DNA of 63,952 nucleotides, the filler included, from Stramenopiles sp. TOSAG23-3 (Eukaryota): the NCBI GenBank assembly GCA_900128585.1. It is 3 parts of 3 records of this genome, joined end to end, with 100 filler letters (N's around TTAATTAATTAA, not from the genome) between each part and the next. Parts side by side here need not be neighbours in the genome. Positions count along the whole stretch, not along the records: positions 22,038 to 43,967 come from LT642347.1; 2 more parts are not named here. The stretch is one strand, 5' to 3'. The first letter of the stretch is position 1; each line of letters opens with the position of its first letter. The notes under the pieces were generated by a model that saw only the letters and a list, made by a program, of their open reading frames with translations, made no database searches and was not told the origin of the DNA. This document shows, piece after piece, positions 1-63,952 of the stretch. Both the position numbers and the translations under genes were made by a program.

Positions 1-153
1 TATAAAATTGTTTTCACCACACGCCGAAAGCTTTGCAAGTATTATAAGTTAATTGCGGATGATATGAAATATTGAAGAAATCGTTAAATTTTTGTACAGA
101 TTTTGTGTCATAAACCTAATTTTCGGACATTTTGACCCCCCCCCCTCACTCTC

Positions 154-1653
154 TTAGAAATACCTTCCGTTCTTGTTCTTCTTCTTCTTCCCCCTGCGCT
201 CTCGGCCCCGCTGAGCGTTCGGGTTCCGCCGGCCTACCCCAACGGTGAGCCCTGTGGTGGCGTACTGGTTCAACCCGAACTGCTTCCCAATGTCTTCCCC
301 GAACAGGCTTTCCATCTTGTCCTTCTTCTTTGCCTGCATTCGCCACTGGCCAGTCATCATCTGGTCCTCCCGGAGCAGGAGGCCCTGGTCCCGCCGCCCC
401 CCCTTTGTCTTTGCGATGGCGAACTTGGTCCCACGCGTCTTGATCTTGTAATTCTTCTTGAAGCCGTACCGAAGGCTCCCGTCGTCCCCGACGTAGACCG
501 ACAGCTTTGTCATCGTTGCGTTTCCGCATCGGGGGCAAAACATTTTGTCCATCTTTGAGGTTATGTTGTAGCACGCAATGCAGCGAAGGACCCACTGCTT
601 TAGCCTTCGAATGGCGACCCCGCGGATAGAGAACAGGCCCAGGCCCATCTGCATCAGGACGTTTTGCATGGCAAAGTCCACCGTGACGCACCCGACGGCC
701 CGGTTCAGGTCGTTGGCTTCGGCGTTGACGTCGTTCGAGGACGCCTGCGGCGTCCGCCGGTTTTTGTTCCTGCGGCGCCCGGCCGTCCCCCACGTCGCCC
801 CCTCCAGCTCTGCCAAGTTGTGCTCCCCGATCCACCCGACCCCGTCGTCCTCCTCCTCGCCGCCTTCGACCAGCTGGGTCACGATGCTCGTCTTGTGCGC
901 GTTCAGGATTCTGGAAGAGTACGGCGCGTCGCTCGATTTCTCCGACGTCGCGGCGGGGGCCACGCTAGGCGTTTCCACGACGGCAACGGCCGGGGCCGTC
1001 TTCGGCTCCGCGGCGCCGTAGACGACGGCGAGCTTTGCCGGGGCCTTGACTTCGGCCGGCTTTTTCGACGCCATGGACGCGTAGGAAAACGGCGCCTTTG
1101 CCCCGGCCGTAGGCCCCGGCGGCACGCCTCGGCCTTCCTCGGCGGGAACCTCCGCCGGGGCCGGGACAGTCACCGGCGGCTCGGCTTCCCCGGCCCTGAC
1201 GGCCTTCGCCGTGACGGGGGCGTCGTCCGTCTCCTCGTTCTCCTGGGCCCCTGGCTTGGCCATGGCCGCACGCATTCGCTCGACCGTCATGGGTTCCTTC
1301 CGCAGATGATCGACCCCCCCGCACTCCTCCTTTTCTAACATGTACGCCAGCGCCAACACTTTGGTGTCCGGGACGCTCAGGCCTCTAAGGTCCCCCGTCT
1401 TTCGGGCGAACTGCATGATGGCATTCATCGCCTCCCCGGACGGCACCCGTGTCTTCAAGTTGTACGGCAAAGTGTCCAGAACGTGCCTCGACTTTGAGTC
1501 ACGAATTTCATCCAAGACTTCCTGGACGGTCCAAAAATTCTCCGCCAAATGCTCCAGCCTTTCGGCCTTTATTATCGCACCGGAGTCCACCACCAAATGT
1601 TTCAAAATGTTCGTTTCCCCCTCCTGTTTTCTCAGCGTGTTTGCAAACTCCAT
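154..1653 (-). CDS. NOB1: NOB1 20S pre-rRNA D-site endonuclease (PIN domain plus zinc ribbon)
   Basis: PIN motifs LVVDSGAII, EVLDEIRD, TGDLRGLSVPD; DFAMQNVLMQMGL; zinc ribbon WVLRCIAC..FCPRCGN; LLLREDQ. Start moved to ATG at 1653 (MEFANT) because the upstream part of the ORF is AT-rich microsatellite. Confidence 0.95.
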   Translation of the reverse strand: MEFANTLRKQEGETNILKHLVVDSGAIIKAERLEHLAENFWTVQEVLDEIRDSKSRHVLDTLPYNLKTRVPSGEAMNAIMQFARKTGDLRGLSVPDTKVLALAYMLEKEECGGVDHLRKEPMTVERMRAAMAKPGAQENEETDDAPVTAKAVRAGEAEPPVTVPAPAEVPAEEGRGVPPGPTAGAKAPFSYASMASKKPAEVKAPAKLAVVYGAAEPKTAPAVAVVETPSVAPAATSEKSSDAPYSSRILNAHKTSIVTQLVEGGEEEDDGVGWIGEHNLAELEGATWGTAGRRRNKNRRTPQASSNDVNAEANDLNRAVGCVTVDFAMQNVLMQMGLGLFSIRGVAIRRLKQWVLRCIACYNITSKMDKMFCPRCGNATMTKLSVYVGDDGSLRYGFKKNYKIKTRGTKFAIAKTKGGRRDQGLLLREDQMMTGQWRMQAKKKDKMESLFGEDIGKQFGLNQYATTGLTVGVGRRNPNAQRGRERRGKKKKNKNGRYF

Positions 1654-1915
1654 GTTTCCACGATATATATATATATATATATGTATACTGTATAGAACGG
1701 TGGGTAAAAAAACGAGCAAGCGAGAAGTTCGGTCGTTCGTTCGTTCGGTCGATCGCCCAATACGGTACGAAACGAAACGTGCAAAAGGGAAATGTATAAA
1801 AAGGTGCCAAAGGGTTAACAAAAAATCGATTGATTTCAGTATAGTGGTACCCAACCCAATCTACAATAAAAGCAATCGTACGATCAAACATACGTTCACC
1901 AAACCCTCTTTAAAT

Positions 1916-1981
1916 TTCGTTTCGATTCGTTTCAATTCGTTTCGATTCGATTCGATTCGTTTCGATTCGATTCGATTCGAT
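1916..1981. repeat. (TTCGA)n/(TTCGT)n pentanucleotide microsatellite
   Basis: Directly visible tandem ttcgattcgtttcaattcgtttcgattcgattcgattcg run. Confidence 0.85.
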
Positions 1982-2569
1982 CTTTGAGAAGATTCTTCTT
2001 TCTTTCTTTGAGAAGATTCTTCCTCATTGAAACAAAACAAACAACAAGAATACCCTATCTAAAATATGCTTATATAAATACTTATAAACAATAAACAATA
2101 CTAAAATATAAAAGTGTTTCTCTTAAAAACGTTCATTTCTTCGTTCTCTAAAAGACAATACAACTACAATATACCTATGAATAAATTTTATGAAAAGTTG
2201 AATCGAATCGAATCTTCCTCGATGATTCTAAACCATTCATTTAATTAACATAAAAATAGCATAGAACAAAATAAACCATAATTAAGGATTTAAGTACATA
2301 GATATTAGAAGGATTGTATTTGTATTCTCTTTTAGATTAAAGATGGATGATCGGAGGAGAATGAAAGAACGAAAGAAAGAAAAAAAGAAAATTATTAAAA
2401 AAGTTTTTAGAAAACGAAACGAAATGAAAAAGTATTTGTTTTTGTTTTTTCATTCGTATATATCCTCTATTCAATTCAATTCGAACATTTTGTTTTGGTT
2501 GTTTTTGCTTTGCTTTCCCCCTTTCGTATATATAGTTACATAGTTGTAGTTTATTGCAAGGAAAGGATT

Positions 2570-3217
2570 ATGGAGGGCGAAAGCAAGAATAGTAATAGTA
2601 GTGGTAGTAGTAATGAGATTGGAGGAGGGGGTCCACCGCCGTTGCCCAATTTTGTGCCTTTGCCAGGTACGGGTGTAGTACCCCCCGGTTCACCACAAGG
2701 GAATTTAAACATGTCCCATGCACAGAACCAGTTGTATCGGGACATTCCAGACTGGATGCCCCAGCCTCCCGTCGTCCCGAGGGACCCAATGTCGTTCATG
2801 GAGTCCTGCGTTATGAAAGGTTTAGTGAGTGTACCGGTCGGGTGGGGCCTTGGGTTAGCTTTTGGCGTGTTGATCGCCTCGTGGGAGTCGATGTCCCCGC
2901 CAATACTAATGCCGGGGGTCCCAGAGCCACCGTCCCGTCCGTGGCGGGAAGAGTTCAGGGCGGCAGGGATAACGATGCGGCGAAAGTCGACGTCTTGGTC
3001 GAAGAATTTCGCCTTGGTGACGGGGGTATACTCTGGAACGGAATGTTTGCTGGAACGGCAGCGCGCAAAGCACGATATTGTGAACCACGGCGCCGCCGGG
3101 TGTGCCACCGGGGCCGTCCTTGCCGCAAAGCACGGCCCTCATGCCGCTTGCATGGGGTGCCTGGGGTTTGCCGCCTTCTCCTTGGTGATAGAAACGGTCA
3201 TGGCAAAGGACCATTGA
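2570..3217 (+). CDS. TIM22: Mitochondrial inner membrane translocase subunit Tim22 (Tim17/22/23 family)
   Basis: MESCVMK, GWGLGLAFG, KNFALVTGVYSGTECLLERQRAKHD, AGCATGAVLA, GCLGFAAFS are Tim22 hallmark motifs. Start taken as ATG 2570. Confidence 0.92.
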   Translation: MEGESKNSNSSGSSNEIGGGGPPPLPNFVPLPGTGVVPPGSPQGNLNMSHAQNQLYRDIPDWMPQPPVVPRDPMSFMESCVMKGLVSVPVGWGLGLAFGVLIASWESMSPPILMPGVPEPPSRPWREEFRAAGITMRRKSTSWSKNFALVTGVYSGTECLLERQRAKHDIVNHGAAGCATGAVLAAKHGPHAACMGCLGFAAFSLVIETVMAKDH

Positions 3218-3935
3218 GAACGTGTGGCGTGCGTGTAATATAGAGAAGGTATAGGTAGGGGGGGTGGGTGTGGTTAGGGAATGGTTGAGAAGGAGAAGTG
3301 GGAGGTGGAAGCACGGACGGACGAACGGACGGACGGACGGACTGAACTGAACGGTGACGCGGGATATATTGTTTTTAAAAGCGATCGAATAAAGCGGGGA
3401 GCGACCGAGCGAAAGAAAATCGCCAATTTTTGAAGAAAGAAACAGGTTGTTTCATGTCTCCTTCTTGTGTTTGTATCTTCGTTTGAATCAGATTGAAACG
3501 AAAAGAGAGGGCATGGCAGGGAACGGGGTGCGTTCGAGGGGGTTTTCCCCAGAGGAGAAGGAAATAAGTTTGAATAGAGAGAGAGATGAAATATTTGAGG
3601 ATTGAGAGGAGTGAATAAAAAAATTATATATTCATTTTTGCTTTTCATTAGGTGCCACCAAGCATGTTTTTGTAAATTCTATTAAACAGTAAAGAGAGTA
3701 AAATTAATCGGTAAGATTAAGAAGGGTTTGAGTCAATTTTACGTCTCGTTGTGTAACTGAACACTCATTTTATCTCACCAAGAATTTATACTCTTAAATA
3801 TAGAAATATGTATAACGAATGATACACCTACTCTGTTTTATTGAAAACTTCCTGGGAAGGATGGACGGACGGACTGACTGAAACCAAATCCTATACATGG
3901 CTTACGCTCTCCCTCCCTCCCATAACTTGACCGTC

Positions 3936-4388
3936 TTATCCAAGGTTGATGTCTGCAAAGGCAGAGTCTTGGGAGGGTTGGTTTCGAAAGTCCATTTGCA
4001 AAATTTGTTTTCTCAGGCCGACGAGGCATCTCGCAATCGTGCTGCTCTGAGGGTTCCACCCACCGCTCATCTCTGGGACGGCCCGGGCGTTGACGAGCCC
4101 AGTCTTGGAGTCGACGCACCGAAGGTTGATTTTGGTAACAAACTGGATCTTAGGGGCCTCGAACGGGTACCGGTCGGTCGCAAAGATCTTAATGGACCAC
4201 ATGCGTTCCCCCTGGGGACCGATGATCATGGCATGCCACTTGTGCAGGAACAAGTCTGGGTTCTCTGGCGATTCAATCCCATAAGTAATAAAGTTCGCGT
4301 GGTTCTGGTCCTGTATTCCTTTGCCCTTTTCCCCGTCTTCGTACTCTTGGAGCAGTTTGAAATTTCTAGGAACGATGATTTGTGCCAT
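3936..4388 (-). CDS. UEV1: Ubiquitin-conjugating enzyme E2 variant (MMS2/UEV1 family)
   Basis: N-terminal VPRNFKLLQEYEDGEKG, WHAMIIGP, YPFEAPKIQFVTKINL, C-terminal QP. Confidence 0.9.
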   Translation of the reverse strand: MAQIIVPRNFKLLQEYEDGEKGKGIQDQNHANFITYGIESPENPDLFLHKWHAMIIGPQGERMWSIKIFATDRYPFEAPKIQFVTKINLRCVDSKTGLVNARAVPEMSGGWNPQSSTIARCLVGLRKQILQMDFRNQPSQDSAFADINLG

Positions 4389-4689
4389 TGCCGTTGTGTT
4401 TAAATGCGTGCGTGCGTGTGTTTTGTTGTTGTTGTCACCGCCCTGCTAAATTATTATTACTATCACCACCCGTATCTACAAACAAGTACGGAAGCTGCGT
4501 CCTATAAACAAAAAAGCTTATGAACAAAAAGTAAATCCGTGCACAAAAAGACGAAGGATGGAAGGAAAGAAAGAAAGAACAAGACGATAACAGAGACGAA
4601 TCAATTATAGCAAACCTCTGAAGATAAATCGCAGAGGTGAATGAATTATGAATTATGATCTTTATCTTGATTTGATTCATTCATTCATT

Positions 4690-5013
4690 CATTCATTCCT
4701 TTCTTCTCTTTCTTCCTTTTTTGATTTGATTTGATGATTTGTGCGTGTTCTTCTTGTTTCTTCTTGTTTCTTCTTCTTCTTCTTCTTCTTCTTCTTCTTC
4801 TTCTTTCTTTCTTCTTTCTTTCTTTCTTCTTCTTTCTTTTTTCTTTTTTCTTCTTTCTTCTTTCTTCTTTCTTCTTTCTTCTTTCTTCTTTCTTCTTTCT
4901 TCTTTCTTCTTTCTTCTTTTTTTATCTTCTTCTTTCTTCTTTCTTTCTTTCTTCTTTCTTCTTTCTTCTTTCATTTAATTTTTCTTCTTCTTCTTCTTTC
5001 TTTCTTCTTTCTT
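4690..5013. repeat. Polypyrimidine (TTC/TTTC) low-complexity tract
   Basis: Almost pure C/T run of ttc and tttc units. Confidence 0.9.
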
Positions 5014-5745
5014 TTATTTAATTTTTTACATAATTAAATAATACATAGAAATAGTATTAGAAATCAGACGAAAGAAAGAAAGAATTCATTTCAAATAATA
5101 AATAAAATTTTAAATCGATCTTCTTCTTCTGCAAAAAAACCCTTCTTTTCTTCTTCTTTCTTCTTTCTTCTTTCTTCGCGTTTCGCGTACCTCGTAGTTA
5201 GAGTTAGGGTTTTAAACACCATTAAAACCCTAACACCTAACACACACCATCGAAAATCTAACGGCCAATTCATTAAAATGTTTTATACATGAATAAACAT
5301 AAGATGAATGATAGTATTATTATATTAATAAATAATATTTGTTTATGTATTATGTATTATGATTATATTTTGGTTCCTTCTTTCTTTTCTGCCTTTCTTC
5401 CTTTCTGTGTCCTGTGTCCCCGTTGGAAAGAAGAAAAGAAAGAAGAAGAAAGAAAGAAAGAAAGAAAAGAAAGTAAAATGTAATCCGATCCGATCCGATC
5501 CGATCCAATCCAATCCACAATCCAATGGGGGTGGGGTATCCAGGGGGATGGTTTGTTATAGAGGTTAGGAAACGAAAAGGAGAAAATTGAGTGCATTGAT
5601 TGAAATTGAAGTTCTTGAAGTTTCGGATTGAATTTGTTTTTTTGTTTTGTCTGGTTTTGTTTTTGTCGCTGGTTTAGGTTTAGGTTGGAAACGTTTACGT
5701 TTTGCGCGTTTGTTAGCGTTTGGTTGCGTTCGTTTGGTGGCAATA

Positions 5746-8700
5746 ATGTCTCGTTCGCAACGGCAGCGTTCGGGGAATAATATGATGGAGGATTCGTTGG
5801 ACTCCATGTCCATGTCGATGACCGGGTCTGCGATTCTTTCGCCGGGAGGGAAGGACGGGGAGAGTTCGGCGCCGTCGAACCGGGGGCGACGGGGAGGGCC
5901 GGCGGTGTCCCTCCGTTCGCGGCGGGGGGGCGACCTGTCCGCGGCGGACAGGGTGTACGCCCACCTGTCCCACGTCGGCGGAACCACGTTTCACAACCCA
6001 GAGATGGACGACCCGGTCGACCGAACGAGGAGCATCATGTCGAACGACTCGTTCATCAGCGCGGCCGCGGCCCTGCCGACCCGGGGGAACTGGGCGGCCC
6101 CGACGAGCCTGTTCGTTGGGGACAAGCCCCAGCGCCCGAAGGAGCAGATGGCCCACGCGGCCTCCGCCGCGCAGCTCATCCCGGGCCGGGCGGACTACGC
6201 TGGGGGAAGGAACGGGAGAATGTTCTCGAGCGCGTCTACGGGGCAGATCGGGGGGGGGGCACGGGGGAGCGGGGCGAAGCTCCCCGAGCCTCCCGCCCCC
6301 CTGGCGATCACCAAGGCCCAGGACGGGACGTGGCAGTACGTGGGCCTGGTCGGCACGGCGCTGGAGATCCCGCCGACGCGGCGGGAGATCCTTGCCCTAG
6401 AGGCCAAGTTCAAGGCGATCGCGTCGTACGGGCGCACGGCCGGCCTGCGCAGCCGGGGCGGGAACGTCGCCGGCGGCGAGGGCGAGGACGGCCAGAACGC
6501 GGAGCAGGAGCTAAAGAAGGCCCTCAAGGGCGCCGGGGACGAGCTCAGCGCCATGTTCGAGCAGGAGATCATGGCCATTCGGCAGGAGGTCGACGGGCTC
6601 TTCACCCGGCTCTCGCCGATGGGGAACTCGACCGTCCACGAGCGGGACGTCCTCGTCCAGAGCGTCTTCGAGCAGAAGTGGACCGACCTGGTGTTCGGGG
6701 AGATCCAGGGACACATTGGGGTCACCTGCATGGAGCAGGGCCGGACCCTGACCCAGCTCCGGAAGCGCTACGCGTCCGCGTACAACGGGCAGCAGGACGT
6801 CCTCCACAGCGCCCTGCGGCTGCTCGACGCGTCGCAGGACGAGAACGACCGGCTGCGGGGCCGCCTCGTCGAGCTCGAGAAGCGCCACCAGAGCGCGGAG
6901 AAGGACGCGGAGAACGCCACGGCCGTCGCGCTCGAGAAACTGAGGTCCGAGATGCAGGAGCTGGTCGACGAGGCCGAGGCGCGCGCGGACCTGTCCCGAT
7001 CCCAGCAGGACAAGATGAGCGACACCCTTCGTACCCTGAACGGGATCTTTGTCCAGATGCGCAGCGACACCGACAACGCGCGCGTCGCCGACCTGCGGGA
7101 CGCCTGCTCGACCATGGAGAAGCGCCTGACGGAGCGGGAGAAGGAGCTCGTGATCCTTCGCCCCCTCAAGAGCGTCAACGACCAGCTCCAGGAGACCTGC
7201 GATGCGCAGGAGTCCAAGATACAGAGCCTGTCCAAGGAGCTCGAGCAGATCCGGCAGGAGCTGGGCCAGCGGGACGCCATGGTCTCCGACCTGATGCGCC
7301 AGGAAGGGGAGCGGCTGTCCGCGGTGGAGCTCGCGATCGCAAGCGGGACGGCCGCCCCGGGCCAGGCGGGCGCGGCGACGGCCCCCGCCGCGGGCGGTGC
7401 GGCGACCGCGAGCGGCCTGCCCCTTCCGGCCGACGTGAAGCGCGTCGAGGCGCTCGTCAAGGACGTCGACCAGATGCTGGGCGGTGAGGTCAAGAAGCGC
7501 CTGCCCTGCGCCGGGTACAGGATCCTGCTGCCGAACCTCATGGGCTTTCGGCCCGAACGGTCAAGGCAGTGGGTCCTGCGCGTGGGCCGCGCGATCGTTC
7601 GCGCCAAGATGAAGGACGACGCGCTGGCCACCCGCAACGGGCGCCTCCGCGTCCGGTTCCCCGAGTTCGTGTACTCGTGGTTCCAGCCGAGCGCGGAGAA
7701 CCTGGCGAGCAAGCCCGCCGAGACGCGGGACGAGATCACCGCCGAAGCGGACGAGGACCGCTGGGGTCTGTACTATGGCGTGAAGCGCCTGGCAAGGGAG
7801 CTCCCCGAGATGAGGCTGTTCTACAACTTCCTCGACGAGAAGTACGGGGAGGATGAGCTCACGTTCTACCTTCACTGCCTTCGCGTGGTGGACGTCGAGG
7901 CCTGGACCAAAGGGATGGGCGGCGTCGACTGGGGCGGCGTCCTGATCGAGGCGAACAACGTCATGCAGATGCGGGACGAGGACCAGCGGGCGGGGCGAAA
8001 AGGCATCGGCGGTGGGGACGGGAGCGTCGTCAAGGGCGCCCCGGACGACTCGGACGAGGAGGAGGACGACGAGGCCGAGGGGGCGGTCCCGCGCGTGATA
8101 TTCATCACCGTGGCCGCGGCGGAGAAGGTCGTGAAGGAGATCATGTCGAAGAGCACGAAGCAAGAGAAGACGGCGCTCGTCCGCCGCCTGACGTCGAAGG
8201 CCGTCGCGGTCGAGCTGACCAAAACGGCGGAGTACCGCATGGAGCACGGCGGCGAGGACGACGACGAGGGCGGCGAGGGCAAGGCGGAGGTCGACGTGTT
8301 GGAGGAGGACCCCGAAGAGCGCAAGGCACGGCGAAAGAAGGAGAAGGAGGCCCAGAAGAAGCTCTCTGGCATCACGACGGCGTGCGTGGAGGTCGGGGGG
8401 CTGCTCCGCGGGCTTCTCCAGGAGTACCGGGAGGAGCAGGCCCACCGGCGCGCGGCCATCCGCTTGATGTTCCAGACCGCGATGAACCCCGGGCAGAAGG
8501 ACGACGAGGACGAGGACGCCCCGCCGATGATCGCGGCCGTAGACATGCAGCAGTTCGCCGCCATGGTCGAGTCGCTCCACAGCAAGGTGACCGCAACGAC
8601 CGTGGCGTCCCTGTACCGCGACGCCCACCAGCTCGGCGAGGACGAGGTGACCTTCGAAAGCTTCATGCAGGCTGCCGAGAAGAGGCAGTTTTTCAGCGAG

Positions 8701-10761
8701 TGCCTGCGGCTGCCACCCTACGTGGGGGCCGCCCAGAGCGGACCGCAGAGCGTCCACGTCGACCAGACCGCCCTCGCGGACGACCCGGAGCATGGCCGGG
8801 CGCTCAACCAGCGGGACCAGGCGCGCCTGGCCTCCCTAGTCGTAAAGCACAGCAAGCTCTTCGAGCCTGCGCTTGAAGAAACGTACACTCACCTGGACCA
8901 GGTAGGGGCAGCGCGCCTCTCTGCCCTTATCGCGGCCTTCCAGAAAGACTTAGATAGAAGCGGCAGCGGGATGGCACCGGACGGGCGGAGGCCCCTGGCA
9001 AGTTGGCGCCGGGTCCTCGACTACATTCTGTACAACCGCATGGAACGGCGAGAGCACCGTGGAGAGCGCGGGATCGGCGCGCTGGACCACGTGGAGAGGG
9101 AACTTTCATTTTTGGAGCAGATCGCGCGTAGCTTTAGGAACGACGCGGGCACGATGAAGCTGCGCCGTGTGATGCAGACGGTGGCGTCGATCCGCATCCA
9201 GAGGGTGTGGCGCAAAGTCCTCAGCAGGAGCCAAGGGGTTCCCCTGAGCATGCGGCCGTTGATGGACAAAGAGTTCGTCGCGCCGCCAAAGGATGGTCTG
9301 AAGGCCCGGCCAGTTCAGTGGCTGACAAGTCGCATTTCCATGATCTTCCAGGAGAAGATCATCCAGGACGCGCGCACCGACCGGAACCACACGATGCGCA
9401 CGCCACTGAGGGAAATCCTGTACGACTTTTACCTGTACAAGTTTGGGGTTCGCCGGATCGCCGAGCGCGAGCTGCATGAGCTGTTCTTCAACGTCCGGCG
9501 CCACTACCAGGACCACCCGAGGGTGCGGGCCTTTGCAAAATTTTGCCAGATGACGAAGGAGTTGGAGCGGGCGGAGGCGGACGCGGCGGGGGACCAGGAA
9601 GAGACAAAGAAGGAGGAGTCCGCCGCGCAGCTCATGGGGGCGACCATGACCCAGGACGATTGGATGCAGACCGAGGGTGCGCTGGACTTCTACCTTCGCG
9701 TCTTGCTCAGCGTAAACAGCGCGTGCGTGTCCAGCAAAGTGCCCCCGAGTGGGACCCTGTTCCCCGGAAAGCCCGAGGACGTGGGCAAGGGTCGGTCCAC
9801 GGTCCCGTTGGACGTTGTGTCGGAGGTCGTACGGAACATATTCGGGGAGGGTGGCGACGGCGGGGATTACGGCCTGGGCGTGGCGCAAGAGAAGTTGGCC
9901 ATAATCACCATGCGCATCCGCGAACTCGTCAGCTCCGACGGAACGGTCGACACGGACAAAGCGTTCTTAGCGCTGTTGAACCAATGGGCTACTTTGCAGG
10001 AGACCCGGGAGGTCGATTTGCGAAAACTGTTTCGGGCAGGCGACATCGACTTGGACAATGTGCTCACCTTCGACGAGTTCTTCGGGTTGATGAAGGGCAA
10101 GCACGTGCGGTTGCCGCCGGACTTCAGCGACGAGCTCATCACTGTCATGTATCGGCAAGCGGTCAACCAGTCCCGAGAAAGGAACAACACTGAGGGAATC
10201 GACGTCGACGCATTCGTTTATGTGGTTCAAGAGTTCGGCATGCAAGTGCACTCGTCCGAGTTCGACATGGACTCGCGCGCGGCACGGTCCATCGACGAGA
10301 TGGCCATGGTGAAGAAAGCGTACGAGGCGAGTGCGAAAAAGAGCGCGATGGACACGACGACGGAGTGGCACACGAAAGGTTCGGCAAAGGGACTCACTAT
10401 CCCCAAGACCGACCCGAACCAAATGCTCAGTCTTCTGGACCAGGCATGGCGCCCATACAACTCGTCCATACCGAACACGTTGGACGATTTAGACGGAATC
10501 GCCGTCCCTGCCCCACCGTCGATGACGAAGGCCGGGGGCCGCGCAAAGAAGTCCAGGACCGTGACCGACGTCGACGTCGCCGGGGCCCGGGATCAGTTGG
10601 AAGACGTCCGGACTGCAATTACGTACGCGGAGCAAGACACGACCATGGACAACGTCAACGCGGCGTGGATTTCTTTCCGTAGACTGTTGAGTGAGATTTA
10701 TAGACTTCGTAGTTTGGGCGGGATGCACGACGAGAACGAGGCGACGCCGACAGTCAATTAG
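5746..10761 (+). CDS. Large (~1670 aa) coiled-coil, IQ and EF-hand protein with an axonemal dynein light chain-like segment; probable flagellar protein
   Basis: FGEIQGHIGVTCMEQGRTLTQLR resembles the p28/Ax_dynein_light motif; long coiled coil; IQ-like IRIQRVWRK; EF-hand DIDLDNVLTFDEF; YDFYLYKFGVRRIAE..HPRVRAF module resembles TSNAXIP1-type proteins. Strong G/C third-position codon bias. Start ATG 5746. Confidence 0.75.
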   Translation: MSRSQRQRSGNNMMEDSLDSMSMSMTGSAILSPGGKDGESSAPSNRGRRGGPAVSLRSRRGGDLSAADRVYAHLSHVGGTTFHNPEMDDPVDRTRSIMSNDSFISAAAALPTRGNWAAPTSLFVGDKPQRPKEQMAHAASAAQLIPGRADYAGGRNGRMFSSASTGQIGGGARGSGAKLPEPPAPLAITKAQDGTWQYVGLVGTALEIPPTRREILALEAKFKAIASYGRTAGLRSRGGNVAGGEGEDGQNAEQELKKALKGAGDELSAMFEQEIMAIRQEVDGLFTRLSPMGNSTVHERDVLVQSVFEQKWTDLVFGEIQGHIGVTCMEQGRTLTQLRKRYASAYNGQQDVLHSALRLLDASQDENDRLRGRLVELEKRHQSAEKDAENATAVALEKLRSEMQELVDEAEARADLSRSQQDKMSDTLRTLNGIFVQMRSDTDNARVADLRDACSTMEKRLTEREKELVILRPLKSVNDQLQETCDAQESKIQSLSKELEQIRQELGQRDAMVSDLMRQEGERLSAVELAIASGTAAPGQAGAATAPAAGGAATASGLPLPADVKRVEALVKDVDQMLGGEVKKRLPCAGYRILLPNLMGFRPERSRQWVLRVGRAIVRAKMKDDALATRNGRLRVRFPEFVYSWFQPSAENLASKPAETRDEITAEADEDRWGLYYGVKRLARELPEMRLFYNFLDEKYGEDELTFYLHCLRVVDVEAWTKGMGGVDWGGVLIEANNVMQMRDEDQRAGRKGIGGGDGSVVKGAPDDSDEEEDDEAEGAVPRVIFITVAAAEKVVKEIMSKSTKQEKTALVRRLTSKAVAVELTKTAEYRMEHGGEDDDEGGEGKAEVDVLEEDPEERKARRKKEKEAQKKLSGITTACVEVGGLLRGLLQEYREEQAHRRAAIRLMFQTAMNPGQKDDEDEDAPPMIAAVDMQQFAAMVESLHSKVTATTVASLYRDAHQLGEDEVTFESFMQAAEKRQFFSECLRLPPYVGAAQSGPQSVHVDQTALADDPEHGRALNQRDQARLASLVVKHSKLFEPALEETYTHLDQVGAARLSALIAAFQKDLDRSGSGMAPDGRRPLASWRRVLDYILYNRMERREHRGERGIGALDHVERELSFLEQIARSFRNDAGTMKLRRVMQTVASIRIQRVWRKVLSRSQGVPLSMRPLMDKEFVAPPKDGLKARPVQWLTSRISMIFQEKIIQDARTDRNHTMRTPLREILYDFYLYKFGVRRIAERELHELFFNVRRHYQDHPRVRAFAKFCQMTKELERAEADAAGDQEETKKEESAAQLMGATMTQDDWMQTEGALDFYLRVLLSVNSACVSSKVPPSGTLFPGKPEDVGKGRSTVPLDVVSEVVRNIFGEGGDGGDYGLGVAQEKLAIITMRIRELVSSDGTVDTDKAFLALLNQWATLQETREVDLRKLFRAGDIDLDNVLTFDEFFGLMKGKHVRLPPDFSDELITVMYRQAVNQSRERNNTEGIDVDAFVYVVQEFGMQVHSSEFDMDSRAARSIDEMAMVKKAYEASAKKSAMDTTTEWHTKGSAKGLTIPKTDPNQMLSLLDQAWRPYNSSIPNTLDDLDGIAVPAPPSMTKAGGRAKKSRTVTDVDVAGARDQLEDVRTAITYAEQDTTMDNVNAAWISFRRLLSEIYRLRSLGGMHDENEATPTVN

Positions 10762-11205
10762 AAACACTATAGTACGTTGCACTACAACAATTATTAATAA
10801 TCAAATAATATTTAGAGCAAATGAATTTGTGCAGTATTAGACTACGACGACAACAACAAAATAATTTTATATCTTTTTTTTCTTTCCGAATTTTTTTTGC
10901 TATTAATCAAATATCACCTGCTGTGGTGATGGTGTTGTTAAAGGGGAAAAAGAAGAAGAGAGGAAGAAAGGAAGAAGAGCGTGGGTGGTGGGTGGTGGTG
11001 GAACTTCGTCGAAGGAATTATAAATGTAATTTTTTATTAACATGCGTACCTACCGGGTTACTTTTTCAACAATGGTAAGGGGAAATCATGAAGGGTTTAG
11101 GGATGAGTCAAGTGTGCTGTGGATGCCAGACAGAAAAAGAGAAACAAGTATCCCAGAAGATTCACCGAACAGCAATTCCATAAACACACGCACGTAATAT
11201 TCACC

Positions 11206-11544
11206 ATGCCATCCGTTTGCCCAGGGGTCAATTTCGACAACATAGCGAGAGAGTGGCGATGCAAGTATTCTCCAGATAACGACAAGAAAGCCTTGCAGGA
11301 GGCACAGAAATTATTCGAAACCTATGTGGAGAAGTTGAAGGCCTTGGATGGTTTCGTATCTCTGCAACGGGTAGTTTGCGGCGGTTGTTTTGACTTTAAA
11401 ATCATAACTAAACTGAACGCGGCAGGCTTTGGTGGCTGGGAGGAAAGTTCGTTCACCGTCGAAAAGGAGTTTCTGGCTGCGCTGGAAAAGATCGAAGGCA
11501 TCTCCAACGTTGAAACCCAAACGTTCACCCTCGAAAGCTTTTGA
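11206..11544 (+). CDS. Conserved hypothetical 112-aa protist protein with CGGC motif
   Basis: Clean ORF with globular-looking composition; FDNIAREWRCK and QRVVCGGCFDFKII recall an uncharacterised family of microbial eukaryotes (from memory). Start ATG 11206. Confidence 0.75.
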   Translation: MPSVCPGVNFDNIAREWRCKYSPDNDKKALQEAQKLFETYVEKLKALDGFVSLQRVVCGGCFDFKIITKLNAAGFGGWEESSFTVEKEFLAALEKIEGISNVETQTFTLESF

Positions 11545-11814
11545 GTTACCAGTCTTGCTAATGTAGTTTTGCAACCAAAAGAACAACGAAGCGAAGACTA
11601 TCTTCACGAACGGTTCCACAGAGGTTTCCAACTAATTTCTTTTTTATGAGAGGAGAAACTTTTCCATGCCAGGTTTGTTCACAATTAAAACTAATTTTAA
11701 ACAAAAATCTTACGTGTAATCTAAACGGAGGAAAGGGTAGTTCTGAGAATAATAAATTAGGTAGGGGCTCTAAATTTTATTAACGTTCGTAAACTGCGGC
11801 AAAACTATCTTCTC

Positions 11815-14175
11815 TCAAAAGTCCTTGTCCCACCCAGATTTGTCTTCAAACCTTGTTCCAACGTATGGTTGAATATCATCGTCGTCATCGTACGGGTCGA
11901 AGTTGGTGTGGTCATCTTCCCCCTTGAGCGGAGGCTTCCACGGCGCTACGTAGTCCTTCGTGAGGAGGGCAGCGAATTGGAAGGGCGACTTTGGAATCAT
12001 GTTCTCCATGTCTCTCTTGAGCTGCTCGGCGCCTTCTTTCATGCAACCCCCGCGCTTCCTTTCGTCTTTCTGCAGCATGAGGCTGATGAGCTTTCCGATC
12101 TTGCTGCTTTCCGCCTTGTCCCCCCGTCCTGGGTTGACAAATTTCCCTTTGACAATGTTTCGTAGGATTTGCTGGTGTTGGTTGGGGTCCTGGTCTGGTC
12201 CGCAGAACGGCGAGTAGAGGAAGAGCATTTCAAACATTAGGACGCCAAGGGCCCAGTAGTCGACGCCCTTCGAGTGCCCTTTGCTGGTCACGAGCTCTGG
12301 AGAGAGGTACTCGGGCGTGCCACAGAGGGTGTACGATCGCCCCATGATGACTTTTGCAAACCCAAAGTCGATGATCTTCCCATACCCGTCGCTGTCGATA
12401 AGAAGGTTCTCTGGCTTCAGGTCTCGGAAGCAGATGTGCTTTTCGTGCAAGAAGGCAAGCCCGTCGAGGACGCAGGCGCCGTAGAACCTAGTGTCCTTCA
12501 CCGTCAGCCCTTTGGTGCGGTTGCGGCAGTGCAAGAAGGTGAACAGCTCGCCCCCCATGCACTTCTCTAGAAGCATGTACACGCAAGAGTTGTCTTGGTA
12601 GGTGTTCACCAGTTTCAGGATGAAGGGGTGGTCGGCTTGGACCATGATGTCCCGCTCGTTCTGCACGTTCTTTTGCTGCCTAAACTCGACGATTTTGGCC
12701 TTTTGCATGCGCTTGAGCGCGAAGGTTTCGCCGGAGGCCTTGTCTTTGACCAACGCCACCCGACCAAATGTCCCCGCCCCCAGCATCGCGATCTCTTTCA
12801 AGTCGCCAAACTTGATCAACTTCCCTCGCTCCCTTTCATTTTTGGCCTTCTCCCTCCGTTTCTTTTCCATCTCCAGCACTTGCTTGTACGGCCCACCGAT
12901 GTGGCGGACAAACTCTTGCTTGGTCAGGTAGTAGACTTCCGTGCTCTCCATGCACGTCACGGTGGCGCCTCGCTTTCCGGTGCTGCCATCTTCCAGGGCG
13001 CCCTCCCCGAAGGGTTTTCCCGCCTCGAGGACGGCAATGTTCCCCGCGGCCGCAGACGACACTTGAACCTTTCCGTCCCGGATAATGTAAAACTCCGACC
13101 CGACGTCCCCCTCGGTGATGATCGCGTCCCCCTTTCGAAACATCTTTTGGCTAAAGGCTGGGAAAACCTTGGCACGGTGCCTGGTACTCATGCCGTTGAA
13201 GAACTCAATTTCGGCGAGAAACCTGCGCCGAAAGTTAAGCTCCATGACTTCTTGCAAGTTTCCTAAGTGCTTCAGCAAGTCTTTCTTGTCCAGTGTGATG
13301 CACGTTGCGTTCGTCACCGCCGTGGCCGTCGCCGCGCGCGGCTCGTTGGTGATGAGGGCCCGCTCCCCAAAATAGTTCAGTTCGGAGCCCGGGGTGATCC
13401 GCGACGTGTTGTCGCCACCGCCGGCGAGCTCGCTGAACTCGATGGTCCCGGAGGTCAGGAAGTAGAACGTCGTCGCGTTGGGACCCGACTCCCCCTTCTT
13501 GACGATCGTGGTCCCTTTGTCGAAGCTGGCCTCGACGGAGCAGGACGCCAGCTTCAGGAGCAGGTTCTCCGAAAGGTTTTGGAACATGTTGCAGGTTCGT
13601 AGCGCCCGGACGATCCGCTCCCCTTCCTTCTTGTACCCGTGGGTGACTGTGAACTGGAACGTCAGTCGGTCGATTCGCCAGCACGAGCACTTGGTCATGG
13701 CCTTGATGGTTGCGTTTCTTGGCTTTGCCATGTAGAGGGCCACGTCCCCGAACATGCCTTCGCCGCAGTAGTGGAAGACGTCCCTGCCGTTCACAAAGAC
13801 GTGGGCTTCCCCAGACTGCAAGATGTAGGCGTAGTCGGCTTTCGTGTCGCCCTGGCGAATGATCTCTTGCCCGTTCTTGAACTCGACGTTTTCGAACGCA
13901 TTGACGACCTGCGTCAGCTGTTGCCCTCCTAGCTCCTTCAAAATATCACTCTTCTGCAGCTGGGAGCGAATGTATTCGGTCTGTTTGGGCGTCTTCGGGT
14001 ACGCTTTGTACTGAAAGTCGGGAGGGAGCCCTTGTCCTATAAGCTGCATCCCACGGGTCTTGTCCTTCCTCTCTTTTAACTTTCTTTGGGCCTGCTGCTC
14101 GCCAGACTCGACGCGTTTGATGGAGTCGGAGCGAGTCCCGGCAGCGACCGTGTTGGTGCTTTGTACGCAACCCAT
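11815..14175 (-). CDS. PKG: cGMP-dependent protein kinase (three cNMP-binding domains plus AGC kinase domain)
   Basis: Three phosphate-binding cassettes (FGDVAL..PRNATI, FGERAL..PRAATA, FGEGAL..KRGATV); kinase GAGTFG, FRDLKPEN, DFGFAK, TLCGTPEY; AGC tail NFD..WDKDF. Start MGCVQS at 14175. Confidence 0.93.
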   Translation of the reverse strand: MGCVQSTNTVAAGTRSDSIKRVESGEQQAQRKLKERKDKTRGMQLIGQGLPPDFQYKAYPKTPKQTEYIRSQLQKSDILKELGGQQLTQVVNAFENVEFKNGQEIIRQGDTKADYAYILQSGEAHVFVNGRDVFHYCGEGMFGDVALYMAKPRNATIKAMTKCSCWRIDRLTFQFTVTHGYKKEGERIVRALRTCNMFQNLSENLLLKLASCSVEASFDKGTTIVKKGESGPNATTFYFLTSGTIEFSELAGGGDNTSRITPGSELNYFGERALITNEPRAATATAVTNATCITLDKKDLLKHLGNLQEVMELNFRRRFLAEIEFFNGMSTRHRAKVFPAFSQKMFRKGDAIITEGDVGSEFYIIRDGKVQVSSAAAGNIAVLEAGKPFGEGALEDGSTGKRGATVTCMESTEVYYLTKQEFVRHIGGPYKQVLEMEKKRREKAKNERERGKLIKFGDLKEIAMLGAGTFGRVALVKDKASGETFALKRMQKAKIVEFRQQKNVQNERDIMVQADHPFILKLVNTYQDNSCVYMLLEKCMGGELFTFLHCRNRTKGLTVKDTRFYGACVLDGLAFLHEKHICFRDLKPENLLIDSDGYGKIIDFGFAKVIMGRSYTLCGTPEYLSPELVTSKGHSKGVDYWALGVLMFEMLFLYSPFCGPDQDPNQHQQILRNIVKGKFVNPGRGDKAESSKIGKLISLMLQKDERKRGGCMKEGAEQLKRDMENMIPKSPFQFAALLTKDYVAPWKPPLKGEDDHTNFDPYDDDDDIQPYVGTRFEDKSGWDKDF

Positions 14176-14344
14176 AGTAGTGTAGCGAAAAGAAGCGTCC
14201 GGTGTGTTGCTCACTTTTTTTTATAGTTTTTCTTGTTCGGATTCGGGTTCGTTCGTTCTACTCGGACAGGTCCCGTGCGCGACTATAACCAGAAATAAAT
14301 GAATCGTGGGCGAGTGTAGCGTGTTGCTTGTCGTGTGTGGCAAA

Positions 14345-14395
14345 GGACAACGTTCAGGGACAAGAAGGGGGACAACATTCAGGGACAAGAAGGGG
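14345..14395. repeat. Two-copy 25-bp tandem repeat upstream of PKG
   Basis: ggacaac(g/a)ttcagggacaagaaggg occurs twice. Confidence 0.8.
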
Positions 14396-15057
14396 CGGGG
14401 CAGTGGAAGAACTATCTGCCGGGTTGGTCTCAACCAATAAATCTTCTTCTTCTTCTCTGCTGTGGTTGTCTTTCTTATATTATAATACTATATAAAGACA
14501 GCAGCTTCTTTGTTAAAAAAAAGTAGAAAACATCTTGATCGACGAATTACAGCAACTACAACAATGTTTAATGTGTAAATACGTAGAATATAAATTATAG
14601 ACCAACAACATTATCATTCCAGACAACGGAAAAACAACTTCTTCTCTTTTCTTCGATATTATAAGTACAATATGACAATAAGACGATATGATAGGTAAAA
14701 TTTCCTTCTTTCTTTGTTAGATATTATATATAGGTGCAGCACCATCCAAAAATAAAAAGATCCAAATCGAAATCCAAATCGAAATCCAAAATGTAAAAGT
14801 AATGTAATGTAATGTTGTTGCTCTTCCTCTATTCTTTCATCGATCGGGCAGGTTTCATGTCCCATTATAACTGTAACTATAACTACGTAGACGACTAAGT
14901 AAAAGATTAAAACACCATCCTGGGAATCATCCTGGGATACGATTACGAGTTTGGTATGTATGTTATTAATACTTATTTATCCGAAGGGATATTTATTCTT
15001 CAGTTGTTCGCCACTTCCTTGGTTTTATTTTTGGTTTTGGAACTAACTTGTGCCTTC

Positions 15058-15058
<1 letters not shown>

Positions 15059-15109
<51 letters not shown>

Positions 15110-15477
15110 CGTATTATATCTGATCTCCACATCAACACAACAACTGATTAAACTTTCCTTTTTGTTGTTGGATCAACTACAATACTGTATTAATATTCAT
15201 CTAGAAGAAACAAACACTTCTTCTTTTCACTGGAAGTATAATAGTTGTTATTAGTGTACTGTGAATGCCCACAGATCACAGATCCATCGCAGAGACTTTT
15301 CTTCCAAACAAAAAAGAAAGAAAAGAAAAGAGAAAAGAAAAGAGAAAAGAAACGAAGAAAAGAAGAAACGAAGAAAAGAAACGAAGTAAAGAAAAGAAAA
15401 GAGAAAAGAAAAAAAAAAAAAAAAAGAAAAGAAGAAAAGAAAAGAAGAAAAGAAAAAAGAAAAAAAAAAAAGAAAAT
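15059..15477. repeat. (CT)n microsatellite followed by a purine-rich (GAAAA) tract
   Basis: ctct run at 15059-15110; A/G tract at about 15306-15477. Confidence 0.85.
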
Positions 15478-15930
15478 ATAGTTTCTTCTTCGATTTTTCA
15501 CAAAAATAAAACCCCTATCAAATTAAGTACATAAAATTACTATTCTCTTTAATTTCATGAATTCACCTTACCAATGCTATCCCCTGTAAAATTTGAACAC
15601 AACACTCCTACAGCATTGTGACCATCTCAACTCCCATAATTTCTGTGCTGTGTTTATACTAATCATACCTGTACTATTTTGATGCTATTCTTTTTTTATT
15701 TTGAATTTTCAGTTATTTTTTTTCAAGAAGAATCCCAATTCTTCAATTATGGATCCTTTTTCAAATTGAATTTGATATTTGGAATTGGAATTGGAATAGA
15801 AATTGGGCTCTACGTTTTCATTGTTGTGTTCGCGTTACTTGTTATTTTCAATCTGCAACCTCCAATTGACATTTTAGGATTAATAGTAGTACGTTGTTAA
15901 CTTTTTTGTATAATACCGTAACCATTATAC

Positions 15931-18777
15931 ATGGCGGCGCTGCACGAGAACTACAGCGGCGAGGCGGAGCCCCGTTATATGAAACGAAAGGTGAAGGCAG
16001 GGAAGATTGAAGCCGATTTTGAATTGAGGGCGCTGATTGTGCATTATGAGGTTGAAGCTACGGTTCTTGGGGACCGGGGTGAAGCAATGCAGGTGGAGAA
16101 GAAGGCGCTTACGAAACGTATCCGTTTGAAGACGTTGAACGAGAACACGAACGTGCCGCTTTTGGCGGAGGAAATAGTCGAGTCGTGCACACTAATTCAC
16201 GACTCCAAGCTCCCGCTGGTCGAGGAGTTGTTGTACAAACTCCAGCAGCACTCCATGTCGGAGGCGAACGGGGGGGAGCGGCGTGCCCGGAAGGAGAAGC
16301 GCCGGAAGAGCAAGAAGAGCAGCCGGGACCGCGACCGGGACCGCGACCGGGACCGCGACGGCTCGGGCGGCGGCATGGACAAGGGGCGCGGGGACGCGTC
16401 CGGCCCGCCCCTGGAGACGGCGACCCTGGACAAAATCGACGACTACATGGAGAAGTTGTACGACGACGACATGAAGGAAAAGGTCAAGGGGACGGCGATG
16501 ATCTTGGAGCTGGCGAAGCACGCGGGGAACTTGGAGGCGCTGATCCAGAACGAGTCGCTGATGGGGGCGCTCTCGCGGGTGCTGAAGGAAGACTACAAGC
16601 GGAGCATGGACCTGGTGGTGAACCTGATGTACATCTTTTTCAGTTTTTCCAACTTTTCCCAGCTCCACGGGGCCCTCCTGACCAACCGCATCGGGAACGA
16701 GACGATGCGGGTGATCGAGCTGGAGATCAAGCGTTACGCCCTTCGGATGAAGGAGATGCAGACGATGACGCGGATCGCGGCCCTCCAGGGCCGGGGCGAG
16801 GAGGTCCCGGCGGAGCTGTGGGCGGCCCTGCAGAGCGGGCGGAAGAAGTCGTCCCGGAAGCGCCGGGGCGGGTCGGAGGGAAAGAGCAGCGGGGGGGGCG
16901 AGGACTCCTCCCAGCGGGGCAAGAGCAAGGAGCGGGAGCGCCGGATCGACATCGAGAGGGAGCGCAGCAAGGTCCGCCAGTTCATTAAGAAGCAGGACAA
17001 GCTCCTGTTCGTTTGCTTCCACATCCTCATGAACATTGCGGAGGACGTCCAGATCGAGCGGAAGGTGGTGAAGCGCAAGTGCGTCGAGTTCCTCTCGGCC
17101 GTGCTGGACCGGACGAACGCGGAGCTTTTGATCCTTAGCGTCAACTTTTTGAAGAAGCTCAGCATATTCGAGGAGAACAAGAACCGAATGGTGGAGGCAG
17201 GCGTCGTCCCGAAGCTCGTCAAGTTCATCCCGTGCAGCAACAAGGCGCTCATGCAGTCCGTCTGCCGGCTGTTGCTGAACCTGTCCTTCGACGGGAACCT
17301 CCGGGACCAGATGGTGAAGAGCAGCCTGATCCCGAAGATGGTCGACCTCCTGAAGCACGCCCCCTTCCGCCAGATCTCGCTCAAGATCCTGTACCATCTG
17401 TCGATGGACGACCGGTGCAAGAGCATGTTCACGTACACGGACTCGATCCCGATCACCATGCAGCTCCTCGTCAACTTCCCGAACAGCAAGATTCCGATCG
17501 AGCTCGTCGCGCTCACGATCAACCTGAGCCACAACGCCCGGAACGCGGAGCTGCTGTGCAAGGACGGCGGCCTGAAGAAGCTGTTCCACCGCGTCCTTCG
17601 GTACCGGGACGTGCTGCTGATGAAGGTCCTCCGGAACGTCAGCCAGTACACGTACGACAAGACCTGCGACGCGGACAATGCCTCCTCGAAGGCCCGGGTC
17701 CGCCCGGGGGAGGGGAACAAGGACCGCCGGCGGAAGGACCGGGAGGGGAAGACGGGCGACGCCGGGGACCGCCGCCGGGGCAAGCCCAGCCTCTGGGCCC
17801 CGTACGTGAACGACCTCTTCAAGCTGTGCAAGCAGGCCGCGACGGAGAACGCGGACCTGCTCCTGGAGGCGCTGGGGACTATGGCCAACCTGACGGCGAA
17901 CGACCTGCCCCCGGGCGTCACGTTTGCGGACTTGATCGTCAAGTTCCAGATGGTCGAATTTTTGCAGCGCCAGCTGGTCCCGGGGATGTCCCAGGACGAC
18001 ATCGTGCTGGTGATCATCCAGCTCGTCGGGGCGTTCGCGACCGAGCACGAGGCGGCGCGCGTCCTGGTCGGGTCCCCAATCATCAAGAGCATCAACGACG
18101 TCATGCGGGCGAAGCGTGACGACGACGAGATCGCCCTGCAGACCCTCTGGGCATTCCTCCAGATCGTCTCGTACGACGACACGTACGAGTCGCTGGTCTA
18201 CGACACGAACGCGATCGACACGGTCTGCAGCTGCCTCGGGAACCGCCGGAACAACGAGGTCCGGGCGGTCGCGGACGAGATCCTGGTCATCGTCATGGAC
18301 CGCGACCGCGTGGAGGTGGAGGTGGACATGGACGATTCGGACGATGACGAATTTGGGAGCGAGCGCTCCGACTCGGAGGACGACTCGGGCGACGAGGGAA
18401 AGTCCGGGGAGCGGCGGGGGCGGCAGCCGTCCAAGAAGCGGCGGGCGGTGGTCCGGCGGCTGGGGGAGCTGGGGCGGAAGATCCGCGAGCAGCGGTACAA
18501 GATGCACAACCAGGAGTGGCTTCGGTGGGCGAACGAGAAGGACATGGAGGCGATCGAGGGGGACGAGGGCCAACGCTTCCGGATGTCCCACTCGGACGAC
18601 TCCCACGGGGGGCAGGACAGCGAGGATTTGGACGACAGCGGCCAGTGGAACGTGGGGAGCCTCGGGCGCCACGAGATGGTCCAAATGGTCGGGCTGAGCG
18701 AGGACGAGGAGGACGACTTTCTGGTGGGGGGCGGGTACGGCGCGGGCGGAAAGTTCGAGGACGCTGCGATGTACTGA
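15931..18777 (+). CDS. KIFAP3: Kinesin-associated protein 3 (heterotrimeric kinesin-2 KAP subunit, FLA3)
   Basis: RKVKAGKIE, ALIVHYEVEA, LSRVLKEDYKRS, FFSFSNFSQLH, KKQDKLL, FLKKLSIFEENK, LLLNLSFD, LYHLSMDD, LLMKVLRNVSQ, HNQEWL all match the KAP armadillo family. Confidence 0.95.
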   Translation: MAALHENYSGEAEPRYMKRKVKAGKIEADFELRALIVHYEVEATVLGDRGEAMQVEKKALTKRIRLKTLNENTNVPLLAEEIVESCTLIHDSKLPLVEELLYKLQQHSMSEANGGERRARKEKRRKSKKSSRDRDRDRDRDRDGSGGGMDKGRGDASGPPLETATLDKIDDYMEKLYDDDMKEKVKGTAMILELAKHAGNLEALIQNESLMGALSRVLKEDYKRSMDLVVNLMYIFFSFSNFSQLHGALLTNRIGNETMRVIELEIKRYALRMKEMQTMTRIAALQGRGEEVPAELWAALQSGRKKSSRKRRGGSEGKSSGGGEDSSQRGKSKERERRIDIERERSKVRQFIKKQDKLLFVCFHILMNIAEDVQIERKVVKRKCVEFLSAVLDRTNAELLILSVNFLKKLSIFEENKNRMVEAGVVPKLVKFIPCSNKALMQSVCRLLLNLSFDGNLRDQMVKSSLIPKMVDLLKHAPFRQISLKILYHLSMDDRCKSMFTYTDSIPITMQLLVNFPNSKIPIELVALTINLSHNARNAELLCKDGGLKKLFHRVLRYRDVLLMKVLRNVSQYTYDKTCDADNASSKARVRPGEGNKDRRRKDREGKTGDAGDRRRGKPSLWAPYVNDLFKLCKQAATENADLLLEALGTMANLTANDLPPGVTFADLIVKFQMVEFLQRQLVPGMSQDDIVLVIIQLVGAFATEHEAARVLVGSPIIKSINDVMRAKRDDDEIALQTLWAFLQIVSYDDTYESLVYDTNAIDTVCSCLGNRRNNEVRAVADEILVIVMDRDRVEVEVDMDDSDDDEFGSERSDSEDDSGDEGKSGERRGRQPSKKRRAVVRRLGELGRKIREQRYKMHNQEWLRWANEKDMEAIEGDEGQRFRMSHSDDSHGGQDSEDLDDSGQWNVGSLGRHEMVQMVGLSEDEEDDFLVGGGYGAGGKFEDAAMY

Positions 18778-19288
18778 GTACTGGGTGCACGATAAAGGGA
18801 ATATTTTATGATATTTTATTTTGAGTTTAGTAAATAAAACGAAAATAAGTACAAGCGAAGGGCACAGGCATTTTTGTTGTAAGATGGGGTGGATGACACG
18901 GGAGCCGGTGCATGGCACCAAATTGAATTCAGTTTAAAACTTCTAAATTATGTTAAACTTACACTGCATGTGGATATAATCGTCGTTAAGTTATTAAGTG
19001 ACGCACTTTGCATTTAAAAAGGTGCCTTGTCTTGAATTAAACGCAAAACAATTTAAATAGTATGTACTTCGTATTAATTTTTGTGACAGAAGCAGGCAGG
19101 CAGGCAGGCAGGGAAAGGCGTCTTTCCCTTCCCTTCGCCCAAATGCCGAGAGGGAAAAGGCAGCAGACGGGTCTGAGAGAACGAGGGTTCCCTCCGCCGC
19201 CAGGCCCGTCCTACGGGGGGGCGTTCCCCCGTTCTCCATCTCTCGTTCTCCCTCCCTTTCCTCCACGCCCCTTCCTCCTTTCAATGAA

Positions 19289-19618
19289 TTACGAACTGCT
19301 GGCCCCAGCTTTGAACACCATGCAGGCCTTGTCACCAAAGTAAAAATATACAAAACACTTGCTCTCGTGCGTGCAGTAGCAACCGAAGTTTTTTCCAATG
19401 ACAACGTGCCACGAGGGCCCCCAGCTTTCGTCGAACTTCCGTTTGACCTTTTCTGCAATTTCCACGCCCTCCTCTTCGAAGTCAGCGCCTTCCAATGCAC
19501 TACCGATTTCTTTGATGCATACTTTCAACATATGGTCTGGCATATCACAAGGCATACGAACCTTTGCCCCCCACATAATCTGCCAATCGTCTGAACTCTC
19601 ATCGTTTTCACCCGACAT
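19289..19618 (-). CDS. Dynein light chain, LC8 family (axonemal-type paralog)
   Basis: DM, IAEKVKRKFDESWGPSWHVVIGKNFGCYCTHESKCFVYFY..FKAG. Confidence 0.9.
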   Translation of the reverse strand: MSGENDESSDDWQIMWGAKVRMPCDMPDHMLKVCIKEIGSALEGADFEEEGVEIAEKVKRKFDESWGPSWHVVIGKNFGCYCTHESKCFVYFYFGDKACMVFKAGASSS

Positions 19619-19780
19619 TATAATAGTAATAAATCAACAAAAGAAAGAGGTAGAGAAATACGCAATATACTTTCAGATCGTTTGGGAATAAATCAAACGA
19701 ACGGTGTAAAAACAAAAACAAACACGCCAAGATGATGTCCCAACTGTAAAATAGAGTACAATTCTACTACAGTATAATTG

Positions 19781-19878
19781 CTTCTTTCATTCTTTCTTTC
19801 TTTCATTCATTCATTCATTCATTCTTTCTTTCTTTCTTTCTTTCTTTCTATCTTTCTTTCTTCTCTTTTTTTTTCTTT
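19781..19878. repeat. (TTCA)n/(TTTC)n microsatellite
   Basis: Visible tandem units. Confidence 0.85.
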
Positions 19879-20700
19879 GATTTTTGAGGAAGGAAGAAAG
19901 AAGCAAAGTTCTTTCATTTCTTCCAAAAATGTTCATTTTCTTCTTCTTAAATTTCAGGAATTTATTTATTCTACTCATAAGAAATACAATGATACTGAAT
20001 GTATTATTATATTAATGCAATGAATTAATAGGCAATACACTACGAATAATAAAACAATTATATGTATCAAAACTAATAACGTATTACTATGAGAAAAAAG
20101 TTCAGATAAAAAGTTCTTTTATATTAAAATATAATATTCCTTATTTATCAAACGAGAACTCCAACTCAAACGGATTTCTATGCTATGTTCCTCCTAATAA
20201 TACAGTAAGATAAGAATAGCATAAGCATTGTATCAATTTCATTGATCCCCTGTGCTATGTTTATATTACTAATATATCAACATAGCTGTAGTAAAGGATT
20301 CGTTCCAATACCGTTTTATTTCTTTGGTATGATCCTTCTACAAATATAATAATATAGGTATACCAAAGGATTCTTTAGGCAAAGGTTAAATTTGAATCAA
20401 TTTAACAGGCACATAGCATTGAAACAAACGTTCAACGTAAATTATAATTTGAATATTACAAAGGACAGCGTTGAAATTATAATTACATACACAGAGTATA
20501 CACTATAATAATTAAGGATTTAAAAAACAAAATGACACTGGAATATCTTCGCGCATTTGTTTTCTTAATAACTAAACATAAACAGTAGGATAACTATGGG
20601 AATTTAAAATTTAAATAAAGAAGAAGGTATATTGAATATTGAATATTGATGTAGGAGATGGTATTTGATAAAGATTACATAGATACAGCATTAATAACCG

Positions 20701-21024
20701 TTTCTTCTTTCTTCTTCTTTTTCTTCTTCCTTTTCTTCTTCCTTTTTTTTCCTTTTCTTCTTCTTCTTCTTTTTCTTCTTCCTTTTCTTCTTCCTTTTCT
20801 TCTTCCTTTTTCTTTCTTTCTTTCTTCTTCTTCTTCTTCTTCTTCTTCTCTTCTTTCTTCTTTCTTTCTTTCTTTCTTTTTCCTTTTCTTCTTCTTTCTT
20901 CTTCTTCTTTCTTCTTTCTTTCTTTCTTTCTTTTTCCTTTTCTTCTTCTTTCTTCTTTCTTTCTTTCTTTTTCCTTTTCTTCTTCTTTCTTCTTCTTCTT
21001 CTTCTTTTAATTCTTCTTCTTCTT
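20701..21024. repeat. Polypyrimidine low-complexity tract with internally duplicated sub-blocks
   Basis: C/T run; the block tttttccttttcttcttct recurs several times. Confidence 0.9.
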
Positions 21025-21383
21025 GCGCGCCGGCAATAAATATCACAGAAGAAGAAGAAGGAGAAATACAAAATTGAAACTTTAGTCTTTCCCTCTCTTT
21101 TCTTTCTTTTCTCTTTCTTAAGATTTAACCTCTGGCTGATCTACTTCCGTCTCGCTTCGTTTCTTTTTATATTCTAATATTTAAATCATATTGGACGAAT
21201 TGTATAGCCACCACGAAGAGTTGATTGCTTACCGTTTACCGATATCCTCCAACATCCACGAACCGGCCAATTAATTGAACAAACTGAACGCTTAGCTTTC
21301 AATCGTTGTTCGGCCATAACATCAATATACATACAGCAAAGCTTTAACCAGCGCACAACAGACGAACGCTTCTGTTCTTCACC

Positions 21384-21686
21384 ATGGGAAAACCAACAAC
21401 AGCGGACGAAGCACGTGCGTACATTGTAGCGAAAGACCTTCAAGGGTTGTCGGAGAGGCTGATGCGAGCACTGTTGCTTGCACGCCCCGACGACCACAAA
21501 GCGTTTATTGTGTCCTTTTTGCAAACGGGAAACTGCGAGAGTGCGGGCATCAACCGGCAACTCAGCGACGCGTACTCGGAAGAGAAAGGCTTGAAGAGCT
21601 TCTTCAAAGACTTGATATCAGGGCTAGTGAAGGAACGCCCAGAGGACCCGTCCTCCTACATTGTAACTAAACTGCAGGAGGCGTAG
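21384..21686 (+). CDS. 100-aa protein made of two tandem RIIa/Dpy-30-like dimerisation/docking modules
   Basis: AYIVAKDLQGLSERLMRALLLARPDDHKAFIVSFL and AYSEEKGLKSFFKDLISGLVKERPEDPSSYIVTKL both fit Y..L..L..RP.DP..F/Y..L. Confidence 0.8.
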   Translation: MGKPTTADEARAYIVAKDLQGLSERLMRALLLARPDDHKAFIVSFLQTGNCESAGINRQLSDAYSEEKGLKSFFKDLISGLVKERPEDPSSYIVTKLQEA

Positions 21687-21937
21687 GCAAACCACCGCGC
21701 GTGGACGGATTCCACGCACGGGCGCGCACCACAGAGTTCGTAAAAAAGAATTAAGTAAACACACATTGCATATACATTACTTGGATCATCCATGAACAGG
21801 TTTATAAATTCAATACTACTTACGTATCATCTGAGGTGTATTTTTAAAGAACAAATTTTAAAGAAATCGTAAAAGAACTCTCACATTTCAAAATGGTTTT
21901 TAGGCTCTCCTCTCCTTTCTCCCCTTTACCCACCCTC

Positions 21938-22037
21938 NNNNNNNNNNNNNNNNNNNNNNNNNNNNNNNNNNNNNNNNNNNNTTAATTAATTAANNNNNNN
22001 NNNNNNNNNNNNNNNNNNNNNNNNNNNNNNNNNNNNN
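21938..22037. other. Artificial contig linker (N44-TTAATTAATTAA-N44)
   Basis: Exactly 100 nt with a central 12-mer containing TAA stops on both strands; identical to the second linker. Confidence 0.97.
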
Positions 22038-22457
22038 CTTCTTTTGTTTAAAAAATTGAAAAGTGATTTTACCAAATTCCTTAAACATCAACAACAACAA
22101 ACGCCCCCTTCGCCCTTCGCGCTTCCTTTGTCATTTGTACGTCCGGTACCGGTACCGTAGTTGGGTTACGCTGTGTCATACGATGATGATGTCGCAGCAG
22201 CATTTAAAATATTTTAACCACTAACTTCATCATCAATAGCATGCCATTTTATTTTTCGTTTTGTATATTCTAATAATGTATTTGGATAGGAAAATCTACG
22301 TAACACATAAGCATATCATTGGGCATTTGTTTTTTTCTATTTCTTCCTCTTCCGTTCGTACCACCGATTGTGCGTGATGTTTTGCTTTTTCTTTTTTGCC
22401 CAACTTTGAAACTGAAAAATGAAAAGTAGAATTTTGTAAGAAGACTGGCTTTTATAA

Positions 22458-22540
22458 TTATTTCTACTTAAGAAGAGGTGTTTATTTACATATAGGATTT
22501 TATACTTATTTCTACTTAAAAAGAGGTGTTTATTTACATA
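22458..22540. repeat. 35-bp direct repeat, two copies, one mismatch, 13-nt spacer
   Basis: ttatttctacttaa(g/a)aagaggtgtttatttacata at 22458-22492 and 22506-22540. Confidence 0.85.
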
Positions 22541-22583
22541 AAGAACCGGAAGGAGCGGGTAAAGTTATATCAGAACTTATTTT

Positions 22584-25500
22584 ATGACTTCCTTACTTAC
22601 TGTCGATGAAGAGGCAGTTACAGCAGCGAGTCAAAGCGACGGCGCGGCCTCGGCGACGGCGTCCAGCGTTGTTGACACCAATTTGAAACGGACACTTTCA
22701 AAAATGGGAACTTTTGAGACGGAGGAAGAGGAGCATAAAAATAGGCGCAAATTAGTAGCGAGGAGAATAAAGTCTTTCAAGAAATCTGGCCAAAATGCAG
22801 TCGTCGGGAGCCAGAGCAAGGAGGTTGCCGAGTTTCCCTTATTGAAGACCTTGACGGACGAGATTGAGGGTTTCGAAGATGTCATCAGCTATGAGCATAT
22901 ATTTTCCTCCTCCGATGACGAAGAAGTTATCGCAGAGGACAATGACACCAAATTAAATTTGTTAAGCAAGCGCGCAGCAGACCAGACAGGGCCCCTTGAC
23001 AAGGGGAAAAAAAGCAGCTCGACGACAAGCCAATGCCGGACGGAGAGAACGGTTGCGAAAGCGTTTTTGTTTAAAGAGTGCACACGTAGGCTTCGACTAA
23101 CTGTGAAACAGGACTCTCCTCTGCTTGACAATTTTGTTTGGGAGCGGGTAAAAGACGACCTAAGGGTAATCGGCTACATTACAAAGCAGTTCTAAAACAG
23201 TTGCCAATATTGTTTGCTGCCAGATTATCAACGTTTCGTCTATTTTGCCACCTAGTGCACAGGCAGTCCACAGATTTCGATAAAGTCGCACAGTCCAAAA
23301 CGAGCCCCATGTATAAGACTCTGAAGAAAGCCACAGTAGAGCGGGTCATCTTACATTTCCAAAACAATATTATGAGTGTGCCGCCTTTCCAAAGAAGCAC
23401 AACGGCTCATGATGAGGAGGAAAACACGTCCCAAACCCGGATGAGAATAAACATGACAGAGTTAGGGGTAAAGTGCCTATTGATAAAGTCTTGGCAGCCG
23501 ACTGTGAGCACATATTTAATTCCTTCAATTTCAAAATCTCTAATTAAGTTGTCAGAACTCTTAGGTAGCAGTTTGGGACTTTCGATTCCTGCAGGGGCCT
23601 TGCAAAAAAACAATGACGATGGGTACTATTTTAAATCAGTGTATGGGATCTTCACAGAAGGCCACGCAAAGTTATCAACCTATCAATGGAAATCATCCAA
23701 TTCAGTCACTAATGCCAGAATTTTGAGTATATGCATGTTAGCACCGAGCATAAGCCTTTGCGGCCTTTTTTCCATGATGCAGCTCTGGGGATCGGAGGAT
23801 TTGTACAGGGCCCAATGCCGTGCTGTAAAATCGTTTGTAGACCAGGAAACAAAAACGTCGGAATCCTCTCGAGAAATAAACGATACGTTCGTTATAGAAA
23901 AAGTTAAGCGGAAGTCCGTGCCACTGCGATCTGCAGCAGAAACGCTTCAGTTAATAGGTTTGGAAGGGAAAGTGCAATTTGCTCGCACGGAAGCGCACGG
24001 TGGAGATGCAGCCGAGAACACAACTTTGCCACAGACTAACAGTGTTCCCGTTGTTATAGTTGCCAAAGGTGTAGAACCGAACGGGGAGAACACAGAGGCG
24101 CTGCCGACTACGGTCGCAAAAGCGGTGGAACCCGTTAAAGAGAATGCAGAAGGCTCCGCGATGGCAACGACCATTATTTCAGAGGAACATATGCCCTGGA
24201 CAGACACGGTTATCGCTGTCGGCTCGCCTAAAAATGCAGAGGGAATGGCGGAAAGCATATTTTTTTTTCCCACTAGTAGTCCCTCGATTGCTTCTACTAG
24301 TTCAATGGCCGAATCGCCTCTGTACGCATACACAAGTGGGGCGTCTTACAAGACCGATGGGGGTTTGATGGCAATAACTGCATTCAACAAAGGCTATGGA
24401 GCAGCTAGATTAGGGTCACATATTGATTGCGTGACTTGTCCTGTAATGGCTACTGGGGGACGAAGAAATACTATAGACATATGGCAAAAAGTATACGAGA
24501 GGACGTCACCCGACGGCAAAACCAGCAAATCTTTTCTGAAGAAATACTACAAGAAGTTTCTGAATTTCACCGTAGGGGGCAAACCGGAAGAATCAGAGGC
24601 AGAAATAGTGTCGTCATGGAAGAAAATACAATCTTTGAGGGGGCATAAGGATTGGGTAACGTGTCTTTGTAGCCAACCGCCTGGGCTTTCAAGCGGCATG
24701 GAAGGTTTAAAGCCGCCATTTATAGTGTCTGGTTCTCGTGATAAATCTTTGCGACTTTGGTCATATACAACAGATACGCCGAACAAATGGTTTTGCTTGG
24801 AAACATTTGAAGGCGCAGATATTTGTGAAGAAAATGCAGGGCATAGAGATTCTATCACTAGCTGCGATTTATCGCACGAAAGTGGGCTTCTAAAGCTTGC
24901 ATCGGGATCTGCAGATTCGATCGTAAACATTTGGGATGCGAGCAGCTCTGCGAAACCTTTACAAGTATTAGATTCCCATGCTCACACTGTTCGATGTGTT
25001 AAGTGGAACCAAGGGTGCGGGTCCGCAGGGGTACTCGCGACCGGTAGCGATGATGAATGCGTTATAATATGGGACATTCGCGCAGCAAACGGTGGAAAAG
25101 TAAAAAAGTTGCAGTGCAATGCACCGGTATTAACAATGTGTTGGGGCGATGGAGCTAACACGGGCAATTCTTGGTTAGCTGCTGGCGGTGGCGTGTGCCA
25201 CGACTCGTTTTCTGGGACGACGGAGAATGTTGGTGGCTGGTTGAGAATTTTTGATTGCCGCACGTGGAAACCGTTCGTAGATTGCAGCGATGCATTGGCA
25301 TCATGCGAGGAACGCACTTTCTACAGCTCTGCAGGAGACAAAAGGCTTGCAGACCATTACCGCGAGGGCGGGGACGGGCGCCAATCTTGGGTCCCAGCCG
25401 ATTATCTGTCTGATAAAAAGAAGATGTGGGAGGGAGAGGAAAGTTCACGAACCGCCCCACGTCTGTCCGAGGGAGACCACATGGCTAGAAGATTGGCCCA

Positions 25501-25741
25501 TAAAGGGTATGTGAAAGATTGCAAAGCAATCAGGCTTGCTGACGGGTCCGACGCAGTTGTGTCGCTCGGGGAAGATAACCGTGTGAAAATATGGAAATTG
25601 AATTTTAGAGACGGTATTGATACATCGCCAGATCGCGTTTTAGCTAAAAAATCCAAAACGTCATTGGTGGCGTGCCTCAGCAATACTAGCACGAGGAAGC
25701 GGACGGTGATTTTAAACGCTTTGGAAGTTGTTCCGTCATAA
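22584..25741 (+). CDS. Large WD40-repeat protein, probably one gene with a short intron ending at 23200
   Basis: WD repeats GHKDWVTCL..SGSRDKSLRLW, GHRDSITSC..SGSADSIVNIWD, HAHTVRCVKW..TGSDDECVIIWD. ORFs 22584-23195 and 23138-25741 join in frame by splicing GT at 23148 or 23166 to AG at 23200. Confidence 0.7.
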
Positions 25742-26258
25742 CGGTATCGGTCGGTTGTATGTGAAAATTTTTATGCTGCTGCTGCTGTTATATTTAAATA
25801 TTATCATTATTATTATATTTTTTCATTTTTTTAGTCGTCCTGTAGTTGGGAATTGGTATTTGTTGGTTGTGTGAACTATTATTTTTGTTTCATTAGTATA
25901 ATATTATTAACATTAATACGGTGCAGCAGCAAGCACGGAAAATTATTATTTGTACCAGCAGGTACCAGGTACCAGGCACAGGTAAAAATACCCAGGTAAC
26001 AGGTACACAGGAAGAAGTTTTTAATTTTTGTGTTTTGTGTTTTTTTTGTTTTGTTTTTTGCTTGTTTGTTTGTTTGTAGCAGTAGTTGTTAAAAGTTCAA
26101 TCAATAATGACAAGAAACTGGCCTTGTAGCCGACGATGCACGCGCTGTTACCGATAATGCCCCCCCTCAACCGCATTTCATACGCAAAATATATCCGACA
26201 AATATCAAGTACAACACTTTTCAAGGCCGCTTGTTGTAGCACATTTTCTCGTTTGGCA

Positions 26259-28091
26259 ATGGCAAGCTCAGGCACGGCCAGCAACGAAGCTGTGCACACC
26301 CCCAAGTTTTATCCTCAGAAGGATACACACGGCCCTCCATTGCTCAGTTCAAACTCAATACCAACGACGGCGCAAATTAAAGATGATAGAAAACTGGCAC
26401 CACAAGCCTACATTTCTCCAAACTACTTAAAAAGGCTGCAACCATTTCGTTCTGGAAATATACCGAACTTGTCTTCTAGTCCCTTGGTGGACGTGAGAAA
26501 GAATTTTGCGCCGCCACCTCCACTGCCCAAACCGTTCCCAAGTGACCACACCGCAGCCAAAGAAAAGACGACCGGCAAAGCGATGACAGCCGAACTTAAT
26601 AAACAGAAGCCGGTTGTTCTAAAATCTGGGGCGGCGCCCCCTCCCCTCAATTTCTCAAAAACAATTCAGGAGCCCAACCAAAGAGGCGGCGGAGAAGATA
26701 AAACCAGAAAGTGGGTCCAGCTCTTCTTGAAATTTAATAAATTTGAGAGGCACGTGGCAATGGAGATGTTACGGAAATACTCCGACGAGAAGCAGAGGAG
26801 TGAAATTGCGGCTATTTTTGTGAACGATTTCAGCGAGGATGAAGGTAGTGAGAAGGACGAGGCCAAAAGTACGCCGTTACAAGTGAAAAGTGGAAGGGTT
26901 GAAGCGGAGAGGCGAGGTGAGGGGGCGAAGCAATGGGGAGTAGACGACCATCACAGTAGGTCATCTGCACAGCCGGCATACAATAATAGCGGCCAGTGGA
27001 CTGATCAGGACGAAGACGAGTGGAGCGGAATGATGGATTACGTTGATAGAGATAAATTAAAGGGGTTAAATTCCACCAAGGAATCGTCCCTGAACGAAAG
27101 TGGATTAATGAAGGTCCCGTTCCTCAACAGCGCGTACACAACGCAACTGGTGTCTCAAATGCTATATAAACCACGTAATGCTATGCACACCGTGTTGGAC
27201 AAAAACATTGGAATGCTGGAATGCACAGCGGTCTGGAATCTAGAAAAACGTCGCTTGGAATTGTATCTAGATTCAGCTCAAGGCACGCCATTGTTGTGCG
27301 GTCAACTCGTTTCTGAAGACGAGGCCAACATGTTGCGATTCGATGTATCCTTGGCGGATGACTACGGTGGGGACCGCCTGTGCATGCTTGATCAAGTTCG
27401 CCGAGTTCCTTTGGCACAGTTTGAAATAAATACCGACGGAGACTCCGCGAGCGCTTTGTACCAACGCCCCTACGTATCCAAAGGGGCAGGGGGAGGCGTC
27501 TACGCGTCCATGGAAGACACAATGGAAGAGTTTCATGGCATGAAGCGGCAGATTGGAGCGATTCAGGTAAAGTGCGAAGAGAATGCGCCACGGAAGGTTT
27601 TGCTTATGGTTCCGTCATTAGACAAAGAGACAAAAAGACCGAACAACTTTTTCACGCAATACAAGGAGGATAATATTTTGAAAATGGCTGCGTCCGGTCC
27701 GCAAGAGAGGATAGAGTACTTACTCAGCAAAGAAGCTGAATATGACGACGAATTGAACGGCTACTGTTTGGATTTCGGGGGAAGGGTCACGATGGCATCT
27801 TCGAAGAACGTCGTTCTTACTCGGCACGGGAGAAGAAAGACGCTGTATTGTTTCGGCAAAAGCGGACCAAACGAGTACGCATTATCGTTTGGAAGCCCGC
27901 TCTCTATTCTTCAGGCGTTTTGCACGGCACTATCCAGTGTTGCTGTTAGTTTGCAAATTTTTACTACCGATCGAGAGCTGAGCGAATTTGAGGATGATAG
28001 TGATGACGACGACGATAGGGATGATATGTTTTTTGAAGACGACGAAATGCTTCATGAAGACGAGTATTACTATGGCGAGGACGATGATTGA
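26259..28091 (+). CDS. Tubby C-terminal domain protein
   Basis: PRKVLLMVP, YCLDFGGRVTMASSKNV, FGKSG..YALSFGSPLSILQAFCTALSS. Start uncertain (ATG 26259, or 26136/26157). Confidence 0.85.
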   Translation: MASSGTASNEAVHTPKFYPQKDTHGPPLLSSNSIPTTAQIKDDRKLAPQAYISPNYLKRLQPFRSGNIPNLSSSPLVDVRKNFAPPPPLPKPFPSDHTAAKEKTTGKAMTAELNKQKPVVLKSGAAPPPLNFSKTIQEPNQRGGGEDKTRKWVQLFLKFNKFERHVAMEMLRKYSDEKQRSEIAAIFVNDFSEDEGSEKDEAKSTPLQVKSGRVEAERRGEGAKQWGVDDHHSRSSAQPAYNNSGQWTDQDEDEWSGMMDYVDRDKLKGLNSTKESSLNESGLMKVPFLNSAYTTQLVSQMLYKPRNAMHTVLDKNIGMLECTAVWNLEKRRLELYLDSAQGTPLLCGQLVSEDEANMLRFDVSLADDYGGDRLCMLDQVRRVPLAQFEINTDGDSASALYQRPYVSKGAGGGVYASMEDTMEEFHGMKRQIGAIQVKCEENAPRKVLLMVPSLDKETKRPNNFFTQYKEDNILKMAASGPQERIEYLLSKEAEYDDELNGYCLDFGGRVTMASSKNVVLTRHGRRKTLYCFGKSGPNEYALSFGSPLSILQAFCTALSSVAVSLQIFTTDRELSEFEDDSDDDDDRDDMFFEDDEMLHEDEYYYGEDDD

Positions 28092-29049
28092 GTATTTTGA
28101 GCAATTCGACGAATCTATTTTCTATTTGTTAAACTTGTCTCTAGACGACTAAAATAATACGGTTCACGGATTATTCTCTACCGTACTCATAATAATTTCC
28201 AGATGTACACGGGTATATTGGATATATCGATCGATTAGTAAAACCTAAAAAGAGCAAAGAAGATATAAATAAGTTCGCGTTCATCATGAAAAAAGGAAGA
28301 ATGTAAACCGAGAATTGTCTTCTAAATCTAGATTTCAGTTCGTAGTATAATATTAATACATTGTATTACCAAGGTGGTAATTTTATTAATTCGATTATTT
28401 ATTAATAACAACAGCCAATTCTGTTCGATTTTTCAAGAATTTCGTCGTAGTACATTTTTTTCATTTCTCCTATTCGTATGTTAGAATTAGGGTAAAAGAA
28501 GGAAATCGAGGAAAAAAGAGAGAAGAAAAAAAAGGAGGATTGTGGTGGGCCACATTTTTAAAGGTATTTGTTGAAATAAAATTAATATATAATTATATTT
28601 ATTTATAATAATAGTATAATCACATTATTGTCCTTAATTTACATAGTGACAACAATTATTAATTATTTTTTTTCTTCTTCTTCTTCTTCTTCTTTTTTTA
28701 TTCACTCTGGTACTTCTTTTATATTCTGATGTTGTGTCCCCAATTAAAAAAATTAGGAGAGGGGAGGAGGAATTAAAAAAAACTGATGAATATTGTATCG
28801 TACCGTAGTTAGTATATGTATTATAATTACAGTGCAGAGCAGATTTGTGATATATATTAGTAAACAATTATTCCTCGTAAAGTGTAAGTTCACATAATTT
28901 GTGCGAGAAAATAACAACTATGATTGATTGAAGATTAGTTTCACAGATTTAATTTTTCAAAGCATACATTCATTATAGTAAAGGGAGGCATTATTCAATC
29001 GTTGTTACTTTTCCAAATAAACTGTACCACACGCAACAACTAAATACCT

Positions 29050-29793
29050 ATGTCGGCACTTGCAAAGCACTTGACCGACAGTCTACAGTTGACGGTAATT
29101 GGAATTGCGGGGGGGACGGGGAGTGGCAAAACCAGCGTTTCACAGCACATCATTGATGGGATTGGGAAGTCCAAGGTTACATATTTAAGCCATGATTCCT
29201 ACTACAAGGACATTTCACACCTGTCTTTGGCAGAGCGTGCACAAAATAATTTTGACCATCCCGACTCCCTCGACACGGAGCTACTGTGCGAACACTTGAT
29301 CGCACTGAAGAACGGGCGCTCCGTGAACTGCCCCATTTACAATTTCACCACGCATAGCAGAGAAAAAAAGACCGAGCTCGTAGAGGCAAGGTCGGTTGTT
29401 ATAGTCGATGGAATACTGCTTTTTTCGGAACCAAATTTGCGGAAAATAATAGACATCAAGCTTTACGTGGACACCGAAGCGGACCTACGATTCATCCGCC
29501 GCCTGGAGCGCGACATACTTGAACGCGGTCGCACCAGGGAAAGCGTGATTAAACAGTACTTGAAGACTGTTCGCCCCATGCACGACGAGTTTGTTGAGCC
29601 TACAAAGCGCTTTGCAGATGTTATCATCCCGAACGGGGCAACAACGGGCTTGAACCAAACTGCAATGGATATAATTATATCTCGTGTCAAGCACGTGCGG
29701 GTCCGTGGTTTGAGCTTCGACTCCCCGCCGCTTTCACCTACGCGCCGGTCAGCAACTGTTCCGGCAATGGACACGATACAGTTGGACGCGTAG
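29050..29793 (+). CDS. udk: Uridine/cytidine kinase (stand-alone)
   Basis: IGIAGGTGSGKT, DSYYKD, NFDHPD, DGILLF, RRLERDILERGR, VRPMHDEFVEPTKRFADVIIP. Confidence 0.95.
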   Translation: MSALAKHLTDSLQLTVIGIAGGTGSGKTSVSQHIIDGIGKSKVTYLSHDSYYKDISHLSLAERAQNNFDHPDSLDTELLCEHLIALKNGRSVNCPIYNFTTHSREKKTELVEARSVVIVDGILLFSEPNLRKIIDIKLYVDTEADLRFIRRLERDILERGRTRESVIKQYLKTVRPMHDEFVEPTKRFADVIIPNGATTGLNQTAMDIIISRVKHVRVRGLSFDSPPLSPTRRSATVPAMDTIQLDA

Positions 29794-29860
29794 ATGGTGG
29801 CCATTTCAGTTTCTCATGTAAAATTATTTACATATTATGAGTGTATATATATACGTTTTT

Positions 29861-31849
29861 TTAGTTATTCGCCTGCAAGTAACTGCTTTTGGTTCTCGTC
29901 TTCTTCGCATTTGCATTCGCAGAGAGCTTCATGTGCTTCTTGTGCTTCGATTTTGCACTGGACCCGCTCTTGTCCGCTGCCCTGGCCGCCGTGCCATCAT
30001 GGGCGGACGAGGAAAGCATGTCATGAAGCGTGCCGCTCCAAGATGGAACGAAGCGACCTTCATCCCCTGACGGCAGTAGTTCCGTTTCGGATTTTTCCGC
30101 CGAAATGTTTCCATCTGATTGCGAGTCTTGAGCGGCCACTTTCGCGTCGGCATCCTCAGTCTCGGCAGCGCCTTCCGGTACCTCCTCAAGGTCTCGAGCG
30201 TCGATCACAGTAGCCTTCGTGGCTTTTGCCTGTGTGTTCATCACGACGTCAGCCTTTCTCCAGTCGCCCGCCACCGTCGTATTGAATATATCAACCATAT
30301 GCACGGCAAGAAAATCACAGCTCCCATCTTCGGTGTCAATGTTCAAATCGTCTGCCAAAACTTCTTCAAGAAACGGGGCAATTTCGTCGGGAAATATTTC
30401 ACCATCTTTCTTCTTGTTTACGACGCGCTCCCATCGCTCTTGAAAGTTAAACTCCAGATCCTCGTATAGTTTGTCAACTTTCTTCTGCGTGTCCCTTCCT
30501 CCAGTGTCGTGGGCCTGGGCAAACTTTATTATCGGCCACTCGTGCACGAGTTTCTTCAACGCTGCGGCGAAACGCCAAAAATTCTTTTTCGAAGAAGCTG
30601 CCTTTTCATTCAGCAAAAAACAGGCCCAAGACGACGCTTGCCCGACACCACTGTGCTGAAACGGCGGGTCCCCAACGCCCCCTATTTCAACATTGTAGCC
30701 CCAGCTTTCTGATACCTCCTTGCACCACGAATGAAACTGTGAGTGGGACCATTCCCACAAATGACCCGCAAATCGGACCTGCTCCTCGTGCATGTTGTAG
30801 ACACTGTTGAACGTTTTATTTACTGTAGAAACCACGATCTGCTTTGGCTGCAGCACTCCAAATAACCACTTCACCATCGCGTCCAATTCTTCTTTCGTGT
30901 GGGACTGGATCCATTCCGGGAGAACCACGGTGTCTTGTCCATGCTCTGTAACAACGGCCGGTACATAGTGGTTGCTCGTGATTAAATCGCCAGCATACGT
31001 CTTCACCTCCAACGCGTATTTTCTGGGGCGTAGCATGTTTGCGCTGCTCCCAAACACTCCGCCTTGAACGCGGGACACGGACTTTTGAACTTCGGATTCG
31101 GCTAGCCCAATGACGCAGAGTTTGTCTACGAGGGGGCATAAATCTCGAATGCCTTCCACCAAATACCCTTCCTCTTTCCCACCAATAATAAAGACCCGTT
31201 TGGTTCGAAACTTTCTGAGCAAAGCGCACACTTTCACTACCCGCAGCCGAAGGACGCCCTTTTCTGCGTCATGAAATGTGCTGGCCATCAGCGGGAATGA
31301 CAGCGCAGAATCATTTGCACTACCCGCACCATTCTTTCGCTTCGCTCGCTTTTCGCGCATATATTTTTGCTTCTTGGTTTCTTTCTTTTTCTTGACTTCC
31401 CACCCATCATTTTCGTCTCCTTCAGTGCCTGCAGAGGGCTCAACCTCTTCGGCTTTCTCCGCTTCGAGGTGAAGATCTTGGCTAGCAGCAACGACCTCTG
31501 TCATCGAAATAGTCGGCTTAATTTCAAACCCTTCGAACATAGCAGGTTTAGAATCGTCCCCGCCGCCCTCAGTTTTGGGCGTGCTCTTTCCACTTTCTAA
31601 CTCTTGTTTGTGACGCGCAGCCAGCGCTGCTTCTCCCGTCCGGAGGATTTCTTTAAACGTCGTAAGGGCCCTTTTCTTGTCTTTTCCCTTCAAACCCCGC
31701 GTCATTTTATTACGCTCTTTCTCCATTTGCCGTTTCAAGTCCTTTACTTCTAACTTGTGCCGCCGCTCAATTTGATGCAACGTTTCTTTGACGGGGGCGC
31801 CACCCCCCGCTTCGCCGCCTTCCAAACCGTTTTCAACAAAGGTTGCCAT
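29861..31849 (-). CDS. Fusion protein: OTUD6/Otu2-like N-terminus, degenerate HEN1 methyltransferase domain and TSR2 domain
   Basis: RRHKLEVKDL..KDKKR..RHKQELE (OTUD6 N-terminus); FGVLQPKQIVVSTVNKTFN..HLWEWSHSQFHSW..YNVEIGGVGDPP (HEN1); F..WP..GG..QKK..DEIAPFLEEVL..EDGS..GD (TSR2). Confidence 0.8.
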   Translation of the reverse strand: MATFVENGLEGGEAGGGAPVKETLHQIERRHKLEVKDLKRQMEKERNKMTRGLKGKDKKRALTTFKEILRTGEAALAARHKQELESGKSTPKTEGGGDDSKPAMFEGFEIKPTISMTEVVAASQDLHLEAEKAEEVEPSAGTEGDENDGWEVKKKKETKKQKYMREKRAKRKNGAGSANDSALSFPLMASTFHDAEKGVLRLRVVKVCALLRKFRTKRVFIIGGKEEGYLVEGIRDLCPLVDKLCVIGLAESEVQKSVSRVQGGVFGSSANMLRPRKYALEVKTYAGDLITSNHYVPAVVTEHGQDTVVLPEWIQSHTKEELDAMVKWLFGVLQPKQIVVSTVNKTFNSVYNMHEEQVRFAGHLWEWSHSQFHSWCKEVSESWGYNVEIGGVGDPPFQHSGVGQASSWACFLLNEKAASSKKNFWRFAAALKKLVHEWPIIKFAQAHDTGGRDTQKKVDKLYEDLEFNFQERWERVVNKKKDGEIFPDEIAPFLEEVLADDLNIDTEDGSCDFLAVHMVDIFNTTVAGDWRKADVVMNTQAKATKATVIDARDLEEVPEGAAETEDADAKVAAQDSQSDGNISAEKSETELLPSGDEGRFVPSWSGTLHDMLSSSAHDGTAARAADKSGSSAKSKHKKHMKLSANANAKKTRTKSSYLQANN

Positions 31850-32920
31850 AGCTCCGTAATTCTATGCAAAAAGCTATTACAACGACTGTCTGTACTTCCC
31901 ACCTCTCGTGTTTTGAAATGTTGAAAATAGTCGCCTACTTCTTAGCTTGAGATTGACTTTTCCTATGGCATCAGAATGAAATAGTTCTATCGCATAGAGT
32001 ACGGGGTATTGTTCATTGTGATCGATCAGGTCGGTCGGTCGGTTTATTATTTTTTGGTATTTTTTATAGCGCTTATGCTGCTGGCGGCGGCGGTGGTAGA
32101 ATGAAACAACAAAAAACAAAAAAAAAAGGAAGAAGACGACTTATTATCTATTAACCCTAACCCTAACCATACCTAGTATTAATAATACCTGGTAAGTAAT
32201 ACCAAGTAAAAGCAAATACCCTCGAGATAAAATAATAATTTCTTCTTCTTCTTCTTCTTTTCTTGTGGTGATGCCTGCAATTGATGGTTAGGAATAGGGT
32301 ATTTCATTTAGAATCTTCTTCTTCTTCGCGAATTATTTTTATATAATAATTAAATTATATATAGACACAATATGAAAGTATCCATTGACTGGCCATAAAA
32401 TAAGAAGATGAATAAATAGAGAGGAAGATACATTGAGAATGTCGATGCTGTGTCATGTAATCGTCTTCATAGAAAATAGCGATTTGGAGTTCTATTGTTG
32501 TTGTGTTCTGATTTTGACTCTTTCTTCTTCTTTGTTTGTTCTGCTCTGCGCTCTGCTCTCCTTTTTCTTCGCCCTTCGCATATTGTGGCTGGGTGCTACG
32601 GTAGATGCTTTATTTATTAGAGCATAGGAGGAGGAGAAGGAGGTCAAGCCCAACAACTTTAGTATAGACACTATAGTAAGTTGTTGTTTCATAATAAATA
32701 AAACAATAAAATTATTATTTTATTATTATTCGTCATTTAAGAATACAATAGAATTGCATTGCGATTGCTGTTAATAAATACTGTTGGGGAGGAAGTATCC
32801 ACACCATATGGCCTACATTAAAAGGTGAGTTTTACATGAGACGGTTCGTTTGCTTCAATATCCAAACAATCTCAAATACACGCATATATAGTTTATTGGA
32901 AAGAGAGAAAGAGAGAGAAC

Positions 32921-33961
32921 ATGCCCGGCAAGAAGAGGAAAGCAACGACGGAAGCTGCCCCAGAGGAGGAGGCGGCCACGGTCGCAGACTACGCAAATAC
33001 CCTCACAACCGCAGCACGCAACGCTCACGCTGAACTGCGGGCGTTAAAGAAGAAGAAGCAGTCAAAGGGTAAAACAGACAAGGCGGCAGCAGAGAAGAAG
33101 GAGTCTGGCGTTGTATACCTAGGCCATATTCCTCATGGTTTCTTTGAAGATCAAATGTTAGGTTACTTCTCCCAGTTTGGGGAGATCAAAAGACTTTGTT
33201 TGCACCGGAGCAAAAAGAACGGCAGGTCGAAGGGCTACGCGTTTATTGAATTTGAAAATGAAGAAGTCGCCAGTATTGTTGCACGCACAATGAACAATTA
33301 TATTCTAACGGGCCGCGTTCTAGTGTGCCACCGGGTGAAGAAGGAGAAAATCCACGCAGGCATGTTTCCAGGGACTGGACAGGTGTCACGCTTTCGGCCC
33401 ATGCCAAGGCGCTTAATAGCGAAGAATTCCCAGAATGCCCCCCGAACTCTGTCGCAGATCCAGGCGGCGAAAAAGAACAATCTGAGAAAGGAGAAGAAAA
33501 AGCGTGCAAAATTAAAAGCGTTGGGCATTGATTACGATTTTCCAGGTTTTAGCGGGGGAAATGTTGAGGTAGAAGAGACTCCCGTAGACTCTGGGAGAAA
33601 AGGAACGAAGCGAAAAGCAACCAGTAGTAAATCAAAAGAGAAGAAAAGCACCGCAAAACCGGCCAAGAAGAAAGCCACGAAGGCGAAGAAAGTGCCCAAG
33701 CAAGAGGCCGAAAAGAAAGTCACTAGAGTGAGCAAACGCCAAAAAAAAGCGGCAATCCCGGTACTTGTGGAAGAGAAGGAAGAGAAGAAACCAAAGAAAC
33801 CAAAGAAAAAAGTTGCGTCCAAGGCGGCCCCGAAGTGCAAGTACAATATGAAAGAGCTAATGAGATTTAAGAGTGCAGAATTGCAAAAGATGTGCAAAGA
33901 TGCAGGGCTAGACTCCAAGGGAATAAAAAAGGTGTTGGCGGGAAGGTTGCTAGGAAAGTAA
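32921..33961 (+). CDS. NIFK: NIFK/Nop15 nucleolar RRM protein with a C-terminal SAP-like motif
   Basis: GVVYLGHIPHGFFEDQMLGYFSQFG, RSKKNGRSKGYAFIEF..VA.TMNNYIL, KLKALGIDYDFPG. Confidence 0.93.
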   Translation: MPGKKRKATTEAAPEEEAATVADYANTLTTAARNAHAELRALKKKKQSKGKTDKAAAEKKESGVVYLGHIPHGFFEDQMLGYFSQFGEIKRLCLHRSKKNGRSKGYAFIEFENEEVASIVARTMNNYILTGRVLVCHRVKKEKIHAGMFPGTGQVSRFRPMPRRLIAKNSQNAPRTLSQIQAAKKNNLRKEKKKRAKLKALGIDYDFPGFSGGNVEVEETPVDSGRKGTKRKATSSKSKEKKSTAKPAKKKATKAKKVPKQEAEKKVTRVSKRQKKAAIPVLVEEKEEKKPKKPKKKVASKAAPKCKYNMKELMRFKSAELQKMCKDAGLDSKGIKKVLAGRLLGK

Positions 33962-34049
33962 ATCAGCATTGGTTTTTGCCTTGCTTCACTTTTAAAAGGA
34001 ACTTTACTTCTTGTAACTTTTTTATCATGATTAAATTTATTTAAAACAT

Positions 34050-34085
34050 AATTACTTAAATAACAGCCAATTTTCTTGTTTTTAA
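34050..34085. repeat. Copy of dispersed motif AATAACAGCCAATTTTCTTGTTTTTAA
   Basis: 34059-34085 is the exact reverse complement of 48323-48349; variants at 53420-53446 and 60811-60838. Confidence 0.85.
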
Positions 34086-34156
34086 GTGTTAAAACTGTAA
34101 ACTTAAGCCATACATACTGTCACTACCTTACTTCACATTTCCATACATTTGGCATT

Positions 34157-37100
34157 CTAAATGTATGGGCATTGGGCTTCCTTTGATTTCTCTGCGCGGG
34201 CCGGAAACCGGGCTAATTTGCTGCCTAGTAAACGACAAGCACTGTGGCTGCGACGTTTCATCCTCACCCGGCGAATTTGAGATCGGTGGGTCTTGTTTCT
34301 CAAAATTATGCCCTTTGCTGCTTTCGTTTTCACATTCTTTTCTTCAAGCATTTGGAATACATTCATCAGAGACTTTTCCTTCTTCTTCATGTGCTTCTCA
34401 TGCACTTCTGCTTTGTGGCGCTTGGTAGCATTGTGAAAATGTGCATTTATATCGTTGTAGCAATGCGTGTATGCCATAAAAAAACACGATTTCTCACAGG
34501 CTTCAAGGTCCACCAAATTTCCTTTCGGGATATCTTCCAGCTGCAAAACACCCATGTTCAAGCAAATTGCGCACTTTGACGCAGCCTCAGCAGCCCTGAA
34601 CTGCTTACGATGACACAACAGGCGAATGATTCCCACTAGTTGTTTTGCAACATCCCTCCGGTAATCGGCGACTGTAACATTTAACGTACCCCCCCGCCGC
34701 GTTGGCTTGGCTGCTTTCTGGTACACGTACACGAGGTCATCTTTCGCATGTCTTCCAATGTATCCTATGTTATAAAACTTCTCAATGGAGCGGCGAATGA
34801 GGCGCACGAATTTTACCACTGGCAGCTTCAGATGCTCAATGAATTGGAGCAAATTAGGCCAGTGCTCATCTGTGACTAACACCTCAAACACAGGAGGGTG
34901 GATTATGCATCGCTGAAGTGGCATGCCCTTCAGCAGAAACGGTCTTATGCTTGCTTCGCGGTTACTTGCAGTGTAACTGGGGTGTCGAAATATTTTCAAC
35001 AACGTTCTTCTTGCTGTGATTAAATCATGGGCAGAGAACTTGGAACGCAGAGCGTCCCGGACTTGCCGATTTGGTACACACCAGAACCCCAGGATCTTTT
35101 CAGCATAGTACGGAGACAGTATTTTTTGCAGCTCCAACCACGGTCCATATTCGTTTGTTTCGACCATAGCATACATCATTTCTAGTTCAGATACCCCGGA
35201 GGGCGATATAACCATCAGGGCAAACACCTGCCGGGAGCATGGATGTTGTTTGAACATAATCTCAACAGCAGCAAGGGTATCTACCACGACAAGAGCTTCT
35301 TTTTCTTCTCTTTGCGTTGGCGACGCGGGGGGTTTCTTCGTACCCGCGTCTGGTGCGTCTTGCTCAATTTGTGAGGCCATGTCAAAGTTTTGGTGTACTA
35401 TGATATTTCGAACCAAATTCCCTACTACCCGAACCGATCCATACGAATCAGGATCAATGGTTTGTTCGACCTCGTCTGTCTCCTCGATCTTTAAACCTTG
35501 TTGCCCATCAACTTCACTGTCGGAGTCACGCGCTACTTCCGACGCGGGGGCGTCAGACCCAGTGGGCATGTCTAACTTAATGTTCCACAATTCGTGGTAG
35601 TGCCGTATCAATGTGACACGATCATCTGCCGTCAGCCGTGGAATAGCTGTTATGTTCCAGGTTTCAGAGCAAAGTTGAAAGACGTCGCTTATTTTTGCAG
35701 TAGTCATTACGACCCGGACGTTTGGAGGCAGCGTGTAATTTCTTATAAAATCTAAAAACATCTTCACGTCGTTTAATCGTCTCTTACTGTGATCGATTTT
35801 GTCAATTAACTGTTTATCTGCAAGCTCCTCGTCTAGCACATTTTCTCCATAATGACGAGAAGATGCACTAGAGGACACGCGAGATGACTCCGAGAATAAT
35901 TTTGAGCTGGCAACAGAATCCTCCTGCACGATCCCAAAATGTTGACGAAGGTTTTCTTCTTCTTGTTGCTGTAGCGTAGTCAGCAAAGAAAGGGACGAAA
36001 TTTCTTCAAGGTGGTCGATACCGTCAAGAATGAAAACGACACGACCAAATATTTGGAGCCTGCTGCTCCATTGAAATATCAACGGCAACAAGTCTTTTTT
36101 TCGTACTGGAATCTGCTCGGAAAATCTATAGAGACGTTTCAATTCCAACAGCGCACGGCGGACGCCCATGTACACCGAGCGCGTCGAAGTACTAGCAAAG
36201 CAAATTGTTATTACAGTAATACGGCCGAAACCTCGCTTCTTAAAGTGTAAAACGGAATTAAATGGGGTTTTCCTCGGAAGGATCGACTGCATCCAACCGG
36301 CAATTATAGAAGTGGCCCCTCCCCCGTGCTCTTGACTCGCAAGGACCATTGGTTTATGGTACAAAAGTCGATCTTTTGCGTTATTGAAAAACACATAGTT
36401 TGATATGCGCGCCACAACATCGGGAAATAAGTCTATGTATGTTTTTAGAGAGTTTTTCAAGTACAACGTTGTGTTCAAACGACCAAGTTTTAGCCACGAC
36501 GGTATGTCCTTTTTTGAAAATTGCTGGTTTATAATTTTTCGAAAGCATCGGGTCAGTGGCACCTTCAACGATTTTGACTGGTAGTAGTTCTTTACGAACT
36601 GAGCGTCTGTTCCAGTCACGCGCTCTTTCAGATCAAACTGGGCGTCTGCACTTGCTGGACCATCAAGAACGAGCTTTGTGCCAGCAGCGGACGTGTGCGG
36701 TGATTGGGGCTCGAAAGCTGGCTTGTAATCAATGTGCTGATAGCAGACTACAGTATTTGCAGCAATTTCATCGTGTTGAAACTGTGGAACTACAAGGCCA
36801 ACCATCAATTCGATCTCGCAAAGCGACAGGCCAGAACCGGGCTTCTTATTATCGTAGTGTTTTAGCCAAGGAAATTCTGCGATTAAACTCGGCGACAGCA
36901 TTTTTGGGATTTCGCCGTAGTTTAGCGGCAAGAAGTACAGCCCATACGGTCTGCATTTAACAATTTGCTCTATGAACGTGTCGACCATGTGCGGGCTAAT
37001 CGACTGGTTAGGTTTCAGGTTGAAACCGCTGATGAGGTGAGGGTCCACGACGGAAAACGACACCCGCCTTTCGTCGCATAAATGGACTAACGATGGCATA

Positions 37101-39715
37101 ATGGAATTGTAAAATGTCTCACGGTCCAGCTCAGTGCCTTCAGGAGGCGCTGATAAATAAAACAATATGTCCCTGCTGTCAGTTAGGTCTTGTTTGGACG
37201 GTATGACGGACACTGCATCTACAATGAAGGCTTCGCTTTTCCCTAGGATTACATCTGGGAACCTTCCGCTGATGACGCGGACCTGATACTTCCCTGGAAA
37301 CTTTGGATACCCATGAAGAAATTTGTACTTTCCCTTCACCCCTTCCATAGTTATTTTTGCAATCGGTTTTTTATGGTCAAAGTGCCCAAACAAATCGTTC
37401 ACGGGCGCATCGATTGCATAAATTCCTGCCCAATCAGGAGGGTGATCATCATCCAGCAAATCTAACGAGATATCCCCTAACTGGTATTCAAACTCGAAAG
37501 GAATTTCTAAATGTTCGTCAATCGTGCACCGGGACGCACTTTTGACTCGAACCGCTGGATGGGTAGCGTGGAACCGTTTTTTTTCCCCTATGCTCACAGC
37601 ACTGCCTTTTAGCAAGTACCTCACTTCATATGTGCCTAACCCTGATGTTACGTCCTGAAAAGTTAATACTCCAGCATTTCCTTCGGGAACGTAGGCCTTT
37701 CCTACCATCTTCGGTTTCTCTTTGAACTCAATATTGTTTAACGTTGCATCACCAGGACCCAAGAAAAAAATACCAATGCAGTCAAGCACATCGTGCGGTT
37801 TTCCTGCCTGGTCCTTATGAGTGTAGACATACTCAATCGGCACGGCGTTACCAATTATTATGTGCTGCGAACAAGTTAGTTTGATGTCTATATGAAAATC
37901 ACCCCGCTTCGGGTACGAAGATATTTTATCGAGGGTAGTTCGAAAGACTCGCATTTGCCCTGGTGTCACCCCATTATTCTCCATATCTTGCAGCACAACT
38001 TTTGATGCCAACTTATAGTTGCCGTGTTCGAGGGCGCCCTTGACGACCGCGCGCGGGCTTTTCGTTTCATCCTCGTTTCCAACTTTATCAGTTTCCAGCA
38101 AGTGATCCGCACGAACTACTTTGGGGGAAACGATGCGTTTTCTCGACGGCTTATCCCCCCCGGACGAACCCAAAAATGCTTCCTCCTTCTTCATTGCAGA
38201 CGCAAGGGCGCCTGCGGGAATAAAATGTACGGCAAATTGGAGCTGAGAATCGTCAGGGGTCCAAATTTGTAGTAAAGGCAAAGACTCCGACTGCGCCGTG
38301 AGAGTGACCAACCATTCATAGTGTCCTAATTTGCTGTGTTCGGTCTTCGTTACATTTACGTCCAAAAGAGCATCAATGACCTCTCCAAAGGATGATATCG
38401 CCTCTTTCATTTTTTCCGCAGAGAGGTTCCACGCCAAGTATTGGGTCTTATATGCACCCATGTAGATGCTGAAATAGGATGCTCGTTCAAACTTTCTTGG
38501 AGTTCGCAACTGAATGGACTGCTGGCATACTACCCCAACTACCCATTCGGGGTTTTCCAGAATCTCCTGGCCGCCCGACATACCCCCTTCGATTGCTGCT
38601 ACTTCCTCTGACACATTCGTATTTGCCACTGGAGGCAATGATGCAAGAGCTGAGCCATCTTTTGCAATTGGAGAATTTACGGGAGAGGGTGGGGGACCCT
38701 CGCTTTCGCCAGCTTGTTCCTTTGTTGCTCTGGGAAAATTGAATGGGTCGTACCCAAGGTGTTGGCTGTGATACAGGCGTTGAAAATGCAAATCGGGAGT
38801 TTTTGACAATTCTATGTACTCGGCACCTTTTCTAATAAGCTTGTAGCAGTGCAGCAATTCATTTTTTGCTTCAACCGTGCCGGGGTTATCAATTCCACAA
38901 GCAGTATACCGAAGCACAAACACTTTTTGCAAAATCATTTCAGCGTCACGATGGTCACTGAAACCTACATTTTTCTTCCTATTTTTTGATCTAATTTTTC
39001 TGTAGATTCTAAACTTTTTTGAGTCTTTTCTTTCCTTGTCTTCGTTCTCCTCAATGTCATCAAAGGTAGACTCTTTTTGCACAGGCCGATCCTCTAGGAT
39101 ATTGCTTAATATCTTTCCCAGATTCAGACTAGATTTTCTCCTCTTTAAGCGTCTGTCTGTAAAACTGTCAGACCGCATCCGATCTCTCCGTAAGCGCGGC
39201 GCGTACTTTTCAGCTTGGAAATGGTCCGTGCTAGCAGTAGTTTGGAGAGCTTCTGGCAGTTCTGCCGATAACGGTTTCAAAATATCTTTCAATTTTTTGA
39301 GGTCTCTCTGGACAGACTCTCTTTTCCTAATCAGTTCCGGTATGCTCTTGGATTTAACAGAGTCTATAAATTCAGGGTTATTAAGAACACTTTTTGGTAT
39401 AAGTGATTTGATAACTTTCTTCGCCGGCTTCTTTCTTTTCGCAAGTTTCTTCTGGTACCGTTGTTCTTCAAAATCCCCGACTATCCAAGGTTTCCAGGAG
39501 CCATGCAATTTTTTATCTTCTGTGTCATTCTTCAAAGCCTCTGTTCCCAATACTTCAGGAATATCTAAGACCTTCCGCTTATGCCGCTTCTTCTTCGAAA
39601 TAATGTTTTTCACAATCGCTCTGGTCGTTTGGCGAGGGACCACGTTTGCACGCCACTGGGCAACGTTAGGCGTCACCTCTGAGATCAGTGCTTTCCTGTC
39701 TTTGTATGACGCCAT
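34157..39715 (-). CDS. Large protein with two Ig/SKICH-like beta modules, a DUF4062-like domain and a degenerate NACHT NTPase (NPHP3/TEP1/TTC41-like core)
   Basis: ILFYLSA..DRE..IMPSL..LCDERRVSFSVVD and IVKCRPY (DUF4062-like), GLSLCEIE, PMVLASQEHGGGATS (Walker A-like), VVFILDGIDHL (Walker B), LPPNVRVVMTT, GVSELEM. First in-frame ATG is 39715; an upstream exon is possible. Confidence 0.7.
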   Translation of the reverse strand: MASYKDRKALISEVTPNVAQWRANVVPRQTTRAIVKNIISKKKRHKRKVLDIPEVLGTEALKNDTEDKKLHGSWKPWIVGDFEEQRYQKKLAKRKKPAKKVIKSLIPKSVLNNPEFIDSVKSKSIPELIRKRESVQRDLKKLKDILKPLSAELPEALQTTASTDHFQAEKYAPRLRRDRMRSDSFTDRRLKRRKSSLNLGKILSNILEDRPVQKESTFDDIEENEDKERKDSKKFRIYRKIRSKNRKKNVGFSDHRDAEMILQKVFVLRYTACGIDNPGTVEAKNELLHCYKLIRKGAEYIELSKTPDLHFQRLYHSQHLGYDPFNFPRATKEQAGESEGPPPSPVNSPIAKDGSALASLPPVANTNVSEEVAAIEGGMSGGQEILENPEWVVGVVCQQSIQLRTPRKFERASYFSIYMGAYKTQYLAWNLSAEKMKEAISSFGEVIDALLDVNVTKTEHSKLGHYEWLVTLTAQSESLPLLQIWTPDDSQLQFAVHFIPAGALASAMKKEEAFLGSSGGDKPSRKRIVSPKVVRADHLLETDKVGNEDETKSPRAVVKGALEHGNYKLASKVVLQDMENNGVTPGQMRVFRTTLDKISSYPKRGDFHIDIKLTCSQHIIIGNAVPIEYVYTHKDQAGKPHDVLDCIGIFFLGPGDATLNNIEFKEKPKMVGKAYVPEGNAGVLTFQDVTSGLGTYEVRYLLKGSAVSIGEKKRFHATHPAVRVKSASRCTIDEHLEIPFEFEYQLGDISLDLLDDDHPPDWAGIYAIDAPVNDLFGHFDHKKPIAKITMEGVKGKYKFLHGYPKFPGKYQVRVISGRFPDVILGKSEAFIVDAVSVIPSKQDLTDSRDILFYLSAPPEGTELDRETFYNSIMPSLVHLCDERRVSFSVVDPHLISGFNLKPNQSISPHMVDTFIEQIVKCRPYGLYFLPLNYGEIPKMLSPSLIAEFPWLKHYDNKKPGSGLSLCEIELMVGLVVPQFQHDEIAANTVVCYQHIDYKPAFEPQSPHTSAAGTKLVLDGPASADAQFDLKERVTGTDAQFVKNYYQSKSLKVPLTRCFRKIINQQFSKKDIPSWLKLGRLNTTLYLKNSLKTYIDLFPDVVARISNYVFFNNAKDRLLYHKPMVLASQEHGGGATSIIAGWMQSILPRKTPFNSVLHFKKRGFGRITVITICFASTSTRSVYMGVRRALLELKRLYRFSEQIPVRKKDLLPLIFQWSSRLQIFGRVVFILDGIDHLEEISSLSLLTTLQQQEEENLRQHFGIVQEDSVASSKLFSESSRVSSSASSRHYGENVLDEELADKQLIDKIDHSKRRLNDVKMFLDFIRNYTLPPNVRVVMTTAKISDVFQLCSETWNITAIPRLTADDRVTLIRHYHELWNIKLDMPTGSDAPASEVARDSDSEVDGQQGLKIEETDEVEQTIDPDSYGSVRVVGNLVRNIIVHQNFDMASQIEQDAPDAGTKKPPASPTQREEKEALVVVDTLAAVEIMFKQHPCSRQVFALMVISPSGVSELEMMYAMVETNEYGPWLELQKILSPYYAEKILGFWCVPNRQVRDALRSKFSAHDLITARRTLLKIFRHPSYTASNREASIRPFLLKGMPLQRCIIHPPVFEVLVTDEHWPNLLQFIEHLKLPVVKFVRLIRRSIEKFYNIGYIGRHAKDDLVYVYQKAAKPTRRGGTLNVTVADYRRDVAKQLVGIIRLLCHRKQFRAAEAASKCAICLNMGVLQLEDIPKGNLVDLEACEKSCFFMAYTHCYNDINAHFHNATKRHKAEVHEKHMKKKEKSLMNVFQMLEEKNVKTKAAKGIILRNKTHRSQIRRVRMKRRSHSACRLLGSKLARFPARAEKSKEAQCPYI

Positions 39716-40956
39716 AAGTGCACTGAACAGGGCAGGAAGCACGGCACGATTCAACTACCAATCTTCGTGCGGGCGGTCAATCGTTTTTGATTTTGGTGGT
39801 GTCATCAGAATAACGCCTTTCGGTTCTGACTACCCAACCAGTTCATTGCTCCTGTTTGAATTCTGTACACGCTGCGAACAAATAAAAAGAAATTATTATT
39901 ATTTTTTATTTTTTATAATAATAAAATACTACATTCATTTAATAATACACAGTAATAATAGGTCTAGTATAAATAATAATAAAAAAAGTAGAAGAAGAGA
40001 AGATGTGATTGGAAAGTCTCCTGGGTAATAATAATGCATCTTATTGTACATTAAAACTGCATGGTATGTGGTAATTATTTCGATGGATGAGTTCGAGTAT
40101 ACTGTTAAATTAATTTTCTATATATCTGAATAGCAGGAAGGCGGTTAATTCGCATACACTCTGCAATAATAATACAATAAAAACAAATTGTTGAATTCAA
40201 CCAACAACTCAAACTCAAACTCAAACTGGACTACTAACCGCACCGGCATTTATTTTCAATTTGTTGTTAGACTCCTCGTATACGTAGTCGTCAATTGTCT
40301 CCACACTCTGTTCTGTCTCCTCGTAGATGAAGCCCATTGTAATTGGAATCGTAATTTAAATAGCATTATTAGTCTATGATAGTCTAGTCTAGAAGAAGAT
40401 AGAAAATGTGTGACATCACTTTCACTGTATAAAATGTACACGCGTATATAATGTAACAGTTTCTATTTTAATATTTATATAAAAGAAGAAAAAAAAATAT
40501 AATAAAAAACAATTTTAATGCAGCCTAATAATAAGCTAAGCAATGAGACTTCCGTGCAGACGATGCTATTGTCCACTGTGTAGAACGTTGGCGTTTTACA
40601 TTTTTTATTTTTTCTTCCGTCCCTTTTCCTCTTTCTTCTGTTGTTGTTTGATGCTGGTACTGGTAGGCAAGTAGGCAATAATAACAGGACACTGCAACAA
40701 CGACAATCACGTCAGGTCACATCATTATTTCCTGGTATTAATATATTAATAAATACTTCTCACTACCGTAAAGATGACAACTTCTCGCACATATATCGCT
40801 ACACTATTATAATTCGTCTTCTTTTTGCAATACTCCCTCCTCAAGGGTCGTTCCTAGACAGCATTTTACCACGAGGAAATTTGGGGTTTCAGGTAGAAAG
40901 GCGGTTAGGAACCTGGTGGCTTACGCAGATATTTTCGAAGGCAAAGACTTGAGAAT

Positions 40957-42513
40957 ATGTCCTCGGGAACTCCTCGGGCGTCTGTGGTTACACCTTCTCC
41001 AAGACGGCTTTCCTTTCGAGACGATGCTACCTCGTCAGGCAGAGGTTCAACCCCGACCCGGCCGAAGTCAGGATCAAGCTTAAGCCTTAAACGGAGCAGG
41101 AATAACCGTCCTATGACTGTGTCTCCTCGTAACGATAAGACTCGAACTCCAGCAAGGCCCCTCACCGCGTCCGTGGGGCCGCGGAGGAGCACACCGCGTT
41201 CGCGCAGACCCGCAACGGCAAGGATTATTCGGGGGAAACCTTTCGGAGATGCTCTCAGTAAAGATGTAGAATACCACGGTTCTTTAACGGGAAGTCTGAT
41301 ATCACGGGGGGTTCGAGAACGACAGGATCACGGACGTGCCACCTCCAAGGCCCATCGCGAATACAGAAAGTACGCAAGAATAGGAAGCGATCTTGAACCA
41401 TATGTGTACAGGGCGTCTGGAAGATTTTCTCCTCCACCAGGACACAGGAACCCAAAAATTGCGCAGAATTCTGACACATTGCACCATCTTGCAAACAAGT
41501 ACCACGATAGTAAAAAAGGCAAGGCCTTGGTAAGGCGGGCAAATACTGCTTCAGGCAGCCGTAAAAAAACAGGAGAAAAATCGAAGCGTTACGCTCGTCC
41601 AGGTATGAGGTCGATAAAGGACATGGTTGATATACTGCACGATTCCATCCATATGCACGGAGAAGATGCGGTGCCGGTGCTGGAGCAATTGACTTTTGCC
41701 AACCCTGATGCGCGGCGGGTGGCAATTGAAGCACTGATCCCAGAGGAATTGAGCCGTACAGAGCTTACAAACGTAGAACACTGGATATCACACAATCAGA
41801 AACGAATCAGAATGATTAAAAACGCTCTGTTAGAGCAACGAAGAGCTCGTCTGGCTCCAGACCTATCGTCCTCACCCCGTGCAATGACCCCGGGGCAGCA
41901 CAGGAGGCGACCTCGAACCCGTGCATTCACTAAAGTTTGGGACGACAGAGAAAAAGAGAAAAGGCCGAAGACGGCAACGGAGAAAAGGTTATCGAAAATT
42001 CAGGTCCAAACCACGAGGCAGAGGGTAGAGCGACAGCGAAAACCATTAAGTGCCCGTGACATTTTTGAATGGCTGGAGAATAAAGATACACACCAGCCTC
42101 AAAATTACATGAATCATGATAAGCAGAGGACCAATTCATGGCATATCCCCGGCAAAGAGACGGCACTCTACATCTCTGAAAAGGAGAGGCTACAGACAAC
42201 CAACAAAACAGGAACTTCACTTAGCATGCGCCCAGTGTATAAATACATTCATCCGCAAGAGCTTGGCCATACAAACAATTTTACAAGGCTGCGAAATTAT
42301 AGAAAATTCTCGAACGGTCTGCACGAGACAATGCGTAGAAAGCAAAATGAATACCACAAACCAAAGCATCCCCAGCCAAAATTTAAAAGAATGCAGGCAG
42401 GAGCCACGTACCGTCAGGGTCAAACGAGAAATTTAACCGGTCATTTCATTAGAGAGACCGGCTCTGAACGGTACAAGAACATGCCCTCAGATAATATCGT
42501 GTACAAGCGATGA
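40957..42513 (+). CDS. Basic low-complexity hypothetical protein with repeated RPxT/S motifs
   Basis: 518-aa uninterrupted ORF with coding-like composition between AT-rich spacers; no recognised domain. Confidence 0.7.
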   Translation: MSSGTPRASVVTPSPRRLSFRDDATSSGRGSTPTRPKSGSSLSLKRSRNNRPMTVSPRNDKTRTPARPLTASVGPRRSTPRSRRPATARIIRGKPFGDALSKDVEYHGSLTGSLISRGVRERQDHGRATSKAHREYRKYARIGSDLEPYVYRASGRFSPPPGHRNPKIAQNSDTLHHLANKYHDSKKGKALVRRANTASGSRKKTGEKSKRYARPGMRSIKDMVDILHDSIHMHGEDAVPVLEQLTFANPDARRVAIEALIPEELSRTELTNVEHWISHNQKRIRMIKNALLEQRRARLAPDLSSSPRAMTPGQHRRRPRTRAFTKVWDDREKEKRPKTATEKRLSKIQVQTTRQRVERQRKPLSARDIFEWLENKDTHQPQNYMNHDKQRTNSWHIPGKETALYISEKERLQTTNKTGTSLSMRPVYKYIHPQELGHTNNFTRLRNYRKFSNGLHETMRRKQNEYHKPKHPQPKFKRMQAGATYRQGQTRNLTGHFIRETGSERYKNMPSDNIVYKR

Positions 42514-42904
42514 TGCGATCGATGATGATGATGACGATGAGGGCAGGAGTTGGTCGACTAGGTAATTATTTTAAATAATATGTACATGGTATACGACTAA
42601 TATATATTAGACTAAGTAAGCAAAGGCACAGCATCACAGCAGGTCGTCTTTAATTTTTCAAATACTATTTTTTATGACTGACGACTATATAATAATATTT
42701 TATTTTATTATTTTTTATTTAAATATTATAATGTAATAAAATGAATGATGATGAGGATGAATATGAGAGAAGAAAAATAGAAAATATATGCAATTAAAGC
42801 AATGTGTATAATTCTAATTGAAACGATTTACGAACCGAATTTGTAACAATAAATTATGCGTTAGAAACAAGGAGAAGTCGATTGTTTTTATTCTTCGTTT
42901 TATC

Positions 42905-43462
42905 TTATAATTGCTTTATCTTTTCACTGTTCTTTATTGTCAATGTTTCAGCAAATACAGTTGTTAAATTCGCATAGACGCGATCATGGTCCGCACCGCT
43001 CCACAACCTCTGCAGAAGCGTTGCTCGCAATCGGTGGGGACTCTGCGCTAGTTCTATGGGTATTCGCCCGTCGCGGGCAACGTACCGCTTGTCACCCCCC
43101 CTGCACTGTAGCAGGTGCAGCACAACGTCTCGTCGTCCACTTCGGGCAGCATAATGAATCGGACAAAAGCCATTTTCATTGCATTTTAGGGATTGCTCGG
43201 CCCCGTTTTCCATTAGCCATTCTACTACGTTATACGACCCGAAATCTGCTGCTGCGTGGAGAGCTGCACGACCCAAAATTTCGTCGTTTGTATTTATCAA
43301 CACCACGAGGTCTCCCCCAAGATTTGTGAAGTTATTCGCGATCCGCTCCAAGCCCGACAAATCGTTTTTCTCTGCGCAGTGCACAAATTCGTTGGTCCAA
43401 TTAGGGAAACTCAGTACCGCATGTTCAGGCACCCCTCGAATATTGGTCCGTTGAATTTGCAT
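42905..43462 (-). CDS. Small ankyrin-repeat protein
   Basis: GRAALHAAADFGSYNVVEWLMENGA, GFCPIHYAARSGRRDVVLHLL, DGRIPIELA. Confidence 0.85.
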   Translation of the reverse strand: MQIQRTNIRGVPEHAVLSFPNWTNEFVHCAEKNDLSGLERIANNFTNLGGDLVVLINTNDEILGRAALHAAADFGSYNVVEWLMENGAEQSLKCNENGFCPIHYAARSGRRDVVLHLLQCRGGDKRYVARDGRIPIELAQSPHRLRATLLQRLWSGADHDRVYANLTTVFAETLTIKNSEKIKQL

Positions 43463-43967
43463 CGCTAAGCTGGTCCAATTCTAGCTCTTCGTTATACGTG
43501 AGTACCTGCGTCAATACGCTAACGCTCTTTGCTTCTTCAACGCGTTCAAAGTTTCTTAAGAAATTGATTCAATCGAGCATGTAAGTTATTAAAAATAAGG
43601 CGTTGAAAATGTAGTATTAATTATATGAGTGAGCGAATATAAATATGTGGTGTGATTAGAGAAGAAAATAGAGGAACTTAATTTTTTGATGATGATGTCC
43701 GAAGAAGTCCGAAGAACAAAAAACGAGGATTCAATTTAATATTACCTACCAAAATATATTGTAAATACAAAACAATAAAATTAAGTACAAATTAAACAAC
43801 ACACTTTCTTGAATTTCAAACTTTCCAAATAGGAATTTAATATATATTCTAATATATAATATAAGTATAGTTTATTTCTTCTATAAAAATAATGAAGCAT
43901 CAAAGAGCAAAGAGCAAAGAACGCGCCAATCTCAAATCTTCTTCTTTTTGGTTCTTCCCGCCGCGGA

Positions 43968-44067
43968 NNNNNNNNNNNNNNNNNNNNNNNNNNNNNNNNN
44001 NNNNNNNNNNNTTAATTAATTAANNNNNNNNNNNNNNNNNNNNNNNNNNNNNNNNNNNNNNNNNNNN
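43968..44067. other. Artificial contig linker (N44-TTAATTAATTAA-N44)
   Basis: Same 100-nt structure as 21938-22037. Confidence 0.97.
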
Positions 44068-44069
44068 AC

Positions 44070-45035
44070 AAAAAGACCCGAGGGATCATGATCACGTTCA
44101 ATATTTTCAACACCAACTATTACTCGCTGACGTCCGTGAAAATATTTCTAGAATTCGGCCCAACCGGGTACATAAGTAAAAACTTTGAAGTGGATACGAT
44201 CTGGCTGTCTTTTTATGGGGACAAGGGCGGAGGCAACCCCGGCACGGCTGGCTTTTTGAAATGGGCAGACGTTGTCATCTTCATGTACGTGCTCCTGACA
44301 GTCTACACCATGCTGTGGGAAATGGCACTGTGGGGGAATGGGTCGTACTTCGTGTGCGTGTGGAACGTTGCCGACCTTATGTTGTGTTGTGGGATAACTT
44401 CCCAGCTCATCTACCAGCTCATCTACGACTTTCGAACCGCCCGCGAGGTTGACCTCAGTGTGCCCCACTTTGTCCACGTTGAGAGGCAGACACAAATGTA
44501 CCGGCATGGGATCAATTTATCCGTGTTCAACATGGTTGTGGCGGCGGCCTGCTCGTTCAAACTCTTTCAACGGAATCTTTCCGTGTCAAAAATTTGGCAG
44601 ATCATAGAGTTTTCCGGGTCCATCTTTCTGTCGTATTTGTTCGTGTTTTTTGCCGTGTCATATGCTTTCTTGATCGTCGCGCATTTTTCATTTGGCCCAT
44701 CGGTCGAACATTTCAGCACCATCATGAGCACTGTAAATTCGTTGCTTGTTATGCTCACGGGACAATTGGATTACATCAAGATACGCCTTGCTGACGATGT
44801 CATGGCACCGTTGTTCTTTATTTCTTTCAACTTGTCGGTCAACTTTTTCCTCGCCTCTGTGTTCTTTGCGCTGGTGAACGATTCGTATGCAGTTACAAAC
44901 TTACACTTTGACGACCAGAAGTCACATTTCTGGAAGCATGTACTCGAAGCCCCCATTAAGGTCCTCAAACGGAAATGGAAAAACCACGCTTTAAACAAGA
45001 GTAAAAAAGGCGGCGGCGGCAAAGAAACGATCTAA
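44070..45035 (+). CDS. Polycystin-2/TRPP-like cation channel, 5'-truncated at the contig edge
   Basis: Frame is open to the linker; TRGIMITFNIFNTN..LEFGPTG, WNVADL, HFSFG..FST..LLVMLTG, PLFFISF, FFALVNDSY match the PKD channel domain. Confidence 0.85.
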   Translation, partial: KKTRGIMITFNIFNTNYYSLTSVKIFLEFGPTGYISKNFEVDTIWLSFYGDKGGGNPGTAGFLKWADVVIFMYVLLTVYTMLWEMALWGNGSYFVCVWNVADLMLCCGITSQLIYQLIYDFRTAREVDLSVPHFVHVERQTQMYRHGINLSVFNMVVAAACSFKLFQRNLSVSKIWQIIEFSGSIFLSYLFVFFAVSYAFLIVAHFSFGPSVEHFSTIMSTVNSLLVMLTGQLDYIKIRLADDVMAPLFFISFNLSVNFFLASVFFALVNDSYAVTNLHFDDQKSHFWKHVLEAPIKVLKRKWKNHALNKSKKGGGGKETI

Positions 45036-45095
45036 TTTAAAACCGGGAGGAAGAGAGAAGTGTAGTGGTGTCGTGTTCGTCTATTCTAAATTATG

Positions 45096-45161
45096 TACCC
45101 TAACCCTAACTTCGTGATGTAGTATACCCTAACCCTAACCTCGTGATGTAATATACCCTAA
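45096..45161. repeat. 29-bp tandem repeat (about 2.3 copies) containing telomere-type (CCCTAA)2
   Basis: taccctaaccctaac(t/c)tcgtgatgta(g/a)ta twice, then taccctaa. Confidence 0.85.
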
Positions 45162-46096
45162 TTCTATCTTTATTGTAACCGAAAGATATAATAAATTGTT
45201 GCATCATCGCTTCTTTCTGATCGGGGAATCTTCTTTCCTCCACAGAATATTTAAATTATTATATTTACACAGAACAAAGAGCAAAATAAAAATAGTAACA
45301 GGATTCTAGCAGAGGCAAGAATAAAACCAAAACAAAGAATCGAACGATTGGAACACTTCTCCTAAAGAAGAAAGGAACGGAGAACGTTTCAGATGTTATT
45401 ATATTATTTAGTATATAAATACAGTGGTAAATAATAAATGAATTTTTTATAATACAAAGTAATAAAAGTTTTGTTTAAGTTTTGTTCTTTCTTTGGATTC
45501 TTCTTCTTTTTTAAAAAAATGTGATAAATATACACTAGGGTATTAGTATGTAATGCAATGGTAAAGTAATCGACGACGTACAATCGTTTCAGACCATACG
45601 TCACCCTCGTATCTTACTAATTAAGGTTTATAAATATATATGATATTAAGAATTTCTCTTTATTAATAGTAACATTTAAAATATTAATATTATTAATTAC
45701 CTTAACAATTGTCTTCAATATTTCTAACAGAAGAAGAAGAACAAATTATGTTTCGAGATGAAGAACTATTACGACAACAAAATTCAGAATAATAATTATT
45801 CACAATTAACATGCACACATCATCAAAAAGTAACAACTCAGAACATGTTTATTATTTTAAAAAAAGAACAACAATAACTCGGAACACCCATAACCCATCA
45901 TAACCCATACACCATCCTCGCATTCGCATCCGGTCACCCCAGGCGTACTACTAACTTACCTCTATATCGTAAAAAGTTCGAATGAAAGGTAATGAAGATA
46001 GCGCCAAACGTACACAACAATTTGAAGCACTGCCCCCTCAATTCATTCATTGCGTAGAAAAATTTTCCACCGTCGCTTCGGCGCAACACTCAAGAA

Positions 46097-47170
46097 ATGG
46101 CGTCGCTTGCAAAAGGTCTAGCCCCCGCAGCGAGTGCAGTGGTCGCTGGGACGGGCCTCGTTGGTTTAGTTGCGAGCTATATATCGGACAACGCTGCAGT
46201 GCCAAAATTTTCCTTAGACACAGAGCGATTTGATCAATCCACATTTTTGGGAAGAGTTAAAAGGTTTATGGTGGCTTCGAATCCTTCAACCCTGTTTGTA
46301 AGCGACGAAGAAGCGTTGGCAGCGCGAGGCTTGCTTCAAAAATATGCTAGAGGAGAGGCCGAAGGCATAGATGATAAGACGCTTTGGAAGGCCCGTGAAC
46401 TTCGCGATACGTGCTTTGGAAGTGAACCAGACTCGGAGGATGCTGAAATAGTGCCAAGACCTTTTCGAATGACTGGGTACGTTCCTTTCAATGGACCTAT
46501 TATAGTTGCGATGACACTCGCCCAGTCGTCCCCGGCAATAATTGGCTGGCACATCGTGAACCAAACCCAGAACGCCCTGGTCAACTATCACAACCGGAAC
46601 CGTAGCGCTCCGTTTTCCATGCGTGATCTCATCAGCAGTTACGCGATTGCGGTATCCGCATCAGTCGGCGTTGCATTTGGTCTCAGTTTTATTATTAAGA
46701 GAAAATGTCCGCCGGAAAAGGTGGCGCAATTGCTGCGTTTCGTTGCCTTCCCCTCGTGCGTGGTGGCCTCCTCTGCAAATTGTTACATAATGCGGAGTCC
46801 GGAGATCAAGGGTGGTTGGCAATTGAGGGACAAAAGTGGGAATGTTGCTGCAGGCGGCGAACACTCAAGGATAGTTGCAAAACAGGGCGTTTATCAAACC
46901 GCTGCCACTCGTGCCCTCTTGCAAATCCCTTCCATTTTACTCCCCGTTTTGTTTACAGCAATACCAGCCGTGTCCACGCTGATTGCGGTAAACCCGGTCC
47001 TGAACCTACCGATCACAACGTTTGTGTGCCTCAGCTGCTTTGGCATAGGGCTGCCGCTCAGTCTGTCCGCTTTTCCTCAAATAGTCGCAATTAGCCCAGC
47101 GAAACTAGAAACCAATTTTCGATCGTATTATGGCGACGATGAACTTTTGTTTTACAACCGAGGACTTTAA
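46097..47170 (+). CDS. SFXN: Sideroflexin (mitochondrial tricarboxylate/serine carrier family)
   Basis: RFDQSTFLGR, LWKAR, PFRMTGYVPFN, NQTQNALVNYHNRN, NCYIMRSPE, LSAFPQ, C-terminal FYNRGL. Confidence 0.93.
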   Translation: MASLAKGLAPAASAVVAGTGLVGLVASYISDNAAVPKFSLDTERFDQSTFLGRVKRFMVASNPSTLFVSDEEALAARGLLQKYARGEAEGIDDKTLWKARELRDTCFGSEPDSEDAEIVPRPFRMTGYVPFNGPIIVAMTLAQSSPAIIGWHIVNQTQNALVNYHNRNRSAPFSMRDLISSYAIAVSASVGVAFGLSFIIKRKCPPEKVAQLLRFVAFPSCVVASSANCYIMRSPEIKGGWQLRDKSGNVAAGGEHSRIVAKQGVYQTAATRALLQIPSILLPVLFTAIPAVSTLIAVNPVLNLPITTFVCLSCFGIGLPLSLSAFPQIVAISPAKLETNFRSYYGDDELLFYNRGL

Positions 47171-47719
47171 TCTCGAGTCAATATATAATCTTAAAATTTT
47201 AAGAGTACGTTCGAGTAGATCTGAGCTATTTACATTTGATCCACTTTCTTCGTATCATACTTTTTTTTAGTGTTTATATAGCTATATAATAGACGACTAA
47301 TACGCTCCTCGTAATGTACAATGAAATGCATTTTAATACCTGGTAATAAAATGTGGTAATCTCCCTTATTAGTTAAGGAATTACAAACAGTTTTAGAGGA
47401 AAAAAGTGACTCTCAAAATGCAAATTGTCTTGTTGTTGGTACCGGTACATATTTTCAGTGTATTAAAACCGGCACAGCAGTATTTATTGGATATTTGGTA
47501 TTAGTACGCGAGATGATGATGACGAAGAAAAGAGGTAATAATAAAGTAATAATAATTAACAGTTTTAATAATATATATACACAACACTACTACGAAGGCC
47601 ATCTCTTCGCTTCTTCTTCACGTAGTTCAACTGATACGTTTGTCAAACACTTTGTGTTCACATAATAAAAATTATAGTTCAAGTTAAACACCCCAAATTC
47701 ATACAAATCATAAAAACGC

Positions 47720-48007
47720 ATGTCAAATGAAGCAGATACTTTGAAAGGCCATCGGCATTTGTGGAATGATATTATGAAAGGCAAAGAAGCATATGAGACA
47801 GCTAAACAGGACGTAGAGTGGGGACGAAACTATTTAGCGGGTACCCCGCCACCGTCTCCGCACAGAAACGCCAACGAGTCTAAAATTAATATAGGCAAAC
47901 CGCCCGAAAATGAGAAAGGGAGCATGGGGGAGAATCCGTTGATTCTTGGTGTTTCTATCGGCGTGCTTTTTGTTGCCGTTTTACTTGTTTACAATCAGCG
48001 GGCATGA
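47720..48007 (+). CDS. Small putative tail-anchored membrane protein
   Basis: 95-aa ORF in a higher-GC island; C-terminal hydrophobic LILGVSIGVLFVAVLLVY followed by a short tail. Confidence 0.55.
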   Translation: MSNEADTLKGHRHLWNDIMKGKEAYETAKQDVEWGRNYLAGTPPPSPHRNANESKINIGKPPENEKGSMGENPLILGVSIGVLFVAVLLVYNQRA

Positions 48008-48322
48008 CGGCGTAACTTATATTGATAAATTATCATATGTTTACTAAGAAGTATTTATAAATATGCATAAGATACAAACTTAAACTGCCCACCATTTTAT
48101 AATTCGGAAAAACAAAGTGGGAGAAGCTGGAAGACCGCGTCATCACACTCACCGGGGCACTCAATTAATTCGTAAAATTATTTGAATTTACCCCCGGCGT
48201 CCAGGAGAAAATCATAGACATACAAGAACACCCTTTAATTTAAATTGAAAATTTTAAACGCCTGCATCATTTTGTTTTAATCACATGTGTTATTAAAAGG
48301 TTGGAACTGAAATAGTAATTGA

Positions 48323-48349
48323 TTAAAAACAAGAAAATTGGCTGTTATT
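48323..48349. repeat. Copy of dispersed motif TTAAAAACAAGAAAATTGGCTGTTATT
   Basis: 27/27 identical to the reverse complement of 34059-34085. Confidence 0.85.
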
Positions 48350-48543
48350 GATTTAAAATGAGAGTCTTAAAACATACTATATAATTTGTTTTTTAAAAAC
48401 GGTACAATATTGATATGCTCGTTGTCTGTCTTGTAAATCGGCCAAGGGGTTGTTATCTGGAGATTCATTTTGTTTTTTTTCGTGTAAAACTTAAAAAATA
48501 AAATTATTTGTTAACTTAGCTTCGCCGCGCAAAACTTTCTTCC

Positions 48544-50348
48544 TCACTTCTTCAAACTAGCGCGTAAAAAGTTGAACCTGGCCACACAGTTCTCGGGAGA
48601 CTTTCCTTCGACACCTTCCGAGATTTTTTTCCAGCGCTCCTCCTGTGGCATTGTCCCGGAAGGGATTGCTCGCAAACCTGCCTCCAACTGTTTCTGCTGA
48701 GCCTCGCTCCAGGCAGAACTAGCCGATGACGCCGTTGACTGCGAAGCTGCTGCATTCTGCTGTTGCGAGGACCACTGCCTGTCCAGCTTTGTCAATTCAG
48801 TCGCTTTCTTGATGCATTCGTTGGCTTCTCGCACGATTGCTTTGTTGTCTGTCAGCTTATTCACCACAGCGGCTATTTGTTCCCAACGCTTCAAAGAACC
48901 CGCAGGGAATTTCTTGGTGGCTTTGATTAAAAGTACCAGGTCTCCCTTCGACCACGGAGGCCCGGCATTGCTCTTTTTGTTCGATAGGCGTTGCTCCGCG
49001 TCTTTTTTTCTGGCAGCTTCCCGCTTCGCGATTTTCTCTACCTCCGTCATATTCTTCTCCTCTGTTGTAGGAGATTGTTGGCAAATCAAGTTAGGGTATT
49101 TTGCATTTAAGCACACGTGTCTTATGAATTCCATTACTTACCGGCAATTTGGGCAGCAAGGTTGGAACATTCAGCCATCGCGTCGCCCAACGTCGTTTCG
49201 TCCTCGGCTGCTGCAGTCAGCAATTGCCCGACGCGAAGCATGTCTTCTAGGCTTGCTTCCTCGGTGATGGCTTGGAGGTCATCCATGGTGATGGACGCTA
49301 ATTCGTGTTCCGCAAACTTCAAATAGGCAGCAGTGAGCTTCTTTCGGGCCTTCTTCAACTGTTTTTTCTGCTTCTGCCGTTTCTCACGCGCCAACTTCAC
49401 AGCGAGCTTCGAGTCCTCTTTGGCCTTCTGCGCTGCAGCTTCTTCCTCCGCTTTCCTCTTCTCTTCCGCTTCTTTCGCGGCTTTCTCTGCCGCTATCTTG
49501 TTGCGGGCACTTTCTAGCTTTTTTTCCTTTATGGCTTTGTCGTGCGCAATCAAACGAGGGTCTTGCTTTTGCGTCAACTCAAAAAGACGTCTCAGCCGCC
49601 TGTACTCTTCCTTTTTTTTGCTTGCGCGAATGTTCTTGTTCTGTTGCTCCATCCAGCGCTTCTCATCGCGGCCATCTGCATTATCGATTTTATGCTCGTC
49701 GGCATTTTTGAAGTTGCGCCAGGATTCAAATGACCCCCAGAACTGATAAAAATCAATGACTTCCTGGATCGGGGTGTTTTCATCACCAAGCATGGGCACA
49801 GGAGTGTTCTCACTAAAGCGCGCATTGCGCTCGAATACGGGTCCATACGTTTTGTAGAACGTAGATTTTTTCTTTATGGCTTTGGGTATGCTGTCGTCGA
49901 ACTCGTAGAGGGAGTCGTACGAGCGCCGTTTCTCTGTGTTGATAAGGCACTGGTACGCTTCCTGAATCTTCAAAAACATTGGATCTTCAACGGTGTCGCC
50001 ATCAATCTTATTCCCATCATTCCGTTTGTCTGGGTGAAATTTCAAAATGCCCTGCTGATAGGCTTTCTTGATTTGGTAGTCGGTACTGTTCCACTCAGCT
50101 TTCAAACCTAAAGCTTTGTAGTAGTTGAAGACCGTTCTTCGAATAACTTTTCCCTTGTTTTTCCCGGTAGTTGGTCGATCCTCAACAAACCATTCGTCTA
50201 ATTCGAACTCAAAGACTTCTTCCTCCACGGCGTTGTCACCGTTGCCGTCCGACGACGCGCCAGCGTCTGAACGCCCGAAGGCGGAGCGTACAAACGCCAA
50301 ACCGACAGGTTCGACGTTTAGCTCAACGGGACTTGCTAGTTTTACCAT
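48544..50348 (-). CDS. DNAJC2: DNAJC2/MPP11/zuotin (J domain, zuotin domain, two SANT domains); exons 50348-49142 and 49061-48544
   Basis: VEPVG, NYYKALGL..FHPDK, FERNARFS..PVPMLGD, FESWRNF, RDEKRWMEQQN, DPRL; SANT motifs WSKGD..KFPAGSLKRWEQIA and WSEAQQKQLEAGL..RWKKISEGVEGKS. An 80-nt intron 49062-49141 (GTAAGT..CTAAC..CAG) restores the frame. Confidence 0.95.
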
Positions 50349-51571
50349 GTTTCCGTGTCGTGCGCAAGGGGTAGGGCCTCTCTCTTTCTTGTGATATTTT
50401 TATTCAATTCAAATGAATGTTACTTTTGAATTGTTTCTTTTCCAAACTCCGTTGACCGCTTCGTTTACTCGTATATATTTTACTGTCTCTTCCACTACAT
50501 TGAGATGTGACCTTGCCTGTATTGCATATTATGAATTATAAAATACGATGATGGTTGGTTGTGTATCTGAGGAGGCGGTAAGGCACGGTAGTATACGCGG
50601 TAGAAGAGGAGTATTATTATTTTTTTTTTACTTTTTTTTTTTTTTTTTCTTCTCTTCTTCTTCTCTTCCTCTAAAAAAAATATAATTTCTTTGTTGTGTC
50701 GCTATATAAATAAATACGCAAAGGTGATGACTGACGGTCGGTACAAAATATAATTAGCTGCTGCTCTGAGCTCTGAATTGGATTTTGTGTTGTTGAATAC
50801 AATGGTGTGACACAGTGTAGATTTTAATTTAATATTGGACAAGCGCCGAGGATTGAAATTCAGATGAGTATTTAGTTGTACTTATAATACTAATTAGAAT
50901 ACAGTTTGAAAAATAGTTAAAAGCGAATCTCCTCAGGCCACAATTTTTCTAGTTATTTACTTGACGCTCTGTTCCTATTCGATAAAATTATTGGTGAGAG
51001 AAAGGCTTCCATACTGAATACGTTGTCTAATTAAATAGAGCCGCCATCTATATTATAGTACTATACGTACGTATACTAAGTATTAAAAAATTGATTATTT
51101 AAGGATAATAATAATAATAAGGAATAATATACATTTGGAATGATGGTATCAAATTGGTTTTTTTGGGCATATTTCAGTGCTGTGATGAACTGTGACCTGT
51201 TTCTGTTTGGCTGTGTGCTGTGTGTAAAAGATGTGAGTGGTTTGGTAGGTAGTGCTGAAATTCTATATACTATCTACTCTTATTAATAATAAAATAACAA
51301 CTGTATGTTGTAGTACCGTATTATAATAGTAGTGGTAGTATATATTGAAGTAATTGTGCGAAGGAACGGAAGAAGAATTGAAGAAAAGGGAAAAGAGATC
51401 GTCGTGACAGTTCCAATGAAGTGTGGTGCGTGATGTATTTTTATTCCCATCAATGTGTACGTATACACCAAAGAGTTTCGTCTTTTCACATTTCAGGAAA
51501 GTCCTTCCAGGAAAGTCCTGCGTTTGAAACCCTCAATACCGATTGTACAACCAGGGACTCTTTGCACAACG

Positions 51572-53374
51572 ATGTTTTTAGCAACTCGCCATGCCATCGC
51601 CGCGCACCGGGCGTTGCCGTCCGTCCACCACGCCATGTCCTACTTCAGTTCCAAGGTATCCGGGGCCCCTCCGTCTTTGCTTGTTCCGGAGCATGAGCGT
51701 GAGGCGTTAAAGTTGCACGCGACAAATTTGCCCGATATTGTTCTTCAGCCAAGGCATTCCTGCGACATTGAGCTTCTTCTGAACGGTGGCTTTAGCCCGC
51801 TGAACGGTTTTCTGAAAAAAGAAGACACCGAAGCTGTCTACGACAACTGCCGCCTTTCCGACGGAAGCTTATGGCCCATGCCGATCAACCTAGACATAAA
51901 TGCCGAAAAGCGAATGGAAATCGAAGCGAGCGATTCAAGCGAGGTCGCGCTCAGGGATTTCGAAGGAAATCTGATCGCGGTAATGAATGTGGAAGAGATG
52001 TGGGAGGCTGACAAAACGCGGGAAGCGGAACAAGTTTTCGGTGGGGACCCCGAACACCCCGCTGTGGAGTTTTTGCAGAACAGTGTGCAGGACCACTACG
52101 TTGGCGGCGGGTTGAAGGGCTACCAGTTGCCCATTCATTACGACTACACTAAGCTGAGGCACACACCCCTTGAGGTACGAGAAATTTTTGATGATAAAGG
52201 GTGGGATAGAATAGTTGCTTTTCAAACCAGAAACCCAATGCACAATGCCCATATTGAACTGGTTAAGCGCGCGTGCGAGCTTCACGATACGAATGCTTTG
52301 ATACACCCGGTCGTAGGAATGACGAAGCCTGGAGACATCGATTACCACACCCGCTTAAAATGCATTCGAGCTGTAGTAAAAGAGGGCGCGTTCGGAGAGA
52401 CCCCCACCAATTTATCATTGCTGCCGTTGGCCATGCGCATGGCGGGACCAAGAGAAGCTCTTTGGCACATGCTTATTCGTAAGAACTACGGCGCCACGCA
52501 CTTTATCCTTGGCCGCGACCACGCGGGGCCAGGGTCCAACAGCAAAGGGGATGACTTTTACGGCCCGTACGAGGCCAGGGATTTCGGAGTCAAACATGCA
52601 AAAGAGGTAGGGATAGAAACAGTTGAATTCGAAATGATGGTCTACCTGGGCGAGCAGAAAAAGTATGTTACCGAGGCAAATGTTCCGGCAGGAAAAGAAC
52701 CTTTGAAGATTAGTGGGACGGAAGTTCGAAGGCGATTGCAGACGGGAGAAGAGATACCGGCTTGGTTTTCTCACCCCGAAGTCGTGAAAATATTGAGGGA
52801 ATCGCACCCCATGGCTGCGACGCAAGGGTTGACACTTTTTTTCACAGGACTGTCGGGCTCAGGAAAATCTACAATAGCAAACGCGCTCTTGGAAAGGCTG
52901 CTGGAAGCAAAGACGGGAAGGAACGTGAGCGTGCTGGACGGAGACCACATCCGTCAACATTTGAGTAGTGAACTTGGGTTTTCAAGGGAACATCGCGATT
53001 TGAACATTCAAAGAATAGGGTACGTTGCGAGCGAAGTCACCAAACACGGTGGCCTTGCCATTTGCGCTGCTATTGCGCCGTACGCAGCCGCGAGAAAGTC
53101 AGCGCGCGACCTCGTCGAAGCCGAAGGCAGTTTTATTGAAATTTTTGTGGATACTACCTTGGAAGAGTGCGAAAGGCGTGACCGGAAGGGTTTGTACGCA
53201 AAAGCGAGATCGGGGAAATTAAAGGGCATGACTGGCATTGACGATCCTTACGAAGCACCCGAAGCAGCAGAGATAACTGTAGAAACAAGTAACACCGTCA
53301 GTGACTCGGTTCAGAAAATCACCGACTACCTAGTGTTGCATGGCTTTATTCCTGAAATTGAGGAGCTGGATTGA
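51572..53374 (+). CDS. sat: Bifunctional ATP sulfurylase-APS kinase (Sat-CysC order) with an N-terminal presequence-like extension
   Basis: CDIELLLNGGFSPLNGF, VAFQTRNPMHNAH, MRMAGPREALWH..RKNYGATHFILGRDHAGPG; kinase FFTGLSGSGKST, LDGD, RDRKGLYAKAR, TGIDDPYE. Start ATG 51572. Confidence 0.95.
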   Translation: MFLATRHAIAAHRALPSVHHAMSYFSSKVSGAPPSLLVPEHEREALKLHATNLPDIVLQPRHSCDIELLLNGGFSPLNGFLKKEDTEAVYDNCRLSDGSLWPMPINLDINAEKRMEIEASDSSEVALRDFEGNLIAVMNVEEMWEADKTREAEQVFGGDPEHPAVEFLQNSVQDHYVGGGLKGYQLPIHYDYTKLRHTPLEVREIFDDKGWDRIVAFQTRNPMHNAHIELVKRACELHDTNALIHPVVGMTKPGDIDYHTRLKCIRAVVKEGAFGETPTNLSLLPLAMRMAGPREALWHMLIRKNYGATHFILGRDHAGPGSNSKGDDFYGPYEARDFGVKHAKEVGIETVEFEMMVYLGEQKKYVTEANVPAGKEPLKISGTEVRRRLQTGEEIPAWFSHPEVVKILRESHPMAATQGLTLFFTGLSGSGKSTIANALLERLLEAKTGRNVSVLDGDHIRQHLSSELGFSREHRDLNIQRIGYVASEVTKHGGLAICAAIAPYAAARKSARDLVEAEGSFIEIFVDTTLEECERRDRKGLYAKARSGKLKGMTGIDDPYEAPEAAEITVETSNTVSDSVQKITDYLVLHGFIPEIEELD

Positions 53375-53419
53375 AGTTGATTGTTATAAGTACTCGTAAC
53401 TTGCAAAGTAATTCTTAAT

Positions 53420-53446
53420 TTAAAAACAAAAAATTGGCTGTTATTT
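53420..53446. repeat. Copy of dispersed TTGGCTGTTATT-containing motif (1-nt deletion)
   Basis: ttaaaaacaaaaaattggctgttattt. Confidence 0.8.
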
Positions 53447-53711
53447 AGAGTAGTTAAAAAAACAAATTATATATGAAAAGAAAAAAATAGGTGTCAGTTC
53501 AAGAACACCATCTCCTCCTATTGCAGATCCTCCCCAACTTCTGGTCAAGATTCTTATAAATTTATCATACCGAAGTAATTTATTGCTTGTTGTTAAAAAC
53601 TTGGAATTTTTGTACTGGTGAGAAGATTGATTTATGCAAGACGAACGGTTAATTGTTAATTCTTACGTATGATATAATAATTCTTATTCAAAACGGGAAT
53701 TTCTAATCTAA

Positions 53712-56700
53712 TTAACAACGACGAACATGGGCCTCTTTGGCACCAACTTCTTGGGCAGAAACACTTTTTGCCAGCACATCAGCAATACCGTTGGATGCTG
53801 ACAAACATGGGCCATTTGATGCCCGCAGCGCTTTCCCAGGAAAACTATTGGTTTTTCCAGCAGGAGACGCCGGGTTCGTTTTCAATTGTATCCGGCACGA
53901 CAAGCATGTTCCTAGACTTACTTGCGAAGATTCAATACCATGTTGGAAATGTTCCTTCGATTTCCACTGTTTGCACCTACTGCATTTTGCTTTGCCTCCG
54001 TACTGTTTAATTCCTGGAGAAAAGATTGGAGATTCAGAATTGCACTGTACAATCCCATCGGGGGCAGAGGGAGTACCAAAATTTTCATTTGACTCTTGGC
54101 TTTTGCGCTTTTTTAGTAGCTTTCCTACTCGGTTGTTCTCTTCAACGATGGTATTGGTTTGTGACACCTCTGGACTTGCTTTGCGGTCAGAAACAGATTT
54201 TGTCTTCCTCTTGTACCTAAGCGGCCCTCGTTTTCGTTTACTACCACCTCTTCCTGCAAGGTCTACGCTCCGGTCCGCTTCTTTGCGGGAAATCCACGCC
54301 CCTGTCGTCGCCGGCTTTCTGTTCACATCTATGGTCTCGGCGGTCGCGGAACTCTTTCCAAATTTTGAGTTTGCTGCCAGAAAGACAGATGCCAGTTGCT
54401 TCTTCGGCTGCTGCTTTGCCGGCACAGGAACAACCCCCCCTGGCGGATTCAACTTGAGCGTTTTGAAGAACTGCTCAACGGACCGAACCGCATTCCCCAC
54501 GGAATGGTAGGTGTCCACGGCCGGGCGTACCCACTTTGAGAGCTGGTTGACCACGCTGGGATTATCGCAGTACCTAGGATCAATCAGAAATATTGCCCCG
54601 TAATCGTGCCTGTGCCGTATGCACCGACCAAGGGCTTGGTTCAAGGCTCGGTATGCCTGTTGGTTGTACCATTGAGAACCACTCAACGAATACTCTTTCT
54701 CTCCACTCTTCTTCTGCTTATCTTGGTAAGCTCTTTTCAAAACGACTTTCAAGTCTTTGTAAGCTGGGAACGGAATCCCAACGATAAAAACTGCTCGCGC
54801 GTTGTGGTCTGAGAAGTCAACGCCTTCGCTAATCTTTCCGCGAAAAACCGCAAATAGCAAGGCGCCACTTGACGATGCTGCCTCAAGGTAGCCTTCCATG
54901 CATTCTTCCATTTCCAATTTACCCTTTCGTGGTTCTGTGAAGCACCTCTTGACCGATTCAATACGCTCCCACAGGCCAGTATCTTTCCACCGGCTGACTA
55001 CCTTGTCCATCAGGCTGTATGACGGAAAGAATACCAATACCCCTTCTGGAATTTTTTCAATATTTCTGTAAAGTACATTTCCAAGTGCATCTTGGTACTG
55101 GGGGCGGCTAGTATTGTTATACACGGCCTTTAGAGAGTTTCGTCTTGAATCGGCCCCGATTGCCCCTACCCAAAGCTGTTTCTGCAAATTAATCACGTGC
55201 TTGGCCTCCAATCGCATTTTAAATTCCACGCCGAGCTCGGAAGCAAACGATTCCAAGGGTGACAACGTTCCGGATGCAAGTATCACCGAATGGGCGGCGT
55301 CGGCGACTTCTTGAAACGCCACTGCCGGGTTCATGCACCACAAGCAGAATTTGAAAACGGTCGTCTTTCGCCCCGGGGTCCTCCCCACCCGCTTCTGCCA
55401 CCCTTGCGTCGCATCAACCACCAAGCGATACGACTCCACATACTTCATATTATTTGCAAACATGTACTCACAAGTTGTAACCAACTTATCGCAGGCAGAC
55501 AGGGCTTGACCAGATAAATTCTGATCTCCGTCCCCGCCATCCGATTCGGCAATGGCTTTGGAGATAGATGCAATGCACTCTCTTAAATTTTCTATGTTCC
55601 CTGCGTGCATCCCACACGCCCTTTTAAGCGTCGCCGCCGACCTGATTCCTTCGTACGTATTTTTCTTTCCACCCTGAATCTCTTGGATGCTCAGATGGGA
55701 TGCTATACCGTTGACAAAATCGAGTACCCCTTGCATCACCCCTCGGAGCTGTGTGTATTTCAGTTTCTCAGCAGTCTCCTCCTTAATCATGCGTTCCAGT
55801 TGTTCCAGTGCATGGATCAGATCGTCCTGGGTCAACTCGCAACTTGCTGCTTCCCTAGACACGTCCTCCACGTTGTGGGCTTCGTCGATAACAACCACCG
55901 CGTCTTTCAGGTTAATGTCCATTGCGTGCCGAATCACAGGGTCCAACAGGTAATTGTATGGGGCGAAGACAATGTGTGCCCCGGACACCATGTCTCGTGC
56001 GCCATAATAGGGACATGCGTGAAGGTCTTGCCCTGTTGTCACCAAGTCTTCAATGTCCCATACCGGCGGTGCGGCCGTCAGCAAGCGCTTCGAATTATTT
56101 CGGTGTTCGCAGGCGTGCTTCTTTACCAGCGATTTGCATTTTTCGTTCAGTTCCCCACCATTTAATTTTCTTGCTTGCGGGTTCACACAGTAATGCTTAC
56201 GCGAGCCCAGCGTTGATGTTTTTAACGACTGTTGCAGCCTGCCGTACTTCGTTATGGTAATGTACTCGGGGCACTTCTTTAGCTCGTTTACCACTTGTGC
56301 GATTTGCGAGTGAGTCCGGGACGTAAAAAATATTTTCTTAAACTTTGGCGTATCGGTTCCTTTGGCCGATACTTTCTTTTCAACGGGGGGGTTTAGCATA
56401 TGGTGCTGTTGCCACGTCAACGTGCTGCACAACAAGGCAAGGGTTTTTCCTGTTCCAGTCGGGGACTCTACGAGAGCGTTCTTGGATTGGTGTAGTGCGC
56501 GCAGTACCTGCGCCATAACGCTAAACTGAGATGGAAATGGCTTCTTCCCTACCGGAAACCTTACTTTGTACCCACTGATATTGAACACGTTTTCAGCCGG
56601 TCTGGGGGGTGGCAAAATGGGCGTGTTCGTGCGTTCCTGGGCAAAATTTTTGTCGGGGTTTCGTTCAAAGGAAGCGAAGGGTCGATCCAAGGTTTGAGGC

Positions 56701-56924
56701 TGCGGGTCGTAGTTCAGACTGACGCTTGGCCGACCGCGCACATTCGGATCAGAGAGTTTTGCAGACTCCATTGCCGCAGCATGAGTCTTCTTTTTCTTCT
56801 TCGCACTCATAAATACATCGTCCGAATCGTTCGTACTGGGGATGGCATCCAGAAGAGCAAAAAATGAATCGTCGCCTTCACCCGTACCCGGACTATCGAC
56901 CGCGACCGGATTTTCCCGACTCAT
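53712..56924 (-). CDS. BRIP1: XPD-family Fe-S DNA helicase, FANCJ/BRIP1-like
   Basis: PFPSQ, ESPTGTGKTLALLC, SRTHSQIAQ, Fe-S cysteines (HYCVN, EKC, AC, ACPYY), IDEAHNVED, WCMNPAVAF, SGTLSP, RGKISEGVDFSDHNAR, QAYRALNQALGRCIRHRHDYG. RTEL1 is not fully excluded. Confidence 0.88.
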   Translation of the reverse strand: MSRENPVAVDSPGTGEGDDSFFALLDAIPSTNDSDDVFMSAKKKKKTHAAAMESAKLSDPNVRGRPSVSLNYDPQPQTLDRPFASFERNPDKNFAQERTNTPILPPPRPAENVFNISGYKVRFPVGKKPFPSQFSVMAQVLRALHQSKNALVESPTGTGKTLALLCSTLTWQQHHMLNPPVEKKVSAKGTDTPKFKKIFFTSRTHSQIAQVVNELKKCPEYITITKYGRLQQSLKTSTLGSRKHYCVNPQARKLNGGELNEKCKSLVKKHACEHRNNSKRLLTAAPPVWDIEDLVTTGQDLHACPYYGARDMVSGAHIVFAPYNYLLDPVIRHAMDINLKDAVVVIDEAHNVEDVSREAASCELTQDDLIHALEQLERMIKEETAEKLKYTQLRGVMQGVLDFVNGIASHLSIQEIQGGKKNTYEGIRSAATLKRACGMHAGNIENLRECIASISKAIAESDGGDGDQNLSGQALSACDKLVTTCEYMFANNMKYVESYRLVVDATQGWQKRVGRTPGRKTTVFKFCLWCMNPAVAFQEVADAAHSVILASGTLSPLESFASELGVEFKMRLEAKHVINLQKQLWVGAIGADSRRNSLKAVYNNTSRPQYQDALGNVLYRNIEKIPEGVLVFFPSYSLMDKVVSRWKDTGLWERIESVKRCFTEPRKGKLEMEECMEGYLEAASSSGALLFAVFRGKISEGVDFSDHNARAVFIVGIPFPAYKDLKVVLKRAYQDKQKKSGEKEYSLSGSQWYNQQAYRALNQALGRCIRHRHDYGAIFLIDPRYCDNPSVVNQLSKWVRPAVDTYHSVGNAVRSVEQFFKTLKLNPPGGVVPVPAKQQPKKQLASVFLAANSKFGKSSATAETIDVNRKPATTGAWISRKEADRSVDLAGRGGSKRKRGPLRYKRKTKSVSDRKASPEVSQTNTIVEENNRVGKLLKKRKSQESNENFGTPSAPDGIVQCNSESPIFSPGIKQYGGKAKCSRCKQWKSKEHFQHGIESSQVSLGTCLSCRIQLKTNPASPAGKTNSFPGKALRASNGPCLSASNGIADVLAKSVSAQEVGAKEAHVRRC

Positions 56925-57807
56925 TCCTCTCGACTCAGTGCTTCAACAACAACAGGACCGCGCCGAGCTCCTCCGTATACAATTGATCTTCTGATCCTCT
57001 TCGTCGTCGTGGCTGTTGAGAAATCTATAATAACAATATTTAAAAACTCCTACGAATACGCTTAAAACGCGACCAGTTGATAATTATTTTTTACTACTAA
57101 ATGGATAAATTAACATTTACGTACACAGACACATAAACACATACATACAAGAACTTATGACAACTATGAAAACACAAACCTTTGTTTTTTTAAATGTCAT
57201 CGCAACAAGTTTGTTCCTTTTTTGTCGGTACGGTTCCGGCGGTAGTACGGTAGTAGTTACCAGGTAGTAGTATTATTATTATTATTATTATTATATAAAA
57301 TAATAAAAATAATAATATAAAAAAATAATACATAAAATAATAATAATAAATTATTCCTCCTTCTTTCTTTCTCTTCTTCTTCTTCTTTTTTGCTGGTTGG
57401 TGTGTGGGTGGTGGGGTTGTTTTTCAAAATTCAGATGATGGAGGAGGAAGGAAGAGAGAGAAGAAGAGACGATCCGGTATTATATACTGGTATTAATACC
57501 CCAAGGTACCAAGTATAATAAGAAGAATTATTATTAAAAAAAAGTCAAATTGAATTGTTGTGAATAAATATGATGAAAAAAAACCAAATTATTATATAGA
57601 ATATGATGATATTAAATATATTTTACTTCTTTTTTGGAGGATATAATGGCTACTACTTTGATTAAGTTAGACGACTAAAAAGAAAATAATGGTGGCTGTT
57701 CTTAACGTTTTACAGAATTTGCCAGGTAGTATCTACGTACTAAAACCTGTGTAAAAAGTACTCGTTATGATTTTTATTTTTCACCTTTTCTTTTTTACGT
57801 ACAATTT

Positions 57808-58566
57808 TCAACAGGTTCTCATTCCTTCTTTCCCGCCAGCCATGGTGGCTCTACGTTGCATTCGGTCCGACATACCAGAAGATTGGCTTGCTTTCAACCC
57901 TTGGAAATGTAGCTTATGGTTCAGAATGTAAACGGTCTTGGTTCGTTTATATTTTCCTTTGAAAAGTGCCGCGTCGAAAGAACACTGCCACGCCCCATTT
58001 TTCGTTTCTTCTATAGTTTTAAATACACAAATGTTTACCTTTTCTAAAGCTGATATGTAAAACACTTCGGCTTCTTGCGCCCACAGTGCAGGACGATTCT
58101 CGGCATTATCCGCCATGCGCTCCATCATCTCGGTCCAATCCAACTGTAGTTGCATTTTTGCACCTTCTTGTAGCAAGGCAAAATGAGGAACGTTCCCTGG
58201 TTCACGGTATTGCTTGAGAGACGCACCAACGTAGTTCTTGAACGCTTTGCCATCCATGCCGCTGCTCTTGACAGATACAAAAGCGTGGTAAAAGCAGTTG
58301 CCATCCGAGGGTGTTGGCAAAACAGTAAAGACGATTGGTTTTCCCATCGGAGAAACGCGAGGAATATACCACGGGTGGTTTTCTTTCACGGGTTCTACAT
58401 CTAATTTTTTTTGAGAAATTTTAGCCGTTGTTCGAACTGGTATGGTTTGACGCACACCAATCGTTTCAAAAACGTACGCACATTGGTTTTGGGAAAGCAA
58501 ACTATAGCCTACCACTACCGCAAAGACAGCAGGCACGACACTCCAGAACCCCCTACCACTGACCAT
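57808..58566 (-). CDS. OTU-family cysteine protease with an N-terminal hydrophobic signal/anchor
   Basis: PSDGNCFYHAF (catalytic Cys), WAQEAE, NICVF, HFQGL (catalytic His); N-terminus FWSVVPAVFAVVVGYSLL. Confidence 0.8.
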   Translation of the reverse strand: MVSGRGFWSVVPAVFAVVVGYSLLSQNQCAYVFETIGVRQTIPVRTTAKISQKKLDVEPVKENHPWYIPRVSPMGKPIVFTVLPTPSDGNCFYHAFVSVKSSGMDGKAFKNYVGASLKQYREPGNVPHFALLQEGAKMQLQLDWTEMMERMADNAENRPALWAQEAEVFYISALEKVNICVFKTIEETKNGAWQCSFDAALFKGKYKRTKTVYILNHKLHFQGLKASQSSGMSDRMQRRATMAGGKEGMRTC

Positions 58567-59257
58567 AAACAAACGCCAATATGCCCACGCGAGCCCTCGT
58601 GCTACTATGTTTAATTCAAATAATGAAACCTCTTCCTAATCCTCCATTTATAACTAGCATAAGAGACAGATTGATTTGTTTGGCCAATAAACTTTAAACT
58701 ATAGAAGCATGCACGTCGTGGTCGTTGGATTCTGAATTCTGACCGAGAAAAAAAGTTATTATTATTATTATTGTTTATTTTTTTTAAATTATTATTTCCA
58801 CCAAATAATAATAATAAATAATATGGTATTATTTAATATTATAACATAATAATAAAACAAATTATTTTATTATATTAATATTACTATACAGATAGTAGTA
58901 CAATAAGAGTCAGTCCGTCCTCCTGCTCCTCCTATTTTATTTTTAGAAGAAGAAGAAAGAAGAAGAGAAGAATAGAAGTAGTATTTAAATAATATAGTAG
59001 TAGGAGAGATCCCCCATCCCCTCCTCCTCTCCCCCCCCCGCCCGAAAATTATACCAGGTATTTTACTACCACCAGTTCTATTGTTGTATTTTATATTATA
59101 TGGCAACTGTTCACGTCACATTCTTCTTTGTTCGATAAATTTGCTAATTTAGGCATCATCGGCTCGGAAGTAATTTCGCCAGACAAAAGAGAATCGGGTT
59201 TTAATCTGCGACTCTTTCCATTACACGCGGGGGTTGTAGTGGGCGTCAGTAGTCTTC

Positions 59258-60433
59258 ATGGGAGCAACTTGCAGTTCTGCAAACGCCGTTGATATGGGAG
59301 GTAAGAACTCAAAAGACTCTGGGGCGTTCGACTCTATCGAAGAAGATGCGAGGAGGGGCAGCAAAGAATCTGTATCCAATGGTGGCCGCAATGTGAAGGG
59401 CGAAAATCCGTACTCAAATGTTTCTACAGGCACTGCATCACACACGAACGACGTCGCGAGTGACGACTCCTCCACGAAGAAACTCGTTCCCACGCACAAA
59501 GATGCCGTGAACGATATTGTTCTGCACGTGGGTCAGTCGAAGACCACCCCGACCTTGTTGACGTGCAGCGACGACAAATCAATAGCCCTTCAAGCTCTTG
59601 GTTCGACCGAGGACGCCGCGAAACGTTGGTCGGGGCATTCCAAGCCTGTAAATAAAGTGGTCTGTAATGAAAATTTTATTTTTTCATGCAGCCGAGATTT
59701 GAAAATAAAGCAATGGGTAGTGGATTCTCCTGATGCATGCGCAACGTACGAAGGGCATACGTTGACGGTAACTGCGTTGGGCATCCGGTCCGATGGGACA
59801 CGGATCGCTTCTGGGTCGAGGGACACTACCATAAGGGTATGGGATGTTGCGACAGGGAAACAACGCGCTCGAAACAGCACGCCCCGAAATTTAGTCACAT
59901 GTTTGCAGTGGTTCCCGGATAACTCTTCGTTGCTGGCACAGGGCAGCGAAGACCTGTCCTTGCGCATATGGGACGTTCGAACTAGCGTTGTAAAGGCATC
60001 CCAGACGTTCAAAGGTTACGTCTACTTCCCTCTTTGCTTAGATATATCCCCGGATGGTAACGAAATTTTAACAGGAAGCAAGGGGTTTAACGGTGTTGGC
60101 TGCGAAGTGAGAGTATGGGACGTTCGTGCGGGTAAGGTAAGACTGGAACTGAACGGGCACGAGCAGGACGTGAAGGCCTGTAAATTCTTGACCGAATCTC
60201 CAGGGCGTGTGATTACCGGATCAAAAGATAAGACGGTTCGGGTGTGGAACATTGCGAGCGGGGCGAACGGGTCGTCTAGAATGGTGCATAATTATAAAAT
60301 GCACGGCGACGGGGCGTTTGCGGCAATGTGCGTAGTGGGGCAGCAGGCACAGGAGAACGCGACTGTTGTGTACACTGGTGCGGCTCTGGACGGAACCCCA
60401 GAAATGTTCTCGGCCTGTATCCCGTGTTTTTGA
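59258..60433 (+). CDS. WDR31: WD40 protein WDR31-like with an N-terminal MG-x-x-C-S acylation motif
   Basis: GHTLTVTAL, SGSRDTTIRVWDV, RNLVTCLQW, SEDLSLRIWD, KGFNGVGCEVRVWD resemble WDR31. Confidence 0.8.
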   Translation: MGATCSSANAVDMGGKNSKDSGAFDSIEEDARRGSKESVSNGGRNVKGENPYSNVSTGTASHTNDVASDDSSTKKLVPTHKDAVNDIVLHVGQSKTTPTLLTCSDDKSIALQALGSTEDAAKRWSGHSKPVNKVVCNENFIFSCSRDLKIKQWVVDSPDACATYEGHTLTVTALGIRSDGTRIASGSRDTTIRVWDVATGKQRARNSTPRNLVTCLQWFPDNSSLLAQGSEDLSLRIWDVRTSVVKASQTFKGYVYFPLCLDISPDGNEILTGSKGFNGVGCEVRVWDVRAGKVRLELNGHEQDVKACKFLTESPGRVITGSKDKTVRVWNIASGANGSSRMVHNYKMHGDGAFAAMCVVGQQAQENATVVYTGAALDGTPEMFSACIPCF

Positions 60434-60734
60434 ACATTTTCTGCTGGGGTTCAAATTAGAAAAAGCGCGAAGGATGTCGATCAAATTTGCACAAACACTT
60501 GAAATTCGTGCGGAAGCAAATAAAAGACAAAGGTGTACCGTGTAGGATTATCTATCTCTTATAAACTGAACAAATATTAACTTTATTGAATTATCCAGGT
60601 AAGAATTCCTTCTACTTAATACTTCGTGCTTTCGTAATTGAGTTAATTTTTAAAAGTTTTATTGACGTGTATTTTTCTTTTCTCTAGAAATACTGTACCA
60701 ACTTGAAACATAAACTTATGATTTAGAGCATAAG

Positions 60735-60838
60735 ATAAGTTCGCAGTACATTAAGGAATGTAAACCTCGAATGTCTAAACCTAGAGTTCAGTTCGCAGTA
60801 CATTAATTTTAATTACGTAAATAACAGCCAATTTTCTT
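60735..60838. repeat. Degenerate dispersed element ending in the AATAACAGCCAATTTT motif; related copy at about 28268-28420
   Basis: Shared blocks aagttcgc, aatgtaaacc, tctaaa(c/t)ctaga(g/t)ttcagttcg(c/t)agta and aacagccaatt in the same order. Confidence 0.7.
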
Positions 60839-60955
60839 TCGTTTGATTTTTAGATACTGAATTAGGTGTTTTGTTTTTTATAATATCATGATTCCATATC
60901 TTACGAAAGAGGTAACATTAAATATCCGCGCAAATTCTTTCTCGTTTCTCCGTCG

Positions 60956-61288
60956 TCAGTCTTCTTTGATTTCCTTCTTCTTTTTTGATTTTCTCTTTTT
61001 CTGCTTCTTCTCTTCTTCCTTCTTCTTTGCCACTGGATTCTTCTGCACTACTGTAGTAGCAGACGCAGATTTTCTTGTCTTCATGATGTCCTGCATTGCA
61101 TTCACTTGGTTCTGCATGTTGACTTTTTCATAGTGCAGCCTTTCCCGACGCTTCATTTCTCTCCCCCAAGCACCGTCTTTCCAAATGAAATAGAATATAA
61201 GTCCATAAGCGGACAGGCAAATGAAAGCAACCGCATGCCCAATGTACAAACGGAAATCAATGTTTTTCGTAAAATACAATAATGACAT
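60956..61288 (-). CDS. Small single-pass membrane protein with a basic tail (hypothetical; may have an upstream exon)
   Basis: Hydrophobic AVAFICLSAYGLIFYFIW followed by a charged C-terminus; moderate GC compared with flanks. Confidence 0.45.
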   Translation of the reverse strand: MSLLYFTKNIDFRLYIGHAVAFICLSAYGLIFYFIWKDGAWGREMKRRERLHYEKVNMQNQVNAMQDIMKTRKSASATTVVQKNPVAKKKEEEKKQKKRKSKKKKEIKED

Positions 61289-62045
61289 GCCAACCGACAA
61301 CAATTGTTACGTTGGAGGAGCGTATATAAAGTATATATATCTATATACGTCTTCAGAGTACGTAATATTATATGAACCTTCAAAGGACCCGAACAGGTGA
61401 TCTTCTGTGGAAAATAGGACTGACGTGATTCAGTCTTCCTCCGGGCACGTTCTTGCCAATGAACTCTTTCCTTGTTTTCTTTCGGTTATAACAGTAAACC
61501 ACCAAAATACCATCACTTTTTAACATAGAAATATATAAAAAAAAGAAGAGAAGTGTGTTTATTCACTCACATATATATAATAATAATACACAATAAATAA
61601 TAATAATAATAAAAAAATAATTATTATATAAATAGAAGAAGAAGAAGAAGAGAAAAAATAAAAAATAATATTATAATGTAATAATTATAGTATAAAAGTA
61701 GTAGTAGTACTACTAACTAGTCTAATAAATTAATAATGAATAAAACCACCACCCACCTCCTTCTTTTTCTTGCTTGTGATTTGGATGGTCCATCACTTTT
61801 AGAAAAAAACATTTAGTGTTATACATTAGGGTAATTATACTTATCTGGATTCTTGTACAGGTAGTGCCTGGTACGGTAGGTACCCGTACCTGTACAGGTA
61901 CGTACCACCAAGATAGAAGAAGGCACCAGAGGTACGGAACGAAGGCAGACACAGACAAAAATAAATTCTTTTATAAAATATATTTTGAAATTTCAAACTT
62001 TTAAGTGTTTTCCAAAGAATGAAAACATGTAAAATACTGATACAT

Positions 62046-63119
62046 TCATTTCCTTAGCAAATCTTCTAAGCTATCGCCGAACCCATCCGCCGATTCGCGA
62101 ACATGGGAAATCGGGGCCTTCCACTCGTTCAATACACTATAAATCTCTTCAAATGGTTTACGGTCACGAGGGTCTTGTGCCCAGCTGGATTGTACAAGCT
62201 CCCTGACCGTTTCCGGGACGTCGAATCGGGGAATTTCTGGCCGCTCCCCCCGGACAACCCGGTCTCTAATCTCGTGCGGGTCCATCGCGTTCCAGGGCAC
62301 TTCCCGGGCAAACATTTCCCACAAGACAATTCCAAAAGCATACACGTCCACCTCCTTCGAGAATGGCTTGTTCTTCAGCAACTCCGGCGCCATGTACGAG
62401 GGGGTGCCCGCGGTCGTGATCCTCGTGGTGACAAGGCCAAAGTCGCACAATTTAATGCGAAGGTCAATAGTCAACAAAAGGTTTGGCGATTTAATGTCCC
62501 TATGGATTATCGCAGGTTTTTGACGATGAAGGTACGCCATCCCTGCGGCAAAATCCTTGGCCATTTGCACCAGGGTCTCCACTTCTAGTTTCTCAGCCGT
62601 CAAGTGCAAAAGCTGGTACAGGGATCGGTCGCAGAGTTCCATGATAAAGAGCATTTTTGGCGGCTTCACATTTGCAGCAAACAACTCGACCACGTTAGGG
62701 TGGTTGAGAGAGCTCATGACATGCAATTCGTCCATGAACTCTTTCTTCAATTTTTCGTCGACCCTTGGGTCGAAAAGCGTTTTTAGTGCGACGTGCCGCC
62801 CTTTCCAGTACCCTTCGTAAACTATTGCAAACCCACCGCCGCCTATCCGCTCTCCTATGTCCACATCGTCCATGTCCGCGACTTCCCACGGCGTTCCCCC
62901 TTCTCTGCCACCATCATTTTCAGCCTTTTCTTCAACAAGTTCCCTAGAGCTATTATCCACGTTTTCCACATGGCTGGAAGCCTGAATGTCGGCCTTGTCC
63001 GATGAAGGTTTTACATCGTCGTTTTCCTCTTCCTCCTCAAAGTCGTCGTCCCCATACGACTCTTCGTCGTCTTCAAAATCGTCGTCCTCGTAAGACTCGT
63101 CTACCTTTGACGAAGCCAT
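62046..63119 (-). CDS. Tyrosine kinase-like (TKL, Raf/MLK-like) protein kinase with an acidic N-terminus
   Basis: IGGGGFAIVY, VALK, IIHRDIKSPN, DFGL, GTPSYMAPE, DVYAFGIVLWEM, WAQDPRDR. Start ATG 63119. Confidence 0.92.
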   Translation of the reverse strand: MASSKVDESYEDDDFEDDEESYGDDDFEEEEENDDVKPSSDKADIQASSHVENVDNSSRELVEEKAENDGGREGGTPWEVADMDDVDIGERIGGGGFAIVYEGYWKGRHVALKTLFDPRVDEKLKKEFMDELHVMSSLNHPNVVELFAANVKPPKMLFIMELCDRSLYQLLHLTAEKLEVETLVQMAKDFAAGMAYLHRQKPAIIHRDIKSPNLLLTIDLRIKLCDFGLVTTRITTAGTPSYMAPELLKNKPFSKEVDVYAFGIVLWEMFAREVPWNAMDPHEIRDRVVRGERPEIPRFDVPETVRELVQSSWAQDPRDRKPFEEIYSVLNEWKAPISHVRESADGFGDSLEDLLRK

Positions 63120-63952
63120 CAATAAATATGTTAAAACACCGACAGACCGTTTCCCTATTCGTTTCCTATATTTTTCAATACAGAGTATCTCTGTAACTAT
63201 GATCTCTTTTCCAATTCCAACTAACAAATATATAATTATACTTATGAAACAATGACAGTTCAAATTCAAGAAAAAAATAATAATTATTATATATTTAAAT
63301 TATACTTGGTATAATCAATCACAGTATATTATTATTAAAGCTTTTATAATAATGATGTATTTATTGTGAATAATATTTTTTAGTGGAAGCGAAGAGGGGG
63401 GGGTTCTGCGCTGTCAGTCATCGTGGTGTTTCCTTTTTTTCAAAAAAAATCAAGTTTATAGCTTAAGGAATATATATAATATTAATACTAAACAATATAG
63501 AAATAATATTCTCAATATATTATAGTACTCTTAATAAATAATTATATGTTCGAAAGAAAAATAATTGTTTTATTTATTATTTATTCGTCTCATGACTCCT
63601 GCTGCTGCTATGTTGGATATTTTTTATTTATTTAAAATCATTACAAATATAATACTATATTTCATTATTATTATAGTTAAAAGCTGATGTATTTTTTAAT
63701 TATTTTCTGAATGAATTCTTCACTTTTTTTTCATTTTTTGTTGTTGCTGTGTTGTTGTTTTTTGTTTTTTGTATAGAAGAATAAAATATTAATCATCTTT
63801 CTTATACTTACTTATACGAGTTAGTAGTTGAATTTTTTTTATTGTTGTTGTTGTGTTACGTTGATATGATGATGAATGATAATAATATTTGTTGATGATG
63901 AAGCAATGAGATGATGATGAAGCTTTTTTTTTTTTTTATTATTATTAGTCTA

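Follow-up and report, generated by a model that had tools for sequence, protein, structure and literature searches.

A TSR2 domain joined to a degenerate HEN1-like methyltransferase domain: a candidate enlarged eS26 chaperone of an uncultured marine flagellate

The ribosomal protein eS26 has a dedicated chaperone (escortin), TSR2, which binds it and frees it from importin (PMC6131548). In turn, eS26 contacts the 3' end of 18S rRNA and acts with RIO1 to unlock cleavage by NOB1, the last step of 40S maturation, and the timing and manner in which it joins the pre-40S particle have been described as a matter of debate (PMC8112863). At a locus of Stramenopiles sp. TOSAG23-3, a TSR2 domain shares one open reading frame (ORF) with a domain resembling the RNA methyltransferase HEN1, which raises the question of whether the two belong to a single genuine protein and, if so, what a methyltransferase-like domain might do for an eS26 chaperone. 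Here, the window denotes the whole stretch of DNA that was analysed (63,952 nucleotides, filler included). The original prediction had described a three-part fusion of an Otu2/OTUD6 N-terminus, a HEN1-like domain and TSR2; the latter two parts are borne out by Pfam, sequence and fold comparisons, whereas no match to Otu2 or OTUD6 emerged from our searches.

The coding sequence lies on the minus strand at 29861..31849 and consists of 662 codons and a stop codon (29861-29863), without introns; as predicted, it forms one uninterrupted ORF, encoding 662 amino acids. A check for RNA-library sequence spanning the junctions between modules was positive: a single contig (X1, record 2, 2065 nt) covers positions 29839-31902, and thus the whole ORF, with no other letters, no gaps and no joint, and two further contigs bridge internal junctions (X4, record 9, covering 30910-31630; X5, record 16, covering 30458-30867). 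The contigs bridging the fusion gene come from three studies; they carry no information on strand or expression level, and RNA libraries can contain DNA. We conclude that the fusion ORF is a genuine gene without introns that belongs to an uncultured marine flagellate and is present in RNA libraries. Upstream of the gene, contig X4 extends to position 32049, and the stretch 32143-32706 had no cover in four RNA-library runs. A scan of the window against Rfam gave no matches.

The protein is laid out as four conserved modules with two variable linkers between them. The same architecture was sought elsewhere and found in four more ORFs that are full-length and uninterrupted and lie on metagenomic DNA contigs (L002-L005; 656-699 aa, GC 0.30-0.45), in three partial ORFs (L001, which is identical to the window, as well as L006 and L007), and in fragments of lineages down to 27% identity. 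DNA contigs of at least four other organisms carry the HEN1-like and TSR2 fusion intact. Identity between the window's protein and L002, L003 and L004 reaches 51-57% in the N-terminal hairpin, 41-48% in the HEN1-like domain, 54-65% in the TSR2 domain and 43-49% in the C-terminal tail, against 12-28% in the linkers. In the lineage at 27% identity (P0022), one alignment crosses the junction between the HEN1-like and TSR2 domains (E 9e-22).

These data also bear on the trivial explanation that separate genes were joined by an artefact of assembly or annotation. All that resembles separate genes are the fragments P0012 and P0017 (N-terminus and half of the methyltransferase domain) and P0010 and P0016 (TSR2 and tail), and nothing else in favour of an artefact was found. 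We rejected the reading of these fragments as separate genes: P0155 carries the P0017 sequence on into the remaining half of the methyltransferase domain, and P0022, which overlaps P0010 (94% over 71 aa), joins this remaining half to TSR2, which identifies the seemingly split forms as truncated records. Given in addition that the same uninterrupted ORF occurs in the independent DNA contigs L002-L005 and that a single RNA-library contig spans it, we regard the chance of an artefact as negligible. The original prediction had held the architecture to be undescribed, and we found no mention of a HEN1-like domain combined with TSR2 in the literature searched. TSR2 also occurs in another multi-domain protein, P0103, in which two WGG domains and a UVR motif are accompanied by the beginning of a RIO kinase domain, where this single record breaks off; its partner domain is not that of the fusion described here, and it lacks a HEN1-like part.

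The TSR2/WGG domain (aa 416-540; 30230..30604, minus strand), which had been predicted at about 30585-30250, is recognised by Pfam: PF10273 matches aa 427-512 with 43.9 bits against a cut-off of 26.8 (E 3.2e-11, profile positions 1-76 of 80). Relatives likewise score above this cut-off (P0006, 45 bits; P0010, 55.5 bits; P0016, 32 bits), and the family profile A4 matches yeast Tsr2 (6G03) at E 1.6e-5. The WGG domain takes its name from a conserved Trp and Gly-Gly signature; the corresponding W438, G450 and G451 align with the W and GG of yeast Tsr2 and are invariant in all four orthologues and in 6/6 rows of A4, as are 53/125 positions of the domain as a whole among the four orthologues. AlphaFold2 (AF2) models it as six helices (aa 415-436, 439-447, 454-477, 487-500, 510-526 and 531-538; pLDDT mostly 81-91), a likeness to yeast Tsr2 that was judged by helix list and on models only; an NMR structure gives Tsr2-N a compact six-helix fold (PMC6131548).

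Yeast Tsr2 contacts eS26 through E61, D64, W65, I66, D95 and E96 (PMC6131548). As read from the alignments, D64 has an invariant counterpart in D459, the counterparts of D95 and E96 (D/E500 and D501) are acidic, I66 corresponds to Leu or Ile, and the E61 position is variable. Unlike yeast Tsr2, the family has Lys or Arg at the position of W65, which is part of the DWI patch that eS26 binding requires in yeast (PMC6131548). Judged by its sequence, the segment is a bona fide TSR2 domain, and it is predicted to bind eS26. The domain is followed by a variable acidic stretch (aa 541-598; 30056..30229, minus strand; net charge -11) that appears comparable, in position and charge, to the acidic tail of yeast Tsr2, which contributes to eS26 binding; the eS26 segments bound by Tsr2 are eukaryote-specific and absent from the archaeal counterpart (PMC6131548).

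Beyond the acidic stretch lies a fourth conserved module, which the original prediction had overlooked (aa 599-662; 29864..30055, minus strand). It comprises a short strand with invariant W604, H609 and D610 and then a basic tail; its net charge is +9, 17/64 of its positions are invariant among the four orthologues, and its AF2 model is of low confidence. Two distant relatives, P0010 and P0016, carry the same C-terminal tail. This conserved basic tail and about 415 extra N-terminal residues (hairpin, linker and HEN1-like domain) set the protein apart from yeast Tsr2, whose published numbering runs to residue 205 (PMC6131548), as against 662 aa here.

The largest of the added parts (aa 184-415; 30605..31300, minus strand) had been predicted, at about 31300-30610 (aa 184-413), to be colinear with HEN1. 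In a sequence search, aa 270-415 matched human HENMT1 structures (5wy0 and 4xcx) at E ~1e-12, bacterial Hen1 structures matched the domain at E ~3e-11 to 1e-10, and the NCBIfam model bacter_Hen1 matched aa 302-406 at E 5e-20. Set against the curated whole-protein cut-off of the NCBIfam bacterial Hen1 equivalog (TIGR04074; 340 bits), the score was 71.4 bits, over profile positions 353-455 of 462 only; this failure is expected, because the model describes the bacterial two-domain protein. The full-length AF2 model was of moderate quality (mean pLDDT 61, from a 4-sequence alignment), and a Foldseek search with the AF2 model placed HEN1 chains at all of ranks 1-10, with human HENMT1 (5wy0) at E 3.7e-11 and TM 0.80. 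HEN1, HENMT1 and bacterial Hen1 are thus the best matches by both sequence and fold, and aa 184-415 form a HEN1-type Rossmann methyltransferase fold. Unlike HEN1, the protein lacks dsRNA-binding, La or Pnkp-associated parts. None of the Pfam methyltransferase models matches the protein at E<=10, and the precomputed Pfam column for these proteins lists PF10273 only, so that domain-based annotation would label them as plain TSR2 and overlook the architecture.

The domain is, however, not a normal HEN1, having lost cofactor and metal residues, which had gone unremarked in the original prediction. All motifs quoted there were found in place, and many HEN1-specific features of the pocket are kept, namely the motif X Arg, the first metal Glu, the Asn of TPN and the F/Y-N pair within the (T)xN..FN motif, the Arg and His of the R..H.FEW insertion, and GVGDPP. 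In canonical HEN1, SAM motif I reads V/L-x-D-x-G-C-G, motif II carries an Asp in G-V-D-I, and motif VI reads T-P-N-x-E-(F/Y)-N; the roles of key residues were taken from PMC1397878 and PMC10781085. Residues were counted in 21 canonical HEN1 sequences spanning the domain and compared with the four orthologues. The motif I Asp, present in 21/21 canonical sequences, is Ile in all four orthologues, and the third residue of the Gly loop, which is Ala, Ser, Gly or Cys in 20/21, is Lys, Lys, Asn and Arg, so that D-x-G-C-[small] has become I-x-G-x-[K/N/R], with an additional one-residue insertion. The motif II Asp that binds the SAM ribose (21/21) reads Gly, Gly, Asp and Asp. The window's protein lacks all three of these features; L003/L004-type proteins retain the SAM-ribose Asp, as do P0012 and P0017.

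The metal site is half lost. HEN1 has four metal ligands (E796, E799, H800 and H860 in the plant enzyme; E132, E135, H136 and H181 in the human one), and they hold the 2' and 3' hydroxyls (PMC10781085). At the position of plant E799, the Glu found in 21/21 canonical sequences is replaced by Gln, Gln, His and His, and at that of H800, likewise His in 21/21, the orthologues have Ser, Asn, Thr and Thr as called by script (Ser, Cys, Thr and Thr by eye); the other two ligands, E312 and H363, are retained. The HEN1-specific insertion carries an Arg and a His (R858 and H860 in HEN1 numbering), and the corresponding R359 and H363 are kept in 4/4 orthologues, as in 21/21 canonical sequences. Motif VI here reads T-V-N-K-x-F-N, with the Asn and F-N kept in all four orthologues and Pro replaced by Val in 4/4 alignment rows, while L003 has T-P-N. 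Among the other hits, the E..EH pattern was found in 130/137 and TPN in 134/137.

The domain nevertheless evolves under constraint: in the L002/L006 pair, pN/pS was 0.14 in the HEN1-like domain and 0.09 in TSR2 (the L004/L005 pair, with 1.5 synonymous differences in all, was too alike for this ratio), showing that the HEN1-like domain is under purifying selection. On the evidence of its motifs, from which a loss of activity is deduced, it is probably a pseudo-methyltransferase. Because residues invariant in canonical HEN1 are replaced, its role would be one of binding rather than methylation.

The N-terminus of the protein is a conserved basic helical hairpin (aa 22-88; 31586..31786, minus strand), which AF2 models as two helices (aa 24-50 and 56-88; pLDDT 80-94 in a 95-aa model). 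It has a net charge of +9, and 29/67 positions are invariant among the four orthologues. It is followed by a variable linker (aa 89-183; 31301..31585, minus strand) that is predicted to be disordered (pLDDT <50 over aa 89-191), with 12-23% identity to the orthologues and 2/95 invariant positions, W150 being among them. Within the linker, a Lys/Arg-rich patch (aa 150-176; 31322-31402) includes KKQKYMREK and has a net charge of +10.

The original prediction likened this N-terminus to that of OTUD6B/Otu2, without the catalytic domain. The latter point holds, since WGG is the sole Pfam family found in the 662-aa protein at E<=10. The proposed likeness itself found no support. In the PDB, a phmmer search with aa 1-272 gave no Otu2 match at E<=10, the best matches being Cas12e and a pilin (E 0.35-0.95); hmmsearch with 4- and 6-sequence profiles returned unrelated proteins (E 0.07-9) and no Otu2 chain; and phmmer searches with the N-termini of P0017 and P0012 gave one unrelated match and no match, respectively. 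In a word-indexed collection of 5.8 billion proteins, aa 18-180 compared with shorter proteins found a single match, a fragment of the same protein, and no OTU protein, and the 6-sequence profile A3 compared with longer proteins found seven matches at E<=10, every one a member of the family and lacking an OTU domain. The ESM Atlas gave a top score of 0.88 for the N-terminus, to unnamed clusters, and no usable named match or Otu2. A Foldseek search with the hairpin model yielded 0 matches at E<=0.001 and 65 at E<=10; among the 50 of these 65 that were listed were APP E2 domains, RNA polymerase parts and similar structures, and no Otu2. Homology of the N-terminus to Otu2/OTUD6 is thus unsupported by sequence, profile, Atlas or fold searches, bearing in mind that HMMER filters discard very weak matches.

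What remains is a resemblance in shape. Otu2 binds 40S and late pre-40S particles via an N-terminal alpha1-alpha2 hairpin (residues 14-69; PMC10175282), and the present protein likewise starts with two helices that form a basic hairpin of comparable length (modelled at aa 24-88). Unlike Otu2 and OTUD6B, it has no OTU domain and no detectable sequence or fold match in the hairpin, and an alpha-hairpin is a generic shape, on which alone the predicted docking to 40S in the manner of Otu2 would rest.

We give about an even chance to the reading that the protein is a lineage-specific, enlarged TSR2, an eS26 chaperone tethered to pre-40S via a non-methylating HEN1-like domain and basic modules. The TSR2 domain and the acidic stretch would hold eS26 in its free form, as happens in yeast and human; the HEN1-like domain would serve as a non-methylating binding module, most plausibly for the 3'-terminal ribose of an RNA; and the two basic modules would supply general affinity for rRNA. 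The chaperone would in this way be tethered to the pre-40S particle, the site of eS26 deposition. That a methyltransferase can contribute to 40S maturation without catalysis has a functional precedent in Dim1, Emg1 and Bud23, whose presence rather than activity is required in 40S assembly (PMC5699541). These three are catalytically active members of other methyltransferase families, and none of them is joined to a chaperone of a ribosomal protein.

A more specific form of this idea, close to the original prediction, has the protein dock on 40S in an Otu2/OTUD6-like way, with the degenerate HEN1 domain as a putative reader of the mature 18S 3'-OH made by NOB1, so that TSR2 would hand over eS26 once cleavage is complete. 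The residues expected around a 3'-terminal ribose (the first metal Glu and the Arg and His of R..H.FEW) are kept in 4/4 orthologues, eS26 itself lies at the 18S 3' end where it triggers NOB1 cleavage with RIO1, Otu2 offers a 40S-binding hairpin of similar length, and P0103 is a case of TSR2 fused to a RIO-type kinase domain, RIO1 itself being a member of that kinase family. We nevertheless consider both the docking and reading model as a whole and the 18S-end reader as such to be unlikely: the sequence and fold searches returned no Otu2 or OTU protein for the generic hairpin, two of the four metal ligands with which HEN1 holds the 2' and 3' hydroxyls are substituted, and nothing ties the HEN1-like domain to 18S rRNA over another RNA or a protein.

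Gln and His can both serve as metal ligands, and metal binding could persist with either residue in the second metal position. Some members of the family might also still bind SAM, because the SAM-ribose Asp is kept in two of the four orthologues and in P0012 and P0017. The domain might then be a divergent but active 2'-O-methyltransferase of RNA 3' ends, acting on small RNAs or on an rRNA end, with TSR2 localising or regulating it; the fold and many HEN1 signatures are retained, and the strong purifying selection is equally compatible with such an enzyme. We find this improbable in view of the loss of the motif I Asp and the metal His in 4/4 orthologues, of Lys, Asn or Arg at a SAM-loop position that 20/21 canonical sequences fill with Ala, Ser, Gly or Cys, of the additional loss of the SAM-ribose Asp in the window's protein, and of the failure of every Pfam methyltransferase model at E<=10. 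Pseudoenzymes are often reused as scaffolds, and the half-lost site for ribose hydroxyls would also suit a protein-binding or regulatory module, such as a second client surface or a lid on TSR2, that does not recognise RNA ends. The methyltransferase Rkm1 is reported to help guard the ribosomal protein uL14 (PMC11248248). This reading seems to us similarly doubtful, in that the kept residues surround the HEN1 substrate pocket and not a new surface, and the flanking modules are strongly basic, as RNA binding would predict.

Under the preferred reading of a tethered eS26 chaperone, the fusion hints at an undescribed link between eS26 delivery and small-subunit maturation. The joining of TSR2 to a domain from the sole methyltransferase family that grips the 3'-terminal hydroxyls of RNA suggests, as a 'Rosetta stone' hint, that eS26 delivery may be guided by an RNA end. 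If the domain is inactive, the family would offer a clear example of a HEN1-family pseudoenzyme, and if the extra domains are generic tethers only, the protein would represent a known chaperone that has been modestly elaborated in one lineage. Should the domain indeed read the 18S end, it would provide a built-in checkpoint, within one protein, for the last step of 40S maturation, which yeast and human run with the separate factors RIO1, eS26/TSR2, PNO1 and NOB1.

The TSR2 fusion is encoded, as the original prediction had it, by a single uninterrupted ORF of 662 codons on the minus strand (29861..31849), and all peptide strings quoted there were found in its translation. An AlphaFold2 model of the whole protein (4-sequence alignment, mean pLDDT 61) contained helices at aa 24-50 and 56-87, a low-confidence segment (aa 89-191), a Rossmann-type domain of alternating strands and helices (~aa 184-413), a six-helix block (aa 415-538), an acidic segment of low confidence, a short strand (aa 601-608), and a final helix (aa 630-659). 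The three modules originally delimited correspond to aa 22-86, 184-413, and 422-533, and match elements of this model.

The gene stretch, whole or partial, was present in 19 of the 24 public-run rows listed (nine studies; all samples marine or seawater), with nine rows recorded as RNA. Four RNA-library runs were compared with window positions 28900-33100. A single 2065-nt contig of run X1 matched 29839-31902 with no other letters, gaps, or joint, and comprised the entire ORF with flanks of 22 and 53 bases. That sample also gave run X2, whose cover is in two pieces (29841-31142 and 31154-31900). Contigs from two other studies covered the internal boundaries: X4 record 9 (30910-31630) spans hairpin/linker and linker/HEN1-like, and X5 record 16 (30458-30867, oligo-dT library) spans HEN1-like/TSR2. 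The junctions, for which RNA-seq had been proposed as a check, are therefore bridged by contigs of X1, X4, and X5, although strand, ends, and expression level are not readable from contigs and DNA may contaminate RNA libraries. Two single-letter differences from the window, A>C at 30581 (X5 only) and G>A at 32993 (X1, X2, and X5), probably represent strain variation.

Scanning of metagenome contigs returned seven related loci. L001 was partial and identical to the window, four loci carried uninterrupted full-length ORFs (L002, 666 aa; L003, 656 aa; L004, 699 aa; L005, 698 aa; contig GC 0.45, 0.42, 0.31, and 0.30, respectively), and L006 and L007 were partial. An assembly or annotation chimera is ruled out for practical purposes, since metagenomic DNA contigs carry independent, full-length, uninterrupted ORFs and RNA-library contigs bridge the junctions. 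The original observation largely holds, and the TSR2 fusion is genuine, conserved, and found in RNA libraries. In the window, L001, L002, and L006, a uridine-kinase gene (window 29050-29793 (+); PRK family, E 4e-43) converges just downstream, with the two stop codons of the window 67 bases apart; gene packing in the genome is very tight, and introns seem to be absent from this stretch.

The predicted TSR2/WGG module was recovered by Pfam (PF10273, aa 427-512, E 3.2e-11, 43.9 bits against a cut-off of 26.8), with no family other than WGG/TSR2 at E<=10 anywhere in the protein. A 6-row profile of the region matched the yeast Tsr2 NMR structure (6g03/6g04) at E 1.6e-5, and the six modelled helices agree with the six-helix fold described for yeast Tsr2-N (PMC6131548). 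In alignments read by eye, yeast D64, D95, and E96 have acidic, conserved counterparts (D459, D/E500, and D501) and I66 corresponds to Leu or Ile, whereas W65 is replaced by Lys or Arg; D64-W65-I66 is a functionally tested patch of the yeast protein (PMC6131548). Behind it, an acidic stretch (aa 541-598; net charge -11) takes the place that in yeast Tsr2 belongs to an acidic tail with a part in eS26 binding (PMC6131548).

Upstream of the TSR2 module, the domain originally likened to HEN1 matched human HENMT1 (5wy0, 4xcx) by phmmer against PDB sequences (E ~1e-12, aa 270-415), followed by four bacterial Hen1 methyltransferase domains (E 3e-11 to 1e-10) and Arabidopsis HEN1 (E 1e-3). NCBIfam bacter_Hen1 aligned to aa 302-406 (E 5e-20, 71 bits, far under the whole-protein cut-off of 340). 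In a Foldseek search with the AlphaFold2 model, HEN1 chains filled ranks 1-10 (best match 5wy0, E 3.7e-11, TM 0.80 normalised to target), and non-HEN1 methyltransferases began at E 1.6e-5; the homology is therefore HEN1-specific rather than merely that of a Rossmann methyltransferase.

While homology and fold stood, key SAM and metal residues proved to be replaced. We counted key columns in four orthologues, including the window protein, against 21 canonical HEN1-type matches spanning the whole domain, with residue roles taken from PMC1397878 and PMC10781085. The motif X Arg, first metal Glu (plant E796), motif VI Asn, Arg and His of the HEN1-specific insertion (R858, H860), and Gly-x-Gly near the domain end were present in 21/21 canonical sequences and 4/4 orthologues. 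In contrast, the motif I Asp (21/21) was Ile in all four orthologues, and the third Gly-loop residue (A/S/G/C in 20/21) was K, K, N, and R, with a one-residue insertion after it. The SAM-ribose-holding motif II Asp (plant D745, human D78), the second metal Glu (E799), and the metal His (H800), each invariant in the 21 canonical sequences, became G, G, D, D; Q, Q, H, H; and S, N, T, T (by script; S, C, T, T by eye), respectively. The Pro of T-P-N (21/21) was Val in 4/4 orthologues, with Pro in L003. In the window protein itself, the Asp of motif I, the ribose Asp, the small residue of the loop, and two of the four metal ligands are thus gone. Counted more crudely over all 137 stored matches outside the family list, E..EH occurred in 130 and TPN in 134; of the seven without E..EH (rows read by eye), three (P0022, P0030, P0149) were distant relatives of the TSR2-fusion family, two were fragments starting at or after the motif, and two were variants.

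The domain retains 41-48% identity between lineages, with 64/232 positions invariant. In L002/L006, the sole pair close enough for the calculation (93% protein identity), pN/pS was 0.14 for this domain (12 non-synonymous, 25 synonymous differences) and 0.09 for the TSR2 domain. From its residue pattern, the HEN1-like domain is probably a HEN1-derived pseudo-methyltransferase kept for a binding function; a less likely alternative is a divergent yet active enzyme.

In a separate model built from six sequences, the N-terminus (aa 24-88) folded confidently into a two-helix hairpin (helix pLDDT 80-94). The hairpin is basic, with a net charge of +9 and 29/67 positions invariant. The original analogy with Otu2 appears reasonable as regards modelled shape, because Otu2 binds 40S and late pre-40S particles by its N-terminal alpha1-alpha2 hairpin (residues 14-69; PMC10175282). 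The proposed Otu2/OTUD6 homology was not borne out: no Otu2/OTU protein appeared among PDB sequences, a collection of 5.8 billion proteins, Atlas look-ups, or the hairpin fold-search matches listed, the negatives being weak for short, helical, compositionally biased segments whose very weak matches HMMER filters lose. OTUD6-family N-termini are lysine/arginine-rich helical segments too, which offers a lead.

Two parts were absent from the original prediction. In the linker, an invariant Trp (W150) is followed by a Lys/Arg patch (aa 150-176, window 31322-31402 (-), net +10), and the final 64 residues form a conserved module (W604, H609, D610, then a basic tail) with 17/64 positions invariant and a net charge of +9; the distant relatives P0010 and P0016 end in the same basic tail. 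The Trp sits in an acidic context within an otherwise variable linker, and a similar acidic-Trp-then-basic pattern occurs in the distant fragments P0012 and P0017. For the linker element, possible readings are a nuclear localisation signal and a short linear motif.

A four-orthologue profile searched against 1.84 billion representative proteins gave 1569 matches at E<=1e-3, 338 at E<=1e-10, and 6 at E<=1e-30. Among the 150 matches listed, one (P0002) was a full-length member, 15 more were relatives or fragments by eye (P0006-P0012, P0016-P0018, P0022, P0030, P0050, P0103, P0149), and the remainder covered the HEN1-like part only. P0012 and P0017 extend from the hairpin through the linker and halfway into the HEN1-like domain; P0155 carries P0017 on into the second half; P0022 runs from the second half directly into TSR2 (27% identity to window protein aa 306-457 in one segment, E 9e-22) and overlaps the N-terminus of P0010, which holds TSR2 and tail (94% over 71 residues). 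Judged by these fragments, the architecture predates the clade to which the window belongs. Among the 15, P0103 (729 aa, outside the window) represents a putative second kind of TSR2 fusion, carrying a pair of TSR2/WGG domains, a UVR motif, and the beginning of a RIO kinase domain, within which this single record stops; RIO1, with which eS26 cooperates in the final step of 40S maturation, belongs to this kinase family.

A near-length search of 5.8 billion proteins returned only four, one of them the window's own, none named and none with a Pfam domain besides PF10273. Full-text searches of literature outside subscription-only journals turned up no relevant paper on HEN1 together with TSR2, in agreement with the original prediction, which knew of no such protein described; the architecture is thus apparently undescribed.

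Tsr2 holds eS26 via an acidic surface and tail, frees it from importins, and acts as its escort to the pre-ribosome (PMC6131548). eS26 itself contacts the 3' end of 18S rRNA; together with RIO1 it dislodges DIM2/PNO1, making the NOB1 cut possible (PMC8112863). We hypothesise that the TSR2 fusion is the TSR2 of its lineage, in which the TSR2 domain and acidic stretch would carry eS26, while the non-catalytic HEN1-like domain and the basic hairpin, patch, and tail would tether the chaperone to pre-40S RNA. For Dim1, Emg1, and Bud23, pre-rRNA processing is described as requiring presence, not catalysis (PMC5699541). HEN1 itself grips the 2' and 3' hydroxyls of the RNA 3'-terminal nucleotide, with a metal held by four residues (PMC10781085). 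In the boldest version of this hypothesis, the pocket of the HEN1-like domain would recognise the mature 3' end of 18S rRNA and thereby couple cleavage by NOB1 to the deposition of eS26. This version agrees with all observations, but we consider it unlikely; half of HEN1's ribose-holding metal site is lost, which argues against it.

The window also encodes a homologue of NOB1, the endonuclease making the 18S 3' end (154-1854 (-); PIN_6 96.8 bits, NOB1 Zn-ribbon 93.7 bits). Since 28 kb and many genes separate it from the TSR2 fusion, their co-occurrence is most likely a coincidence. Two long ORFs, 5647-10761 (+) (1704 aa) and 34157-39754 (-) (1865 aa), had no Pfam match at E<=1e-5, the former lying in the GC-richest part of the window (0.65-0.69 versus 0.34-0.50 elsewhere). 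A cGMP/cAMP-dependent kinase with three cNMP-binding domains, the kinesin-associated protein KAP, a Tubby-domain protein, and a polycystin-type channel (11815-14214 (-), 15931-18777 (+), 26136-28091 (+), and 44088-45035 (+)) point to a flagellated eukaryote.

The TSR2 fusion represents, for a known family of chaperones, an architectural variant from uncultured marine protists. So far a domain-fusion clue, it is testable in vitro and of interest to ribosome-biogenesis and pseudoenzyme specialists.
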